The position numbers were made by a program, and so were the translations under genes. From Candidatus Enterousia sp. (GTDB lineage: Bacteria; Pseudomonadota; Alphaproteobacteria; Rs-D84), in the NCBI GenBank assembly GCA_045593065.1, contig JAZNVZ010000005.1:37872-101871 (forward strand): DNA of 64,000 nt, written 5' to 3'. Shown here piece after piece: positions 1 to 64,000 of the stretch. The notes beneath the pieces were generated by a model. It did not search any database, was not told the DNA's origin, and worked only from the letters and a program-made list of their open reading frames with translations. The first letter of the stretch is position 1; the number at the start of each line of letters is the position of its first letter.

Positions 1-809
1 AACAGTTCCGGGTTTTTCACACTGCCTAACCGGGTTGAGCCACGCCCATACACAGGGTCGCACAATACCGGAAACCCGTGTGCAGATAAATGTACCCTGA
101 TTTGATGAGTTCGGCCAGTTAGCAAATTGCATTTGAAATGAGAAACACCCGCCCGCGCCCATGCGTCAACCACCATAACCTCGGTCGTGGCGGGTTTGCC
201 CCCAGATTTTACCATCGTCATTTTTTGACGATTCCGGGACGAACGCGCAATGTTCCCGGTTATTGTCGCAGATTCCCAATTCGGCACACCCCATACAAAC
301 GCATCATATTTACGGGTCAAATCGTGGGTCGAAAATATTTTTACCAATTCACGATATGCGGCATCCGTTTTCGCAAAGACCATAACGCCGGATGTATCTT
401 TGTCCAAACGATGAACCACCCCAGGTCGCACATCGCCACCCAATGATGACAAATTCGTATAGCACAACAGATTTTGAACCAATGTGCCTGTTTTGTTCCC
501 CGCAGATGGGTACATCACAACACCACGCGGTTTGTTTATGACAATGATATCATCGTCTTGGTATAAAATGTCCAAATCAAAATCACAAGATAAATTATCC
601 GCAGCCGCCGATGCACGCGGCGCGTCTGGCACAATAACAATATACAATTCGCCCGCCCTGACCTTGTCCGCCATTTTTACCGCCGCACCAGACCGCGACA
701 CCGAAAACTTTTGAATCTCGCTGCGTGAAAATTCTGGCATTTTATTGGCAAGAAATTTATCCAGGCGCAATCCAACATCGTCATCGTTCACAATAAATTC
801 ATGCTGCAT
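1..809 (-). CDS. rluD: RluA-family rRNA pseudouridine synthase (RluD-like); C-terminal end runs off the window
   Basis: Hand translation of the minus strand from ATG at 809: MQHEFIVNDDDVGLRLDKFLANK (S4-like N-term), HRLDKDTSGVMVFAKT catalytic-Asp motif, LLTGRTHQIRVHL. Absent from the ORF track because no stop lies inside the window. Confidence 0.85.
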   Translation of the reverse strand, partial: MQHEFIVNDDDVGLRLDKFLANKMPEFSRSEIQKFSVSRSGAAVKMADKVRAGELYIVIVPDAPRASAAADNLSCDFDLDILYQDDDIIVINKPRGVVMYPSAGNKTGTLVQNLLCYTNLSSLGGDVRPGVVHRLDKDTSGVMVFAKTDAAYRELVKIFSTHDLTRKYDAFVWGVPNWESATITGNIARSSRNRQKMTMVKSGGKPATTEVMVVDAWARAGVSHFKCNLLTGRTHQIRVHLSAHGFPVLCDPVYGRGSTRLGSVKNPEL

Positions 810-819
810 CAATATCCCT

Positions 820-1287
820 TTATTTATATTCACGCCAATCAGGCCCGCGCGTACATTTCGACAAATCAATCTTTAATTCATAATCGCCAGATACAGGACA
901 ATTTAAAACCCCAGTCGTTTCTGCCTGAATCGCATCAGCGGTCGCATTGCGCCATGCAAAACTGACCATTTTGGGTGCATGCACACACACCAATCGCAAT
1001 GTCCCAACTGCATCGCCACGCGGCGATACCCAGATGCGGACAGAGTCCGCCTCGCCATAACAGGGAAATGAATCCAGGTAATATAAAACCAAACCATTTT
1101 TTAACAATGCTGGGGTGCCACCGGAAAATTTTCCTGTGTATTGCGATAACGGTAAACCCGTAACCCCAGCCCAATCAACAGTTGTGGAAAATAAACTGAC
1201 CCGTGGGGCAGGCGGTATCGTGTTTATGTCGTCTGCAAACGCAGGTATACAAATTAAACACAACAAAAGTGCAACCAATTTTTTCAT
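820..1287 (-). CDS. Hypothetical secreted protein, 155 aa, 4 mature Cys
   Basis: ORF with Sec signal MKKLVALLLCLICIPAFA|DD. 4-nt overlap with the upstream ORF and 10 nt before rluD. No family recognised. Confidence 0.6.
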   Translation of the reverse strand: MKKLVALLLCLICIPAFADDINTIPPAPRVSLFSTTVDWAGVTGLPLSQYTGKFSGGTPALLKNGLVLYYLDSFPCYGEADSVRIWVSPRGDAVGTLRLVCVHAPKMVSFAWRNATADAIQAETTGVLNCPVSGDYELKIDLSKCTRGPDWREYK

Positions 1288-1796
1288 TTTTCAAAATCCC
1301 CCAATTTCACAACAATCTTTTTAACACCCACAGACGGCGCACGCAATGTATAAACAAACGGTACACGCGCACCCGCGTCCAGTAATGTCGCCGGCGGATT
1401 AAATTGTTCGCCACTGTTTATTTGACGGCCATCCCCATCATATGTTACTACTATCAAATTTGGCGCACCGTAAATTGCATCAGTCCTGTTTTCTAGAATC
1501 CCAGATACAATGAAATGTTTTATGCCATTTGCATCAGGTGCCAATTCTGTTTTTACAATCGATGCAACCAGTGGATTTTTTACCACAGAATTTGCACGAT
1601 AATGCGTTATCACCACAATCGTAAATATTATCGCAGACAGTAATGCACACACCGCCGCCAGAAAAACCATAAATTGATTCTTGCGATTCGGGGTTCGAAC
1701 CATCCAACGATGACCACAAATTGCACACCGCACAGGCGTTGCTGGAATTTTATCCAATGTATATTCTGTTTTACAAAAATCGCATTTTATCTTCAT
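1284..1796 (-). CDS. Zinc-ribbon (MJ0042-type) membrane protein with DUF3426-like C-terminal domain
   Basis: MKIKCDFCKTEYTL..VRCAICGHRW (CxxC..CxxC), then TM helix FMVFLAAVCALLSAIIFTIVVI, then a beta-rich C-domain. ATG at 1796 preferred; GTG at 1817 is possible. Confidence 0.65.
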   Translation of the reverse strand: MKIKCDFCKTEYTLDKIPATPVRCAICGHRWMVRTPNRKNQFMVFLAAVCALLSAIIFTIVVITHYRANSVVKNPLVASIVKTELAPDANGIKHFIVSGILENRTDAIYGAPNLIVVTYDGDGRQINSGEQFNPPATLLDAGARVPFVYTLRAPSVGVKKIVVKLGDFEK

Positions 1797-1820
1797 GTTA
1801 ACACCATTATATATCACAAT

Positions 1821-3137
1821 TTATTGCAATTTCAACAAACTATATTTTGCACGAACATCTGCGGCAATTCCAGATAATGCGTTCAGGTAATCTGCGGCGG
1901 TCGCGTTTGGATTGCTGACCAATGCAGCAAATCGGCGACCGGCCGTGGTTTTCGAATCAAATTCTGCATGCCCCAGATATGAAATCATACGATTTAAATC
2001 CCCCAGATACAGGTCTGCAAAACTGGCCGTGCCCGCCACAGCATCCCAATAATAATTCGAATTCGATGGGTCCAGAACTTTACTGGCCACGGTTAATCGC
2101 GGCGTGACAGAACCTGCATAACCAACCGTTACTTGCATGGCATTAATACTGCCATAACGCATACGCAACGAACCGTTAACTGTTAAAATTACAGGTTTGG
2201 CATCTGGGTTGTCGATGGTCAATGCCGGCAATGTCAAATTCGTTACATATAAATCATTCGTGGTGAACGATGAAAATTTTCCTGTGTCTGTTAATGATAA
2301 ACGGCCAGATATTTCCATGCCCCTGGAATCAGATGTCAATATACCTGATACAGTTGCGGTCTTGGTATAAAATTCGCCGTCAATCGTGGTGCGATTATCA
2401 AATATTATTTCCCGAGATTTAATTTTACTGACCGTTAAAAATTCATCAAACGAACCAGACATAAAATTTACATTCGCCGCCCCAACAATATCACGTCCCC
2501 CAAGGTTTAATGCAGAACGCATCGTTGCATCTTCGGCATTATCAGTCGGCATGCGCCACAAATATAACGCGTTATCACGATTAACCGGCGTGGTACTGAC
2601 AATGCCGCGGTCTGCATTCACACCTAAATCAGCCACAGACGCATGCCATGCCCCATTTGCGCCGTATGCCTGGTTGCCTTGGACGAAACCAACATGACCA
2701 CCCGCCAGATTCAAAATTTGATGTGTACGAAACGGCGTAATTTTATCAGAATCATAAACCACAACACCCTGCAAAGTTGATTGACCTTGGAAATCGCGCG
2801 ATTTAACAACGCGTAATTGGTATTTGTTTTCTGGATTGTTTATAATACCGTCTGGTAATCCATATTGTTCTAAGGCCGTCATTTCAACACGAATAATACG
2901 CCGTCCGCCAGATTGCATCAATGTTTCGCGATTTTCAATAATGTATCTTTCCAGCGCATTTTGAACATCAGTCATTTGTTTTGTAATTGCAATATTTTCA
3001 CTGCGCTCAATCGCAGCGCGTTGATATTTAAAAACAAACGGAATTATTAACATCGCGATTGCAACACTCAACAACAATTCAACCAGCATATTTCCGCTTT
3101 GTGATTTATGCGATAAAAATTTATCTTTCTTGTTCAT
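1821..3137 (-). CDS. Large prepilin-like protein (438 aa), class III signal, paralog 3
   Basis: N-term MNKKDKFLSHKSQSG|NMLVELLLSVAIAMLIIPF (Gly -1, Glu +5, hydrophobic helix). Shares motifs with the two upstream ORFs. Directly abuts the previous stop (3138). Confidence 0.7.
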   Translation of the reverse strand: MNKKDKFLSHKSQSGNMLVELLLSVAIAMLIIPFVFKYQRAAIERSENIAITKQMTDVQNALERYIIENRETLMQSGGRRIIRVEMTALEQYGLPDGIINNPENKYQLRVVKSRDFQGQSTLQGVVVYDSDKITPFRTHQILNLAGGHVGFVQGNQAYGANGAWHASVADLGVNADRGIVSTTPVNRDNALYLWRMPTDNAEDATMRSALNLGGRDIVGAANVNFMSGSFDEFLTVSKIKSREIIFDNRTTIDGEFYTKTATVSGILTSDSRGMEISGRLSLTDTGKFSSFTTNDLYVTNLTLPALTIDNPDAKPVILTVNGSLRMRYGSINAMQVTVGYAGSVTPRLTVASKVLDPSNSNYYWDAVAGTASFADLYLGDLNRMISYLGHAEFDSKTTAGRRFAALVSNPNATAADYLNALSGIAADVRAKYSLLKLQ

Positions 3138-4397
3138 TTATTGACCCACACTTTCTTTGGTTTGCCAATCACTGGACATAATTGCACTGAATTCGTCCTT
3201 GTTCGGTGTTGGTGTTATTTTTGCACGACCAATTTTCAAACTAGCAAATGACGGTAGTTGATTTGATGGAAATGACCAACCCCCAATTCTTAATGGCGCA
3301 ACCCCAGAAACCAACAATTCCCCAGATACAGTTATACCAAAATCGCCATAAAACATCATATCCCCCGCATTTACATATGGGGTGTATACCGAATTAGATG
3401 ATATGGCAGTAAACGAATCGATTGTTCTGCTGGTTGATGATTTTATTTTGAATAAATTTCCAATTTTTACAGAATTTTTAACCACAGCCCTGTCCGCAAT
3501 TATCGCCCCAGAATTACTGAAACTGTTGCCATTTAAATTATCTGCGGTAATTGTATTAAAACCACTGATGTCGCCCAATGCACGAATTGTTTCGATTGTG
3601 GCGTATGTTCCTTGAATATTAGCGCCCGATGAAAAATAAACAGAATCCGCATTAACATCATCGCCGCGAATAAATGTTGCATTTGTGTTTTTTGCAACCA
3701 CAGAATTTGCATCCAGTGCGCCAACATTCAATATGTCTTTGCCGCCCATATTTAAATTACGAAACATCGCATTAAGGTTGTTTGTTTTATCTGGGGTGTC
3801 GGTATTTTTATTTTTTGATGTCGCATCGCCACTGGTTGTGTCTGTTGCGCTGCGATGTAAAAAGTTTGTCCTGTCTTGGGTAGAAAAATTATGTGATATG
3901 CGATAAATCAAAAATCCCGGTTCAAATTGGGGCGCAGATACCGCCCAATTATTACCGTATGCAATTCCATCTTCGCCAACAACGGCGGCATCACTGCCAA
4001 TTTGATGTGCAATTTGATTTGTACGAACCGCAGATTTTGATATATCAAACGCCAAATATATATCTGTAATTGTTGTGTCGTTATATTTACGCCGGTCAAT
4101 AATTCCAGCCGTAATAGACGGTGAAATTTCTTGCAAATTTTCAGGGGTCAAAATGATTTCAATCGTATCGGGCCAATCCTGTTGATTTGTGCGCACAAAG
4201 TTTAATGTATCATTTTGCAAATCAACAATTTTCTGTGCCATCGATATATTTGCAATATCGTTATGAGTGTTTTGGATTTGCTTGTACATAAAAGGTGCCG
4301 CAACAGCAATAATTGATATGGTTAAAACAACCTCTATCAACGATGCACCACGCGACACATTATTAAAAATTTTTGTTTTAGATACAATCACTGCCAC
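3138..4397 (-). CDS. Large prepilin-like protein (419 aa), class III signal, paralog 2
   Basis: N-term ..KIFNNVSRG|ASLIEVVLTISIIAVAAPF (Gly -1, Glu +5). Central NLNMGGKDILNVG motif. 20-nt overlap with the upstream ORF. Confidence 0.7.
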   Translation of the reverse strand: MAVIVSKTKIFNNVSRGASLIEVVLTISIIAVAAPFMYKQIQNTHNDIANISMAQKIVDLQNDTLNFVRTNQQDWPDTIEIILTPENLQEISPSITAGIIDRRKYNDTTITDIYLAFDISKSAVRTNQIAHQIGSDAAVVGEDGIAYGNNWAVSAPQFEPGFLIYRISHNFSTQDRTNFLHRSATDTTSGDATSKNKNTDTPDKTNNLNAMFRNLNMGGKDILNVGALDANSVVAKNTNATFIRGDDVNADSVYFSSGANIQGTYATIETIRALGDISGFNTITADNLNGNSFSNSGAIIADRAVVKNSVKIGNLFKIKSSTSRTIDSFTAISSNSVYTPYVNAGDMMFYGDFGITVSGELLVSGVAPLRIGGWSFPSNQLPSFASLKIGRAKITPTPNKDEFSAIMSSDWQTKESVGQ

Positions 4398-5733
4398 CTG
4401 CCATTAAACATTGTTTTGCGTTTATTCTTTGTTCTAGTCGCATCCAAAATAAATATTCGCACAATATATGTTGTGCCAACGATGCAGAATTATATGTTTC
4501 GCCCACAGCATTTACAACCGTTTTACAATCCATTGTTGCATCATCATCGCGTTTAGGATTTTTTAAAATTGCAAACGCATCATTATTTATGCCGTCAACC
4601 TGAACATCTGGCAATACGGTGGTACCCGCAGGACGAATATCAATAATCGCCGCACCTGTTTGACCAGAATCCAATGCACGCGATGTTTGATCGCGCAAAG
4701 TAATATGCGATGCAACCATATTATCCACAGTTATTCCGCTGGTTGCGTTGTATGTTATATTGTCGTCATTGATATACGCATCTTGACCACTGCTGACATT
4801 CAAATAAGACCCAACCTCTAGGCGTTCAACCGCCAATGCGACATAATCTGTTTCCATACTGCCACGGACATCCCATTTAATTGGCCCTGTAAAACCCGTA
4901 TAGCCCGCCGTGATATCAAAAGAATCAACGGATGCAGAATTTGATTCAAAATTTCCTGTACTGCCATATCGAGAAACAGTTTTTCCAAAAACATTGTTTG
5001 CCTTTAACGAACCGCGCGTTAACGCCAACGCAGAACCGCCAGATTTTGATTGAAATATTGTCTTGCCCGCCGATAATTTTTGAATTTTATTTTTAGAATT
5101 TCTTTCTGTTTCATTCCCAAATATATTTAATGTGTCAAACGCGGCTGTTTCCGCAACCAGATTATGCCCAATAACATTATTAATGTTTTCAATGGAAAAA
5201 TTATTCATATCTAAATCTGTTAAAAATGCAGAATTCAACACATCCGATTCGTTGCGGCGAACAACATCTTGATATAATGTATTTAACGGCACCCCAACCA
5301 TCAACCCAGATGTTGTGCGTTCTGCATAAAAACCGATTCTGCGAACCATTTCTGCAATTTGCATCCCGGTTAATTTTCCACCGTCTATCATCAATGTACC
5401 ACCAACGCCAGTATCATCTTTGTCCACAACCAAATAAATATTTTGGCCAAACGCAGTTTGTGGAATATATCCCAATGGTAATCCATACGGTTCCAATGTA
5501 TCTGCAAAATCATTACCACTAATTATTGTTTTCCCATATGGCAAAGTATCAACATTTTCACGAATAAAAATACGCGCCGCAGTCCCCGCAACATCAATCT
5601 GGTGCACAGAAGAATACATTTTGGCATCTATATCATTTGCAATCATGCGGTTTGTTAAAACCGGCACAAACACAAACATCAACGATATTGCCAATAATGC
5701 TTGTAATAAAAAATTTCCCTGCTGTGTACGCAC
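4378..5733 (-). CDS. Large prepilin-like protein (451 aa), class III-like signal, paralog 1; Cys-rich C-terminus
   Basis: GTG start. MRTQQG|NFLLQALLAISLMFVFVPVL (Gly -1, Gln at +5). EPYGLPLG and DLDMNNFSIENINNV motifs shared with the paralogs. 4 Cys in the last 60 aa. Confidence 0.65.
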   Translation of the reverse strand: MRTQQGNFLLQALLAISLMFVFVPVLTNRMIANDIDAKMYSSVHQIDVAGTAARIFIRENVDTLPYGKTIISGNDFADTLEPYGLPLGYIPQTAFGQNIYLVVDKDDTGVGGTLMIDGGKLTGMQIAEMVRRIGFYAERTTSGLMVGVPLNTLYQDVVRRNESDVLNSAFLTDLDMNNFSIENINNVIGHNLVAETAAFDTLNIFGNETERNSKNKIQKLSAGKTIFQSKSGGSALALTRGSLKANNVFGKTVSRYGSTGNFESNSASVDSFDITAGYTGFTGPIKWDVRGSMETDYVALAVERLEVGSYLNVSSGQDAYINDDNITYNATSGITVDNMVASHITLRDQTSRALDSGQTGAAIIDIRPAGTTVLPDVQVDGINNDAFAILKNPKRDDDATMDCKTVVNAVGETYNSASLAQHILCEYLFWMRLEQRINAKQCLMAGGSDCI

Positions 5734-5891
5734 CCCCGATTCCCCTACATCAAAACAATTTATATATGTTTAGGTTAGCAACAGAAAAAAAATATTGCAA
5801 TCAGTTTTAAGATGATTTATGATTATTTTGTTGTCGGTTGATTTTTATAAATAATAACCGTATTTTTAACTTAAATTATAAAAGAACAAAA

Positions 5892-6227
5892 ATGCAAAAT
5901 AAAAAAAATCAGTCATCTGTTGGTTTGATGATTCAACGTTGTCATAAATGGCGCATGCGCCGGAAACAATTAACTGACCAGGCACGCACAACCGCGGACG
6001 AAATTGAACGCGAACGGCTGCTCCAGGCGGCAGAACATTGTGTCCGTATGACAAACGCTGAACAGGAAAAAATTGATTCTATGCGCGACAGCAAAGACAA
6101 GGCCGCCGTGGCTGAGGCCGAGGCCGCCGTTGCCGCCGCTGAAAAAGGTGCAAACGAAAATGCTGACACCAAACAGGATGAAGATGAAGAAATGGGCTTT
6201 CCTGATTTCATAACAAATTTGAATTAA
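5892..6227 (+). CDS. Hypothetical small coiled-coil protein with acidic C-terminal tail
   Basis: ORF 5838-6227; ATG at 5892 preferred. Charged helical sequence ending DEDEEMGFPDFITNLN. No clear SD. Overlapped by two antisense ORFs, so coding status is uncertain. Confidence 0.4.
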   Translation: MQNKKNQSSVGLMIQRCHKWRMRRKQLTDQARTTADEIERERLLQAAEHCVRMTNAEQEKIDSMRDSKDKAAVAEAEAAVAAAEKGANENADTKQDEDEEMGFPDFITNLN

Positions 6228-6298
6228 AAACTTGTTCACTTAATTGTTGAAATTTTACTTTTCTTTGGTATGCTGAATACCACAAGGAAAGTTTTAAC

Positions 6299-7834
6299 AT
6301 GGACAATAATTATACAGTACTGGCACGCAAATACCGCAGTCAAGATTTTAAATCGCTGATTGGACAAGATGTTTTGGTAAAAACACTGACCACGGCCATT
6401 AACACTGGACGTATTGCACACGCATATATTTTTACAGGAATTCGGGGAACTGGAAAAACCAGTACTGCGCGAATCCTGGCCAAGGCGTTAAATTGCTTGT
6501 CGGCAAATGGTCCAACCGCCGAGCCATGTGGCGTATGCGAAAATTGTCGTGCGATTGCGGCGGGTCAACATATTGATGTTATGGAAATTGATGCGGCATC
6601 GCATACCGGCGTTGATAATATTCGCGATATTTTGGATGCGGCACAATATCGTCCAACAAACGGTCGATACAAGGTATATATAATTGACGAAGTACATATG
6701 TTATCAACCGCGGCGTTTAATGCGTTGTTAAAAACACTGGAAGAACCACCTGCACATGTCATATTTATTTTGGCAACAACCGAAATTCGCAAAGTACCAA
6801 TTACTATATTGTCGCGCTGTCAACGCTTTGATTTGGTTCGTGTGCCTGTTGAAACATTAAAAAAACATTTTGCATGGATTGCATCCCAAGAAAATATTGA
6901 TTTATCAGATGCCGCAGACGAATTATTGGCGCGCGCCGCCGATGGTTCTGTGCGCGATGGATTATCTTTGTTGGACCAGGCAATCGCACAAACCGGTGGC
7001 CATGTTGATGAACAATCTGTGATGGAAATGTTAAAACGCGCAGACCGTAATGTCGTTGTTGATTTTATGGATACTATTTTATCTGGGGATACGGCGCGGG
7101 CGTTGGAAATGACAGATACAATTTATACAAATGGCGCCGATTTAACAATGCTGTTGACAGATATGATGGAATGGACCCATTGGGCAACACGCATGCATCC
7201 AGCCATTAACGCAGGCGAATGCACCAGTTCACCATATACCGCTGACCAACGCGAAAAAATTCGCAATATTGATGCACGCGTGTCATTAAATACCCTGTCC
7301 CGTGTTTGGCAGGTTATGGTGGCTGCTGTCAGCGAAATGCAGGTTGCCGGAAATCAAAAACAATGTTTTGATATGCTGGTTGTGCGAATGATGCATATTG
7401 CCGATATGCCATCTGTCGCAGAAATATTGAAAAACAATACTGTTGCGCAAACTGTACCACAACCTGCCAAGGTCGCAGAATCAAAACCTGTGGTTAACAA
7501 CACAATAAATTCCGCAGATGAATTGGGTGCCGCAATGCAAAATGACAAACAGATATTGTTATACACATACTTTTGTGAAAATATCGAGGTGTGCAATATC
7601 GAAAACGGCAAATTAAATTATTTCGACAGAAAAGGCGACCCAGATTTTGCACATAAATTGGCAACATGGTTGGAACAACACACTGGCAAACGATGGGTGT
7701 TAGAACATTCTGCAACATCTTGCAATATGCCAACGGCGGTTGAACATAAACAGCAAGAATTGGCGGCTGACCCAATGATGGCCAGTGCAATGGGATTGTT
7801 CGAGGGCGCAGAAATAATCAATGTATCTAAATAA
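6299..7834 (+). CDS. dnaX: DNA polymerase III subunit gamma/tau
   Basis: GIRGTGKTSTARILAKALNC Walker A, Zn module CGVCENCRAI, VYIIDEVHMLS Walker B, SRCQRFD sensor. Confidence 0.95.
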   Translation: MDNNYTVLARKYRSQDFKSLIGQDVLVKTLTTAINTGRIAHAYIFTGIRGTGKTSTARILAKALNCLSANGPTAEPCGVCENCRAIAAGQHIDVMEIDAASHTGVDNIRDILDAAQYRPTNGRYKVYIIDEVHMLSTAAFNALLKTLEEPPAHVIFILATTEIRKVPITILSRCQRFDLVRVPVETLKKHFAWIASQENIDLSDAADELLARAADGSVRDGLSLLDQAIAQTGGHVDEQSVMEMLKRADRNVVVDFMDTILSGDTARALEMTDTIYTNGADLTMLLTDMMEWTHWATRMHPAINAGECTSSPYTADQREKIRNIDARVSLNTLSRVWQVMVAAVSEMQVAGNQKQCFDMLVVRMMHIADMPSVAEILKNNTVAQTVPQPAKVAESKPVVNNTINSADELGAAMQNDKQILLYTYFCENIEVCNIENGKLNYFDRKGDPDFAHKLATWLEQHTGKRWVLEHSATSCNMPTAVEHKQQELAADPMMASAMGLFEGAEIINVSK

Positions 7835-7855
7835 TTTATGATATTGGGGGGACAA

Positions 7856-8314
7856 ATGAAAACAGAATCAGGACGTTCTTTGATTGAAATGCTGGGGGTG
7901 TTGGCGATTGGCGGCGTGATGACGGCGGCGGCATATGGTACATATCACATGTTGCGCACATCACAAACACGGAACTTGGCAATATCACATATGGAACAAA
8001 TTGCACGCAATACAAAAATATTGTTAGAAATGCGCGGCGATTACAGTCCTGTGTCGATTGATTATTTAATAAAAAATGGTGCATTAACAGATAACATCGC
8101 GCCTATTGGTGGTGATAATTGGTCAATTACGCCTGGGGTTCGTGGCGAAACATTCGCGATAAACCTGACAGATTTGTCCCAGGGCGATTGCATATATTTT
8201 GCAACCAAAGAAATAAAATGGGCTTTGCAAGTTAATGTGAACAATATTCCAAACGGCCGCAGCGAAAGTTGTATGTCTGCGCCAAAAAATTTAATATCTG
8301 TTATTGTTAAATAA
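7856..8314 (+). CDS. Type IV pilin-like protein (normal size, about 152 aa)
   Basis: MKTESG|RSLIEMLGVLAIGGVMTAAAY (Gly -1, Glu +5). C-terminal Cys pair (GDC..ESC) like a pilin D-region. GGGGGG SD-like run before ATG 7856; the ORF could start at 7838. Confidence 0.7.
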   Translation: MKTESGRSLIEMLGVLAIGGVMTAAAYGTYHMLRTSQTRNLAISHMEQIARNTKILLEMRGDYSPVSIDYLIKNGALTDNIAPIGGDNWSITPGVRGETFAINLTDLSQGDCIYFATKEIKWALQVNVNNIPNGRSESCMSAPKNLISVIVK

Positions 8315-8317
8315 AAA

Positions 8318-8989
8318 ATGAATTTGAAATTTGTTCTTGTATGTTTGTGTTTAGGCGGGTGTATGCAATACACCAGTCCGCCGCACGAAACATGGGCACA
8401 ATATTTGAATGGCGCCAGTTTCATGGACATGAACGAAACAACAAAATTGGCAAAACGGCCTGTGTTTTTGGGTCATGGTGGGAATGTATTAAAAACAGAT
8501 TATGCAAACAATCCAACATTGGAATACGGCGACAAGGCAACAAACGACAGTATTGCTGGACGGGAATATATGGCAAAATTGGAATACGATTTATATGATG
8601 CTTTGCGCACCGCAGGGGTATCTGTGGAACGCGCAGGCACAGATGTTGTTGTGATTTTGGTGCGCAATGCAATCATGAAAAATGATGCCGCCGATATTTC
8701 TGGTAATGGCGATGATATTTTATCAACCGTTGCACGCATTTTAAGAAAATACGATTCAACATATCTGGAAATCGCAGGATATACAGACGCAATGCGCGAT
8801 GCCACCGCGGCAAAACGCATGTCGTTGGACATGGCACAGCGTGTTGGTGTATTTTTATCCCGTAAAGAAATTAAACCGGTGCGGATGTTTATTGTGGGAC
8901 GCGGTTCGGCGCGCCCGATTGCCGCCCAAGATAGCATCGGGCGATTAACCAATCGTAGGGTTGAAATCCGCATTGCCCCCGCACGATAA
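8318..8989 (+). CDS. OmpA/MotB-family peptidoglycan-binding lipoprotein
   Basis: Lipobox LCLGG|C. C-terminal OmpA-like domain LEIAGYTD..AAKRMSLDMAQRV..GRGSARPIA..RLTNRRVEIRI. Confidence 0.8.
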   Translation: MNLKFVLVCLCLGGCMQYTSPPHETWAQYLNGASFMDMNETTKLAKRPVFLGHGGNVLKTDYANNPTLEYGDKATNDSIAGREYMAKLEYDLYDALRTAGVSVERAGTDVVVILVRNAIMKNDAADISGNGDDILSTVARILRKYDSTYLEIAGYTDAMRDATAAKRMSLDMAQRVGVFLSRKEIKPVRMFIVGRGSARPIAAQDSIGRLTNRRVEIRIAPAR

Positions 8990-9059
8990 AATATCTCTTT
9001 TATTTTGATTTTTTTGTTGTTATACTGGACACGAACAGAGAAAACAAAAAGGAAGTACT

Positions 9060-9716
9060 ATGGTAAAAACAAACACAAATATCACTGTTAAAAACTATAA
9101 AAAAACTGGCATTATCGCGGCAATCGTTTTGGTTGTAGCGGCATTGGGCATATGGGCAATCGCATCATCACATCGCGATGTTAGCGTTAATGATGCTATC
9201 GCTGGGGTGTCCACAAATGCTGTATCGGGTGCTGATTTGCGTATGGCTGTTATCCGTATGGATACGGTACAAAATAATGCAGCCGCATTAAAAGATTTGC
9301 GCAATCAACGCGAATCTTATGAAAAAAGATTGCGTGATGAATTGACCAAAGAACAAAAAGCATTGGAAAAAGAAAAAACAGAAATTGAAAAATCCCAAGA
9401 TGTTTTATCCCAAGACGCACTGCAACGCCGCGTGGTTGATTATCAACAACGCGTTGCCAAATTACAACGCAATTTGTCTGAACGCGCACAAAGCATCGAA
9501 GAATCTTATCAAAAAGCATTGGCCGAAATTCAAGACAAACATCTTGATCCTGTTATCGAAGGCGTAATTGCAAAAAAGAATTTGTCTTTGGTAATTGATG
9601 GCCGTTTTGCCCGCACCGGCAAATCCATTGAAAACTTGGACATCACAGATGAAATTGTTTCTGCTTTGAATAAAAAAGTATCATCTGTCAAAATGGCAAA
9701 ACCAAAGGGTTTTTAA
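9060..9716 (+). CDS. OmpH/Skp-like periplasmic chaperone
   Basis: N-terminal anchor/signal, long coiled-coil (LRNQRESYEKRLRDELTKEQKALEKEK..), C-terminal AKKNLSLVIDGR, typical of the Skp family. Confidence 0.6.
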   Translation: MVKTNTNITVKNYKKTGIIAAIVLVVAALGIWAIASSHRDVSVNDAIAGVSTNAVSGADLRMAVIRMDTVQNNAAALKDLRNQRESYEKRLRDELTKEQKALEKEKTEIEKSQDVLSQDALQRRVVDYQQRVAKLQRNLSERAQSIEESYQKALAEIQDKHLDPVIEGVIAKKNLSLVIDGRFARTGKSIENLDITDEIVSALNKKVSSVKMAKPKGF

Positions 9717-9732
9717 TAAGAAACCAACAAAT

Positions 9733-9763
9733 AAAAAATACCGGCGATTGCCGGTGTTTTTTT
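9733..9763. terminator. Bidirectional intrinsic terminator (skp-like / accC convergent junction)
   Basis: A-run, stem ACCGGC / GCCGGT, loop GATT, T-run. Confidence 0.75.
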
Positions 9764-9771
9764 ATATTTTT

Positions 9772-11166
9772 TTATTCTTCGGTCTTTTCTTGTTCGGGAA
9801 CAATTTCATCGTTTGGGTTTGGGGCGGAACTCAGGTAATGTTCCAACCAATGATTATCAAAATTCAACTGACGAAAATCACGATTGTTTAACAATTTTTT
9901 ATGCAGTGGAATTGTGGTTTTTACCCCCTCTATCACAAATTCATCCAGCGCACGCGTTGCACGCATTATACATGTCGCACGCGATGTGTTATGCACAATC
10001 AATTTCGCAATCATAGAATCATATGTTGGCGGGATTGTATACCCAGTATACACCGCAGAATCAACACGCACGCCCAACCCGCCCGATGGCGCATACAACG
10101 ATATCGTCCCAGGATTTGGAACAAATGTCTCGGGGTCTTCGGCATTTATACGAAATTCAATCGCGTGGCCATGCGGCACAATATTTGCCTGGGAATACCC
10201 CAATCGTTCGCCCGCCGCAATACGAATTTGTTCGCGCACCAAATCAATGCCGTATACCATTTCAGTAACAGGGTGTTCCACCTGCAAACGCGTATTTGTT
10301 TCCAAGAAATAAAATTTACCGTCTTCGTACATAAATTCAAATGTGCCGGTACTGAAATACCCCATTTTTTTTGCCGCAGTTTTGCAAATTTCAATCATGT
10401 CATCGCGTTGCTTCTGCGTGAGTATTGCCGCCGGGCATTCTTCGATAACCTTTTGGTTTTTGCGTTGCAGTGAACAATCGCGTTCGCCCAATACAACAAC
10501 ATTGCCATGTTTGTCGCCCAAAATCTGGAATTCAATATGACGCGGATGCAACAACAATTTTTCCATGTATAATGTTTCATCGCCAAAACTGGCCTTGGCC
10601 TCGGCCCGCGTGGTTGTAAATGCATCAGCCAAATCAGCAGGTGTCATCACCGCGCGAATACCGCGTCCACCACCCCCAGATGCCGCCTTTAATATAACAG
10701 GATACCCAATTTTTTCAGCACACACCCGGGCATCATCCAAAGAATTTATTGCGCCATCCGAACCAGGTACAACAGGCAAACCGCACGCAATCGCAGTTTT
10801 TTTAGCATTAACCTTGTCGCCCATACGAACAATCATATCAGGGCTGGGGCCAATCCAAATCATGCCATGGGATTCAACCTTGCGCGCAAACCCGGCGTTT
10901 TCAGACAAAAAACCGTATCCTGGATGAATCGCATCAGCATTCGTTAACAGTGCCGCCGTCAAAATCGCAGATTCATTCAAATAAGAATCCCGCGATGGTG
11001 CCGGTCCAATACACACAGATTCATCAGCCAACTGGGTATGCATCGCATTTTTATCTGCCGTAGAATATACCGCCACAGTACGAATACCCATATCGCGACA
11101 TGCACGAATTATACGCAATGCAATTTCACCACGATTAGCAATTAAAACTTTTTTTATTTGAGACAT
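9772..11166 (-). CDS. accC: Acetyl-CoA carboxylase biotin carboxylase subunit
   Basis: MSQIKKVLIANRGEIALRIIRAC.., ATP-grasp GGGGRGIR, full-length 464 aa. Confidence 0.97.
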   Translation of the reverse strand: MSQIKKVLIANRGEIALRIIRACRDMGIRTVAVYSTADKNAMHTQLADESVCIGPAPSRDSYLNESAILTAALLTNADAIHPGYGFLSENAGFARKVESHGMIWIGPSPDMIVRMGDKVNAKKTAIACGLPVVPGSDGAINSLDDARVCAEKIGYPVILKAASGGGGRGIRAVMTPADLADAFTTTRAEAKASFGDETLYMEKLLLHPRHIEFQILGDKHGNVVVLGERDCSLQRKNQKVIEECPAAILTQKQRDDMIEICKTAAKKMGYFSTGTFEFMYEDGKFYFLETNTRLQVEHPVTEMVYGIDLVREQIRIAAGERLGYSQANIVPHGHAIEFRINAEDPETFVPNPGTISLYAPSGGLGVRVDSAVYTGYTIPPTYDSMIAKLIVHNTSRATCIMRATRALDEFVIEGVKTTIPLHKKLLNNRDFRQLNFDNHWLEHYLSSAPNPNDEIVPEQEKTEE

Positions 11167-11171
11167 ACTTT

Positions 11172-11615
11172 TTACTCAATAACAATTAAAGGTTGGTCAA
11201 ATTCAACCGCCTGGGCATCAGCAACCAAAATTTCTTTGACAACACCATCAGTTGTTGCCTTAATCGGGTTAAATGTTTTCATTGCCTCGACCAATGCGAC
11301 AGTATCACCAGCATGTACCGTATCGCCAACCTTGACGAATGGTTTTGCCCCAGGTTCTGTTGCCAAATACACAACACCAACCATTGGCGATTTCAGTGCA
11401 TTTGCATACTCTTTGCCCCCAGAATTTGTTGCGGTTGTTGAATTTTTGATTGTTTTATCCACAGGAAATGTCGGCATCGCCGCAGGTGTACCCTTGGATA
11501 AATGGATATGTTTACGATAAACACCAAATAAAAATTGACGTTCTAAATCCAGTTCTGTTATTCCCATTTCATCCATGATTTGCGACATAGATTCAACGGT
11601 TGCACGAAAAGACAT
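11172..11615 (-). CDS. accB: Biotin carboxyl carrier protein
   Basis: Biotinyl-lysine motif VEAMKTFNPI; 5 nt upstream of accC. Confidence 0.95.
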   Translation of the reverse strand: MSFRATVESMSQIMDEMGITELDLERQFLFGVYRKHIHLSKGTPAAMPTFPVDKTIKNSTTATNSGGKEYANALKSPMVGVVYLATEPGAKPFVKVGDTVHAGDTVALVEAMKTFNPIKATTDGVVKEILVADAQAVEFDQPLIVIE

Positions 11616-11676
11616 TTTTTAATCCTTTATAACATTAATATCTCACCACAGAATTGTACCACAAATACACTAAAAG

Positions 11677-11919
11677 TCAAGGTACAGGGTCATATCCAAA
11701 TCCGCCACCCGGACGACAACGGCTGATTCTGCGGATTCCAAGAATTACCCCGCGGACAAACCCATATTTTTTAATTGATTGGGCGGTATATTCACTGCAT
11801 GTTGGAATAAATCTGCACGCGCAACGACCACCAATAAATGGTGATATACACGATTGATAAAATCGCACCATGCCTATACCGACACGAGTTAAAATTGACT
11901 GTTTATTTGTGTGTGGCAT
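11677..11919 (-). CDS. yidD: Membrane protein insertion efficiency factor YidD
   Basis: [33 protein letters not shown] signature. Confidence 0.9.
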
Positions 11920-12265
11920 ATTGTTTTTGAATTTTTTTCAACGCACGCACCATCAAATCGCGCCCCATATCCCGAGATACATTTTCGCCCAATATGTCTG
12001 GACGCGCAAAGAAAACGTAATCCAGTTCTGGATGCATATAATCCGCCGCAAACGCAATCCAATCACGCAATAAACGTTTCACCCTGTTGCGTTTCACAGC
12101 AAAACGAAAATTGCGTTTAGACACCACCAGACCATATCTGGGGTCGGCGGGAAATTTTGCCATGCGCGTACGAATCGAAAACAAATCATTGACCGCCGAT
12201 GGTAATTCGCGGTCTGTTTTGAAATCGATATGATTCTTTATTGTGTTTCTCATAAGGTATATCAT
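11903..12265 (-). CDS. rnpA: Ribonuclease P protein component
   Basis: [20 protein letters not shown] motif; overlaps yidD as usual. No rpmH found upstream. Confidence 0.85.
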
Positions 12266-12357
12266 ACCAAAATATACACAAAATCAAATAAAAACATTTT
12301 TTGCGCCACATACTTGATTTTTGGCACTGGGCGTTTTATAGTGGCCATAGAAACTAA

Positions 12358-13431
<1,074 letters not shown>

Positions 13432-13480
13432 TACCAAAATTTATCTGTCTGCGCACGGCGCAGCCACAATTTCAAAATAT

Positions 13481-13509
13481 AAAAATGCCGGCAAATGCCG
13501 GTATTTTTT
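13481..13509 (+). terminator. Intrinsic terminator after mreB
   Basis: AAAAA-TGCCGGC-AAAT-GCCGGTA-TTTTTT; contains the CCGGCAAATGCCGG core at 13488-13501. Confidence 0.8.
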
Positions 13510-13599
13510 GTGTTTTTTCCGCATAAAAAATTTATATAAATCGGTTGAAAATTCGGTTTTTATCGTGTATCGTACATAGGACAGACAAAGGGTAAAAGC

Positions 13600-13800
13600 A
13601 TGGCAGAAGAAACAAAAAAATTAACTTTCGAAGAAGCGTATAACCAGTTGACACAACTGGTAAAAAAAATGGAATCAGGTGAATTGCCTTTGGCGGATTC
13701 TGTCGCGGCATATGAACAAGGCATTAAACTGAAAGCATACTGCGAACAATTATTAAAAGAAGCAGAATTAAAAATAGAAACATTAAAAATTCCTGCATAA
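13600..13800 (+). CDS. xseB: Exodeoxyribonuclease VII small subunit
   Basis: 66 aa; LTFEEAYNQLTQLVKKMESGELPLADSVAAYEQGIKL, typical of XseB. Confidence 0.85.
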   Translation: MAEETKKLTFEEAYNQLTQLVKKMESGELPLADSVAAYEQGIKLKAYCEQLLKEAELKIETLKIPA

Positions 13801-13812
13801 CGGACAATTATC

Positions 13813-16332
13813 GTGGCAACAAAAAATAAACTTTCACCGGTAATGCAACAGTATATGGATATGAAAAAAGAAAATCCAGATGCGTTGTTGTTGTTTCGAT
13901 TGGGCGATTTTTACGAGGCGTTCTTTGATGATGCCAAAACCATCAGCGAATCTTTGAGTTTGGTTTTAACACATCGCGGCACCGATGAAAATGGTGCAGA
14001 TATTCCAATGTGTGGCATTCCATGGCACGCGGCTGATAATTATTTGGGACGATTGGTAAAAAACGGGTTCTGTGTGGCATTGGTTGAACAAATGGAAACG
14101 CCTGCCCAGGCAGCGGCACGCGGGCATAAATTCATTGAACGAAAAATCGTTCGGGTATTAACACCAGGCACATTAACAGATGAAAATTTATTAAACCCCA
14201 AGAATGCAAATTTTTTGGTCGCCATTGTTCCAATTCAAAACAACAAATTTGATGTCGCCGGATGCGATATTTCAACTGGTGAATTTTTTGTTGGTCAAAC
14301 CGCAGACATTATCGATGATTTGGTTAGGTTAAATCCCGCAGAGGTTATTTACCCCGCGTCTTATGCAGAACACGATACTATTTTTCATTTGCGCACCATT
14401 TTCAAAACAACACCTGTATTTGAAAAACTCTATATTCGGGCTGATATTACACAGATTGTATCACGCGTATTTTGTGGTGTAATTGATGGCGCACAATCGC
14501 AAAATATGGACAATGCAACATATTTGTTGGCTGGATATTTATTTAACACTGGTCGGGGCGCAACAACAACATTTCGCGCACCACGACAATTTAAATCAAA
14601 TTCACAATTATTAATCGATTCTGCAACATGGAAAAGTTTGGAAATAGATGCCCCGATAAACAATGGCGGCATGTGTTTAATTGATGTACTGGATAAAACC
14701 AAAACTGCCGCAGGCGCACGAAAATTGCGCGCATACCTGCGGGCGTTGTCTGGCGATATTAACGATATAAAATTACGGCAAATGCACATTGCGCATTTTG
14801 TATCTAATCGAAACACATTAATAAATGTTGTTCATGATTTGTCATCTATGCCTGATGTTGGGCGCAGTTTGGCGCGTTTAATGTCTGGACGCGGAACACC
14901 ACGCGACATGGCGCACATTCGCGATTTTTTGGTAAATTTGCCAAACGCAAAAATGATGGCACGCGGATTGGATAAAAATTTTGCAGAACGTTTAGATTCA
15001 ATCAAAACCCATGATGAATTGGCATTAAAATTAAAGCGCGCATTGGCCGATGCGTTGCCAACATTTTTCCGCGATGGAAATGTTATTCGCGATGGATTTG
15101 ATATTGCATTGGATAAAATGCGTGAATTATCACATGGCGCAAAAAACACTATTGCAAATCTGCAATCTCAATACATTAACCAAACAGGCATCAATACATT
15201 AAAAATCAAATTTAACAATATTCTGGGATATTTTATAGAGGTTCCCAGTACCCGCGCAGACGGTATGATGAAACCCGATTCTGGATTTATACATCGTCAA
15301 ACATTGGCGGGAAATATGCGTTTTACAACCCCGCAATTAATTGATTTAGACAACGATATCCGCAGTGCCACAGACAAGGCATTCGGTATTGAAAACGAAA
15401 TTATTGACGGTTTTATAAATGACATTCGTAATATCGCAGATGATTTATTAAATACCGCTGATTTGTTGGCTGATTTAGATGTGTGGTCTGCATTGGCCAT
15501 GTGTGCCGTGGAATATAATTGGGTATGTCCACAAATCACAAACGATTTTAATTTCCATGTTGTTGGCGGGCGACACCCTGTGATAGAGGCCGTACTGCAT
15601 TCACATGGCGATAATTTTGTTAAAAACGATTGTGATTTGTCTTCACATAAAATCGCATTATTAACTGGCCCAAACATGGCGGGAAAATCAACATATTTGC
15701 GTCAAAACGCATTAATTGTCGTATTGGCACATTTGGGGTCTTTTGTGCCTGCAACTGATGCAACAGTTGGTGTGTGCGACCAATTATTCAGCCGTGTTGG
15801 CGCGTCTGATAATCTGGCCGCAGGACAATCAACATTTATGGTCGAAATGAGTGAAACCGCCAACATATTACGCCGCGCAACCCAGCATTCTTTTATTATA
15901 TTTGATGAAATTGGTCGTGGTACAGCAACATATGACGGTATGGCAATCGCACAATCTGTATTAGAATACATAAATAATTTGACACCGCGCACATTATTCG
16001 CAACACATTATCATGAATTAACGGCATTGTCCGGGGATAACAATGGGGCATTAAAAAATGTTTCTTGTTTAACGATTGATGTACGCGAATACAACAACGA
16101 AATTATATTTATGCACAAAATTATCCCAGGTGTTGCAAATCGTTCTTATGGTATTCATGTCGCAAAAATGGCTGGTATGCCTGATGCGGTTGTTAAACGC
16201 GCAGAAGAAGTTCTGGGCAATTTAGAAAACGGCAAAATCGTTACGGTCGAAATCAAAAAGGCACCAGAAAAGTCAAAAACCAAGATGCAGTTAAATGACG
16301 ATATGCCTCAGTTATCTTTGTTTGGGTCTTGA
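13813..16332 (+). CDS. mutS: DNA mismatch repair protein MutS
   Basis: GTG start. SPVMQQY..FYEAFFDDA mismatch-binding N-term, GPNMAGKSTYLRQ Walker A, DEIGRGTATYDG. Confidence 0.97.
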   Translation: MATKNKLSPVMQQYMDMKKENPDALLLFRLGDFYEAFFDDAKTISESLSLVLTHRGTDENGADIPMCGIPWHAADNYLGRLVKNGFCVALVEQMETPAQAAARGHKFIERKIVRVLTPGTLTDENLLNPKNANFLVAIVPIQNNKFDVAGCDISTGEFFVGQTADIIDDLVRLNPAEVIYPASYAEHDTIFHLRTIFKTTPVFEKLYIRADITQIVSRVFCGVIDGAQSQNMDNATYLLAGYLFNTGRGATTTFRAPRQFKSNSQLLIDSATWKSLEIDAPINNGGMCLIDVLDKTKTAAGARKLRAYLRALSGDINDIKLRQMHIAHFVSNRNTLINVVHDLSSMPDVGRSLARLMSGRGTPRDMAHIRDFLVNLPNAKMMARGLDKNFAERLDSIKTHDELALKLKRALADALPTFFRDGNVIRDGFDIALDKMRELSHGAKNTIANLQSQYINQTGINTLKIKFNNILGYFIEVPSTRADGMMKPDSGFIHRQTLAGNMRFTTPQLIDLDNDIRSATDKAFGIENEIIDGFINDIRNIADDLLNTADLLADLDVWSALAMCAVEYNWVCPQITNDFNFHVVGGRHPVIEAVLHSHGDNFVKNDCDLSSHKIALLTGPNMAGKSTYLRQNALIVVLAHLGSFVPATDATVGVCDQLFSRVGASDNLAAGQSTFMVEMSETANILRRATQHSFIIFDEIGRGTATYDGMAIAQSVLEYINNLTPRTLFATHYHELTALSGDNNGALKNVSCLTIDVREYNNEIIFMHKIIPGVANRSYGIHVAKMAGMPDAVVKRAEEVLGNLENGKIVTVEIKKAPEKSKTKMQLNDDMPQLSLFGS

Positions 16333-16335
16333 AAC

Positions 16336-17205
16336 ATGTCTGGATGGATTATTTTAGATAAATCGTCAGGATTATTTAGCAGAAGTGCATGCAATCGTGT
16401 GGCACGAATGTTCGGCATAAAAAAATCTGGACATATTGGCACATTGGACCCAATGGCAACTGGTGTTTTACCAATCGCGTTGGGGGATGCAACGAAAATG
16501 ATTCCTTTTGTTCAAGAAAACAACCACGGTATCAAAGAATATTTGTTTTCGTTGCAATTTGGGTATTTAACCGACACTTTGGATATAACCGGCACAACAA
16601 CCGCACAAAACAACATTATTCCCACAGATGCACAAATAAATGATGTGTTGGATGGATTGTGTGGCGACATAGAACAAATCCCACCTGCGTACAGCGCAAT
16701 TCATATAAACGGGCAACGCGCATACAAAATTGCACGGGGCGGTAATAACATCCAAATACCTGCGCGGAATGTTCATATTTATGAATTAAAATATAACGGA
16801 TTTAATGGAAAATCTTGGTGCTTTGCCGTCCGTTGCAGCACCGGAACCTATGTTCGCAGTATTGCCCGCGACATTGCAGAAAAATGTGGCACAATCGCAA
16901 CGGTGGACATGATACGCAGAACGCAAACAAACGGTTTTGATATAAAAAATGCGCTCACACTTGATTTTTTGGAAAATCTGTATAATAATGGGGGCGACAT
17001 CACGCAATATTTGATGCCATTGGATTTAGGACTGGGGGACATTCCGGTTTTAAATCTGGACGATAAAGATACCGAATTTTATAAGCACGGTGGATTTATC
17101 AAAACCGCAATGCCAGACGGCATATTTCGAATTTATAACAATACGAAATTTGTTGGAATTGGCGTTGTTAACAATAAACAACTGCGTCCAAAACGCACAA
17201 TATAA
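16336..17205 (+). CDS. truB: tRNA pseudouridine-55 synthase
   Basis: GHIGTLDPMATGVLPIALG catalytic-Asp motif; 3 nt after mutS. Confidence 0.93.
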   Translation: MSGWIILDKSSGLFSRSACNRVARMFGIKKSGHIGTLDPMATGVLPIALGDATKMIPFVQENNHGIKEYLFSLQFGYLTDTLDITGTTTAQNNIIPTDAQINDVLDGLCGDIEQIPPAYSAIHINGQRAYKIARGGNNIQIPARNVHIYELKYNGFNGKSWCFAVRCSTGTYVRSIARDIAEKCGTIATVDMIRRTQTNGFDIKNALTLDFLENLYNNGGDITQYLMPLDLGLGDIPVLNLDDKDTEFYKHGGFIKTAMPDGIFRIYNNTKFVGIGVVNNKQLRPKRTI

Positions 17206-17217
17206 AAAGGAAATGTA

Positions 17218-17490
17218 ATGTCCATTACAAAAACAAAAAAAACTGAATTAATCCAAGAATTCAAGGTGTCAGAACACGATAACGGCGGCAGTGCGGCATC
17301 CCAGGTTGCAGTATTGACTGAACGCATTCGTAATTTGACAGAACACATGAAAAACAATCACAAAGACGAACATTCTAAACGTGGTTTGTTGTTAATGGTT
17401 AATCGCCGTAAAAAATTGTTGGCATATATCAAACGCCGCAATGTTGCTGATTACGAAGCATTAATCAAAAAATTAGGTTTGCGTAAATAA
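17218..17490 (+). CDS. rpsO: 30S ribosomal protein S15
   Basis: 90 aa; GSAASQVAVLTERIRNLTEHMKNNHKDEHSKRGLL. Confidence 0.97.
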   Translation: MSITKTKKTELIQEFKVSEHDNGGSAASQVAVLTERIRNLTEHMKNNHKDEHSKRGLLLMVNRRKKLLAYIKRRNVADYEALIKKLGLRK

Positions 17491-17512
17491 TTACACAAAC
17501 AATTCTATGATG

Positions 17513-17540
17513 CAGCCGCCATTTTTGGCGGTTGTTTTTT
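17513..17540 (+). terminator. Intrinsic terminator after rpsO
   Basis: Stem CAGCCGCC / GGCGGTTG, loop ATTTTT, T6 run. Confidence 0.75.
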
Positions 17541-17542
17541 AT

Positions 17543-17577
17543 AAAAAAAAATCACCAACATTTGCTGGTGATTTTTT
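17543..17577 (-). terminator. Intrinsic terminator for the minus-strand TPR gene
   Basis: A-run, ATCACCA..TGGTGAT stem, T-run (read on the minus strand it ends in a U-run). Confidence 0.65.
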
Positions 17578-17597
17578 CAAGGGGTACAAATATCAAA

Positions 17598-18560
17598 TTA
17601 TTCAACAGGTACACTGTCTACGACAATGGAATCTTGCAAATCATTTATTAATTGTTCCAAATGTTCCATTGTTTCTGTATCATTCAGCGCATTTGCAATT
17701 TGATACGCATCACGCAGACGGTTTAACGCCTCGGTCTTGTTGTTTAATTTCAAATACAGTGCGGCAGTTTTTTCGTTATACAACATAACATCATGCGGTA
17801 ATTTTTCGCGTTCTGCATCATCTTTGACACCATTTAATTGTTCTTTGATGATTTGCATTGCTGTTGTGTAATCGGTTATCGCATCTGCATATTCGCCTTT
17901 GGCGGTGTATGCCTCGGCCCGTTCGGCATAAACATCTGGCGAAACAGTTCCGTCTGGATGTGTCAAAGAATTTGTGTAATCAGCGATTGCACCATCCCAA
18001 TTTTTTTGCCACAAATTTAATTGTCCGCGTTTCGCATATAAATCGCGCATTGGTACCGCTGGATTTGGATTCGTTGCAGCCACAACCAACGCGTTATTAA
18101 TATCAATCATTGCAGATTCATAATCTTCTAATCTCATTTCCAACAACGCACGGTCATAAAATGCCAAAACATTTGTTGGGTCGTGTTCGATTGATGAATT
18201 AAAGTCCGCCAATGCCTTTTTGTAATCGCCTTGCAACAGATATGCCTCGCCACGGTTTAGATACGCCGCCCCGGATACTGCGCCAGAATCAACAACCACA
18301 CTCAAATCTGCGATTGCGCCATCGATGTCGCCCGCCGCCAATTTATCTTTGCCGGAATTAAAATAATCACTGGCCTGCATTAAAATTTCTTCGTTTAATG
18401 TCGCAGGATTATGAATCATTCCATGACTGCGCCCCAAAATATAGAAAGTTGCAGCGATGAAAAATAAAATGATAAACCAATATACATATATCGGTGTCGA
18501 CCATGTAGACGCCGCGGTTTTCGTGGCCGTTGGTTTTGTTTTGATTGTTTTTTTGCGCAT
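17598..18560 (-). CDS. Membrane-anchored tetratricopeptide-repeat protein
   Basis: N-terminal TM YVYWFIILFFIAATFYILG, followed by repeated A..Y..A....P TPR-like units. Confidence 0.65.
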   Translation of the reverse strand: MRKKTIKTKPTATKTAASTWSTPIYVYWFIILFFIAATFYILGRSHGMIHNPATLNEEILMQASDYFNSGKDKLAAGDIDGAIADLSVVVDSGAVSGAAYLNRGEAYLLQGDYKKALADFNSSIEHDPTNVLAFYDRALLEMRLEDYESAMIDINNALVVAATNPNPAVPMRDLYAKRGQLNLWQKNWDGAIADYTNSLTHPDGTVSPDVYAERAEAYTAKGEYADAITDYTTAMQIIKEQLNGVKDDAEREKLPHDVMLYNEKTAALYLKLNNKTEALNRLRDAYQIANALNDTETMEHLEQLINDLQDSIVVDSVPVE

Positions 18561-18597
18561 TGACGCCCCCCTTGGTTATTCTCTCTATACATAAATA

Positions 18598-19293
18598 TTA
18601 AAGAGTTTTTAAGAGCAGGTCAATATCTTTCTGCATAACTTTGATAATTTTTCCCTGGGGCAATGTCCCCAATTTTAAATTGCCAAAAGATTCACGATGT
18701 AATTTTTGAACCGGGGCACCACATGCACGCAATACAATTCTAACCTCGTTCTTTTTTCCTTCGGTTACAATCACGCGCAATTTGCCGCCGCCTAAATCTG
18801 TGATTTCCATTGGTCGATAATGAATTCCATCAACGGTTGCACCACGGCGCGCAATATCAAAATTTGGTTTTGTGCCACCAACGCGCGCCAAATAAGTCCG
18901 CGGTATTTTGTTTGTTGGCAAAGATAATTTTTGCGCCAAATCACCATCATTGGTCAGCAACAGCAACCCCGTGGTTTTATAATCCAAACGCCCAACATAG
19001 CGTAAATGTTTATATTCATTAGGTAAAACATCATAAATTGTTTTACGCGCAAGAGGGTCGCGTGCAGTTGTCATAACATTCAACGGTTTATTAAAAATAT
19101 ATAATTCTGTTTCTTGATGTGGTCTTACAATATTTCCATTAACACTGACCACATCCAAATCGTCAACCAATGTCGCAGCAGAATCCAACACCACACCATT
19201 AACTGCAACCGCACCATCTGCAATTAATTTTTCTGCATCCCTGCGTGAAGAAACACCAGAATGCGATAAAAATTTTGCAATTCTTTGTTTCAT
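18598..19293 (-). CDS. RsuA/RluB/RluF-family rRNA pseudouridine synthase
   Basis: S4 domain RIAKFLSHSGVSSRRDAEKLIADGAVAVNG; catalytic GRLDYKTTGLLLLTNDG. Confidence 0.85.
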   Translation of the reverse strand: MKQRIAKFLSHSGVSSRRDAEKLIADGAVAVNGVVLDSAATLVDDLDVVSVNGNIVRPHQETELYIFNKPLNVMTTARDPLARKTIYDVLPNEYKHLRYVGRLDYKTTGLLLLTNDGDLAQKLSLPTNKIPRTYLARVGGTKPNFDIARRGATVDGIHYRPMEITDLGGGKLRVIVTEGKKNEVRIVLRACGAPVQKLHRESFGNLKLGTLPQGKIIKVMQKDIDLLLKTL

Positions 19294-19946
19294 TGCATCA
19301 CCCGTGATATTGTAATTGGCCCCGCCAATTCTGCACGCAAAATTGTTTTACCCAACGATATCCCGCGGGCACCATTTTTATCCAACATATCAAATTCACT
19401 GTCCGCAAATCCACCTTCGGGACCAACCAAAACATTTTTTACATTTTTATAATTTTGTGGCAATTCGCGACCATATGCCGCCCTTTCGTCTGCAAAGACC
19501 AATTCCGCAAATGGCAAATCGACAAACTTAATTGGCGATGCAATTTCAGGCACACTGTTGCGATTTGATTGTTCGGCGGCCTGGGCCACTATCGTTTTCA
19601 TACGCCCCCAATTTATGTGATTTGCCACCGTGTGTTCCGTTATCACAGGCACAAATTTTTTCACACCCATTTGGGTCGCCATGTTTAACATATCATCCAT
19701 ACGCTTTATCGGTGCAAAATACAATGTGATATCGTTTGACGGGTCAATGTGCCCTGTTTTTTCACCAACAATCACGGATTTGCCGTCACCTGTTAATTCA
19801 GCCCTATATTCATTACCATCACCAAAGACCAAACAATCATTTCGGCGCATAACGCGCAACAAATAATGCGACACAGATTTATCAATCGGTATCATAATAC
19901 CGGTTTTAATATTTGTGCCGATAAAAATTCTTGGTATGTTTTTCAT
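19290..19946 (-). CDS. rsmE: 16S rRNA (uracil1498-N3)-methyltransferase
   Basis: RsmE-type C-terminus VLVGPEGGFADSEF..GISLGKTILRAE; 4-nt overlap with the next gene. Confidence 0.85.
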   Translation of the reverse strand: MKNIPRIFIGTNIKTGIMIPIDKSVSHYLLRVMRRNDCLVFGDGNEYRAELTGDGKSVIVGEKTGHIDPSNDITLYFAPIKRMDDMLNMATQMGVKKFVPVITEHTVANHINWGRMKTIVAQAAEQSNRNSVPEIASPIKFVDLPFAELVFADERAAYGRELPQNYKNVKNVLVGPEGGFADSEFDMLDKNGARGISLGKTILRAELAGPITISRVMQ

Positions 19947-19973
19947 TTCGTGATTTATCTTTGGTTGTTTTTC

Positions 19974-19982
19974 TGGTATAAT
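19974..19982 (+). promoter_or_regulatory. Candidate extended -10 (TGgTATAAT) for the T4CP operon
   Basis: TGGTATAAT 10 nt before ATG 19992; no good -35 seen. Confidence 0.35.
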
Positions 19983-19991
19983 AATAACACC

Positions 19992-22262
19992 ATGGCAGAG
20001 AAATTCAAGATTTTATCCGCAGGCGGTTCATCCAAAGGGCTGAATATTTTCAAATCAACCGCCTATAAAGAGCACGAGGCAGGACCAATGGCCCAGATGT
20101 TCTGGGTGTTTCGTTGGAATGCGTCAATGTGGTTGATATGCGCGGTGGCATTTGCCCTGGCATTTATTGTTGAACATTTAATACGGTATGGTTGGTCGCC
20201 GGCATCTATGCATTGGGCTGGGCTGTTTTTGCACGATGCGTTTCGCACACTGGGGTTGTCCGTGATTGCAACAGTACCCGGATGGTTGGCACGGTGTTTA
20301 ATGCGGCCTGACCTGGCATGCGCGATACCATTGTTGCCGATTATTGCATTTTATTTTGTGTCCGACAACACATTGACCAAGGAATTTAATCCGCATGGGT
20401 CTGACATGTACGATTCAAAATCTTCGCGCAAGGCAACCGCCGCAGACATCAAACAAATGGGTAAAAACTGGAAAAATAAAGAGGGATTGTTTAACGGTTT
20501 TATGATGGTTTTAGGTTATTTCAAGGACGGTAAAAAAACAAAACCATTAATGCTGGACGAAACATTATCTGTGTTGTGTGTTGCGCCCCCGGGGTCTGGT
20601 AAAACAAAGGCGGTGGTGGAACCAACAATCGTTGAATGCGATACTGTATCCATGATTATTAATGACCCAAAGCCAGAATTAAGACAGAGTACATCTGGGT
20701 ATCGCGCAACAATCGGGCCAGTGTTTATTATGAACTGGGCAGGTCAAGATGACCCAGAACGCGGTATATATTACCCATCTTGGAATCCGCTGTCCCCAGA
20801 ACATGTGCCATTTGAAACCGAACAACGCGATTTGTATATCGATACAATTTGCAAAGTGTTGGTGCCAGATGCCACAGGGTCATCGGCTGACCCACATTGG
20901 TCAATATCTGGTCGCGCAGGATTGTCCGGGTTTATTCAATACATTGTGTCCAAGGTTGAACGCGCCAAGGCAGATGATTATTTTTACGCGCGTCTGCAAT
21001 CGGGCGAATTTAATCAAGAAGATTCAAATGTTTTGTTGGAATATTACCTGAGCATGTCCAACAATCCAAATGCCTATGCGGCAATGGGATTGTTGCAACA
21101 CGGCGAATTAAACGCAATGAATTATGTTCATGTTGGAACATGGCAAAATATCCCAGATGCATGGGTTGGGCGCGAGGCATCGTTGTCCATGATTTTGGAT
21201 TGGTTAAACGCATCACAGTTGGCAAATGCCGCAGAATTAGAAGAACGCCGCAAACAAGGCGATCAAATGGTGGCATTGGCTGACCCAATGAAAGATGTAT
21301 TAGAAGGCGCCGTAAACGAGGCCGTAGAATACGCGTACGCACACCGTGCGGTGTTGGAATTAACACAACTGGCGAATACGCCTGACAAAGAACGCGGGTC
21401 AATTTTATCAACAATTATGGCGGGACTGGGGGTGTTCCGTAATGCCGCAGTACGCAACAGAACATCGCATTCCGATTTCCATTTCGAAGACCTGCGCGGA
21501 CTGCGCGACCCACGCGATGGCAAGATTAAACCTGTATCGGTTTATCTGTCTATTAATATGGTTGATGCCCAAGCATTAAATCCAATCACGGGTATCTTTA
21601 TTGAATTAATGTCTAACTATTTATTGGTAAATACCCCAGACGCAATCGGTTCAAACGGAAAAAAATTAGGGCCATACCCTGTGTTATTCGTGTTGGACGA
21701 AATGCCAAAAATGCAAAAACTGGATGCGGTTATCCAGGGGCCAGATTTGGGACGCGGACAAAAGATTTCTTACCTGATTATCGGCCAGGATATTCACCAG
21801 ATTCAAGAAAAATACGGCGCAGATGCCGCCGCCACAATTATTTCAACAACCGCCGCAAAAATTATCATGCGGCAAAATGACTATGAAACCGCAGACAGAT
21901 TTTCTCAAATGATTGGTAACGAAATTAAAAAAGAAAAGAAATATGATAAAGACGGTAAAGAAACCGAAGAAACAAAAACACCAAAACCATTGTATTCGCC
22001 AATGGACATTATGACATTGCCCGAAGAAAAACAAATCGTTTTATATCAAGGGTATTACAATAGACCTATTGAAGCCAGCCAAGAAAGATGGTACAAAATG
22101 AAAACTGATATTCAAAAATCTATTGCTGCCAAAATCGCACTGGGCGAAAGTGCGCCAATGCCGGAATTTTTGGTATCAAAACATTGCAAGGCGATGGGAT
22201 ACAAAGGGGAAATTCGTTTTATGGATCCAACAACCAAAACAATAAAAGTGTTGGCTGAATAG
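19992..22262 (+). CDS. VirD4/TraG-family type IV coupling protein (T4CP) ATPase
   Basis: N-terminal TM helices, Walker A LCVAPPGSGKTKAVVEP, Walker B YPVLFVLDEMPKM, IIGQDIHQIQEKYG. ATG 19992 chosen because the 19866 extension overlaps rsmE. Confidence 0.85.
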   Translation: MAEKFKILSAGGSSKGLNIFKSTAYKEHEAGPMAQMFWVFRWNASMWLICAVAFALAFIVEHLIRYGWSPASMHWAGLFLHDAFRTLGLSVIATVPGWLARCLMRPDLACAIPLLPIIAFYFVSDNTLTKEFNPHGSDMYDSKSSRKATAADIKQMGKNWKNKEGLFNGFMMVLGYFKDGKKTKPLMLDETLSVLCVAPPGSGKTKAVVEPTIVECDTVSMIINDPKPELRQSTSGYRATIGPVFIMNWAGQDDPERGIYYPSWNPLSPEHVPFETEQRDLYIDTICKVLVPDATGSSADPHWSISGRAGLSGFIQYIVSKVERAKADDYFYARLQSGEFNQEDSNVLLEYYLSMSNNPNAYAAMGLLQHGELNAMNYVHVGTWQNIPDAWVGREASLSMILDWLNASQLANAAELEERRKQGDQMVALADPMKDVLEGAVNEAVEYAYAHRAVLELTQLANTPDKERGSILSTIMAGLGVFRNAAVRNRTSHSDFHFEDLRGLRDPRDGKIKPVSVYLSINMVDAQALNPITGIFIELMSNYLLVNTPDAIGSNGKKLGPYPVLFVLDEMPKMQKLDAVIQGPDLGRGQKISYLIIGQDIHQIQEKYGADAAATIISTTAAKIIMRQNDYETADRFSQMIGNEIKKEKKYDKDGKETEETKTPKPLYSPMDIMTLPEEKQIVLYQGYYNRPIEASQERWYKMKTDIQKSIAAKIALGESAPMPEFLVSKHCKAMGYKGEIRFMDPTTKTIKVLAE

Positions 22263-22266
22263 TTTT

Positions 22267-23526
22267 ATGAAAAAATTCTTGTTCGTTTTTTGTGTGTGTT
22301 GTTTTTTGGTTGGATGCGCAGATGTCGCAACATCTAATTTGCGCGGTGTACGAAATTCTTTTGCAAATGATAATTTTGTTGAATCAGCGAACAAATTTGC
22401 TGAACACAAAGATATTCAAAATCAAAATAATTTGGAATTGCTGATAACAGGTCTGGCACAGTTTCAGGCAAAAAATTACAAAATCAGCGATAAAACATTC
22501 GAAGAATTTAACAAACGAAATATCAATACCACCAGCGGCAGCATCGCACGCGAAACAAAAAAATTGGTATTTGGACAAATGGCAACTGAATATAAACCGT
22601 CTATGATGGATTCGTTGTTTGTATCATATTATCAAATATGGGATGCAGTTGGTGAAAATCGGCGCGATGATGTGCGTGTAATCATCAACCAATCTTATGC
22701 GCGCCAGCAAGATATGTCGCGCGAATATGCTGATTTAGTACAAAAAAATACCGAACGCATAAACAAAAACAACAACGAATTGATGACCACATTACAAAAT
22801 CAAAATTCACAATGGGCGGCATATACAGATATTATGAACCCTGCGTTAATGTATTTATCTGGGGTTTGGTTTTTGAACACGGGCGATTTCAATGATGCTG
22901 TGGATTATTTAAAACGCGCAAATGGCATGGTGCAAAGCAACAAATTTATCACCACAGATTTATCTTTGGCTGAACACAACCAAAAACCACGCGATACAAC
23001 ATGGATATTTGTTGAATCTGGTTTTGCGCCAATGTTAAAGCAAGAAACATTGTCTTTTCCTGTTATCAGTGGCAAAGGTGTGATTATGGCATCTATTGCG
23101 GTTGCAGAACCTGTATTTTGGAACGGTTCGGTAAAATTTCCGGGTGCCCTGCCCTTGGCCGATGTGAACGCAATGTTTATGACTGAATTTAACCAGTACA
23201 GAATCAACGATGCTTTGCGCGCATGGGGGGCGGCATCTGCGCGCGCGATTGCCCAGGCCGCCGCATATAATTCAAACAGCCGATTTTCCGAACTGTTGGG
23301 ATTGGGAACAACGATATATTCACTGGCAACAACAAACGCAGATGTGCGTTCATGGGCAACACTGCCAGAAAATATCAGTGTTTTACGATTAAAAACAGCT
23401 GACTTGATTGATTCAAATTTAAATGCTATGATTGACCCGAATGTGAAATTACCAACATCTGGAAATTATTTAATTTATGTGCGATTAACAAATGGCAAAC
23501 CTGTCGTGCATATATTCAAAATATAA
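22267..23526 (+). CDS. Hypothetical lipoprotein with TPR-like helices (419 aa)
   Basis: Lipobox FLVG|C. 4 nt after the T4CP stop. From memory it resembles the uncharacterised COG3014-type lipoproteins that pair with LpoB-like genes. Confidence 0.65.
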   Translation: MKKFLFVFCVCCFLVGCADVATSNLRGVRNSFANDNFVESANKFAEHKDIQNQNNLELLITGLAQFQAKNYKISDKTFEEFNKRNINTTSGSIARETKKLVFGQMATEYKPSMMDSLFVSYYQIWDAVGENRRDDVRVIINQSYARQQDMSREYADLVQKNTERINKNNNELMTTLQNQNSQWAAYTDIMNPALMYLSGVWFLNTGDFNDAVDYLKRANGMVQSNKFITTDLSLAEHNQKPRDTTWIFVESGFAPMLKQETLSFPVISGKGVIMASIAVAEPVFWNGSVKFPGALPLADVNAMFMTEFNQYRINDALRAWGAASARAIAQAAAYNSNSRFSELLGLGTTIYSLATTNADVRSWATLPENISVLRLKTADLIDSNLNAMIDPNVKLPTSGNYLIYVRLTNGKPVVHIFKI

Positions 23527-23540
23527 CCAAAGGAGAAAAC

Positions 23541-24146
23541 ATGAAAAAATTATTACCAATCGCTGTGCTGGCCGTTTTAACAGGATGCGGCGGGACACGC
23601 GTTGTAGATTTAGAAAACGAACGCGAAGTTCAATCTATGCAAGATGTTATGGAATTAGAATATCGTGATTGGACCAAAACCGCTGAATATATGACAACAT
23701 CTATGTTAAACAGCAATGCGTTAAATCGCGTTAAAAATCCTGTGATTGCGGTCGCAAATATTAAAAACGATACTATGCAAAGATTTGATACAGATATTTT
23801 GATTAAAAAAATTCGCACAACAATCATGAAATCTGGACGCGCACAAATCGCAACAAACTTTACAAGCGAAGACACCACCAGCAACACAGTGCGTAATATT
23901 CGTGGCAATAATGAATATGACCAGTCGACATTTGCACAACAAGGCACATTGATTGCGCCAAACATGTCGCTGTCTGGGAAAATGATTCAACGCAATTTGA
24001 AATTGGAATCTGGGTGGTTTTCATCGGTTGATACCCGCGTAGAATATTATCTGCAACTGACACTGACAGATTTGAAAACAGGTTTATCTGTGTGGGAAGA
24101 TGAACAACCAATCATCAAAGAAGGAAATCACGCACCAACATGGTAA
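23541..24146 (+). CDS. LpoB/COG3417-like outer-membrane lipoprotein
   Basis: Lipobox LTG|C. PVIAVANIKNDT..., NMSLSGKM...YYLQLTLTDLKTGLSVWE pattern, typical of the LpoB-like fold (recalled from memory). Confidence 0.6.
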   Translation: MKKLLPIAVLAVLTGCGGTRVVDLENEREVQSMQDVMELEYRDWTKTAEYMTTSMLNSNALNRVKNPVIAVANIKNDTMQRFDTDILIKKIRTTIMKSGRAQIATNFTSEDTTSNTVRNIRGNNEYDQSTFAQQGTLIAPNMSLSGKMIQRNLKLESGWFSSVDTRVEYYLQLTLTDLKTGLSVWEDEQPIIKEGNHAPTW

Positions 24147-24185
24147 TCCGTCTCTGCGGAACGCAGAGCCGCGACATATCAAATT

Positions 24186-24215
24186 AAAAACACCGGCAAA
24201 TACCGGTGTTTTTTT
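24186..24215. terminator. Bidirectional intrinsic terminator (lipoprotein operon / der)
   Basis: AAAAA-CACCGG-CAAATA-CCGGTG-TTTTTTT. Confidence 0.8.
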
Positions 24216-24244
24216 GTGACGGATAGATTTTGATTAATGGCCCA

Positions 24245-25582
24245 TCAATCAAAAGGATTTTCCGCTTTTTCGTATTCAATTACAATCGGTAAGTGTTCCC
24301 AGTGCAACGCGGTCGCAATTCCACGCCGCAAATAACGCGTATAAGATTCTGGAATATCAGATGCGCCACCAACATTTATGCGCACACGCATCGGGCGCGT
24401 ACCAACCTGGCGCGCGAATTTAATCTTCATTGCGCGTTTCAGTCGCGACATCGGCGGCTGACGTTCTGCAACCAATTTTTCAACAATTCGATTTAATAAA
24501 CTGGTTGGTACAGATGCAGACGAAATGTCATATTGTTCATAAATGCGTTTGAACATGTTTTGAACACCAGTGCCCGTTTCCGCCGACATTGCCAAAATCA
24601 TCGGCTTTATAATCTGGTGAAAAGAATTCGTAAATTGGTGTTTTAATTTTAATAATTTTTCGTCCCTGATTTCTGGTTCAATCAAATCCCATTTATTCAA
24701 TGCAACACATAAAATCTTGCCCGCATCATACACGCGCGCAGCAATCCCCAGCGCCTGGTTTTCAATGTTTTTTGTTGCATCAACAACCAAAATCACAACA
24801 TCGGCCTGGGCAATCGCATCCAACGCCTTTAATGCAGACAATGTTTCAACATCATCTGTAACACCCGCCTTGCGCCGCAAACCAGCCGTATCCATCAACA
24901 CAATATCCCGCCCATAAAAATGCGTAGGAATTTTTACCGTGTCGCGCGTAATCCCAGGCGCATCCATAACAATTTGGCGTTTTTCACCCAACACACGATT
25001 TACAAAAGTTGATTTTCCAACATTTGGTTGACCCAGAACTGCGATTTTAATTCTGGTATCCGGCGCAACATCCACAGATTCAATATCTATTTTTTTATCC
25101 GCAGCAATTTTATCTAAAAATTCATAAACCGCATCAAAACCGCGTTTATGTTCCGCAGAAATCATAACTGGCGCACCACAGCCCAATTTCAAAAATTCAT
25201 GCATATCGCCAATGCGTTTTAATGATTCTGTTTTGTTCGCCAACAACAATACAGGTGCGTGTGTTTTTCTGTGAATTAACTTTGCCCATTCAATGTCCAT
25301 CGGCACCAATCCTGCACGACCATCAACCACAAACAACACCGCATCCGCAGATGCAATCGCCGCCACCGCCATATTCGTAGAATCTGCCGCAATACCAGAT
25401 TTTGCGTTTTCCAGTCCCGCAGTGTCAAATAATTCGTATGGTCTGTCCTTGATAACACCACTGATTATATCGCGTGTAACACCAGGTCTGTCATGTACCA
25501 GCGCATCACGCGTTCCGGTCAGCGCGTTAAACAATGTTGATTTACCTGTATTCGGGCGACCCGCAATTATTACTTTCATCAT
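24245..25582 (-). CDS. der: Ribosome-associated GTPase Der (EngA)
   Basis: Two G domains: GRPNTGKSTLFN and GQPNVGKSTFVN; KH-like C-terminus. Confidence 0.96.
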   Translation of the reverse strand: MMKVIIAGRPNTGKSTLFNALTGTRDALVHDRPGVTRDIISGVIKDRPYELFDTAGLENAKSGIAADSTNMAVAAIASADAVLFVVDGRAGLVPMDIEWAKLIHRKTHAPVLLLANKTESLKRIGDMHEFLKLGCGAPVMISAEHKRGFDAVYEFLDKIAADKKIDIESVDVAPDTRIKIAVLGQPNVGKSTFVNRVLGEKRQIVMDAPGITRDTVKIPTHFYGRDIVLMDTAGLRRKAGVTDDVETLSALKALDAIAQADVVILVVDATKNIENQALGIAARVYDAGKILCVALNKWDLIEPEIRDEKLLKLKHQFTNSFHQIIKPMILAMSAETGTGVQNMFKRIYEQYDISSASVPTSLLNRIVEKLVAERQPPMSRLKRAMKIKFARQVGTRPMRVRINVGGASDIPESYTRYLRRGIATALHWEHLPIVIEYEKAENPFD

Positions 25583-25653
25583 TTGTTTTTTCTCGTTGAT
25601 TTTTTATAATTATAAAGCAAAAATAAGAATAAGCAAACTTTAAGAGGAGAAAA

Positions 25654-26250
25654 ATGCACTATAAAACAAAAAAATTATTAACCAATATTCGCGATGCTAT
25701 TATCAACCCGCGCAGTTTTTTCAAAAAAATTGTGGCTGATGGCGATTTAGAAGAATCTATGTTGCGTGCATTTATCTATGGTTTAATTGGTGGCGGATTG
25801 GTTTTATTCCTGCGTTTAATCAGTGGTGCAACAATCACGATTGGTTCGGTATTTTCTGCATTGGTTATCGTGCCGGTTTTGGCGGTGGCATTGCTGTTTG
25901 TTATGGGTGGATTGCTGATGTTAATCGCAGAAATCACTGGCGGCGAACGCGATTGGGAAATTGCAATCAAGGGATTGGCATCCGTATTTTTCATGTACCC
26001 TGTAATTTTAATATTGAACGCATTGGCATTTAATTGTTGGTCAATGTGGGTTATCAGTTTATTGGGCGATATATGGGTATTGTATTTGGTGTATTGCCTG
26101 GGGGTGTATTGTATGCGCGGAATAAAATCTAACATGATATTGGTAATTGGTATACTGGCAATATTTATGCTGACGGTGTATGTCAGTGATTATAGAATCG
26201 GCTGGTTTATGCTGAAAAATGCCAGTGCAACATTGGCATGTCTGTTATAA
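25654..26250 (+). CDS. Yip1-family integral membrane protein
   Basis: N-term ..IINPRSFFKKI.., then 5 predicted TM helices. Confidence 0.5.
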   Translation: MHYKTKKLLTNIRDAIINPRSFFKKIVADGDLEESMLRAFIYGLIGGGLVLFLRLISGATITIGSVFSALVIVPVLAVALLFVMGGLLMLIAEITGGERDWEIAIKGLASVFFMYPVILILNALAFNCWSMWVISLLGDIWVLYLVYCLGVYCMRGIKSNMILVIGILAIFMLTVYVSDYRIGWFMLKNASATLACLL

Positions 26251-26274
26251 AAAACGGCGAAAGCCGTTTTTTTT
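26249..26274 (+). terminator. Intrinsic terminator
   Basis: AAAACGGC-GAAA-GCCGTTTT followed by a T-run. Confidence 0.75.
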
Positions 26275-26337
26275 ATAAAACTCAATCTGTCTCGGCCAAG
26301 CAGAGCCGCAACAAGAGTTTAATTATAGAAAAATTAT

Positions 26338-26365
26338 TTGCATTTGCGCGTTTGGTGGGTATAAT
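26338..26365 (+). promoter_or_regulatory. Candidate sigma70 promoter for pnp
   Basis: TTGCAT (26338-26343), 16 nt spacer, TATAAT (26360-26365). Leaves a leader of about 115 nt. Confidence 0.45.
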
Positions 26366-26487
26366 ATGACGGGTCGCGGAGGGGAATTGTTCATTTTTGC
26401 ACTTTTTCCGCAATATTCCAGAGTGTAAAAACGAATAATTTTCTCCGCAAAATCGAAACATTAACAAAATAAAAAATGGAGAAAACT

Positions 26488-28665
26488 ATGTTATTTGGTT
26501 TATTTAACAAAAATGACAAAGATGCCGTACATCCACTGAATCATCCAATCGCTGTTGAAATTAAATACGGTGATGAAACATTGCGTTTGGAAACAGGTCG
26601 TATGGCAAAACAGGCCAACGGTGCCGTATTGGCAACAATGGGTGGCACAATGGTTTTGGCAACTGTGTGTGCTGAAAAAACAGCAGTCGAAGGTCAAGAT
26701 TTCTTTCCACTGACCGTTGATTACCAAGAAAAATTTGCGTCCGCTGGTCGTATTCCAGGTTCACGCGACAGACGTGAAGGCAAGGCATCAACCGCTGAAA
26801 CATTGATTGCGCGTTTGATTGACCGCCCTATTCGTCCTTTGTTCCCAGAAACATTTAAAAACAAAGTGCAAATCATTGCCCAGGTGTTTTCTTATGACAA
26901 GAAAAATCAACCTGATGTTTTGGCTATGATTGCGTCATCAGCGGCATTGGCATTATCGGGCGTTCCATTTGCTGGCCCAATCGGTGCGGCACGTGTTGGC
27001 TATGTTGATGGCAAATATGTTTTGAATCCATCTAAAACAGATGTTGAAACAAAATCTGAAATGGATTTGGTCGTTGCCGCAACCAAAGACGGCGTGTTGA
27101 TGGTTGAATCTGAAATCGGCGAATTGGACGAAGAAACAACATTGGGTGCTGTGAAATTTGGTTTTGACCAACAACAAGCGGTTATCAATGCTATTAACGA
27201 ATTAGTCGAAAATGCTGGTTCAGCACGTTGGGAAATTCCACAAAACACTGCGGAATATGTCGCAATGGAAAAAGATTTTGCCAGTTTCGAAAATCAAATT
27301 ACTGATGCATTGTTGATTAAAGAAAAATTGCATCGTTTAGAAACATTGGCTGATATTCACGCGGCGGCAAAGGCGCGCATTGTTGAATTGTTCCCTGAAA
27401 CAACAACAGCAACATCAACATTGGAATCATGGGCTGATGAAATCATCGAAAATTTGACTGCACATGTTATGCGCAGCAATATTTTGGCTGGCAAACCACG
27501 TATTGACGGGCGTGATACAAAAACCGTTCGTCCTATTGAAATCGAATTAGGCGTGTTGCCACGCGCACATGGTTCTGCGTTATTCACACGCGGCGAAACC
27601 CAGGCATTGGTATCATTAACACTGGGCGGTGGCAAAGATGCGTTGCCAATCGAATCTTTGGACGGTGCAGATGAACGCGATTTTATTTTGAACTATAATT
27701 TCCCAGGTTATTCTGTGGGCGAAGCCAAGGGATTAAAATCACCTGGTCGCCGCGAATTGGGTCATGGTAATTTGGCATGGCGTGCATTGCACCCAATGAT
27801 GCCTTCACGCGAAAAATTCGATTATGTTGTTCGTGTGTGCAGTGATATTTTGGAATCAAACGGTTCTTCGTCCATGGCAACAACATGTGGCGCAACATTG
27901 GCAATGATGGACGGCGGTGTGCCACTGACCCGTCCTGTGGCAGGTATCGCCATGGGATTAATCAAAGAAGGCGATGATTACGCTATCTTGACAGATATTT
28001 TGGGCGATGAAGACCACTTGGGCGATATGGATTTCAAAGTAACCGGAACCAAAGACGGTATTACTGCTTTGCAAATGGATATCAAAATAACATCTATCAC
28101 ATTTGATATCATGAAACATGCATTGGCCCAGGCAAAAGATGGCCGTATGCATATCTTGGGCAAAATCGAAGGTGCGATTAAGGCCCCACGCGCATCTGTG
28201 TCTCAATATGCGCCACAAATGTATCAAATGAAAATTAATCCAGACAAGGTTCGCGATGTCATCGGCAAAGGTGGCAGTGTTATCCAGGCATTGGTGCGCG
28301 AAACAAACACAACCATTGATTTAGAAGATGATGGTACTGTTAAAATTATGGCAACAACACGCGAAGATGCTGATAATGCCATTGCGCGCATCAAAGATAT
28401 TGTCGCAGAACCAGAGGTTGGCGAAATCTATAAAGGTGTTGTGTCTGGGATGAAAGATTTTGGTTTATTCGTCAAAATCTTGAACGGATTCGAAGCCATG
28501 GTTCACATCTCTGAAATCACAGGCGAAAGATTGAAAACAATCCAAGATGCCGGATTCAAAGAAGGCGATACTGTTTATGTTCGTTATCTGGGTGCAGACA
28601 AACGCGGCAAAACCCGTATGAGCATGGTTGGTATCGACCAAAAAACAGGGAAAGAAGTTAAATAA
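26488..28665 (+). CDS. pnp: Polyribonucleotide nucleotidyltransferase (PNPase)
   Basis: Two RNase PH domains, KH and S1 domains (GEIYKGVVSGMKDFGLFV). ATG 26488 has GGAGA 6 nt upstream; the ORF opens at 26476. Confidence 0.97.
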   Translation: MLFGLFNKNDKDAVHPLNHPIAVEIKYGDETLRLETGRMAKQANGAVLATMGGTMVLATVCAEKTAVEGQDFFPLTVDYQEKFASAGRIPGSRDRREGKASTAETLIARLIDRPIRPLFPETFKNKVQIIAQVFSYDKKNQPDVLAMIASSAALALSGVPFAGPIGAARVGYVDGKYVLNPSKTDVETKSEMDLVVAATKDGVLMVESEIGELDEETTLGAVKFGFDQQQAVINAINELVENAGSARWEIPQNTAEYVAMEKDFASFENQITDALLIKEKLHRLETLADIHAAAKARIVELFPETTTATSTLESWADEIIENLTAHVMRSNILAGKPRIDGRDTKTVRPIEIELGVLPRAHGSALFTRGETQALVSLTLGGGKDALPIESLDGADERDFILNYNFPGYSVGEAKGLKSPGRRELGHGNLAWRALHPMMPSREKFDYVVRVCSDILESNGSSSMATTCGATLAMMDGGVPLTRPVAGIAMGLIKEGDDYAILTDILGDEDHLGDMDFKVTGTKDGITALQMDIKITSITFDIMKHALAQAKDGRMHILGKIEGAIKAPRASVSQYAPQMYQMKINPDKVRDVIGKGGSVIQALVRETNTTIDLEDDGTVKIMATTREDADNAIARIKDIVAEPEVGEIYKGVVSGMKDFGLFVKILNGFEAMVHISEITGERLKTIQDAGFKEGDTVYVRYLGADKRGKTRMSMVGIDQKTGKEVK

Positions 28666-28689
28666 TCTTTACTAAAAATTTATCAAGGG

Positions 28690-28717
28690 GGGGGCAAAAA
28701 AATGTTTGCCCCCTTTT
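28690..28717 (+). terminator. Intrinsic terminator after pnp
   Basis: GGGGGCAAA-AAAATG-TTTGCCCCC-TTTT. Confidence 0.8.
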
Positions 28718-28738
28718 ATTTTGAAAAGGGGAAACTTT

Positions 28739-29086
28739 ATGTCAAACACAACACTATATGATGTCGCACAAAATTGGTCTAATGCGCAATGGGCGCGCTT
28801 TTTACAATGCGACAAAAAGGAAATTCCATCTATTCGCAAATATATGAATACTTGTGACAAGGATGGCCCTTCATGCTGCATCATTGAACAAACAAAACAG
28901 GGCTGTTATGTTTGGTTTTATTTCAAAATATACACATATTCATCAAAAGCCTTTGCGACTTATGACGAAGCTGAAAATTTTGCGAAAAATGTTCTTATGC
29001 GCTGGAACCTTAATAAAACACAACAAAAGATATTTAATGTCCCACAATATGCAATGATGATGATGAAAATAAGAGGAGCAAAATAA
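28739..29086 (+). CDS. Hypothetical protein (115 aa)
   Basis: ATG 28739 with GGGGA SD. Stop overlaps the ybaB ATG (TAATG). No family recognised. AT-rich. Confidence 0.5.
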   Translation: MSNTTLYDVAQNWSNAQWARFLQCDKKEIPSIRKYMNTCDKDGPSCCIIEQTKQGCYVWFYFKIYTYSSKAFATYDEAENFAKNVLMRWNLNKTQQKIFNVPQYAMMMMKIRGAK

Positions 29087-29385
29087 TGGATTTGAATGAA
29101 ATGATGCAACAGGCCAAAGATTTACAGGCGCGTGTGCATGCCGCCCAAGATTTGTTGGACGATGTGCGCGTCAAAGGTTTGGCTGGTAACGGCGCAGTCA
29201 TTGTCGAAATGACAGGAAAATACGATATTACACAAGTTATTATTTCAAATAACGCAATGAATAAGAGTGCAACAGAATTGGCAGAAATCGTCAAAAACGC
29301 CATCCAGGACGCAAAAAACAAAGCTGATGATATAATAGACCAGAAAATGAGTGAAGCTACCCAGGGAACTAATTTACCATTTTAA
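29086..29385 (+). CDS. ybaB: Nucleoid-associated protein YbaB/EbfC
   Basis: MMQQAKDLQARVHAAQDLLDDVRVKGLAGNGAVIVEMTGKYDI. Confidence 0.9.
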   Translation: MDLNEMMQQAKDLQARVHAAQDLLDDVRVKGLAGNGAVIVEMTGKYDITQVIISNNAMNKSATELAEIVKNAIQDAKNKADDIIDQKMSEATQGTNLPF

Positions 29386-29398
29386 AAGCAGAAAAAAC

Positions 29399-29767
29399 AT
29401 GACACAGACCGAGCAGTTATTAACCATCAAAAAATATTGCGATATTATAAGTTATGTCAGGGTAAAAATTTTTTATTATAAACCTAAACGGGAATATACA
29501 ATATATAGATACAAGCAATATTACAATGACGAACTACTCTTTCAAATTCGTGAAATAACAACATATTCCTATAACGAACTGCGTTTAACAACACCAACAA
29601 AAACAATCGCACTTCGTCAAAATTTCACAATTCAACCAGAACTTGACGAAAAAACTTTTACTACTGCATGGCTTAATATGCGCCTATTACAAGCCAAGTG
29701 TGTACAGGAATATGACAGACAATTAAAAATAAAAAGAGAGTTAAATAATCGCGACAAACAAATATAA
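29399..29767 (+). CDS. Hypothetical protein (122 aa), Tyr/Lys-rich
   Basis: ATG 29399, 14 nt after ybaB, at the position where recR normally sits. No family recognised. Very AT-rich. Confidence 0.45.
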   Translation: MTQTEQLLTIKKYCDIISYVRVKIFYYKPKREYTIYRYKQYYNDELLFQIREITTYSYNELRLTTPTKTIALRQNFTIQPELDEKTFTTAWLNMRLLQAKCVQEYDRQLKIKRELNNRDKQI

Positions 29768-29770
29768 AAA

Positions 29771-29792
29771 AACCGCCCGAATGGGCGGTTTT
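29771..29792. terminator. Bidirectional intrinsic terminator (hypothetical / infC)
   Basis: AACCGCCC-GAAT-GGGCGGTT flanked by an A-run and a T-run. Confidence 0.8.
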
Positions 29793-29794
29793 GT

Positions 29795-30349
29795 TTATTT
29801 CTTGGCAGGCGCCACAATTATAGATTTTGTTCGTTCGTCTGGCTTGGATTTCGATTCCAATGTACCAGCATCCCCGATTATTTCCATGATATGCGCAAAC
29901 AATTCAGGAACAACATCACGACCTTGACCCAGAACCCTTTTATTGCCCCTGGTCATGACAGAAATTTTAACCTTGTCGCCATTGCCCAAGAATTCAAAAA
30001 CCTTTTTCATTTTGATTTTCAAATCGTTTTCTTCGATAAATGGTTTTACCCATACATCGCGCAAACCAACATTTTTTTGATTCTTTTTTGCCTCGGACGC
30101 GCGTTTTTTCTGGTCGTATTTATATTTGCCATAATCCATTATCTTTACGATTGGCACATCACCCGATGAATTGATTTCAACCAAGTCCAATCCAGCGTTT
30201 GCCGCCATTTCCAGCGCCGCCGCAGTTTGCATAACGCCCAAATTTTGACCGTCATGTGTAATTACTTGAACAGATTTTGCAAAAATCCTGTTATTTATGC
30301 GCGGACCTGTATCGCGCCGATTATCACGATTATTTATATTTGGTTTAAT
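29795..30349 (-). CDS. infC: Translation initiation factor IF-3, ATT start codon
   Basis: The ORF track starts at an internal TTG (30241). The reading frame stays open upstream to ATT at 30349-30347, preceded by AGGAG (30360-30356) with a 6-nt spacer. N-term IKPNINNRDNRRDTGPRINNRIFAKSVQVITHDGQNLGV matches the IF-3 N-domain. Confidence 0.92.
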   Translation of the reverse strand: MKPNINNRDNRRDTGPRINNRIFAKSVQVITHDGQNLGVMQTAAALEMAANAGLDLVEINSSGDVPIVKIMDYGKYKYDQKKRASEAKKNQKNVGLRDVWVKPFIEENDLKIKMKKVFEFLGNGDKVKISVMTRGNKRVLGQGRDVVPELFAHIMEIIGDAGTLESKSKPDERTKSIIVAPAKK

Positions 30350-30391
30350 TGTCGGCTCCTTTGTATTACCTGGGGTAATTATTGACCATAT

Positions 30392-31147
30392 TTATTGATT
30401 TTTCAACAAATTTTGTAATTCTTGCAATGCTGTCCAAACATCGCGTTTGGCCGATGGTTTCAGCAACAAATAATTTGGATGATAAATAGACATAACAGGT
30501 GTGCCTGTGTCCGTATTAGACACACGCCCATGGGCATGCGACAATTCAACATGTGCAATTTCTGTCGCAGGTGTTGCCCCAAATGTTAATATCATTTTTG
30601 GGGTCAAAAATTCCAACATTCTGTTTACAAAAGGCCGCGCCAACGCCAATTCTTCGGGGGTCGGCGTGCGGCCGCCCGGGGTTCGCCAAAACACAACCGG
30701 AATAATCGATACATTATCACGCGACATGCCTATGGCAGCCAACATTTTATCCAACAATTCTCCTACTGCGCCTGACAAAATACGCCCAGATGCGTCATCA
30801 TCACTGCCGGGGACATCTGTTATAATTACTAATCCATTTGGATTTTGTGCAATATGCGGCAACACAACATTAGTTGTCCCCGCACGCAGTGGATGATTAA
30901 ATTCACCAATTAAACGAATCAGATTATCAATATCATTGGGGCGCGCCGCAACAGATTCCGCAGTATCCACAGATACATTTCCTGTGGGCGCAATCGGCGG
31001 CACAACACCACCACGCGAAAATTTTTCGTTTGGTGCACACGATTCGTTTTTTGTTGTTGCCCACCTGTCGCGTTGCGCCATTGGAATATCTGCGATTTCC
31101 CACGCAACACCCGCCAATTCCAGGTCTTTGACATTGTAATCATTCAT
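30392..31147 (-). CDS. Family 4 uracil-DNA glycosylase with N-terminal extension
   Basis: ITDVPGSDDDASGRILSGAVGELLDKML, then HPNYLL near the C-terminus. Confidence 0.85.
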   Translation of the reverse strand: MNDYNVKDLELAGVAWEIADIPMAQRDRWATTKNESCAPNEKFSRGGVVPPIAPTGNVSVDTAESVAARPNDIDNLIRLIGEFNHPLRAGTTNVVLPHIAQNPNGLVIITDVPGSDDDASGRILSGAVGELLDKMLAAIGMSRDNVSIIPVVFWRTPGGRTPTPEELALARPFVNRMLEFLTPKMILTFGATPATEIAHVELSHAHGRVSNTDTGTPVMSIYHPNYLLLKPSAKRDVWTALQELQNLLKNQ

Positions 31148-31228
31148 TTTTTTATGTTTCCCCTTGCTTTTACAAATATTTTATTATAAAATAGACCACG
31201 AGTAACAAAAACTCAAGGGAGTATTTTC

Positions 31229-31645
31229 ATGAAAGTAAAAAACTTTGTGTTGTTGGCCGGTGTTGCTGGCATTTTGGCCGCTTGTGGCGGTTCCAGTGTC
31301 GTTGAACCTGCTGACTTGAATAATCAACGCGTGTTCTTCGCATTTAACTCTTCTGAAATTTCTGACGAAGCCAACGATATGTTGTTGGGTCAATCTTTGT
31401 ACATGAAAAATCACGAAGATGTCAAAGTTCAAATTGCTGGAAATTGCGATGAACGCGGTTCTACTGAATACAACTTGGCATTAGGTGCACGCCGTGCAAA
31501 CGCCGCTAAGGCCGTTTTGGTTAACGATGGCATCGATGCAAAACGTATTTCTACAATTTCATACGGTAAAGAACGTCCTTTGGTCAAAGGTACAGGCGAA
31601 GCCGTTTGGAAAATGAACCGTAATGCAACAACAACTGTTAAATAA
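31229..31645 (+). CDS. pal: Peptidoglycan-associated lipoprotein
   Basis: Lipobox LAA|C. GNCDERGSTEYNLALGARRANAAKAVLV..YGKERP. Confidence 0.9.
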   Translation: MKVKNFVLLAGVAGILAACGGSSVVEPADLNNQRVFFAFNSSEISDEANDMLLGQSLYMKNHEDVKVQIAGNCDERGSTEYNLALGARRANAAKAVLVNDGIDAKRISTISYGKERPLVKGTGEAVWKMNRNATTTVK

Positions 31646-31663
31646 TAGTGTGTTGAAAAATTC

Positions 31664-31695
31664 AAAAAATGACCGGCGATTGTCGGTCTTTTTTT
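31664..31695 (+). terminator. Intrinsic terminator after pal
   Basis: GACCGGC-GATT-GTCGGTC-TTTTTTT. Confidence 0.75.
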
Positions 31696-31700
31696 GTATA

Positions 31701-31729
31701 AAAAATACCGGTGTTTACCGGCATTTTTT
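31701..31729 (-). terminator. Intrinsic terminator after parB
   Basis: Minus strand reads AAAAAATGCCGGTAAACACCGGTATTTTT. Confidence 0.6.
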
Positions 31730-31736
31730 AATAATT

Positions 31737-32615
31737 TTATTTTGTTAGTTTTTCTACCAATTCTTGCAATTCAATACGGGTATTAAATTTTAACACAATT
31801 TGCCCTGCCCCGCCACGGCGTTCAACCAATTTTGCCGGCACTTTTAATGATTTTGTAATACTGGATTCAATCTGCTTGACATCTGCGGGGGCAATATTTT
31901 TATTCACAAATCCCCGGCGATTACCGGCTCTTTTTACATTTTTTACACGTTTTTCAATGTCTGCCACAGATAATTTTTTATCAACAATTTCTTGCGCCAA
32001 CGCCGCCGGATTATCAGCAACAACTATTGTTCGTGCATGTGATGCGCTGATCGCCCCATTTTTTACCATATCAATCACAGGTGACGGCAAATCCAATAAC
32101 CGCGTAGCATTCCGGATATAGCTTTCTGATTTGCCGATTAACCGACAAACATCCGCCATATCATATCCACATTTATCCATTAAATTTTTATAAGCAGCGG
32201 CCTCTTCTATTGGGTCCAAGTTTTCGCGTTGCACATTTTCAATCAACGCGATTTCCATTGCATTATTATCATCTAACTTTTTGACAACAGCCGGAATTTC
32301 TGTTAATCCTGCAATCTTGGATGCGCGAAATCTGCGTTCGCCAGCCACAATTTCATAATTATATGGCCGTCCAGACACACTGCGTAATAAAATCGGCTGC
32401 AAAACACCCTTTTCTTTGATTGATGCCGCCAATTCTTGCAATTCTGCCGCATTAAATGTTTTGCGCGGCTGATCCGGATTTGCACCAATTTGCGCCAATG
32501 GTATTTGTTTTATAACCACGCGTTCGCCACCCGTTAAAATAGAAATATCTGGCATTTCGCCCATATTTGCCTGGATATCCGCCAATCCACGCCCTAAACC
32601 AAATTTTGATGACAT
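31737..32615 (-). CDS. parB: Chromosome partitioning protein ParB
   Basis: LQPILLR..YEIVAGERRFRAS, HTH, C-terminal dimerisation region. Confidence 0.95.
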   Translation of the reverse strand: MSSKFGLGRGLADIQANMGEMPDISILTGGERVVIKQIPLAQIGANPDQPRKTFNAAELQELAASIKEKGVLQPILLRSVSGRPYNYEIVAGERRFRASKIAGLTEIPAVVKKLDDNNAMEIALIENVQRENLDPIEEAAAYKNLMDKCGYDMADVCRLIGKSESYIRNATRLLDLPSPVIDMVKNGAISASHARTIVVADNPAALAQEIVDKKLSVADIEKRVKNVKRAGNRRGFVNKNIAPADVKQIESSITKSLKVPAKLVERRGGAGQIVLKFNTRIELQELVEKLTK

Positions 32616-33391
32616 TATTTATCCCCCTGCTCTAATTTATTAACTATTTCTGTGGCCACACGCAAATATGCCTGGGCGCCAGTCGATTTAAACGCATAAA
32701 ATAACGCCGGCTTTCCGTGGCTGGGTGCCTCGGCCACGCGAATATTACGCGGCACAACAGTTTTGAACACCGCATCACCAAATGTTTTACGCACATCATC
32801 TTCGACATCGCGTGTCATAGAATAACGTTTATCGTGCATTGTTAACAATACGCCCAATATACGCAATCCAGGATTCCATTTTTCTTGTACTATATTGATA
32901 GTACTAACTAATTGGCTGATACCTTCGAGTGCAAAAAATTCGCACTGTAATGGAATAATCACGCTGTCTGCAGCATTTAACGCGTTCAAAGTCAAATGTC
33001 CCAACGCAGGCGGACAATCCAATAAAATATAATCATAATACCCCATAATTGGTTGTAATGCATCGCGCAAACGATATTCGCGATTTTCAACATCCAGTAA
33101 TTCAACCTCGGCCCCGGCGAGTTCAGGACCAGCCGGCAACAAATGCAAATTTGGCACCGCCGTTGTTAAAATATTATCAGCGATATTACTGGTTCCCATT
33201 ATAACGCCGTACACACTTTGTGGATATTTTGCGCGAACAAACCCCAATCCAGTTCCGGCATTTCCTTGTTGATCCAAATCTATTAACAGCACTCGTTTTT
33301 TAATTGCCGCCAAAGACGCGCCAATATTTATCGCAGTTGTTGTTTTGCCAACGCCGCCCTTTTGATTTGCAAACGCTATTATTCTTGTCAT
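32615..33391 (-). CDS. parA: Chromosome partitioning ATPase ParA
   Basis: Deviant Walker A ANQKGGVGKTTTAIN; 1-nt overlap with parB. Confidence 0.95.
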   Translation of the reverse strand: MTRIIAFANQKGGVGKTTTAINIGASLAAIKKRVLLIDLDQQGNAGTGLGFVRAKYPQSVYGVIMGTSNIADNILTTAVPNLHLLPAGPELAGAEVELLDVENREYRLRDALQPIMGYYDYILLDCPPALGHLTLNALNAADSVIIPLQCEFFALEGISQLVSTINIVQEKWNPGLRILGVLLTMHDKRYSMTRDVEDDVRKTFGDAVFKTVVPRNIRVAEAPSHGKPALFYAFKSTGAQAYLRVATEIVNKLEQGDK

Positions 33392-33554
33392 TTAATATCT
33401 TTCCTTTCTTGCACTTAATGATAGACAGTTTTTTTCGATTCGGTCAAGCATTATATATTTTTTTAGTATATTCAAACAAATATTTTTGTTTTCATACGGA
33501 ATAACACCATTAATTACAACAAACGCCCTGCCCGGCTTTTTTGATAAAAATTGC

Positions 33555-33584
33555 AAAAAAACACCGGCAAATGCCGGCATTTTT
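33555..33584 (-). terminator. Intrinsic terminator between rsmG and parA
   Basis: Minus strand: AAAAATGCCGGCATTTGCCGGTGTTTTTTT; core at 33564-33577. Confidence 0.7.
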
Positions 33585-33615
33585 ACAGGATTACGATTCG
33601 CACAATTATTGTGCA

Positions 33616-34173
33616 TTAATGTCCTTTGGTAATATGCGTAATAAACCCATCGCCGGTTTTAGATGAAAATAGTTTAAAATCAAAATGATATTTTTGTTTT
33701 GCAATATCAATTTCTGTCATAATATCGCGACCTTTGAGCAAATATAAATCGTATTTTGTTTTATGCACATAATCTAAAATTTTTATCAATGGCGCAAAAG
33801 CGCGCGCCGTAAACACATATTTTTTTGTTTTATCCAGTCCATCAATATAATTTTCAACCCGCCCATGATAAATCGTTAAATTATCCAATTTTAATTCTTT
33901 TTTGACCGCGGTTAAAAAAGAAACCTTTTTGCCAACTGATTCAATACATGTAATGCGCCACCCTAATATTGCCAACACAACCGCCGGAAAACCAGCCCCA
34001 GAACCCAAATCAATGATATCCGCACTGGGCGGCAAAAAATCCGCCAGTTGCGCGCAATCCGCAATATGACGATTGTCGATATCGTTTAATGTGCTGGGGG
34101 CGACCAGATTCATACGCCCAGACCATTCAATTAATAATTTTTTATATAATTCAAATTTGTCTTTGTTTTCCAT
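33616..34173 (-). CDS. rsmG: 16S rRNA (guanine527-N7)-methyltransferase
   Basis: SAM motif IIDLGSGAGFPAVVLAI; GidB-sized (185 aa). Confidence 0.92.
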   Translation of the reverse strand: MENKDKFELYKKLLIEWSGRMNLVAPSTLNDIDNRHIADCAQLADFLPPSADIIDLGSGAGFPAVVLAILGWRITCIESVGKKVSFLTAVKKELKLDNLTIYHGRVENYIDGLDKTKKYVFTARAFAPLIKILDYVHKTKYDLYLLKGRDIMTEIDIAKQKYHFDFKLFSSKTGDGFITHITKGH

Positions 34174-34199
34174 AAAAAATATTTTATCATATAAAAATC

Positions 34200-35819
34200 A
34201 TGAAACCAGTAAAAATATTTTTATCTGTGTCTGTGGTATTGGTTGCCTGTTTGGTGGCTATTTACATCGCAAACACACATCGTCCCATCATGACCAATGG
34301 TGGAAAAATTCCAACAACCAGTTATGGTGCATTTTTGTCTGCACAACACGCACTGTACAAAAATGATTTTGATACGGCTGACGATTTCTTGAATATGGTC
34401 AGTGATGATGCCAAAGAATATGATTCTGTGGCAGAAATCCGCGTATTAACAAATTTTTTGCACGGCACTATACCAACAGATATTACAAAATTAAACAAAA
34501 AAAAGACGATGATTTCACGCATTATCGCGGATGCTAATTTAATACAAAACAACAAATGGGCAGATGTATACGCTAAACATAAAAACGATAATATGCGCCT
34601 GTTGGCACCATTTCGTATATGGTCAGGTGTCGCAAATAATTACATAACCAAAACATTTAAATTTATCGATTCTTTGGGCACAAATCCATCGTGGCAGGCG
34701 TTTTTGCGCGGTCAGGTTTATGCCGAGCAGGGCAGGGTTCAAAAGGCCGCTGATGAATTTGCCAAGGTTAAACCAGAATTTATGAATATAAATGACTATT
34801 TGTATTTAATGTCTTTTTATAAACACAATAATCTGGATAAAAACGCCGATGATTTGTTTACAGAATTTACATCTAAACCCGGCAGTATGTTTATGGTTGC
34901 GTTTCCTGACATACCACAATGGTCTTTGTTTTCAGGATACAAAAACCAACTGGCGTTCAATTTAGTACAAACAGTTGCACACACACAATCAATGTCGCAT
35001 TCCGATTTAGCATTATTATTGCTGAGTTTTGCTGACAATGTCGCTGACAAAAATCAAATTCAAAGTGATGCCATCAATTATCATGCAGGGCTTTACATGA
35101 TTGGAAATAACGGCGATTACAACAAACGGTTTGCACGCATTAATGAATCCAGCCCGTATTATCCGTTTGTAAAACTGCGCCTGGCCGAGGTTAATCATGA
35201 CGAACGCGCTGTTGCCAATGCGGTTGCCGCACAACCGTTGTTTATGCCTGCTGTGAATCAACTGGTTGGATTGCAAACACAACGCGGCGACAAACAAGCG
35301 GCATTAAAAACAATTAATACCAGTTTGAATCATCCAGACATTTCTATGTCTGCAAAAATATATTTATTAAAATTGCGCGCAGAAACAAATTTCATATTTG
35401 ATGATTTTTCAGCAGCACAAAAAGATATAAATTCTGCCGATGCTTTATTGGGCAAACCAGACCCAGATGTTTTCAGTGTCCAGGCACGCATTTGGGCCGC
35501 CACAGGCAACAATTTGGACAAGGCATATGCATACAGTTTGAAATTGGTGCAATTCGCGCCAATGGACACATGTGCGTGGGACACATTGGGATATGTTATA
35601 TGGGCACGCGAGGGTGTAAACGAAGCAATCGATATCGTTAAACGGGTTAGTGATATGGCTGTTTCTTGTTCGGCATTGTTTGAACATTTGGGCGATATGT
35701 ATGTCGAAATCAAAGAAAATAAATTAGCCGCAGATGCATATTTACGCGCGATTGAATTATCGGGGGACGGACTGTCTATTAAACCAGCGTTAGAGAGAAA
35801 ATTAAAAAAGGTACAATAA
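34200..35819 (+). CDS. Membrane-anchored TPR-like protein (539 aa)
   Basis: N-terminal TM IFLSVSVVLVACLVAIYIA, helical-repeat body. Stop overlaps the gpsA start. Confidence 0.55.
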   Translation: MKPVKIFLSVSVVLVACLVAIYIANTHRPIMTNGGKIPTTSYGAFLSAQHALYKNDFDTADDFLNMVSDDAKEYDSVAEIRVLTNFLHGTIPTDITKLNKKKTMISRIIADANLIQNNKWADVYAKHKNDNMRLLAPFRIWSGVANNYITKTFKFIDSLGTNPSWQAFLRGQVYAEQGRVQKAADEFAKVKPEFMNINDYLYLMSFYKHNNLDKNADDLFTEFTSKPGSMFMVAFPDIPQWSLFSGYKNQLAFNLVQTVAHTQSMSHSDLALLLLSFADNVADKNQIQSDAINYHAGLYMIGNNGDYNKRFARINESSPYYPFVKLRLAEVNHDERAVANAVAAQPLFMPAVNQLVGLQTQRGDKQAALKTINTSLNHPDISMSAKIYLLKLRAETNFIFDDFSAAQKDINSADALLGKPDPDVFSVQARIWAATGNNLDKAYAYSLKLVQFAPMDTCAWDTLGYVIWAREGVNEAIDIVKRVSDMAVSCSALFEHLGDMYVEIKENKLAADAYLRAIELSGDGLSIKPALERKLKKVQ

Positions 35820-36685
35820 TGAGCAAAGTTGGTATTATTGGCGCTGGGGCATGGGGTACAGCATTAGCAATCAATATTGCACGCGGTGGCAACAGTGTAA
35901 TTTTATGGTCTTTTGACGGCGATTATAAAAATTTTGATGGGGTTGATGTTCCAACAAATTTAACCATTACGCAAAATGCCGCAGATATTGCAGATACAGA
36001 CATTTGGTTAAATGTAACACCTGCATCATTTTTTCGTGAAACATTGCGTAAATTTGTGGGATACTATCATAATCAACCTGTTATTATTTGCACCAAGGGC
36101 GCAGACAACAAAACCCATGAATTTATGACAGAAATTTTAAACACTGAATTGCCACAATGCGTGGATTTTGGCGTATTATCAGGTCCGCAATTCGCGGCCG
36201 AGGTCGCAATCGGCGCACCCACGGGTTCTACATTGGCCGGCAATTTGCGCATAAAAAATGCCGGACACCAAGTGTTAAATTTTGCATATCTGGACGATAC
36301 AGACGATATTATCGGCACGCAAATTTGTGGGGTTGGTAAAAATGTTATTGCATTGGTTTCTGGGTTTATCAGTGTAAAAATAGCCAGCGAAAATGAACGC
36401 GCATTGATTTTTACGCGATGCTGTAATGAAATTGTGCAAATTGGTTTGGCAATGGGCGCACGCATCGAAACATTTATCGGTCTGTGTGGTTTGGGGGATT
36501 TGTTTTTATCTGCAACATCTAAAACCAGTCGAAATTATTCTGGGGGCACAGAAATAGCAAATGGAGAAAAACCACAAGGGACTGTCGAGGGTATATATGC
36601 CTATAACACAATTTTGGCGCGTGCAAGCGAATTGAATATTGAAACACCTATTTTAAGCGGTATAAAAAAACAAATGCATTTATAG
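35819..36685 (+). CDS. gpsA: NAD(P)H-dependent glycerol-3-phosphate dehydrogenase (short form, 288 aa)
   Basis: VGIIGAGAWGTALA Rossmann motif, ..GVGKNVIAL.., GTVEGIYA. Confidence 0.88.
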   Translation: MSKVGIIGAGAWGTALAINIARGGNSVILWSFDGDYKNFDGVDVPTNLTITQNAADIADTDIWLNVTPASFFRETLRKFVGYYHNQPVIICTKGADNKTHEFMTEILNTELPQCVDFGVLSGPQFAAEVAIGAPTGSTLAGNLRIKNAGHQVLNFAYLDDTDDIIGTQICGVGKNVIALVSGFISVKIASENERALIFTRCCNEIVQIGLAMGARIETFIGLCGLGDLFLSATSKTSRNYSGGTEIANGEKPQGTVEGIYAYNTILARASELNIETPILSGIKKQMHL

Positions 36686-36698
36686 GCACGAAAACTCT

Positions 36699-36726
36699 TT
36701 GCGTATAGCCATTTTTATGGTATAAT
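36699..36726 (+). promoter_or_regulatory. Candidate sigma70 promoter for the secreted-protein operon
   Basis: TTGCGT (36699-36704), 16 nt spacer, TATAAT (36721-36726) with an upstream TGg. Confidence 0.45.
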
Positions 36727-36746
36727 ATACGGGATAGGGGGCGTCA

Positions 36747-37634
36747 GTGTCAAAATATATCGTTTTGTTTATTTTGCCCATTATTATGGGTACGGCGCAC
36801 GCCGATGATTTTTCGGCTGCGTTGACGGCAGTAAATGCAAATTGTTCAAATATATCTGCACAACTGGATGATTTGAAAAAAATGGCGGGCATTAACACTG
36901 CCGTTACAGGGGTTGGCACCGCTGCTGCTGCGGGCGCAACTGTGGTCGGCGTTATAAAGGCAAACACTGATAAAAAATTAGCAGAAATTTTGGCACAAAT
37001 ACCCCCAAAAACCGACACAACGACCAACCCATCGGTTGAAGAAACAAAACAGGTATATAACGAAACATCCACGACATCCGCCACAACACCAGACACCGAC
37101 AAATTAACCAAACAATCTGTTGCATTGGGCAATGCCAGAACAGGTTTGTTGGGGGCCAGTGCTGCAACCAATGTAGCAGGGGCGGTCATTGCCAGCAAAA
37201 ACAAAACAGACGATGATTTGCAAGCACAAATTGACAGTTGCGTTCAATCTGTATCGGCATTAGAGAGTACTATTGGCCAAGCACGCGCAGACGGCATTGA
37301 TATAACAAACGCCCGGGAAATATTGTCTGCATGCGGAAAATGGCGCGATATTGATTTATCAAAGATAAACGCAAAATCCAAAGGCGCATTTATTTCATCG
37401 ATTGTTGGTGCGGCAACGGGTGTTGCAGGCACGGCAACATCTGCGGCGGCAAATACTAACAATGTGCGAAACGGCGATGAAACCAAAGAAAATAATTTGA
37501 ATATGGCATCTAATGTGTTGGCGGGCGGCACTGCAATCGCGTCTGGGGCAGCAACCGTGTTTAACGCAACGCAAATTTCCACAATCAAAAAAATTGTTGC
37601 CGTTGCACAAGAATGTGAAGAGGTGTTGAAATGA
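36747..37634 (+). CDS. Hypothetical secreted protein with four Gly/Ala-rich zipper-like segments
   Basis: GTG start with AGGGGG SD. Signal ..IIMGTAHA|DD. Small-residue segments at aa 46-70, 126-149, 213-234 and 253-270; 4 Cys. Confidence 0.6.
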   Translation: MSKYIVLFILPIIMGTAHADDFSAALTAVNANCSNISAQLDDLKKMAGINTAVTGVGTAAAAGATVVGVIKANTDKKLAEILAQIPPKTDTTTNPSVEETKQVYNETSTTSATTPDTDKLTKQSVALGNARTGLLGASAATNVAGAVIASKNKTDDDLQAQIDSCVQSVSALESTIGQARADGIDITNAREILSACGKWRDIDLSKINAKSKGAFISSIVGAATGVAGTATSAAANTNNVRNGDETKENNLNMASNVLAGGTAIASGAATVFNATQISTIKKIVAVAQECEEVLK

Positions 37635-38200
37635 AAAAATTTTTAACATTTTTACCTGTATTATGTTTGATGTCGCCGGCATTTGGACAGCCATTTGAAC
37701 CCCAAGACAAGGTGTTATATTTTGATTCTACAACTGTACAAAGCGCGATTGAACAACACATACCCATTGATTTCCAAACCATGGCCGCAGAACAATATGT
37801 TAATTTAATGGACCAAGATACTGGAAAAGTGTCTGTTCAAGATTTGAAAAACATTTGTATGAATAGCAATCTGTCCAATGATAATTGCCAAAAATTTATT
37901 ATCAGTTTGTATAACAGTAATGACACAAAAGTAGCACCAACAAACGGAATTAGCGATAGTGTCGCATTTATAAAACGAAATGGTGTAATATCTGCATCTT
38001 ATAAATCAAATTGCAATGGTATCAAAGACCCCAATGCCCGAGATTTTCAAATACTGAACCGTCCAACAGGCGCAAATTGTTGGTGTACATCAACATCACA
38101 ACCAAACGATTATTGGCATTATATGACAACATTCAAAGACACTCAACAATGCCATCGATTGTGCAATGAAGAATGTACAAAGTTATATAAAGGCGAATAA
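37631..38200 (+). CDS. Hypothetical secreted Cys-rich protein (189 aa)
   Basis: ATGA overlap with the previous ORF. Signal MKKFLTFLPVLCLMSPAFG|QP. 8 Cys in the mature part. Confidence 0.6.
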   Translation: MKKFLTFLPVLCLMSPAFGQPFEPQDKVLYFDSTTVQSAIEQHIPIDFQTMAAEQYVNLMDQDTGKVSVQDLKNICMNSNLSNDNCQKFIISLYNSNDTKVAPTNGISDSVAFIKRNGVISASYKSNCNGIKDPNARDFQILNRPTGANCWCTSTSQPNDYWHYMTTFKDTQQCHRLCNEECTKLYKGE

Positions 38201-38230
38201 AAAAATACCGGCAAATGCCGGTGTTTTTTT
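38199..38230. terminator. Bidirectional intrinsic terminator
   Basis: AAAAAAAT-ACCGGC-AAAT-GCCGGT-GTTTTTTT; the T-run overlaps the stop of the convergent antiporter gene. Confidence 0.8.
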
Positions 38231-39143
38231 AGAACAACAAATACACATATACGCCATATAAAACCAAGAATAGGGCGCCTGCCCAACGCGATATTTTGCC
38301 ATACAGTCCGCACACCAATACAATCAATGTGGCAAGTGCCATTATCCAAAAACTCTGCCACATGTCTGGGACATCTGTGGTTTTAACCAATCCCATAACA
38401 CCGACAATCAAAAACACATTGGATATATTACTGCCGATAACATTACCATATGCGATTGCACCATGTTTATGCAATGCAGACACCACAGATACCGTGATTT
38501 CTGGCAAAGATGTACCAATCGCAACCAATGTTAATCCCATTATATATTTTGAAACCCCCAATAAATTCGCAATGCTGGTTGCAGAATCAACCAGTAAATT
38601 CGCACCATACACAATCGATATAATCCCTAAAATTGATAACATCCCCAGAAATAAAACAGAATGTTCTTGTTTTTTGGTTAAATGTAAATTTTTTGGTTCT
38701 GGCTCTTTATCATAACAAATCACAAAATACCCAGATATAAACAGTAATAAAAACAAACCAATAATTGAATCCAGATGCCCAAACAACATTATTATTCCCA
38801 ACATTAATACCGACATAATCAAAAACAATCCATCGCGCCGAAACCCGTTATGATTTATCTTGATTGGCGATATCAATGCAGATAACCCTAAAATTAATAA
38901 CACATTTGAAATATTAGAACCGATTATATTACCGAATGCCATATCCGGGGCAGGGGGATTGGTCAACAACGCACTGACTGATGCAGATAATTCTGGCAAA
39001 GATGTCCCCACACCCATTAACACAATACCAACTATCAGCGGTGATAAATGCAATTTATGTGCCAATTTAACGCCATAACGAACTAAAAACTCGCCCCCAA
39101 AGACCAAAAAAAACAATCCAAATATAAAAGTCAACCAAATCAT
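38229..39143 (-). CDS. CaCA-family cation/Ca2+ antiporter (YrbG-like)
   Basis: Two alpha-repeats: GNIIGSNISNVLLILG and GNVIGSNISNVFLIVG. Confidence 0.9.
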   Translation of the reverse strand: MIWLTFIFGLFFLVFGGEFLVRYGVKLAHKLHLSPLIVGIVLMGVGTSLPELSASVSALLTNPPAPDMAFGNIIGSNISNVLLILGLSALISPIKINHNGFRRDGLFLIMSVLMLGIIMLFGHLDSIIGLFLLLFISGYFVICYDKEPEPKNLHLTKKQEHSVLFLGMLSILGIISIVYGANLLVDSATSIANLLGVSKYIMGLTLVAIGTSLPEITVSVVSALHKHGAIAYGNVIGSNISNVFLIVGVMGLVKTTDVPDMWQSFWIMALATLIVLVCGLYGKISRWAGALFLVLYGVYVYLLF

Positions 39144-39194
39144 ATAAAAAACACCGTTTATTTCGCGTTATTTTGCCCGTACAAGATGATTTTA

Positions 39195-40412
39195 TTATTC
39201 ATAGCGTAAACTGTCAATAGGGTTTAATTTTGCTGCCTTGATGGCCGGAAAAACGCCTGATGCCAATCCAACAACAATCGCGACAGTAACCGACACCACC
39301 ACTGGCCAAATACTGAGTGGTACATTATACCCCAATGCAAATCGCCCAACACCTTGGGCCAGACCTTCGCCCAAAACCAACCCCGTCATAGAACCAATAA
39401 ATGAAATCAAAACAGATTCCGATAAAAATTGAATAATTATGTTTTGTTCACGCGCACCAATGGCCTTGCGCACACCGATTTCACGCGTGCGTTCCGCAAC
39501 AGACACCAACATCATGTTCATAATCCCGATTGAACCAACCAATAACGATACCGCCGCAATAGCCACCAGCAATAATTTTATATAACCTGTAACCGTGTTC
39601 ATTGTTTCCATAACCTGTTTCATATCAGTTATTTGAAAATCATCTTCGTCTGCATCTTTTAATTTATGACGCGAACGCAAAATTGCCGTTAATTGTTCAG
39701 TTGCAATATTGTTATCTGCGTCTTGATATAATTTTAATACTATTGCCTGGACAGCATTTGGAAAACGACTGCCGGACAAACGCTTTTTTAATGTAGTAAT
39801 AGGAATAATTACCATATCGTCTGGACTGCCCAAACCAGAATCTCCTTTGGCCTTGGTCACACCAATAATAACGAATGGGGTATTTTGGATTCTTATGATT
39901 TCACCCACAGGATTGGTGGGCATACCCAATTCACTGGCCGTATCAGGTCCAATTACCGCGTATGTCGCGGCATTTTTTACCGCATCCATATTGATAAAAG
40001 AACCATATTCAACATCTATATTTTGTACTGTTTGATAATCTGGATATACACCAATCATTGATGTCGACCAGTTTTTATTACCGTATACAACCTGGGCACC
40101 AGCATTTTGCATAGGGCTGACAGCGGCGACATCTGGCATTTTTGCAATATATTCCGCATCATCTGTTGTTAATGTTTGGCGATTTCCCATACGCACACCA
40201 CCAATACGCGCGGCACCTGCACGAATAACGATTGTGTTGGTCCCCAATGAAGAAAATTGGTCTGTAATAGATTGCTGAACTGTTTCGCCAACCGCAACCA
40301 TGATTACCACCGCCATAACACCAATAATAATCCCCAATACGGTCAAAAAAGAACGCAATTTATTACCACTGATTGACAGCCAAGATTCTTTCATTATATC
40401 GTTAAATGTCAT
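39195..40412 (-). CDS. ABC efflux permease, MacB/FtsX family
   Basis: N-terminal TM, large periplasmic MacB-type domain, C-terminal FtsX 3-TM bundle. Confidence 0.9.
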   Translation of the reverse strand: MTFNDIMKESWLSISGNKLRSFLTVLGIIIGVMAVVIMVAVGETVQQSITDQFSSLGTNTIVIRAGAARIGGVRMGNRQTLTTDDAEYIAKMPDVAAVSPMQNAGAQVVYGNKNWSTSMIGVYPDYQTVQNIDVEYGSFINMDAVKNAATYAVIGPDTASELGMPTNPVGEIIRIQNTPFVIIGVTKAKGDSGLGSPDDMVIIPITTLKKRLSGSRFPNAVQAIVLKLYQDADNNIATEQLTAILRSRHKLKDADEDDFQITDMKQVMETMNTVTGYIKLLLVAIAAVSLLVGSIGIMNMMLVSVAERTREIGVRKAIGAREQNIIIQFLSESVLISFIGSMTGLVLGEGLAQGVGRFALGYNVPLSIWPVVVSVTVAIVVGLASGVFPAIKAAKLNPIDSLRYE

Positions 40413-41155
40413 TTCGAATCCTTTTTAGATTTTGGCATTAAATCAGATTCTTTGTTTGGTATTTTTCCATCATATGTTATGCGACCATCATAAATATGAA
40501 TCAATCGTTTGGAATATTTTGCGATATCAAATTCATGGGTAATCATCACGATTGTTATGCCCATGTCTTTGTTTAATTTATTAAAAAATTGCAGAATCTC
40601 GTTTCCCATTTTGGAATCCAGCGCACCTGTGGGTTCATCTGCCAAAATCAGTTTTGGATTGCCCGCCAATGCACGCGCAATCGCAACGCGTTGTTTCATA
40701 CCCCCAGATAATTGTGTCGGCAGATATGTTTCAAATTTTTCCAACCCAACTAATTTTAACATTTCGCGCGCACGCCGTATGCGTTCTGCCATCGGCAACC
40801 CGCGATACATCAGCGGCAACATAACATTATCCAATATATTGCGTTTAGATAATAAATTAAAATTTTGAAAAACGAATCCAATGTATTCATTGCGAATCGT
40901 TGCCAGTTCGTCTGGGGTCATTGTTGATATATCACGCCCATACAGTTTATACACCCCAGATGTGGCACTGTCTAATGCACCAACAATATTCATACATGTT
41001 GATTTACCAGACCCAGATGGCCCCATTATTGATACAAATTCGCCAGATTTAACATTAAATGTTATATCAAATAACACCTGTTGAACACCACCGATTTCCA
41101 ATGGAAAACTTTTACAAATTTTATTCAAAGATATAATATCTGGTTGTGTTGCCAT
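40409..41155 (-). CDS. ABC transporter ATP-binding protein (MacB/LolD-type)
   Basis: GPSGSGKST Walker A, LSGGMKQRVAIARAL signature, LILADEPTGALD Walker B. Confidence 0.93.
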   Translation of the reverse strand: MATQPDIISLNKICKSFPLEIGGVQQVLFDITFNVKSGEFVSIMGPSGSGKSTCMNIVGALDSATSGVYKLYGRDISTMTPDELATIRNEYIGFVFQNFNLLSKRNILDNVMLPLMYRGLPMAERIRRAREMLKLVGLEKFETYLPTQLSGGMKQRVAIARALAGNPKLILADEPTGALDSKMGNEILQFFNKLNKDMGITIVMITHEFDIAKYSKRLIHIYDGRITYDGKIPNKESDLMPKSKKDSK

Positions 41156-41171
41156 GTTGTGTTATATCAGT

Positions 41172-42356
41172 TTATCTGGGGCCGCCACCCATTGGACTGC
41201 CACGCATTGTCGATTTCTTTAATGATGATGCCTGGCCAACGCGGCCAACGATAATTTTATCACCACTTTGTATTTTGTTGGAAATAATTTCTGTTTCTGT
41301 GGCTGTTACTAATCCTTTTTTAAATGGAATAATTACAACCTTTTTATCCCGCAATAACGCCAAATAATCTTTGGTAGACATATCTTTGGCCTCGGGCGCA
41401 ATGTTTTCAAAAGACCGCAACAAAAACGCAGAATTTTGTGCATACCACACATCTTCGGCGCGATTTACAACAATCGTAACAAATGCCGTCATCCCAGGCA
41501 TCAAACGCAAATCTTCATTATCAACATCAATTACCACGGTGTACACAACAACATTAGATGTTGTTGTTGGCGACAAACGAATTTGACGAACAACGCCACT
41601 GAAATTATCCCCAGGATACGCATCCACCGTAAATGTTACATGTTGACCTTGTTGAATCATACCAATATCTGCCTCGGAAACTGCGGTTTCGATTTGCATT
41701 TTTGTTAAATCTTCGGCAATTTCAAACAAATCAGGGGTTTGAAAAGATGCCGCCACAGTTTGCCCTTTATCAACCTTGCGCGAAATAACTGTGCCATTAA
41801 CCGGTGATGTAATTGTTGCGTATCCCAAATTTGTTACGGCCTTGTCATATTGTGATTGCGCACGAACCACGGCGGCCTGGGCCTGTTCATATTGTGTTTG
41901 TGATTGTTCCATTTCCGAACGCGCAATAAAACCATCGTTATACAGTGATGTATTTCTGTCGAATTGACTTTTGGCATAATTGCGTTGCGACACCGCAGAA
42001 TCTAACGATGCCTTGGCCTCGTCTACCGATGATTGCAATACAGACGGTTCAATTTTCAACAATATATCGCCTTGTTTTACCTTGGAATTAAAATCAACGA
42101 AAATATTTTCGATTGTGCCAGATACCTGGGACCCAACACTGACCGTGTTCACAGGACTGATTTCACCAGTTGCACTGACCACCTGTTCCAGATTACCGCG
42201 TTTTATATCAACCGTTACAAATTGACCGTTTTTCCCAGTTTTTTTATCTGTTCCGCCAAATATAAAAAAAACGCCAACCGCCACAATTATTATTATCAAA
42301 GACCACCATTTATGACGCAATGGCCATGCCAATATGTGTTTTATTTTGCCCCACAT
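41172..42356 (-). CDS. HlyD/MacA-family periplasmic adaptor
   Basis: N-terminal TM, barrel-sandwich plus coiled-coil hairpin (QYEQAQAAVVRAQSQYDKA). Confidence 0.9.
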   Translation of the reverse strand: MWGKIKHILAWPLRHKWWSLIIIIVAVGVFFIFGGTDKKTGKNGQFVTVDIKRGNLEQVVSATGEISPVNTVSVGSQVSGTIENIFVDFNSKVKQGDILLKIEPSVLQSSVDEAKASLDSAVSQRNYAKSQFDRNTSLYNDGFIARSEMEQSQTQYEQAQAAVVRAQSQYDKAVTNLGYATITSPVNGTVISRKVDKGQTVAASFQTPDLFEIAEDLTKMQIETAVSEADIGMIQQGQHVTFTVDAYPGDNFSGVVRQIRLSPTTTSNVVVYTVVIDVDNEDLRLMPGMTAFVTIVVNRAEDVWYAQNSAFLLRSFENIAPEAKDMSTKDYLALLRDKKVVIIPFKKGLVTATETEIISNKIQSGDKIIVGRVGQASSLKKSTMRGSPMGGGPR

Positions 42357-43669
42357 CAGTTCTCTCCGTCTAATTTTGATTGTATATCACCAATAGCCAA
42401 TGCCACCGCTGCGCGTTTGACATACAAATCGTATTTGGCAGCATTGTTTTGATTGCGCGCATCAATCAAATCACTTTGTGCCTGTTGCCAATCCAACATT
42501 GTACTGCGCCCGACCTTGTACATTCCAGATGTAACGCGTTCGTTTTCTGTCGCAGATTTTAACAATGTGTTCGTTTGTTCCAGTACAGTTTTTGCAGTTT
42601 TATAATTTTGATATGCCGTAAATACATCCATCATTGCGTTGTTATTTATCGCACGTTCTGTTTCAACCGCATTATCATAATTTGCCACCGCCGCACGCGC
42701 ATTGTACATATTCGCGAACCCAGCAAATATCGGCATAGAAATAGATACCCCAACCGAACCACCGGCGCGCCCATGCACATGTTCCAACAAACCACCCACA
42801 GAATTTGCGTGCATATCCAGTGTTCCTGTTGCAGAAATCGATGGCAAGTTTTTCAAAAACGCACTGTTGCGGCGATGCCACGCAGCATCTTTGTTTGCTG
42901 TTGCCTTTAATAAATCAGGCCGCTTTTTTTGCGCAATTTTAATTAATTTATCAATATCTTCACTTTCGGCATCACTGCCAAATGTAGCAGGCATATCAGC
43001 GATTGTGATTTCTTGGTCCGCAGGAAAAGACAATTTTGTCAGTAATGTTCCCTTGGCAATTTCACGATTGTTTTTTGCGCGTTCTAATTTTAATTCTGCG
43101 GACGCATAAGTTGTTTCGGCCTTGTACACATCGGCCTTGGCCACGGCACCGGCCTTGAATTTTTTGTCAGCCGTTTCTTTGGCTGTTTTGGCCACAGTTA
43201 ACGCCATTTTTGCCGCATCAACATTCGCGTCAGCATTTAACAATTCGTAATATGCCCCAATGACCGAATAAATATAATTTTGAATTGTTTCATCATAATC
43301 AAACCCCGCCGCACGATATGTCGCCAAAGATGTCGCAAAATCCGAAGAACGCCGCCCAAAATCAAAAATCAAATACGATGCTGATAATGAACCACTGTAT
43401 GACCAATCATCATGAACACGATGTAAACGCGACCCAGATGTATGTAAATCTAGTTTTGGCAGATAATTTGCATATGCGGCATTTTTTGTAAAATGTGACG
43501 AACGATAAGAAGCATACGCCGCGGCTGTTTGCGGATTTCGACACAACCCAAAATCAACGACCTGTTGCAATGTTAATGTTGTATTCGGGACATTGCGCAT
43601 TGTAGCACAGTCATCTTGGGCAAAAACAGTGCACGGAATCGCCGCAAAAACCAACCAAAATTTTTTCAT
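42356..43669 (-). CDS. TolC-family outer-membrane channel
   Basis: Signal MKKFWLVFAAIPCTVFA|QDD, two OEP repeats. ATG 43669 preferred over the 43717 extension. Confidence 0.88.
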   Translation of the reverse strand: MKKFWLVFAAIPCTVFAQDDCATMRNVPNTTLTLQQVVDFGLCRNPQTAAAYASYRSSHFTKNAAYANYLPKLDLHTSGSRLHRVHDDWSYSGSLSASYLIFDFGRRSSDFATSLATYRAAGFDYDETIQNYIYSVIGAYYELLNADANVDAAKMALTVAKTAKETADKKFKAGAVAKADVYKAETTYASAELKLERAKNNREIAKGTLLTKLSFPADQEITIADMPATFGSDAESEDIDKLIKIAQKKRPDLLKATANKDAAWHRRNSAFLKNLPSISATGTLDMHANSVGGLLEHVHGRAGGSVGVSISMPIFAGFANMYNARAAVANYDNAVETERAINNNAMMDVFTAYQNYKTAKTVLEQTNTLLKSATENERVTSGMYKVGRSTMLDWQQAQSDLIDARNQNNAAKYDLYVKRAAVALAIGDIQSKLDGEN

Positions 43670-43768
43670 TCTATTCTCTCTACATTGAAAAAATATATCA
43701 TAGTACAGCATATCCAATCAACAAAAAAATACGGATGAGACCAAAGGTTATTTTCCAAAAATTTTATG

Positions 43769-43797
43769 TTGCAATGGCCTGTTTTTTTGTCTAAGAT
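43769..43797 (+). promoter_or_regulatory. Candidate promoter for tRNA-Cys/recF
   Basis: TTGCAA (43769-43774), 17 nt spacer, TAAGAT (43792-43797). Confidence 0.4.
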
Positions 43798-43812
43798 GCA
43801 ATCACGCGAGAT

Positions 43813-43886
43813 GGCCAGGTGGCAGAGTGGTTATGCAGAGGACTGCAAATCCTTGTATGCCGGTTCGATTCCGACCCTGGCCTCCA
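43813..43886 (+). tRNA. tRNA-Cys (GCA)
   Basis: Acceptor GGCCAGG/CCTGGCC, anticodon loop CTGCAAA, T-loop TTCGATT, encoded CCA. One C-A mismatch in the T stem. Confidence 0.9.
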
Positions 43887-43898
43887 CACAATTCCACA

Positions 43899-44972
43899 AT
43901 GATTGAAACATTAACCTTAACCGATTTTCGTAATCATACAATTTCCCGCATTGAAACGCACGGTGCCAAGAACATTATCATTATCGGTGAAAACGGCGCT
44001 GGAAAAACCGCAATTTTAGAGGCCATATCAATGCTGTCTGGGGACCGTGGTATGCGTGGCGCAGACATGACAGACATCGCGCGTTTTTCAGGAAATGGCG
44101 GGTTTTCTGTGTTTGGCACCACATTTGATGATGATGATATTTGCGTATATTTCAACGCAGGCGACAACAACAGGCATGCAAAAATAAATAACGAATTGGC
44201 AACATTGGGCGATTTGGGCAAAATGATGAATATTGTTTGGATTTCCCCAAAAGAAGACAGATTATTTGTGGATTCTGCCGCCGACAGACGCACATTTTTT
44301 GACCATTTGGCCAGTAATTTTGATTCTAATCACAGTGGACGCAGTGCAAAATTTTCTAAAATTTTAACCGAACGCGCATTTGCATTAAAAAACGGCGCAG
44401 ATAAAATATGGCTGAACGCATTAGACGACCAATTAGCGGCAGTGGCGGTGGCGGTGGCAGCATCCCGTGTTCAATATGCAGGTAATGTGAATTATTTCCT
44501 AAAACATTTCAGCGTATCTGTGGACGGAATGTTGGAAAAAAAGATTATCAATGGCATGCCCGCAGCGGCAGTCGAACGCGAATATCGTGATTATTTATTA
44601 CAAAATCGCGAATTGGTTGCAGATAAAATGATACTGGATGGGCCACATAAATCTGATTTCAGTATGTTTAACAATGAATTAAATTTACCTGTAAAATTAA
44701 CCAGCACAGGGCAACAAAAATCTGCATTATTTAATTTGATTTTGGCACATGCAAATTTATTGCATACCAAAACGAAACATGACTGTATCGTATTACTGGA
44801 CGAGGCCGCCGCCCATCTGGACGCATCTGCGCGCACGAAAATTTTCAGCGCGCTGAACGAAATGCATGTCCAAATTTGGGCAACAGGATTAGATAAAAAT
44901 TCATTTCAAGATGTTCCAAATGCAATAATTGTCGCTTGCCAAGACGGCAAAATTAGTAATATAATTTATTAA
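43899..44972 (+). CDS. recF: DNA replication and repair protein RecF
   Basis: LTLTDFRNH.., GENGAGKTAILEAISMLS Walker A, LLDEAAAHLD. The ORF-track start (43827) lies inside the tRNA. Confidence 0.92.
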   Translation: MIETLTLTDFRNHTISRIETHGAKNIIIIGENGAGKTAILEAISMLSGDRGMRGADMTDIARFSGNGGFSVFGTTFDDDDICVYFNAGDNNRHAKINNELATLGDLGKMMNIVWISPKEDRLFVDSAADRRTFFDHLASNFDSNHSGRSAKFSKILTERAFALKNGADKIWLNALDDQLAAVAVAVAASRVQYAGNVNYFLKHFSVSVDGMLEKKIINGMPAAAVEREYRDYLLQNRELVADKMILDGPHKSDFSMFNNELNLPVKLTSTGQQKSALFNLILAHANLLHTKTKHDCIVLLDEAAAHLDASARTKIFSALNEMHVQIWATGLDKNSFQDVPNAIIVACQDGKISNIIY

Positions 44973-44988
44973 CCAAGAGAATATAAAA

Positions 44989-45456
44989 ATGGATAAAATA
45001 AATTATCAACTGTTATTAGATAACGCATTAAAATCTGTGGTCAAAGATGCACTGATTCACGCCCAGATTAATGGTTTGGGGGATGGTGCACATTTTTTTA
45101 TCACATTTAAAACGCGCGATGCGGGTGTTGTGTTGCCTGATTTTTTGCGCATGCGCTATCCAGACATTATGACGATTGTGTTGCAATATTCATACACGAA
45201 TTTACATGTATCCGATAAAGAATTCGGCGTTCAATTAACATTTGATGGACGGCCATTTTTTATTCGTGTGCCATTTTCTGCGTTGGTTGAATTCAAAGAC
45301 CCATCGGTTGATTTTATTTTAACATTTCATCCAAAAAATGCACCAGATGCGGCAGACAACGACATGGAATTACCGTTGGATGAAAATAAAAACACTGTCC
45401 CAGACGATAAACGCGTTGTATCATTGGATGAATTTAGAAAACGCAAAAACAGTTAA
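44989..45456 (+). CDS. sspB: SspB-like ClpXP adaptor (alphaproteobacterial type)
   Basis: HFFITFKTRDAGVVLPDFLRMRYPDIMTIVLQY..FGVQLTF..VPFSALVEFKDPSV pattern, then an unstructured acidic tail. Confidence 0.6.
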   Translation: MDKINYQLLLDNALKSVVKDALIHAQINGLGDGAHFFITFKTRDAGVVLPDFLRMRYPDIMTIVLQYSYTNLHVSDKEFGVQLTFDGRPFFIRVPFSALVEFKDPSVDFILTFHPKNAPDAADNDMELPLDENKNTVPDDKRVVSLDEFRKRKNS

Positions 45457-45494
45457 CCCCCAAAAAAAATTTTATGAAATTTTGCAAGATTCGA

Positions 45495-45527
45495 TAAAAA
45501 AACACCGGCAAATGCCGGTATTTTTTT
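45495..45527. terminator. Bidirectional intrinsic terminator (sspB / infB)
   Basis: AAAAAAAC-ACCGGC-AAAT-GCCGGT-ATTTTTTT. Confidence 0.8.
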
Positions 45528-45548
45528 GATTTATGTCGGTTAACCTGA

Positions 45549-47945
45549 TTATAATTCGGCGCGAACCTCGGTAACCTCGTAGCACTCAACGCGGTCGCCT
45601 TCTTTCAGGTCGTTATATTTATCGAAACTCATACCGAATTCGACACCGTTCGACACTTCTTTGACCTCGTTCTTTTCACGGCGCAATTCACCAATTTTAC
45701 CATCGTAAATCACGACATTGTTTCGCAACAGTCGCACGAACGCATCTTTTTTGATTGTGCCTTCGGTCATACGACAACCAGCAACGCGTGTGCCTTTGCC
45801 AACCGTAAACAATGCGATAACATCGGCATAACCAATAAATGTTTCGCGGCGAACAGGTGCCAATTTGCCAGACAATATTTCTTTGATTTCGTCTGTGATA
45901 CGATACACGACACTGTGATAACGAATATCGACACCACCTGCGCGCGCCATGTCGCGGACAACACTGTCTGCGCGGACATTAAACGCAATAATAACCGCCC
46001 CAGATGCCGTAGCCAAACGGATATCACCTTCGGTAATTTGACCAACCCCAGACGATAAAATATCAACCGCAACTTTGTCTGTGTTAATACCGCGCAACAT
46101 ATCGGTAATGGCCTCGACAGAACCTTGGACATCTGCGCGTAAAATAACTGGCAATGTTAATTTTTTAGATTCATCGCGTGCCGCAAATAAATCTTGCAAA
46201 GATGACCGTTTAACCGCGTTTGCTTTGTCTTTGGCTTGCTGGACACGATATGCGGCAACCTCGCGCGTTTGGCTTTCTGTTTCCATAACGCGTAATTCAT
46301 CACCCGCAGATGGCACAGAATCCAATCCTAAAACCATAACGGGTTGTCCGGGCTTTACAGATTTTACCCGTTCGCCGAACGAATTTATTAATCCACGAAC
46401 ACGACCGAATGTTTCACCGACAACAAAAACATCGCCAATTTTTAATGTACCTTGGCGGATTATCATTGTTGCCACCGCGCCCAGGCCGCGTTCCATTTTG
46501 GCCTCTACCACATTGGCCACAGCAGGCATTGTGGCATCAGCACGCAAATCCATCATGGCCGCCTGTAATAAAATTGCTTCTTCTAATTTATCCAGATTAA
46601 TTTTCTTTTTAGCAGAAATTTCAACACATTGAATATCGCCACCCATGGATTCAACCTGGACTTCTTGTTGCAACAAATCGATTTTTACTTTTTCTGGATT
46701 GGCCTCGGGCAGGTCGCATTTATTAATAGCGACAATAAATGGAACATTGGCCGCACGAATATGATTAATTGCCTCAATCGTTTGGGGCATGATTGAATCG
46801 TTTGCCGCAACCACCAACACCACGATATCTGCCATTTGGGCGCCACGCGCACGCATCGCGGTAAATGTTTCGTGGCCAGGGGTATCCAAAAATGTAATCA
46901 TTTGCCCAGATGACGATTTAACCTCGTACGAAGAAATATGTTGGGTAATTCCGCCGGCCTCGCCTGCGACAACATTGGCATTACGAAACGCATCCAACAG
47001 TGATGTTTTACCATGGTCAACATGTCCCACAACCGTTACGATTGGCGCACGCGGTGTTAAATTTTCTGGGTTTGGTTTGCGTTCTAATTGTTCTGCATAC
47101 GGTTTTACAACAACGCGTTTAACGGTGGCACCGAATTCCCCGGCAATTAATTCTGCGGTATCTGCATCAATAGATTGATTAATTGACACCATCATACCCA
47201 TTTCCATCAATTTTTTAACGACATTACCAACCTTTTCTGCCATTGCATTTGCCAAATCTTTGACAACAATGGTTTCGCCCAGGTTCACAACGCGTTCAAC
47301 CTTTTGTGGGGCAGAAAACACTGCGCGTGCTTTTTCACGGAATCTTTTTAACGATGCTTCGGACCGGCGGCGATTTGCACCGCGCAATTCGATTCCATCT
47401 TCGTCATCATCGTCCCCACCGATAATGATATCATTAATAGAAATCTTGCCGCTTTTTTTGAAATCTTTTTTGAAAGATTTGTTATTTTTGCGTCCAGTTT
47501 CTTCATCATCGTTATTGCGATTAGGTTTTTGATAATTTGAAAATTGTTGTTTTTTTGTTCCGCGTTCTGGCGTGGCAACTGCGACATTAACAGATTCTGT
47601 ATCCGCATCAGTGGCGACATCAACATCGCGTGCATTTAATTGGTTTTTTACTTGTTCGTACTCGGCTGCCTCGCGTGCGATTTCTGCCTCGCGCGCGGCA
47701 AGGGCCTGGGCCTCGGCGGCTTGACGCTTTTTCTGTTCTTCTTCGCGGGCACGGGCGGCCTCTAAAACGGCGCGTAATTTTTCATCTGCGGCACTGTGCT
47801 GTACAACAGGTTTTACCGGTTCATCGCGTAATTCATGGCTGCCTGGGGCAACGATACGGCGGCGGCGTTCAACGAACACCGCATCGCCTTTCTTGCTGTG
47901 CACCGCATCTAATGTTACAGATTTTCCAAGTGTTAATGTTGCCAT
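45549..47945 (-). CDS. infB: Translation initiation factor IF-2
   Basis: [25 protein letters not shown]-motifs; Ala/Glu/Lys-rich N-terminus. Confidence 0.97.
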
Positions 47946-47970
47946 TAATTTTGTTCCTTATTATTGTAAA

Positions 47971-49503
47971 TTAATCTTCTTTGATATTGTATGCCAATTC
48001 ACGCGCCTTCATAATAACGCGCCCAGCCAATGCACGGGACATTGTGTCTTCGCCCAATATTTCAACCAATTCATCGGTTGCCAAATCAGCCAAATCATTC
48101 AATGTTTTAATGCCATTTTCGCCCAGTTTCATCAATATCGGGCGTTGTACAAACGAAAAGTTTAACAAATCGTCTGTCATGCCCATTGCATGACCAGATT
48201 CGATGTATTCTTGTTCTTGTTTCTTTAAATATTCTTTGGCGCGTTTTTGTAATTCTGTTGCCAATTCTGCATTGAAACTGTCGATAGATTCTAATTCATG
48301 AATATCAACGAATGCGATTTCTTCGATTGTGCGGAATCCTTCGTTAATCAAGATTTGTGCAATCATTTCATCAACATCCAATCCACGGATAAACAATTCT
48401 GTTTTTTCTTTGGTTTCACGGGCGCGGCGTTCTTGTTCTTGTTCTTCACTCATAACATCAATATCCCACCCAGTTAATTGCGAAGCCAAACGAACATTTT
48501 GACCACGGCGACCGATTGCCAAAGATTGTTGATCTGGATTTACCACCACAGCAGCCCTGTGATTATCTTCATCAATAATGATTTTTGCGACCTTGGCAGG
48601 TTGCATTGCGTTCACGATAAACACCGCTGGGTCTTCGGAATACAAAATAACATCAATTTTTTCACCATGACATTCATTAATCACAGGTTGAATACGAGTA
48701 CCTTTGATACCAACTGTCATGCCAACCGCGTCAACAGATGGGTCTGCGGTTTCAACTGCAATTTTTGCATGCGACCCAGGTGCACGCGATACAGATTTAA
48801 TTTTAATGATACCTTCGTAAATTTCTGGCACTTCTTGAACAAATAATTTTTCCATAAACATTGGATGTGTACGAGTCAAGAAAATCTGGGGGCCTGTATT
48901 TGAACGTTCAACATCCATGACCAGCGCACGCACACGATCGCCCACCGCCAGACGTTCCCCAGGAATTAATTCTGTGCTTTTGATATAACCTTCGGCCTTG
49001 CCATTGATATCAACAAACACATTACCGAATTCCAAACGTTTAACAACGCCATTAACGATTGTACCAACTTCGTCCTTGAAATCTTCGTATTGGCGGCCTT
49101 TTTCAGCATCGCGCACACGACCAATCATGATTTGACGCGCGGTTTGAAATGCAACGCGGCCAAATTCTGGTTCTGGCAATGGGTCAGACACGATATCGCC
49201 AACCTGGGGATTTTCGGCATATTTTTTTGCCTGGGCAACCGTTAACATGGTATTTGGGTCATATTCATCGCCCTTGGATTCGGGGGTATCAATCACTTCG
49301 AATAAACGTTGGGTATGAATTGCACCATTTTTACGGTCAATCGATGCAGTAATATTAAATTCTTCGCCATATTTATGCTTTGCAATCTTGGCAATAGCGA
49401 TTTCCAACGATTCAAAAACAATTTCTCTGTCGATGTTTTTTTCTTCGGCCAGAGATTTAATACCTTCTAATAAATCTTGACGAGGCATAGACACGAACGC
49501 CAT
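47971..49503 (-). CDS. nusA: Transcription termination/antitermination factor NusA
   Basis: NTD, S1, 2 KH, and C-terminal HhH repeats. ATG 49503 with AGGAG SD; the 49587 TTG extension is rejected. Confidence 0.96.
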   Translation of the reverse strand: MAFVSMPRQDLLEGIKSLAEEKNIDREIVFESLEIAIAKIAKHKYGEEFNITASIDRKNGAIHTQRLFEVIDTPESKGDEYDPNTMLTVAQAKKYAENPQVGDIVSDPLPEPEFGRVAFQTARQIMIGRVRDAEKGRQYEDFKDEVGTIVNGVVKRLEFGNVFVDINGKAEGYIKSTELIPGERLAVGDRVRALVMDVERSNTGPQIFLTRTHPMFMEKLFVQEVPEIYEGIIKIKSVSRAPGSHAKIAVETADPSVDAVGMTVGIKGTRIQPVINECHGEKIDVILYSEDPAVFIVNAMQPAKVAKIIIDEDNHRAAVVVNPDQQSLAIGRRGQNVRLASQLTGWDIDVMSEEQEQERRARETKEKTELFIRGLDVDEMIAQILINEGFRTIEEIAFVDIHELESIDSFNAELATELQKRAKEYLKKQEQEYIESGHAMGMTDDLLNFSFVQRPILMKLGENGIKTLNDLADLATDELVEILGEDTMSRALAGRVIMKARELAYNIKED

Positions 49504-49535
49504 TTTTTTACTCCTGTTTTTTGTTATTTTATCAA

Positions 49536-49563
49536 AAGGGCGGGGTTTTTTAACCCCGCCCTT
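49536..49563 (-). promoter_or_regulatory. Terminator-like hairpin in the nusA 5' leader (possible attenuator)
   Basis: Perfect 12-bp stem AAGGGCGGGGTT/AACCCCGCCCTT, 4-nt loop. On the minus strand it is followed by TTTTGAT and sits about 33 nt upstream of the nusA ATG. Confidence 0.5.
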
Positions 49564-49591
49564 AAAAAAACTATTTTTTAAGAACAAGTAT

Positions 49592-49619
49592 ATTATGACA
49601 CCAAAAATCGTAATTGCAA
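49592..49619 (-). promoter_or_regulatory. Candidate sigma70 promoter for nusA
   Basis: Minus strand: TTGCAA (49619-49614), 16 nt spacer, CATAAT (49597-49592). Confidence 0.4.
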
Positions 49620-49648
49620 GAAAATAATTATAAACTTGCTAAATATAT

Positions 49649-49677
49649 TTGACGGGTTTGGTTTTGGGATTTATACT
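49649..49677 (+). promoter_or_regulatory. Candidate promoter for lptG
   Basis: TTGACG (49649-49654), 17 nt spacer, TATACT (49672-49677); only 8 nt before the ATG. Confidence 0.4.
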
Positions 49678-49685
49678 GTAAACCG

Positions 49686-50747
49686 ATGAACATTATAAAC
49701 AGATATTTTTCAAAGCAGTTGATTGTTATATTCATTACACTGTTGCTGATTTTAACGGGGTTGGCATGGACAATGCAAATCATGTCCATGATGAAATTCC
49801 TGTTGAATTACGGTGTTAATTTTGGCAGTTTTATCGGCCTGACGGCTTTGTTGATACCATTTATTATATCTATTGTTATTCCGTTTGTTACATTTATTGC
49901 AATTATATTTGTATACAATAAAACTATTTCTGATAATGAAATGACCGTTATGATGGCATCTACTCTGTCGCCATGGCAATTATCAATACCCGCCATTCGG
50001 TTTGCAGGAATATTAACTGTGTTAAATTTGGTCTTGAATTTGTGGATTGTACCAATCAGTCAAAACCGTTTTTATGACACACAATGGAATTTACGATATG
50101 GATTGGCGCATTTGAAATTACAAGAATCTGCATTTACTGGGTTATCTAATGGGTTGGTTGTTTATGTAGACAAGGTGTCTGGTCATGATTTGTCCCAGGT
50201 TATGTTGTCCGATACACGCAATCCAAACACAGAAATGGTTATTTTTGCCGAATTAGGCAAATTGGTAACAACCCCCCGCGGATTGTCTATTGTTATGGAA
50301 AACGGTTCATTATTATCCCAAGGAAAAAGTGTCGTTACTGGAACATTTGATACTTTTGATATGGATTTGAATGTCGCAACGAAAGAAAATTCAACATCTT
50401 TTCGCGTTCGCAGAATTTCATCGCGTGATTTATTAAAATATGCAAATGATCCAGAAACATTGCCAAAACACGAAAAGATGATTATGAATGAACTGAGCAG
50501 TCGTGTTTTAATGCCATTTATGAATTTAATCCTGGCGATTGTTTGTACGACAATTTTATTAAAAACATCTCTGTTGCGCCGCCGCGCCAGTTTCGCGCCC
50601 GCGATGGCTGTTTTGGCGATGGCCGTGTTGATGACTTTGTATATGACATCGACAAATTTATTGGACACATGGCGCGATTTTTATTTGTTGGCAACTGTGA
50701 TGTTGGTTGTATTATTGGGTTTGATTATGGTATTGCGTAAAAAATGA
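49686..50747 (+). CDS. lptG: LPS export ABC permease (LptF/LptG family)
   Basis: MNIINRYFSKQL.. YjgP/YjgQ N-terminus, 6 TM with a periplasmic beta-jellyroll insert. Called lptG only because it sits next to lptD; it could be lptF. Confidence 0.8.
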   Translation: MNIINRYFSKQLIVIFITLLLILTGLAWTMQIMSMMKFLLNYGVNFGSFIGLTALLIPFIISIVIPFVTFIAIIFVYNKTISDNEMTVMMASTLSPWQLSIPAIRFAGILTVLNLVLNLWIVPISQNRFYDTQWNLRYGLAHLKLQESAFTGLSNGLVVYVDKVSGHDLSQVMLSDTRNPNTEMVIFAELGKLVTTPRGLSIVMENGSLLSQGKSVVTGTFDTFDMDLNVATKENSTSFRVRRISSRDLLKYANDPETLPKHEKMIMNELSSRVLMPFMNLILAIVCTTILLKTSLLRRRASFAPAMAVLAMAVLMTLYMTSTNLLDTWRDFYLLATVMLVVLLGLIMVLRKK

Positions 50748-52756
50748 AAAGATTAAAATCGACCGTTTCTATATTTGCTATGCTGTACTGCGCAAATCTG
50801 TATGCGTTGCCAACATCTGTTGGTATTGACGAGGCAAAAACTATTACCGCAGATAAAATAGAATATAATGCCAAAACAGGAAAAATTGAAACGCATGGCA
50901 ACACAACAATCGTAAATGAATCTGGTCAAACATTAAAATTAACTGATTCCAGTTTTTCTAATAATGGGGCAAATGTAAACGGTCAAAATGTTGAACTGTG
51001 GTTGGGAAACCATGTTTATTTAGGCGCAAAAAAAATTTCGCGCGATGGCGATATTACAATCGCTGACGATGCAATATTTACTGCGTGTGATGGGTGCGAT
51101 TCGTTTGGCAACGCATGGGAAATTTCTGCAAACGAAATCAAACATGACCAAGATGCGCGTGATTTATATTTTTACAGTCCAATACTGTGGATGTACGATT
51201 TTCCTGTGTTTTGGTTTCCTTATTATTCTATGCCAGACCCCAGTGTTAAATATCGCAGTGGATTGCTAATACCTGATTTCAAATCAACAAATGATATGGG
51301 GACCCAAATCAGTTTGCCTTTATACATATCGATATCACAATATCACGATGCAACCATCACAATGTCTTATTTAACCAAAGAAAATCCGTTGGTTAAATTG
51401 GAACATCGGTTAAATGCAGAACATTCCGCATTTAGAACCACAGGTTCGTTTACGCACACCAAAGAAGGCAAAAACCGTTGGCACATATTTAACGATGATG
51501 TTATTGAATTGGGCGAATATGCACGCGCCAGTATCGCATTAGAACGCGTGTCTGATAAAACATATTTGCAAAAATATGGATTTTACGAAACCCAACCATA
51601 TTTGGATTCTGGGGTACAATTAGAATTATTTGGTCAATCTGGATACATTGTTGCAGACACACATACTTTCCAAGAATTGCGTGAAACGGGCCGAACCGAG
51701 GCAGCTGTGAACGGCGACATTTTACCAAACATACGCGGCACATATCAAACCGCACCAATATATCGCGAAACTTATCTGTTATTTAACGGCGATATTCTGG
51801 GCATTAATGGCAACGATAACGCTGCTATGCAACGCATTATTGGGGATGCGCGCATAATATCACCATGGACATTATGGGGCGGAAATAGAATAACACTCAG
51901 CATGGATGCGCGTTATGATGTATACGGATTCCAAGATTATGAATTGGTTGACAACCCCGATTATACCGGTGTAAAAAACAGATTTTTACCCAGTGGTTAT
52001 GTTGAATGGGGATTGCCGTTATTTCGGCCTGGAACCCGTTGGACACAAATAATCGAACCACGCGCCAGGTTAACTGTTATGCACCAATCAAAACATGACG
52101 AACTGTTTGCGACAAACAACGATTCTGCGGGCGCATTATTGTCTGATGTTACATTATTTTCTGCTAACCGTTTTCCTGGGTATGATTTATGGGAAAACGG
52201 AACATTTGCAGATTATGGCGCGCGTTGGGCAACATACAGCGATGACGGACAATCCGCAGAAATATTTTTTGGTCAAAGTTATGATTTAACCGAACGCGAT
52301 GAAACAGACCCTAATAGCGGATTCCACAAAGGATTGTCTGATTATGTCGGGCGGGTTGGATTAAATAACGGCAGTTGGTTGAATTTAACATCGCGTTTCA
52401 GGTTGGACAGACACGCATTGGCATTGCGTCATATTGAAACAGACGCTTTTTTGGGAACTGGAATAAATTATGTATATGTCGGGCATATTTGGTCAGAACA
52501 ACTGGATGAATTGTTTTTAGGCGATGATGTAAATGAAATTTCCAGTGGTTTGCGTATCCAATTAACAGACCGCTTGTCGTTGAACTTTAATGCAATTTAT
52601 AATTATACATATACCAGATTCCAAAGTCATTCTGGAGGGGTGTATTATAAACATCCTTGCTATTTCGTGTCAGTTGGTTATCATACAGATAATGCTGTGC
52701 GCGAAGGGTATACAGGACACACATCATTCCAATTTCGATTTGGACTGGATTATTAA
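50744..52756 (+). CDS. lptD: LPS-assembly outer-membrane protein LptD
   Basis: Signal, OstA-like N-domain (ITADKIEYNAKTGKIETHGN), large beta-barrel ending in an aromatic residue (LDY). Confidence 0.88.
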   Translation: MKRLKSTVSIFAMLYCANLYALPTSVGIDEAKTITADKIEYNAKTGKIETHGNTTIVNESGQTLKLTDSSFSNNGANVNGQNVELWLGNHVYLGAKKISRDGDITIADDAIFTACDGCDSFGNAWEISANEIKHDQDARDLYFYSPILWMYDFPVFWFPYYSMPDPSVKYRSGLLIPDFKSTNDMGTQISLPLYISISQYHDATITMSYLTKENPLVKLEHRLNAEHSAFRTTGSFTHTKEGKNRWHIFNDDVIELGEYARASIALERVSDKTYLQKYGFYETQPYLDSGVQLELFGQSGYIVADTHTFQELRETGRTEAAVNGDILPNIRGTYQTAPIYRETYLLFNGDILGINGNDNAAMQRIIGDARIISPWTLWGGNRITLSMDARYDVYGFQDYELVDNPDYTGVKNRFLPSGYVEWGLPLFRPGTRWTQIIEPRARLTVMHQSKHDELFATNNDSAGALLSDVTLFSANRFPGYDLWENGTFADYGARWATYSDDGQSAEIFFGQSYDLTERDETDPNSGFHKGLSDYVGRVGLNNGSWLNLTSRFRLDRHALALRHIETDAFLGTGINYVYVGHIWSEQLDELFLGDDVNEISSGLRIQLTDRLSLNFNAIYNYTYTRFQSHSGGVYYKHPCYFVSVGYHTDNAVREGYTGHTSFQFRFGLDY

Positions 52757-52773
52757 ATAAAGAGGGTATGTTG

Positions 52774-53592
52774 ATGAAAAAATTGTTATTTACACTGATT
52801 GCTATGTTGTGCATGCCGGCGTACGCAACAACTGTGGTTGCAACAGTAAACGGAAAAACCATAACAGATGCAGACATTACAGCACGCACAAAATTAATGG
52901 CATACCAAGGACACACATCCACAGACAATCGGCGCGTGGCATTACAAAATATTATTGATGACAATGTTAAATTAAACTATGCAATGAATTTTGGAATAAA
53001 ACCCGCAGACAAAGATGTCGACAACGAAATCAAACATATGGGGTTACCTGCATTGTCTGCAAACGAAATGAATGTGGCACGCGATGCTGTGCGGGCGAAT
53101 ATCGCATGGCAAATAATTGTTGCCAGAACGGTTTTACCAATGGTTGAAATCAGCGATGCCGATATTGCTGCAGAAAAAAATGAATTGGCGCGCACACGCG
53201 GATTGCCGGTGGAAATGACCATTGTGCGATTGGTTGATATTCCTGAATCTGTGGCAACACAATTAACAAAACCCACCAGTTGCGATGACGCGATGCGTAT
53301 GGCAGAAAACATGGGTGGCGCACCACAAAAATTTACCGCGCAACATTATGAATTATCGCCTGAAATTCGTGATGTGATAACAGGATTACCAAACCTGACA
53401 TGGTCAAAATCGGTTAATTCATCTGTGTATTTGGTATGCAGCACAAAAAATTCCAAAGAATACGGACAACTGGATAAATTTATTAAACAAAATGCAGAAT
53501 ATAAACAGGCGATGTTTATGGCTGACCAACAATTAAAACAACTGCGCCGCCGCGCAATGGTTGTTATCAAGGACCCACGATACAAATTATGA
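52774..53592 (+). CDS. surA: SurA-like periplasmic chaperone (short, degenerate parvulin region)
   Basis: Signal MKKLLFTLIAMLCMPAYA; SurA N-domain-like VVATVNGKTITDADI; conserved position after lptD. Confidence 0.6.
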   Translation: MKKLLFTLIAMLCMPAYATTVVATVNGKTITDADITARTKLMAYQGHTSTDNRRVALQNIIDDNVKLNYAMNFGIKPADKDVDNEIKHMGLPALSANEMNVARDAVRANIAWQIIVARTVLPMVEISDADIAAEKNELARTRGLPVEMTIVRLVDIPESVATQLTKPTSCDDAMRMAENMGGAPQKFTAQHYELSPEIRDVITGLPNLTWSKSVNSSVYLVCSTKNSKEYGQLDKFIKQNAEYKQAMFMADQQLKQLRRRAMVVIKDPRYKL

Positions 53593-54680
53593 AAACTGTT
53601 TTATTTTCTTTAACAGATGCTGAATTGCAAAAATTCGTGATGGATTTAGGCGAGGCCAAATTTCGCGCTGCACAAATTCGCGATTGGTTATCACGTGGTG
53701 CGCCAGATTTTGAACATATGAAAAATTTGCCAGTTGCATTGCGCACAAAATTGGCGGATGTGGCACAAACTTTGCCCGTTAAAATTGTAAAAAAATTGCA
53801 ATCGGCGGATGGGGAAACAACTAAATTTTTATTAGAGTTAAATGATTGTGAACAAATCGAGTGTGTTTTAATGCGCACAACATACGGCAATTCTGTATGT
53901 GTCAGTTCCCAGGCCGGATGCGCCATGGGGTGCAAATTCTGCGCCAGCACTTTGCTGGGGTTAAAACGCAATTTAACAGTGGATGAAATTTATTCTCAAA
54001 TCCTGGTTGCACAATGGGAATTGCGCAATGGCGATATTAAAATTCGCGCAAATGGCGACCCAAACAATAACGATGTTTCGCATATCGTTGTTATGGGTAC
54101 GGGCGAACCATTGCAAAACACAGAAAATGTTATCGGCTTTATCGAACGCGCAAATCATGACATGAATATAGGTTGGCGCAGAATTACCGTATCAACTTGC
54201 GGGATTGTGCCGGGAATTTATGATTTGATAAAATGGGGCAGGCCGATAAATTTGGCGATTTCACTGCATGCACCGGTGGACGAATTACGCAGTAAAATTA
54301 TGCCGATTAACAACAAATACAAAATTGCCGATGTTTTGGCAGCCGCAGACGAATTTACAAAACTGCACAATCGCCAGTTAATGATTGAATATATTTTGTT
54401 GGGCAAACGGGGTGAAAATGGTGAAACAATTTTGTATGATTGCACACCTGAATATGCCGAGCAATTATCTAAATTATTGGCTGGTAAAAACGCAATGGTG
54501 AATTTAATTCCATGGAATGCTGTGGACGAACGGGATTTTGCATCACCATCAGGTAATGCCGTCCATCGTTTCCAAGATATTTTAATTAAAAACGGAATTC
54601 ATTGTCGCATTAGGCGAGAGAGAGGAACCGATATTGGTTCTGCATGTGGGCAACTGCGATTAAATAACAAAAAGGATTAA
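53589..54680 (+). CDS. rlmN: 23S rRNA/tRNA (adenine-C2)-methyltransferase RlmN
   Basis: FRAAQIRDWL N-domain, radical-SAM SQAGCAMGCKFCAS, C-terminal GSACGQL. Confidence 0.95.
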   Translation: MKTVLFSLTDAELQKFVMDLGEAKFRAAQIRDWLSRGAPDFEHMKNLPVALRTKLADVAQTLPVKIVKKLQSADGETTKFLLELNDCEQIECVLMRTTYGNSVCVSSQAGCAMGCKFCASTLLGLKRNLTVDEIYSQILVAQWELRNGDIKIRANGDPNNNDVSHIVVMGTGEPLQNTENVIGFIERANHDMNIGWRRITVSTCGIVPGIYDLIKWGRPINLAISLHAPVDELRSKIMPINNKYKIADVLAAADEFTKLHNRQLMIEYILLGKRGENGETILYDCTPEYAEQLSKLLAGKNAMVNLIPWNAVDERDFASPSGNAVHRFQDILIKNGIHCRIRRERGTDIGSACGQLRLNNKKD

Positions 54681-54683
54681 TAG

Positions 54684-55433
54684 ATGAATATAAAATATAT
54701 CACATGTAGTGACCCGCGCAACCATAATTCGCATGACGAAATGTTTGATTTATGGCGTATGGACCCACGCGTTGAAATCGCCGTTCAAATGCACCCTGGC
54801 AAAGTTTCAGCCGACACAGAAAGATATAAATGGATTAAACAACTGGTTGATAAAATATATTCTATGCCTGTATGGGCAAAACCTAATTTGGCAATTCATG
54901 TGAATAATGATTGGTGTGATGAAATTTGTAATGGAAAAATTCCAGATGAATTAAAGCCTTTATTTCGCGCACGGTATAAATCCACTTTTAAACATATTAT
55001 TGGTCGTATTCAATTAAATATGCCACAAAAGACCGCCGATAATTTTAATCCACAAAAATTAAAACCTGTTATTGACTTTTATGACAAACAAGATTTTATT
55101 ATCCAATATAATGCACGCACAAAAGATGCGGTTGATGAATTGCATAAAACTGGCGCAAAATTCCAATTATTATTTGATGCATCGGGCGGCCGTGGAATTG
55201 ATGTGACGACATGGTGCGCACCTGTATTTCCAGGCAAACATATGCAAGGGTATTCCGGCGGTCTGTCACAAGAAAATGTTGCGGAAAATTTGAATAAAAT
55301 TGCAATGGTTGCCGGCAATCATTCAATCTGGACCGATGCCGAGGGAAAATTAAAAACAGATGATAAATTTGATTCTGCGCGTGCCGCGGCATACATCAAA
55401 AATGTTTTAAGTTGGGAACAAAAACACAGATAA
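54684..55433 (+). CDS. Hypothetical protein with TrpF(PRAI)-like C-terminal TIM-barrel motifs
   Basis: LLFDASGGRGIDVTTW .. GYSGGLSQENV .. IWTDAEGKL..DDKFDSARAAAYI resembles the phosphate-binding half of phosphoribosylanthranilate isomerase. The N-terminal half is atypical. Confidence 0.45.
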   Translation: MNIKYITCSDPRNHNSHDEMFDLWRMDPRVEIAVQMHPGKVSADTERYKWIKQLVDKIYSMPVWAKPNLAIHVNNDWCDEICNGKIPDELKPLFRARYKSTFKHIIGRIQLNMPQKTADNFNPQKLKPVIDFYDKQDFIIQYNARTKDAVDELHKTGAKFQLLFDASGGRGIDVTTWCAPVFPGKHMQGYSGGLSQENVAENLNKIAMVAGNHSIWTDAEGKLKTDDKFDSARAAAYIKNVLSWEQKHR

Positions 55434-55493
55434 AAATATCTTGTGTAAAAAATTGTGTGTGATTAGAATAAAAGAAGGAAAGGAGAAAGAATT

Positions 55494-56210
55494 ATGAAAA
55501 AAATATCACTGTGGTATGTTGGTATAATTGCGATTGGTTTGCTGTTTGTGGGATTTTTCCCAGGATATTATTATTACAAATCAAAATTTAATTATAATGC
55601 CGTAACGGTCAAAGGTCTGGCAGAACAAGATGTCGAGGCCGATTTGGCAATATGGGAAATTAAATTTGTCGCAACCGGCAATGATATGGTTAAAACTAAA
55701 ACCAATTTGGAAAAACAGACCGAGGCCATTTTAACATTCCTGCACGACAATAATTTTAGCGATAATGAAATCGAAATGGGCGGAACAGACACAAACGATT
55801 TGATGGCAAATCCATATCGTGGAAACGAAGCAATCACATCTCGGTTTATTTTGACCCGCACAATTACAGTACGTTCTAACCAGGTCAATAATGTTGCCGA
55901 CACATACACACGCGCCGGCGATTTGATAAATTCTGGGGTCGTGTTTGAAAACCAATATGGTTCGCCTGTGTCTTATATATTTACAAAACTAAATGATATA
56001 AAACCGCAAATGTTGGAAATGGCAACCAAGAATGCACACACATCTGCATTGGAATTTGCAAAATCCAGCAATTCACGCGTTGGAAAAATCCACAGCGCAA
56101 ACCAAGGCGTATTTTCAATTTTGCCACGCGATAATGCAAATGCCACCGAATCACAACAAATAAACAAAAAAGTTCGGGTTGTCGCAACAATCGAATATTT
56201 CTTGGAATAA
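55494..56210 (+). CDS. SIMPL (DUF541)-domain periplasmic/membrane-anchored protein
   Basis: N-terminal TM, then a YggE/SIMPL-like pattern (AVTVKGLAEQDVEADLAIWEI.., ..ALEFAKSSNSRVGKIHSANQG). Confidence 0.65.
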   Translation: MKKISLWYVGIIAIGLLFVGFFPGYYYYKSKFNYNAVTVKGLAEQDVEADLAIWEIKFVATGNDMVKTKTNLEKQTEAILTFLHDNNFSDNEIEMGGTDTNDLMANPYRGNEAITSRFILTRTITVRSNQVNNVADTYTRAGDLINSGVVFENQYGSPVSYIFTKLNDIKPQMLEMATKNAHTSALEFAKSSNSRVGKIHSANQGVFSILPRDNANATESQQINKKVRVVATIEYFLE

Positions 56211-56222
56211 TTCAAAAAACAT

Positions 56223-56252
56223 AAAAATTGCCGGCAAATGCCGGCCTTTTTT
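56223..56252 (+). terminator. Intrinsic terminator
   Basis: AAAAATT-GCCGGC-AAAT-GCCGGC-CTTTTTT. Confidence 0.8.
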
Positions 56253-56314
56253 ATGCGATAACAAAAATAACTAGACATTGAAAAAAAATTCTCTATAATC
56301 AGTGTACCTTTGTT

Positions 56315-56391
56315 GGACGTTTAGCTCAGTTGGCTAGAGCATCTGCTTTACACGCAGAGGGTCAGGGGTTCGAGTCCCTTAACGTCCACCA
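56315..56391 (+). tRNA. tRNA-Val (TAC)
   Basis: Acceptor GGACGTT/AACGTCC, anticodon stem TCTGC/GCAGA, loop TTTACAC, T-loop TTCGAGT, encoded CCA. TATAAT at 56294-56299. Confidence 0.93.
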
Positions 56392-56410
56392 TCGTTTGGT
56401 TGTTTGTAAT

Positions 56411-56438
56411 TGCCCGCCCCGTGCGGGCAGTTTTTTTT
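56411..56438 (+). terminator. Intrinsic terminator after tRNA-Val(TAC)
   Basis: TGCCCGC-CCCGT-GCGGGCA-G-TTTTTTTT. Confidence 0.8.
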
Positions 56439-56479
56439 ATTTGCAATCAGGATTTTTACTGTTATAATGCTTTGGCTTT

Positions 56480-56556
56480 GGGTGGTTAGCTCAGTTGGCT
56501 AGAGCGTCACGTTGACATCGTGGAGGTCGTTGGTTCGAGCCCAATACCACCCACCA
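56480..56556 (+). tRNA. tRNA-Val (GAC)
   Basis: Acceptor GGGTGGT/ACCACCC, anticodon loop TTGACAT, T-loop TTCGAGC, encoded CCA. TGtTATAAT at 56460-56468. Confidence 0.93.
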
Positions 56557-56565
56557 CTATTTCAA

Positions 56566-56596
56566 AGGACGGCCAAAGTATTGGCCGTCTTTTTTT
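56566..56596 (+). terminator. Intrinsic terminator after tRNA-Val(GAC)
   Basis: 11-bp stem AGGACGGCCAA/TTGGCCGTCTT, loop AGTA, T-run. Confidence 0.8.
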
Positions 56597-56615
56597 ATAA
56601 ACCAAAGGGTTCAAC

Positions 56616-58598
56616 ATGGCACAGAAATATTTAATTACATCTGCATTACCATATGTAAACAATCAATTACACATTGGACATTTAATTGGTTGTTTGTTGC
56701 CCAGTGATGTGTATGCGCGTTTTTGCCGTGCCATGGGGCGTGATGTGTTATATATCGGTGGGTCTGATGAACACGGCACCCCCAGCGAGGTTGGCGCCCA
56801 AAAAGAAAATATGTCTGTCGAAGATTATGTTGAAAAATATCGCACAAAACATTTGGATGCGGTGAGCGATTTTAATTTATCTTTTGATTTGTTTGGCCGA
56901 ACACATACCAAATTACATGAAAAACTGATTCATGAATTGTTTGAACGGTTGGATTCATTGGGTATGATTACAGAAAAAACATCCCTGCAACCTTATTCTG
57001 TGAACGAAAAAAAATTCTTGGCAGACCGGTATGTTATCGGCACATGTCCAAAATGCGGATATGATGGCGCATACGGCAACGAATGCGATAAATGCGGTGC
57101 ATCATTGGACCCAGACGAACTGATTAACCCACACAGTGCGGTTGACCCAACCAGCCCTGTTGAAATGCGCGAAACAAAACATTTGTATTTTAAACTGAGT
57201 GCTATGCAAGATAAACTGCGCGAATGGGTAAATTCCCGCGTTGGTTGGCCACGCACAGCGATTGCTATTGCAAACAAATGGCTGGACGAAGGATTACACG
57301 ACAACCCAATTACCCGCGATTTGAAATGGGGAATACCTGTTAATAAACCAGGATTCGAAGACAAGGTTTTCTATGTTTGGTTTGATGCGCCATGGGGGTA
57401 TGTTTCAATTTCCCAGGCCGCAACTGATGATTGGGCGTCTTGGTGGAAAAACCCAGATTGCAAATACGCAGAATTTATGGGCAAAGACAATGTGTCTTTC
57501 CATTCTGTATTTTTTCCAGCGCAAGAATTGGCAATGGATGATGGATGGAAAACTGTTGATGTTTTAAAAGGTTTTAACTTTCTAAATTTCAATGGTGCCA
57601 AAATTTCTAAATCAACAGGCAACGGAATATTTCTGGACCAGGCGTTATCTATCGCGCCGGCGGATGTATGGCGTTATGCGCTGTTGGCATCGGCCCCAGA
57701 AACAGATGACACTGATTTCACTGTGCAAAGATTTGCAGAAATTGTGAACAAAGATTTGAACGGACTGTTGGGTAATTTTGTTTCACGCGTTTGCAAACTG
57801 ACCGAAAAAAATTTTGGGTTAAATGTGCCAAAATCAAGTGGTATGGACGCCAATTTGGCGAATACAGTCAATAAAAAAATCGATGAATTAACCAAAAATT
57901 TAGAGGCATGCGAATTCCGCAAATCTATATCTGCATTACGCGAAATTTATGGTATTGCAAATGAATATATGACAGACGCCGCACCATGGGCTTTGGTTAA
58001 AAATGGCGATATTGATGCGGCCGGCGCGGTATTGAATAATTGTTTTCAACTGATTGATTTATTCGCACGCGTGTCTGCGCCATTTATCCCGGATACCGCT
58101 GCCCGGATTCAAAATATATTTGGCAATACGCATGATTTATCTTGGCCACAAAAATTTGATGCGCGCATTGCAGACGGCGAATCTTTTGTTGTGCCAGACA
58201 ATCTGTTTGCACGCATTGACGATGATATGGTGCGCGATATCACAGAAAAATATTCTGCAAAACCAGATACAGACATTACACCGATTGTCGCAAAAATTGT
58301 AAATGTTAAACCACATGATTCCAGGGACGATTTGCATATTTTAACGGTTGACACAGGGGATGAAAAATGCCAGGTTGTATGTGGTGCCCCAAATGTTCGC
58401 AACGGCATGATTGGGGTGTTTGCGCCGGTTGGGTGTATATTGCCTGGGGCAAAAAAACCACTTGTCGCGCGCACTGTTGCCGGGGTAAAATCAAATGGCA
58501 TGATGTGCAGTGCCGCAGAGTTGGGCGCAGGGGGCGATTCTGGGAAAATCATTGAACTGAATGATGATAAAGACCTAGGGACAAAGTATAAAGGATAA
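56616..58598 (+). CDS. metG: Methionyl-tRNA synthetase with C-terminal tRNA-binding domain
   Basis: ALPYVNNQLHIGHL (HIGH), KISKSTG (KMSKS), Zn knuckle CPKCGY..CDKCG, Trbp111-like C-domain. Confidence 0.97.
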   Translation: MAQKYLITSALPYVNNQLHIGHLIGCLLPSDVYARFCRAMGRDVLYIGGSDEHGTPSEVGAQKENMSVEDYVEKYRTKHLDAVSDFNLSFDLFGRTHTKLHEKLIHELFERLDSLGMITEKTSLQPYSVNEKKFLADRYVIGTCPKCGYDGAYGNECDKCGASLDPDELINPHSAVDPTSPVEMRETKHLYFKLSAMQDKLREWVNSRVGWPRTAIAIANKWLDEGLHDNPITRDLKWGIPVNKPGFEDKVFYVWFDAPWGYVSISQAATDDWASWWKNPDCKYAEFMGKDNVSFHSVFFPAQELAMDDGWKTVDVLKGFNFLNFNGAKISKSTGNGIFLDQALSIAPADVWRYALLASAPETDDTDFTVQRFAEIVNKDLNGLLGNFVSRVCKLTEKNFGLNVPKSSGMDANLANTVNKKIDELTKNLEACEFRKSISALREIYGIANEYMTDAAPWALVKNGDIDAAGAVLNNCFQLIDLFARVSAPFIPDTAARIQNIFGNTHDLSWPQKFDARIADGESFVVPDNLFARIDDDMVRDITEKYSAKPDTDITPIVAKIVNVKPHDSRDDLHILTVDTGDEKCQVVCGAPNVRNGMIGVFAPVGCILPGAKKPLVARTVAGVKSNGMMCSAAELGAGGDSGKIIELNDDKDLGTKYKG

Positions 58599-58604
58599 AA
58601 GGAT

Positions 58605-58958
58605 ATGACAAATACCAGACACACCATTGAATATAAATATTCTCTGCAACAACAAATTGATTTTGACAAAATCGTTAATGTTGATACTTCAAAATGGACA
58701 GATGTAACATCGGCCGGATTGGCTAAATTTGTACAAACAGAAATTCCAAATTGGAAAAAGTTAATTATCACCAAAAACACAATTATAACCGACCCACAAA
58801 AAGGCAAAACTGGTGGCGTTGTCGCAACCAAACAATCTGTATTGCAAATCGGTTTGATGGGTACGGGATCGCTCTGTTTCGAAGTCGAACGCGACATGAC
58901 ACGCAACGGACAAATTCCTATGCACCTGCGCAACTTTTTTGGTGAAAAACAAAAATAA
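58605..58958 (+). CDS. Hypothetical protein (117 aa)
   Basis: ORF 6 nt after metG. No family recognised. AT-rich. A 274-aa antisense ORF also covers it. Confidence 0.45.
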   Translation: MTNTRHTIEYKYSLQQQIDFDKIVNVDTSKWTDVTSAGLAKFVQTEIPNWKKLIITKNTIITDPQKGKTGGVVATKQSVLQIGLMGTGSLCFEVERDMTRNGQIPMHLRNFFGEKQK

Positions 58959-58968
58959 AGGGATAATT

Positions 58969-59523
58969 ATGCCTGAAAAAATAATTCTGTCTTATTCATG
59001 TAAATTACATTTTTCGAATAACGATAATATGCACATACCGGTACCAGCGATTGATTTGCCAGAAAATGCAACCGCGGCAGATTTGGTGCATGTGGCAAAA
59101 CGGCAACATTTGGAAACTGGCAAAATAGAAGTTATCAAAACCCAAAAAATTATTGATACAAATATTCCAAATCATGTGTTGAAAACCATTACAAACTCTA
59201 TTACTTTGTATGTTGATGACAAAGTCAAAACACCTGATGAAATATACGAATATTTAAAGAGAAAATATAATTCTGATTGTTGGTTTTCACCAAAAAACAA
59301 ACCAAAGACACCCGCAGTGTTAATTGGTCGTATTGTATATCAAAGAAACGCCGCTGTGTACGGTAGTGGCAAGATGGAAACATGGAACGAACACCATGCA
59401 GATGTCCATTCGTTAAAACCCGATACCGATATTTTGGTCAATTCAGATTTAAAAGAAATTTGGCCAACAGATACCGGTGTTATGCCAGAAATCGTGCAAA
59501 AATTCTTTGAAAATGAACGATAA
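58969..59523 (+). CDS. Hypothetical protein (184 aa)
   Basis: ATG 58969 with AAGGGA SD. 11-nt overlap with the queH start. No family recognised. Confidence 0.5.
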   Translation: MPEKIILSYSCKLHFSNNDNMHIPVPAIDLPENATAADLVHVAKRQHLETGKIEVIKTQKIIDTNIPNHVLKTITNSITLYVDDKVKTPDEIYEYLKRKYNSDCWFSPKNKPKTPAVLIGRIVYQRNAAVYGSGKMETWNEHHADVHSLKPDTDILVNSDLKEIWPTDTGVMPEIVQKFFENER

Positions 59524-60052
59524 AATCAAATTGGTTTTAATGTCTTGTTGCGCCCCATGTTCTGCGGGTGCAATCAAACAGTTGGCAAATGGCGAAATTT
59601 GCAATGTTGATGATTTTATTGTTTTGTTCTATAATCCAAATATTTTCCCAGATACCGAATATCAAAAACGATTGGCGGAACAAATTAAATACTGTGAATC
59701 TTTGTCTGTAAAATATGCGGTTGGCGAATACAATCATGAAGATTGGTTGAATTGTGTCCGTGGGTTAGAAAACGAACCAGAACGCGGTGCGCGGTGCAGT
59801 AAATGCTTTGCATTTCGGTTTGCGTTTGCGCGTGAATTTGCAATTAAAAATGGATATAACGCGATTGCATCTGTGTTTGGTGTATCACGATTCAAATCCC
59901 AATCCCAGGTTGATGATGCTGGTATCGCGGCATGTGCCGAGATTCCGTATATACCGGTAAAATGGGATGAAACATTGCGACAACAAATCAACAAAAATAC
60001 CGACTTTTACCGGCAAAATTATTGCGGTTGCGAATTTTCTATGCGCAAGTAA
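59513..60052 (+). CDS. queH: Epoxyqueuosine reductase QueH (DUF208)
   Basis: LMSCCAPCSAG, ERGARCSKCF, and C-terminal YRQNYCGCEFS Cys motifs. Confidence 0.88.
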   Translation: MNDKIKLVLMSCCAPCSAGAIKQLANGEICNVDDFIVLFYNPNIFPDTEYQKRLAEQIKYCESLSVKYAVGEYNHEDWLNCVRGLENEPERGARCSKCFAFRFAFAREFAIKNGYNAIASVFGVSRFKSQSQVDDAGIAACAEIPYIPVKWDETLRQQINKNTDFYRQNYCGCEFSMRK

Positions 60053-60111
60053 ATTTGTTTGATTTTTCGCGGATTTATTCTATAATTTTTACATAAAACA
60101 AAAGGGTTATT

Positions 60112-60987
60112 ATGTCATCTATATTCGTTTTCCCAGGTCAAGGCGCACAAGTTGTTGGTATGGGTGCGGAACTTTATAAATCAAACGCTGCGGCACGCGC
60201 CGTGTTTGACGAGGTTGATGCGGCATTGGGCGAAAAATTATCAGACATTATTTTCAATGGCCCAATGGATGAACTGACACTGACAAAAAATGTGCAACCG
60301 GCAATTATGGCGACATCGGTCGCAATGTTCCGTGCATCTGGGTTGTCGTTGCCTGAATATGTCGCAGGACATTCACTGGGCGAATATACCGCGCTGTGTG
60401 TGGCGGGCGCAATCAGTTTAAGTGACACCGCAAAATTGTTGCGTGCACGCGGAAACGCAATGCAATCTGCGGTGCCAGTTGGTGCAGGGTTGGTATCCGT
60501 TGTTTTAGGTTTAGACGCAGATACCGTTCGCGCAATTTGTGATGAATCTGGATGCGACATGGCAAATGATAATTGCCCAGGCCAAGTTGTGATTTCTGGA
60601 TTAAAAGAAACGGTGGAAATCGCAACCGAAAAATTAACCGCCGCAGGTGCACGCCGTGTTATGCCATTGGCACTTTCTGCACCGGTGCATTGTCGCGTTC
60701 AAGAACCCGCAATGGAGGTTATGCGCAATGTTTTAGCAGATACAGATATTAAAACGCCAAATGCAAAATGGATTTCAAATAAAACTTGTGCTGTTATTTC
60801 AAATCCAGACGATATACGCGAAGCATTGGTTTATCAAATGACACATGGCGTTCGTTGGCGCGAAAGTGTTTTAGAAATGGTGAATTTGGGTATCACGGAT
60901 GCAACAGAAATTGGACCGGGTAATGTGTTATCGGGACTGATTACACGCACAACCGACAAAATTAATGTCAATAAGTTGGAGATATAA
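60112..60987 (+). CDS. fabD: Malonyl CoA-ACP transacylase
   Basis: FVFPGQGAQVVGMG, active-site GHSLGEY. Confidence 0.95.
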   Translation: MSSIFVFPGQGAQVVGMGAELYKSNAAARAVFDEVDAALGEKLSDIIFNGPMDELTLTKNVQPAIMATSVAMFRASGLSLPEYVAGHSLGEYTALCVAGAISLSDTAKLLRARGNAMQSAVPVGAGLVSVVLGLDADTVRAICDESGCDMANDNCPGQVVISGLKETVEIATEKLTAAGARRVMPLALSAPVHCRVQEPAMEVMRNVLADTDIKTPNAKWISNKTCAVISNPDDIREALVYQMTHGVRWRESVLEMVNLGITDATEIGPGNVLSGLITRTTDKINVNKLEI

Positions 60988-61253
60988 TGTCAAATACAAT
61001 TAAAAAATACGCCATATATAAAAATTCAAAACAGATTGGCGAATATGTTCTGTACAAAAATTGTATTAGATTGAATGCTGCGGAAAATGCTATGTTGAAT
61101 GATATTGTTGATGCTGCCAGGTTTATTGCAAAATATTTTCAAATGCCGCTGTGCATGATTGTCAATCACACGGATTTCTATATTGGATATAACAGCAATC
61201 AAATTCCCACCACGGACGAGATTGTAAAAAAATTTAATCAAAGGAGCAGATAA
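60987..61253 (+). CDS. Hypothetical protein (88 aa) inserted between fabD and fabG
   Basis: TAATG overlaps at both ends (60985-60989 and 61251-61255). No family recognised. Confidence 0.45.
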   Translation: MSNTIKKYAIYKNSKQIGEYVLYKNCIRLNAAENAMLNDIVDAARFIAKYFQMPLCMIVNHTDFYIGYNSNQIPTTDEIVKKFNQRSR

Positions 61254-61981
61254 TGTTCGATTTAACAAACAAAGTCGTTTTAATTACTGGCGCAACAGGC
61301 GGAATTGGTGGTGCCATCGCAAAACAAATGCGCGATTCTGGCGCAACCGTTGTGGTGTCTGGTCGTAATATTGCTAAATTAAACAGCGAATTCGGTGATG
61401 AATATATCAAGATTCCTGCGGATTTGTCCAATGACGGCGCAGGTGTTGAATTGGTTATGGATACGATTGATAAATGTGGAAAAATCGATGTTTTAATAAA
61501 TAATGCCGGTATTACTGCGGACACTTTGATGATGCGTATGAGTGATGAACAGTTTGATAATGTTATAAACACAAATTTGCGCGCTGCGTTTAAAACCTGT
61601 CGTGCTGCATTGGTGCCAATGATGAAACAAAAATTTGGTCGCATTATAAACATGGCATCTATCGTTGGTGCGGTTGGTGGCGCAGGTCAGGCAAATTATG
61701 CCGCAAGCAAGGGTGGTTTAATCGCGATGACAAAATCGATTGCTGCCGAGGTTGCATCCCGCGGTATTACTGCAAATGCGATTGCCCCAGGATTTATCGA
61801 AACACCAATGACCGATGTTTTACCAGATGAATTGAAAAAGAAATATCTGGAACAAATCCCAGCAGGTCGCTTTGGTAAACCCCAAGACATCGCCAATGTA
61901 TGTGTGTTTTTGGCCAGTGATGAAGCATCATACATCAACGGACAAACAATTCATGTTAACGGTGGCATGGGGAGATTTTAA
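61253..61981 (+). CDS. fabG: 3-oxoacyl-ACP reductase
   Basis: TGATGGIGGAIA, NNAGIT, YAASKGG catalytic motif. Confidence 0.95.
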   Translation: MFDLTNKVVLITGATGGIGGAIAKQMRDSGATVVVSGRNIAKLNSEFGDEYIKIPADLSNDGAGVELVMDTIDKCGKIDVLINNAGITADTLMMRMSDEQFDNVINTNLRAAFKTCRAALVPMMKQKFGRIINMASIVGAVGGAGQANYAASKGGLIAMTKSIAAEVASRGITANAIAPGFIETPMTDVLPDELKKKYLEQIPAGRFGKPQDIANVCVFLASDEASYINGQTIHVNGGMGRF

Positions 61982-61984
61982 TCT

Positions 61985-63637
61985 ATGCAAGAATTCGATG
62001 TGATTGTTATTGGTGGTGGACATGCCGGCACAGAGGCCGCAGCGGCCGCGGCGCGCCGTGGTGCACAAACATTACTGATAACAATGCGGGAAAGTGATAT
62101 TGGTGCGATGTCTTGCAATCCATCGATTGGTGGTCCGGGTAAATCACAAATGGTTGCCGAAATGGCGGCGTTCGGCGGTATTATGCCACGCAGTGCGGAT
62201 AGCGCGGGTATTCATTTTCGCACATTAAACGCGACACATGGCGCAGCAACGCGTGCATTGCGCGCACAAATCGACCGCGATTTATATCATAATGCGGTTA
62301 TGAAAATTTTACAGAACACAAAAAATTTAACAGTTTTATTTGAAAAAGTTGTCGCATTGGATTTACAAAACAAGACCGTAAACCATGCGTATAGCGCAAA
62401 ATCTATTATTTTAACAACTGGGACTTTCTTGGGTGGATTGGTGACACGTGGGCCAGAAAAAATATCGTCTGGGCGATTAATGGACGATGGCAATTACCAA
62501 GAAAACGATACATATATTTCAACTGTTTTGCGGACAAGCGGTTTCGATTTAATGCGATTAAAAACAGGAACACCCGCGCGTATTTATCGCGCGTCTATTG
62601 ATTTTTCGGGTTTAGAAGAACAACCAGGCGACAACCCACACGATTGGTTTATGTTTGGCGATGAAAATAATAATTATAATGAAAAATGCTATATCACACA
62701 CACAACCGAACAAACCCACACCGTCATTCGTGAAAATATAAAATCTGCCCCAATGTATAACGGCGATATTGTGGGAACAGGTCCGCGGTATTGTCCTAGT
62801 TTAGAAGATAAAGTTATGCGTTTTCCTGAACACACTTCGCATCATGTGTTTTTAGAACCCGAGGGGCTAAACAGTGATTTAATTTATCCAAATGGAATTT
62901 CAACTTCATTTGGCAGTGATATCCAAGACAAATGGATTCGAACAATCCCAGGACTGGAAAACGCGCGAATTGCGCGATACGGTTATGCGATTGAATATGA
63001 TGCGATTGACGCCAGAAAATTAAAATCAACTTTGGAATCCAAAGATATATCTGGGTTATTTTTTGCCGGGCAAATTAACGGAACATCAGGATATGAAGAA
63101 GCCGCCGCCCAAGGTTTGGTTGCGGGCGCAAATGCCGCGGCACATGCGTTGGGTGTGGCGCCATTGTTATTAAATCGTATAAATTCTATGATTGGTGTTT
63201 TGATTGATGATATCACAACACTGGGGGTAGACGAACCATATCGCATGTTCACATCACGCGCAGAATACAGATTAAATCTGCGTGCAGATAACGCGGTTAC
63301 CAGGTTAGGGCAAATTGGTGTGGATTTGGGTTTGATAACGCAAGGCGATTTTGAAAAATTATATAATTTACACAAAGACGAAATCCGTGAAAACGATAAA
63401 ATGTATGCCGGATACATTGAACGCAACGCGCGGGAAATGGCGGCCGTACAACGCGATATGGAAATGAAAATACCGGTCAATATGGATTATACCGGTATGC
63501 CTGGATTAACCAACGAATTGATTGAAAAATTGTCGCGCACGCGCCCGGAAAACATCGCGGCATTGTCGCGTATCCCGGGCATGACCCCGGCAGGTGTAAT
63601 GGTTGTTTTGCGAAAAATAAAATGTGGAAATAAATAA
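61985..63637 (+). CDS. mnmG: tRNA uridine-5-carboxymethylaminomethyl synthesis enzyme MnmG (short, 550 aa)
   Basis: [19 protein letters not shown] motif, [27 protein letters not shown]. Confidence 0.95.
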
Positions 63638-63663
63638 AATTATATATTATGATACGCGCGTAT

Positions 63664-63739
63664 GCCGGAATAGCTCAGCTGGTAGAGCATCTCATTCGTA
63701 ATGAGGGGGTCGCAGGTTCAAGTCCTGTTTCCGGCACCA
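63664..63739 (+). tRNA. tRNA-Thr (CGT)
   Basis: Acceptor GCCGGAA/TTCCGGC, anticodon stem TCTCA/TGAGG, loop TTCGTAA, T-loop TTCAAGT, encoded CCA. Confidence 0.9.
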
Positions 63740-63744
63740 TAAAT

Positions 63745-63776
63745 AAAAAACACCGGCATTTGCCGGTATTTTTTTT
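63745..63776. terminator. Bidirectional intrinsic terminator
   Basis: AAAAAAC-ACCGGC-ATTT-GCCGGT-ATTTTTTTT (core in inverted orientation). Confidence 0.8.
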
Positions 63777-63797
63777 ATTATACACAATACAAACTTG

Positions 63798-64000
63798 TTA
63801 TCTTTGTCTGGATTCCATTTTTGCTTTATATTTATGATACAATTTCATTGGTATCTTGGCATTATCATACAACATTCTGTCGTATTCTTCGTTATATACC
63901 ATCAAAAAATCAGCATCTTCGTTCTTTACAATACTGCGCGCTGAAACAAAACTGCGCACAGGAATTGCCCAGCAACGAAAAAACGCGATAAAAAATCCAA
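63798..64000 (-). CDS. Partial hypothetical CDS (C-terminal end only; start beyond the window)
   Basis: Hand translation of the minus strand is open from the window edge to TAA at 63800-63798: ..SIVKNEDADFLMVYNEEYDRMLYDNAKIPMKLYHKYKAKMESRQR. Confidence 0.35.
   Translation of the reverse strand, partial: GFFIAFFRCWAIPVRSFVSARSIVKNEDADFLMVYNEEYDRMLYDNAKIPMKLYHKYKAKMESRQR

What the first reader, a model, noticed from the sequence alone, without database searches (positions are those of the whole stretch)
820..5733. Operon of three tandem giant prepilin-like paralogs plus a Zn-ribbon membrane protein and a secreted Cys protein, with no filament-assembly genes in 64 kb
Seen: five minus-strand ORFs (4378-5733, 3138-4397, 1821-3137, 1284-1796, 820-1287) are packed with 0-24 nt gaps or overlaps, so they look like one transcription unit that runs on into rluD. 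The first three (451, 419 and 438 aa) each open with a short basic leader ending in Gly, followed by a hydrophobic helix of about 20 aa: MRTQQG|NFLLQALLAISLMFVFVPVL, ..NNVSRG|ASLIEVVLTISIIAVAAPF and ..HKSQSG|NMLVELLLSVAIAMLIIPF. Glu is at +5 in two of them and Gln in one. They are clearly paralogs, sharing (Y/F)IxENxxTL, ExYGLPxG, and a central LxMGGxDIxN-type motif. Established: Gly(-1)/Glu(+5) plus a hydrophobic helix is the class III signal cleaved by prepilin peptidase in type IV pilins and T2SS pseudopilins. Non-Phe +1 residues and long leaders are type IVb-like, and loss of Glu5 is typical of tip-located minor (pseudo)pilins. Inference: at about three times normal pilin size, and in triplicate, these could form a filament tip or adhesin complex, or an undescribed pilin-anchored surface module. 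The co-transcribed MJ0042-type Zn-ribbon/DUF3426-like membrane protein and the small secreted 4-Cys protein have no known role in pilus biology. No PilB/GspE ATPase, PilC/GspF platform, PilD peptidase or secretin gene is present anywhere in the window.
Basis: partly seen in the sequence, partly recalled or inferred. Interest (0 to 1): 0.75.

Follow-up and report, generated by a model that had tools for sequence, protein, structure and literature searches.

The report
Three PilV-like pilus tip proteins
An uncultured gut bacterium with a tiny genome (Candidatus Enterousia) carries a conserved operon of three large pilus tip/adhesin-type proteins related to PilV of conjugative plasmids. The main pilin gene sits next door, and in related genomes the assembly motor lies elsewhere on the chromosome, so this is an unusual variant of a known pilus type rather than an orphan system.

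Summary
Five tightly packed minus-strand genes (P1–P5) run into rluD, and the block is conserved in 80 of 80 related loci. P1, P2 and P3 are true but distant paralogs. Gly(-1) is invariant across about 80 species; Glu(+5) is invariant in P2 and P3, and Gln(+5) in P1.

They are not an unknown class. P3 matches Pfam Shufflon_N above its cut-off and matches plasmid PilV, the type IVb thin-pilus tip adhesin (437 aa, the same size class), at BLASTP E 7.5e-11.

The absence of assembly genes is true for the window but is not a puzzle. Related genomes encode a PilO / PilP-like / ATPase / platform operon on the same contig, about 110 kb away. In one genome it is contiguous with the pilin and the trio.

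No prepilin peptidase or secretin was found in any sequence I held, and the window's own genome could not be checked. There are no shufflon repeats and no recombinase.

Best reading: a chromosomal, dispersed R64-type type IVb pilus whose three PilV paralogs form a tip or priming complex, probably for attaching to partner cells. This is a new variant of a known kind, of moderate interest.

The parts
4378..5733 (-). P1, 451 aa. A PilV-family-like minor prepilin with a 6-aa leader (MRTQQG|NFLLQ), invariant Gln at +5 and four invariant C-terminal Cys. It is the candidate tip-most subunit.
   Evidence: ORF. N-terminus conserved in 75 orthologs. Invariant C403, C425, C442 and C450. Profile homology to the P3 family, 97.9% probability, E 5e-13 over about 215 columns. 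AF2 model: alpha1 helix 8-59 plus an alpha-beta domain to about residue 150 at pLDDT about 80; the rest is below 50.
3138..4397 (-). P2, 419 aa. A minor prepilin and full-length paralog of P3, with a 17-aa leader (..VSRG|ASLIE) and invariant Glu+5.
   Evidence: ORF. hhalign against the P3 family: 100% probability, E 5e-47 over 377 columns. N-terminal motif conserved in 79 orthologs. N_methyl 14.2 bits, below the 21.2 cut-off. One variable low-complexity linker at about residues 181-210.
1821..3137 (-). P3, 438 aa. A PilV-family (Shufflon_N) minor prepilin with a 15-aa leader (..SQSG|NMLVE) and invariant Glu+5.
   Evidence: Shufflon_N 29.2 bits against GA 27.5. 16 of 44 family members hit it, best E 2.8e-11. 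BLASTP to plasmid PilV: E 7.5e-11, 27% over 280 aa from the N-terminus. tblastn hits 734 plasmid records, and all listed matches fall on pilV. The PDB profile search hits only type IV pilins, in register. AF2: alpha1 helix 14-68 plus an alpha-beta domain.
1284..1796 (-). P4, 170 aa. A bitopic membrane protein: cytoplasmic MJ0042-type CxxC...CxxC zinc ribbon, one TM helix, and a periplasmic FxLYD/DUF3426-like beta domain.
   Evidence: TIGR02098 24.0 bits against a cut-off of 20.9; FxLYD 23.0 against 23; DUF3426 12.9, below 27.7. Four invariant zinc-ribbon Cys. Present in 80 of 80 loci. Weak match to the GltJ/AgmX zinc ribbon, PDB 7zok, E 0.01.
820..1287 (-). P5, 155 aa. A secreted or periplasmic protein with a signal peptide, a conserved mature N-terminal motif (PR-V/I-S-I/L-FST-S/T-x-DW) and four invariant Cys.
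   Evidence: Present in 80 of 80 loci. Alignment and invariant columns. No Pfam family above threshold and no PDB relatives.
1..809 (-). rluD (5' part; it runs off the window). Last gene of the same transcription unit, probably a passenger and not part of the pilus function.
   Evidence: Translation. PseudoU_synth_2 in L086. Downstream of P5 on the same strand in 79 of 80 loci, with a median distance of 27 nt between BLAST hits.
5734..5837 (.). 104-bp divergent intergenic region between P1 and the DUF4167-dnaX-pilin unit. This is the presumed promoter region for both units.
   Evidence: Gene coordinates. The consensus promoter scan is at chance level, so no promoter is shown.
7856..8314 (+). 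PilS-like type IV pilin and candidate major subunit. The ORF opens at 7838, but the conserved start is Met7 at 7856. It has a 6-aa leader (MKTESG|RSLIE), invariant Glu+5 and an invariant Cys118/Cys145 pair. It lies 21 nt after the dnaX stop.
   Evidence: N_methyl 20.4 bits (cut-off 21.2) and PilS E 0.014 for the window copy. 12 of 15 orthologs hit PilS (best E 1.1e-5) and 10 of 15 hit N_methyl. Alignment. Conserved in 71 of 80 loci; the rest are cut contigs.
8318..8989 (+). OmpA-domain lipoprotein, 223 aa, starting 3 nt after the pilin stop. It may anchor the machinery to peptidoglycan, or it may simply be a neighbour.
   Evidence: OmpA PF00691, E 1e-9; YiaD-like. Conserved after the pilin in 71 of 80 loci. 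It lies between the pilin and PilO in L091.
6299..7834 (+). dnaX, a housekeeping gene that heads the plus-strand unit containing the pilin gene.
   Evidence: ORF. DNA_pol3_delta2 and DNA_pol3_gamma3 families in L086. Conserved in 74 of 80 loci.

Best explanation
The operon encodes three paralogous minor pilins of the PilV family, the large tip or adhesin pilins of IncI/R64-type type IVb 'thin' pili. They belong to a chromosomal pilus system of Candidatus Enterousia (Alphaproteobacteria, order Rs-D84, genomes under about 1 Mb) whose genes are spread over several loci.

Shown:
- All three have conserved class III signal sequences.
- P3 is a PilV homolog, and P1 and P2 are its paralogs.
- A PilS-like pilin gene lies 2.1 kb away.
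- Related genomes carry a PilO / PilP-like / T2SSE ATPase / T2SSF platform operon on the same contig. In one genome it is contiguous with the pilin and the trio.
- The trio, in the same gene order, is also found in a more distant lineage.

Inferred:
- After cleavage by a prepilin peptidase (not located), P1, P2 and P3 associate through their N-terminal pilin domains into a 1:1:1 complex. This complex primes polymerisation of the PilS-like pilin and ends up at the filament tip.
- P1, which has Gln instead of Glu at +5, is the top subunit. This resembles GspK, and also the reference PilV, whose N-terminus (G|NAQLM) likewise lacks Glu5.
- The conserved C-terminal domains of the trio form the binding surface. 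This probably attaches these metabolically dependent cells to a partner, and may dock the co-encoded secreted protein P5 in the way TcpB and CofB trimers dock TcpF and CofJ.
- P4 would be an inner-membrane accessory factor.
For: - Conserved signal: G(-1) is invariant in all families; Glu(+5) is invariant in P2 and P3, and Gln(+5) in P1, across 75-81 orthologs, and down to 26% identity for P3 relatives.
- PilV homology: Shufflon_N above GA for P3 and for 16 of 44 family members. BLASTP to PilV gives E 7.5e-11. 734 plasmid matches, all listed ones on pilV. The reference PilV is 437 aa.
- The PDB profile search returns only type IV pilins, aligned at the cleavage motif.
- Paralogy by profile comparison.
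- PilS-like pilin next door.
- Machinery: ATPase homologs at 85-100% identity across the clade, with 'longest contig' lengths that match block-bearing contigs (247,423 = L060; 315,805 = L038; 232,853 = L074; 370,382 = P0103). The operon is PilO (PAP_PilO 35.2 bits, above 26.7), PilP-like (TIGR03021 34.3 bits against 34.65), ATPase and platform, matching R64-type PilQ and PilR at 4e-41 and 3e-30. One genome has everything contiguous.
- The block is conserved in 80 of 80 loci. The L082 trio is one-to-one orthologous in the same order.
- All five proteins are under uniform purifying selection.
- Lifestyle context: PMC12306168.
- TcpB/TcpF and CofB/CofJ precedent: PMC9565799.
Against: - No prepilin peptidase (A24) and no secretin were found in 1.76 Mb of held sequence from this clade, including both sides of the machinery operon. 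Cleavage and passage through the outer membrane therefore remain unshown.
- The machinery operon was not demonstrated in the window's own genome, only in related species.
- P1 and P2 do not reach any pilin Pfam or NCBIfam threshold on their own.
- The AF2 models are of moderate (P3, pLDDT 67) or poor (P1, 53.5) quality, and Foldseek gave no significant match.
- Heterotrimer formation, tip location, adhesion and P5 docking are all inference. Uniformly conserved C-termini are unlike the variable C-termini of shufflon PilV.
- A published survey did not report type IV pili for Rs-D84.
Confidence: 0.6

Rival explanations
1. The system works mainly as a secretion piston, like TCP or a T2SS. The trio caps a short filament that pushes the co-encoded secreted protein P5 (and perhaps others) out of the periplasm. 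Adhesion is secondary.
For: P5 has a signal peptide, is present in 80 of 80 loci, and has a strongly conserved aromatic-containing motif at its mature N-terminus. In TCP and CFA/III, the N-terminal segment of TcpF or CofJ, with a critical aromatic residue, binds the minor-pilin trimer and is exported by pilus growth (PMC9565799). The ATPase scores best against GspE among NCBIfam models, though far below the cut-off.
Against: P5 has no detectable similarity to TcpF or CofJ, or to any solved structure. P4 and P5 are absent next to the trio in the distant lineages L082 and L084, so the trio's core role does not need them. No secretin was found. This reading does not exclude the best explanation.
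Confidence: 0.2
2. This is a mating or DNA-transfer pilus, as in R64, where the PilV-tipped thin pilus stabilises mating pairs for a type IV secretion system. Here it would serve the chromosomal VirB/VirD4 system or DNA uptake.
For: The closest characterised relatives (PilV, PilS, PilO, PilP) belong to the IncI conjugative thin pilus. A VirD4/TraG-like coupling protein is in the window at 19866-22262. VirB3 and VirB4 lie 7 kb from the pilus operon in L089.
Against: There is no relaxase, shufflon, Rci recombinase or plasmid context. The T4SS genes are not adjacent to the pilin block. The genes sit in core housekeeping neighbourhoods that are conserved across at least 80 species. No competence genes were examined.
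Confidence: 0.15
3. The proteins are not processed or polymerised at all. They are bitopic inner-membrane or surface proteins that keep a pilin-like N-terminal anchor, a relic of a degraded pilus system.
For: No prepilin peptidase or secretin was found in any held sequence. The genomes are heavily reduced.
Against: G(-1) and Glu(+5) are invariant across very divergent orthologs, which is hard to explain without cleavage and filament packing. The ATPase is conserved at 85-100% identity and the platform, PilO and PilP-like genes are intact. The genomes show no pseudogene accumulation. Only a small fraction of each genome was searched.
Confidence: 0.1

Closest known systems
PilV (with PilS and PilO/P/Q/R) of the IncI1/R64-type type IVb thin pilus
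   Same: - P3 matches Shufflon_N and PilV from the N-terminus over about 270 residues.
- The size is the same (419-451 aa against 437 aa).
- The neighbouring pilin is PilS-like.
- The machinery gene order PilO, PilP-like, ATPase, platform matches pilO-pilP-pilQ-pilR.
- The reference PilV also has Asn at +1 and lacks Glu5, as P1 does.
   Different: - The system is chromosomal and split over at least two loci among housekeeping genes.
- There are three fixed paralogs instead of one gene with shufflon-switched C-termini.
- There are no sfx-type repeats and no Rci recombinase.
- The C-termini are conserved, not variable.
- No PilN secretin, PilU peptidase, PilL, PilM or PilT was found nearby.
- The pilin has a short 6-aa leader.
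TcpB/TcpF (Vibrio cholerae TCP) and CofB/CofJ (ETEC CFA/III) type IVb minor pilin plus secreted partner
   Same: Large multidomain type IVb minor pilins that sit as a trimer at the pilus tip and initiate assembly. A small secreted protein encoded in the same operon binds the trimer through its N-terminal segment (PMC9565799, PMC6048534, PMC5207764). Here there are three large minor pilins plus a co-encoded secreted protein with a conserved N-terminal motif.
   Different: No sequence similarity to TcpB, CofB, TcpF or CofJ was detected. Those are homotrimers of one gene, whereas here there are three distinct paralogs. Trimer formation and P5 binding are untested.
T2SS minor pseudopilin tip complex GspI-GspJ-GspK (own knowledge; Xcp models appeared as non-significant Foldseek hits)
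   Same: Three different pilin-like subunits form a tip complex that primes assembly, and the top subunit (GspK) lacks Glu5, as P1 does.
   Different: No hit to the T2SSI, T2SSJ or T2SSK families. The proteins are two to three times larger. The Foldseek matches to XcpGHIJK are at E 1.9-3.8, which is not significant.
Minor-pilin operons located far from the assembly genes, such as E. coli ppdA-ppdB-ygdB-ppdC, and the three pilin-like proteins BfpI/J/K of the type IVb bundle-forming pilus (own knowledge, not tested here)
   Same: Several minor pilins are encoded in tandem in one operon, and they can lie tens of kilobases from the ATPase, platform, peptidase and secretin genes.
   Different: Those proteins are small (about 150-200 aa) and are not PilV-like.

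Membership tests
Type IV pilin class (class III signal / prepilin) | Gly at -1, Glu at +5 and a hydrophobic alpha1-N segment of about 20 residues after a short basic leader | tested here: met
   Invariant across 63-81 orthologs per family for P2, P3 and the 158-aa pilin. P1 has invariant Gly(-1) but Gln(+5).
Type IV pilin class (class III signal / prepilin) | Curated N-terminal methylation-motif models (Pfam N_methyl, TIGR02532) reached at threshold | tested here: not met
   P2 scores 14.2 bits and the pilin 20.4 bits against a cut-off of 21.2; TIGR02532 gives 11.6 and 14.8 against 16.3; P1 and P3 have no hit. These are near-threshold scores on a 27-position model. 10 of 15 pilin orthologs hit at E <= 0.05.
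Type IV pilin class (class III signal / prepilin) | Long N-terminal alpha1 helix packed on a beta-sheet globular domain | tested here: inconclusive
   AF2 predicts alpha1 at 14-68 (P3) and 8-59 (P1), each followed by an alpha-beta domain at pLDDT about 70-85. Whole-chain Foldseek finds no significant match.
Type IV pilin class (class III signal / prepilin) | Cleavage (and methylation) by an A24 prepilin peptidase encoded in the genome | not testable with these tools
   No A24-like gene was found in the window or in about 1.7 Mb of related loci. Whole genomes could not be searched.
Type IV pilin class (class III signal / prepilin) | Assembly ATPase and platform protein in the same genome | tested here: inconclusive
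   Met in related genomes: on the same 247-kb contig as the block, and contiguous in GCA_033345235.1. It could not be checked for the window's own genome, and the window itself has none.
PilV / Shufflon_N (PF04917) thin-pilus tip adhesin | Shufflon_N constant-region domain at or above the gathering score | tested here: met
   P3 scores 29.2 bits against 27.5. 16 of 44 family members hit it, best E 2.8e-11. BLASTP to PilV gives E 7.5e-11. P1 and P2 qualify only through profile homology to P3.
PilV / Shufflon_N (PF04917) thin-pilus tip adhesin | Shufflon: multiple inverted sfx repeats and an Rci recombinase that switch the C-terminal segments | tested here: not met
   No repeat family beyond short chance matches in 1-6300. 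No integrase or recombinase among the window ORFs. The C-termini are conserved.
PilV / Shufflon_N (PF04917) thin-pilus tip adhesin | Encoded inside the pilL-V operon of an IncI-type conjugative plasmid | tested here: not met
   The context is chromosomal and housekeeping (dnaX, rluD, accBC, mreB, mutS), conserved in 80 loci.
T2SS minor pseudopilins GspI/J/K | Match to the T2SSI, T2SSJ or T2SSK families or the GspH/I/J/K equivalogs | tested here: not met
   No such hits for P1-P3 at E <= 1. The small pilin has only a weak GspH hit (15 bits against a cut-off of 80).
TcpB/CofB type IVb minor pilins | Sequence or fold relationship to TcpB or CofB, and homotrimer formation | tested here: not met
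   Profile searches of the PDB with the P3 and P1 families do not retrieve TcpB or CofB, and Foldseek does not either. Oligomeric state could not be tested.
MJ0042-type zinc ribbon / FxLYD (DUF3426-like) membrane proteins (P4) | CxxC...CxxC zinc ribbon model TIGR02098, followed by a TM helix and an FxLYD or DUF3426 domain | tested here: met
   TIGR02098 24.0 bits against 20.9; FxLYD 23.0 against 23 (borderline); DUF3426 12.9, below 27.7. Four invariant Cys.

The most novel reading that the evidence does not exclude
The three PilV paralogs form an obligate heterotrimeric tip, a pseudo-threefold counterpart of the TcpB and CofB homotrimers. This tip docks the conserved N-terminal motif of P5 and presents or delivers it to a partner cell. 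The dispersed type IVb pilus would then be the central host-contact and effector-delivery organelle of an obligately partner-dependent gut alphaproteobacterium, possibly working without a canonical secretin or with a non-canonical peptidase.
Probability: 0.15. Interest if true: 0.7.

Novelty: new variant of a known kind. Interest (0 to 1): 0.45.

Why it matters
Candidatus Enterousia (order Rs-D84) is a widespread, uncultured gut and rumen lineage. Its genomes are under 1 Mb and lack respiration, parts of glycolysis and standard transporters, and the lineage is thought to depend on partner organisms (PMC12306168). How it contacts partners is unknown, and the published survey did not report pili for it.

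Several features mark this system as a leading candidate for the attachment organelle:
- In such a small genome, the trio, the accessory genes P4 and P5, a PilS-like pilin and a highly conserved assembly ATPase are all kept under purifying selection.
- The trio sits in a strictly conserved position between dnaX and rluD.

This gives concrete targets for antibodies, for FISH combined with cryo-electron tomography, and for enrichment strategies.

For pilus biology, it shows the plasmid-borne PilV/PilS thin-pilus family in a chromosomal, shufflon-free form with three fixed paralogs. That offers a natural test of whether type IVb tip complexes can be heterotrimers.

Tried and rejected
- **Fold search:** whole-chain Foldseek of the AF2 models of P3 and P1 against the PDB gave nothing significant (best E 0.9). 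I did not count the weak PilS or Xcp pseudopilin entries as evidence.
- **First motif scan:** my strict Walker A regex for secretion ATPases found nothing because it missed the variant GPTSSGKST. The ATPase surfaced only through tblastn with a reference PilQ.
- **Extending the window:** exact-protein look-ups mostly failed. L086 added about 6 kb to the left and showed only rluD, a 1108-aa Cys-rich protein, L31 and PBP1.
- **Literature:** the 2023 Enterousia genome paper is not held, and the 2025 paper has no supplements held.
- **Shufflon hypothesis:** rejected. There are no repeat families and no recombinase.
- **Hypervariable adhesin C-termini:** rejected. Conservation is uniform.
- **Divergent prepilin peptidase among unannotated window ORFs:** rejected. 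The only multi-TM candidate (25654-26250) lacks a GxGD motif.
- **Promoter and terminator scans:** at chance level and uninformative.
- **P5 and P1 profiles against the PDB:** no relatives.
- **Window's own ATPase:** I could not show that the window's own species carries the ATPase operon. The top 120 ATPase hits all belong to the sister subgroup.

Full report
**1. Observation**

The five minus-strand ORFs exist as described: P1 4378-5733 (451 aa), P2 3138-4397 (419 aa), P3 1821-3137 (438 aa), P4 and P5 820-1287 (155 aa).

The junctions are a 20-nt overlap, a 0-nt gap, a 24-nt gap and a 4-nt overlap. The rluD start codon follows 10 nt after the P5 stop.

The quoted N-termini are correct. Paralogy is real but distant:
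- Pairwise BLASTP gives P2-P3 E 6e-9 over 320 residues, P1-P3 E 7e-7 over the N-terminal 138 residues, and P1-P2 not significant.
- Profile-profile comparison of ortholog families gives P2-P3 100% probability (E 5e-47, 377 columns), P1-P3 97.9% (E 5e-13) and P1-P2 95% (E 2e-8).

**2. Source organism and conservation**

Homologs of P3 and P1 number in the hundreds. All are named 'hypothetical', and all come from gut and rumen Alphaproteobacteria MAGs. A scan of one genome per species found 183 genomes with a P3 relative. The best 80 are Candidatus Enterousia and close kin.

These organisms (GTDB order Rs-D84) have genomes mostly under 1 Mb. They lack respiration, parts of glycolysis and standard transporters, and are proposed to depend on partners. 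The survey reports type IV pili for another lineage (UBA9783), not for Rs-D84 (PMC12306168).

Synteny is strict:
- P2, P3, P4 and P5 are present in order in 80 of 80 loci. P1 is present in 77; the three missing cases are cut contigs.
- rluD follows in 79 of 80.
- The divergent neighbour unit DUF4167-dnaX-(158-aa ORF)-OmpA-OmpH is conserved in 71-75 of 80.

**3. Are the N-termini class III signals?**

Across 75-81 orthologs per family:
- P1 reads (R/S/N)G|NFLLQALLA, with Gly(-1) and Gln(+5) invariant.
- P2 reads G|ASxxEV, with Glu(+5) invariant.
- P3 reads G|(S/N/G)MLVELLLS, with Glu(+5) invariant.

For P3 relatives reaching 26% identity, Gly(-1) and Glu(+5) are among only ten invariant columns.

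A profile of the P3 family searched against all PDB sequences returns only type IV pilins (geopilins, PilA), aligned in register at the cleavage motif (best E 0.0012).

The curated N_methyl and TIGR02532 models are not reached (P2 scores 14.2 bits against 21.2). Recognition therefore rests on conservation and homology, not on those short models.

**4. What family?**

P3 hits Pfam Shufflon_N (PF04917), the constant region of PilV, at 29.2 bits against a gathering score of 27.5. Sixteen of 44 family members hit it, with a best E of 2.8e-11.

A tblastn search of 72,556 plasmids finds 734 records, and every listed match falls on pilV, annotated as 'shufflon system plasmid conjugative transfer pilus tip adhesin PilV'. 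Against one such PilV (437 aa), BLASTP gives E 7.5e-11, with 27% identity over 280 residues starting at the N-terminus.

So the 'giant' size is simply PilV size. That reference PilV begins MNKINQG|NAQLM, with Asn at +1 and no Glu at +5, as P1 does.

There is no shufflon here. I found no repeat families in 1-6300 and no recombinase in the window. Conservation is uniform along each protein, except for a low-complexity linker in P2.

**5. The missed pilin**

The ORF at 7838-8314 (+), 21 nt after the dnaX stop when counted from the conserved Met at 7856, is a pilin:
- The leader is MK-x-E-x-G|(R/A)SLIE, with invariant Glu(+5).
- An invariant Cys118/Cys145 pair is placed like a D-region disulfide.
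- The window copy scores N_methyl 20.4 bits (cut-off 21.2) and PilS E 0.014.
- 12 of 15 orthologs hit PilS (type IVb pilin, best E 1.1e-5), and 10 of 15 hit N_methyl.

It is followed 3 nt later by an OmpA-domain lipoprotein.

**6. Assembly genes**

Pfam on 51 further ORFs shows housekeeping genes plus a VirD4-like coupling protein. The unannotated ORFs include no peptidase-like protein.

A tblastn search with a reference pil operon then hit a secretion ATPase in one locus, L075 (E 4e-32). It has a GPTSSGKST Walker A and a CxxC motif.

Using it as a query returned ATPases of about 543 aa at 85-100% identity throughout the clade. Several of their longest-contig lengths equal those of block-bearing contigs: 247,423 = L060, 315,805 = L038, 232,853 = L074, and 370,382 = the P0103 contig.

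On the 247-kb contig the operon lies at 122.8-144.4 kb and the pilin block at 2.4-23.7 kb. Its gene order is:
- a 138-aa lipoprotein;
- a 422-aa PilO-like protein (PAP_PilO 35.2 bits against 26.7);
- a 228-aa PilP-like protein (TIGR03021 34.3 bits against 34.65);
- a T2SSE ATPase;
- a T2SSF platform protein.

The ATPase and platform match R64-type PilQ and PilR at E 4e-41 and 3e-30.

In GCA_033345235.1 everything is contiguous: P3-P2-P1 faces DUF4167-dnaX-pilin-OmpA-OmpH-PilO-PilP-like-ATPase-platform.

No A24 peptidase and no secretin appear in any of the 1.76 Mb I held. I could not examine the window's own genome outside the window.

**7. Depth of the trio**

The deep profile search found 323 cluster representatives at E <= 0.001. 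These include proteins of 400-1200 aa that share only the N-terminal 220-270 residues.

Two distant contexts again show three tandem paralogs among housekeeping genes: 469/455/489 aa in L082 and 1236/1083/1188 aa in L084. All six N-termini are G|xxxxE.

Family HMMs assign the L082 genes one-to-one, in order, to P1, P2 and P3. So the triplication predates that split. P4 and P5 are absent there, which makes them lineage-specific additions.

**8. Structures**

- P3: AF2 mean pLDDT 67. It shows an alpha1 helix at 14-68, an alpha-beta domain to about residue 182 (pLDDT about 70-83), a beta-rich middle at about 55-60, and C-terminal helices.
- P1: mean pLDDT 53.5. The N-terminal 150 residues are confident (alpha1 at 8-59 plus an alpha-beta domain), and residues 152-376 are below 50.

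Foldseek against the PDB is not significant for either model.

**9. Mechanism**

Shown: PilV-family prepilins in triplicate; an adjacent PilS-like pilin; and R64-type PilO, PilP-like, ATPase and platform genes in related genomes.

Inferred:
- The trio forms a 1:1:1 priming and tip complex, and P1 (no Glu5) is on top.
- The conserved C-terminal domains bind a conserved ligand on a partner cell.
- P5 has a signal peptide, four invariant Cys and the conserved motif PR(V/I)S(I/L)FST..DW near its mature N-terminus. It may dock on the trio as TcpF and CofJ dock on TcpB and CofB trimers through an N-terminal aromatic-containing segment (PMC9565799).
- P4 is a bitopic accessory protein whose zinc ribbon weakly resembles that of GltJ/AgmX (E 0.01).

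The rivals are a secretion piston, a T4SS-associated mating pilus, and unprocessed membrane anchors. They are listed with their evidence in the rival explanations.

**10. Verdict**

The family is known (PilV), the size is normal for it, a pilin gene is adjacent, and the machinery is encoded elsewhere.

What is new:
- the setting, in a reduced-genome, uncultured gut alphaproteobacterium;
- the fixed, shufflon-free triplication, conserved as a trio across lineages;
- the dispersed layout of the system;
- the P4 and P5 accessory genes.

This is a new variant of a known kind. Interest is 0.45.

Noticed in passing
window 19866-24146 (+): A VirD4/TraG-type T4SS coupling protein (798 aa; T4SS-DNA_transf E 9e-54). 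It is followed by a 419-aa lipoprotein with no Pfam hit and then a LpoB-family protein. In a related genome, VirB3 and VirB4 lie about 7 kb from the pilus assembly operon (L089 538-3263). These reduced genomes therefore keep a type IV secretion system as well as the pilus.
   Followed up: partly
L086 16006-19332 (just left of the window, downstream of rluD): An 1108-aa protein with no Pfam hit. It has a signal-like N-terminus, a run of 11 Thr, many Cys in repeated C-x-x-C-like contexts, and a C-terminal hydrophobic segment. It looks like a large surface protein. It is conserved in the second assembly of the same species (1099 aa in L087).
   Followed up: no
window 7834-7856 and 5734-6299: The pilin gene is placed directly after dnaX, where ybaB and recR are more usual. 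A small DUF4167-like gene with a TTG start (5838-6227) separates dnaX from the divergent trio operon. The arrangement is conserved in more than 70 species.
   Followed up: partly
L075 / L091 (GCA_033345235.1, contig JAWPOC010000011.1): This is the only one of 80 genomes in which a rearrangement places the PilO / PilP-like / ATPase / platform operon directly after OmpH, making the whole system contiguous. In the other genomes accC or other genes follow OmpH.
   Followed up: yes
window 36747-38200 (+): Two adjacent secreted proteins with no Pfam hit. One is a 295-aa Ala/Thr/Gly-rich protein with a signal peptide, and the other is a 189-aa Cys-rich protein with a signal peptide.
   Followed up: no
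window 25654-26250 (+): A 198-aa protein with about six predicted TM segments and no Pfam hit. I checked it as a possible divergent prepilin peptidase, but it lacks a GxGD motif.
   Followed up: partly
window 28706-29767 (+): Two small ORFs (126 and 138 aa) with no Pfam hit lie between pnp and infC, in a slightly AT-richer stretch. Their origin is unknown.
   Followed up: no
L084 3551-14143 and L085: A distant lineage carries the trio as giants of 1236, 1083 and 1188 aa, with the same class III N-termini (G|GLLVE-type). Only the first 220-270 residues are homologous to P1-P3. The long C-terminal extensions are uncharacterised.
   Followed up: partly
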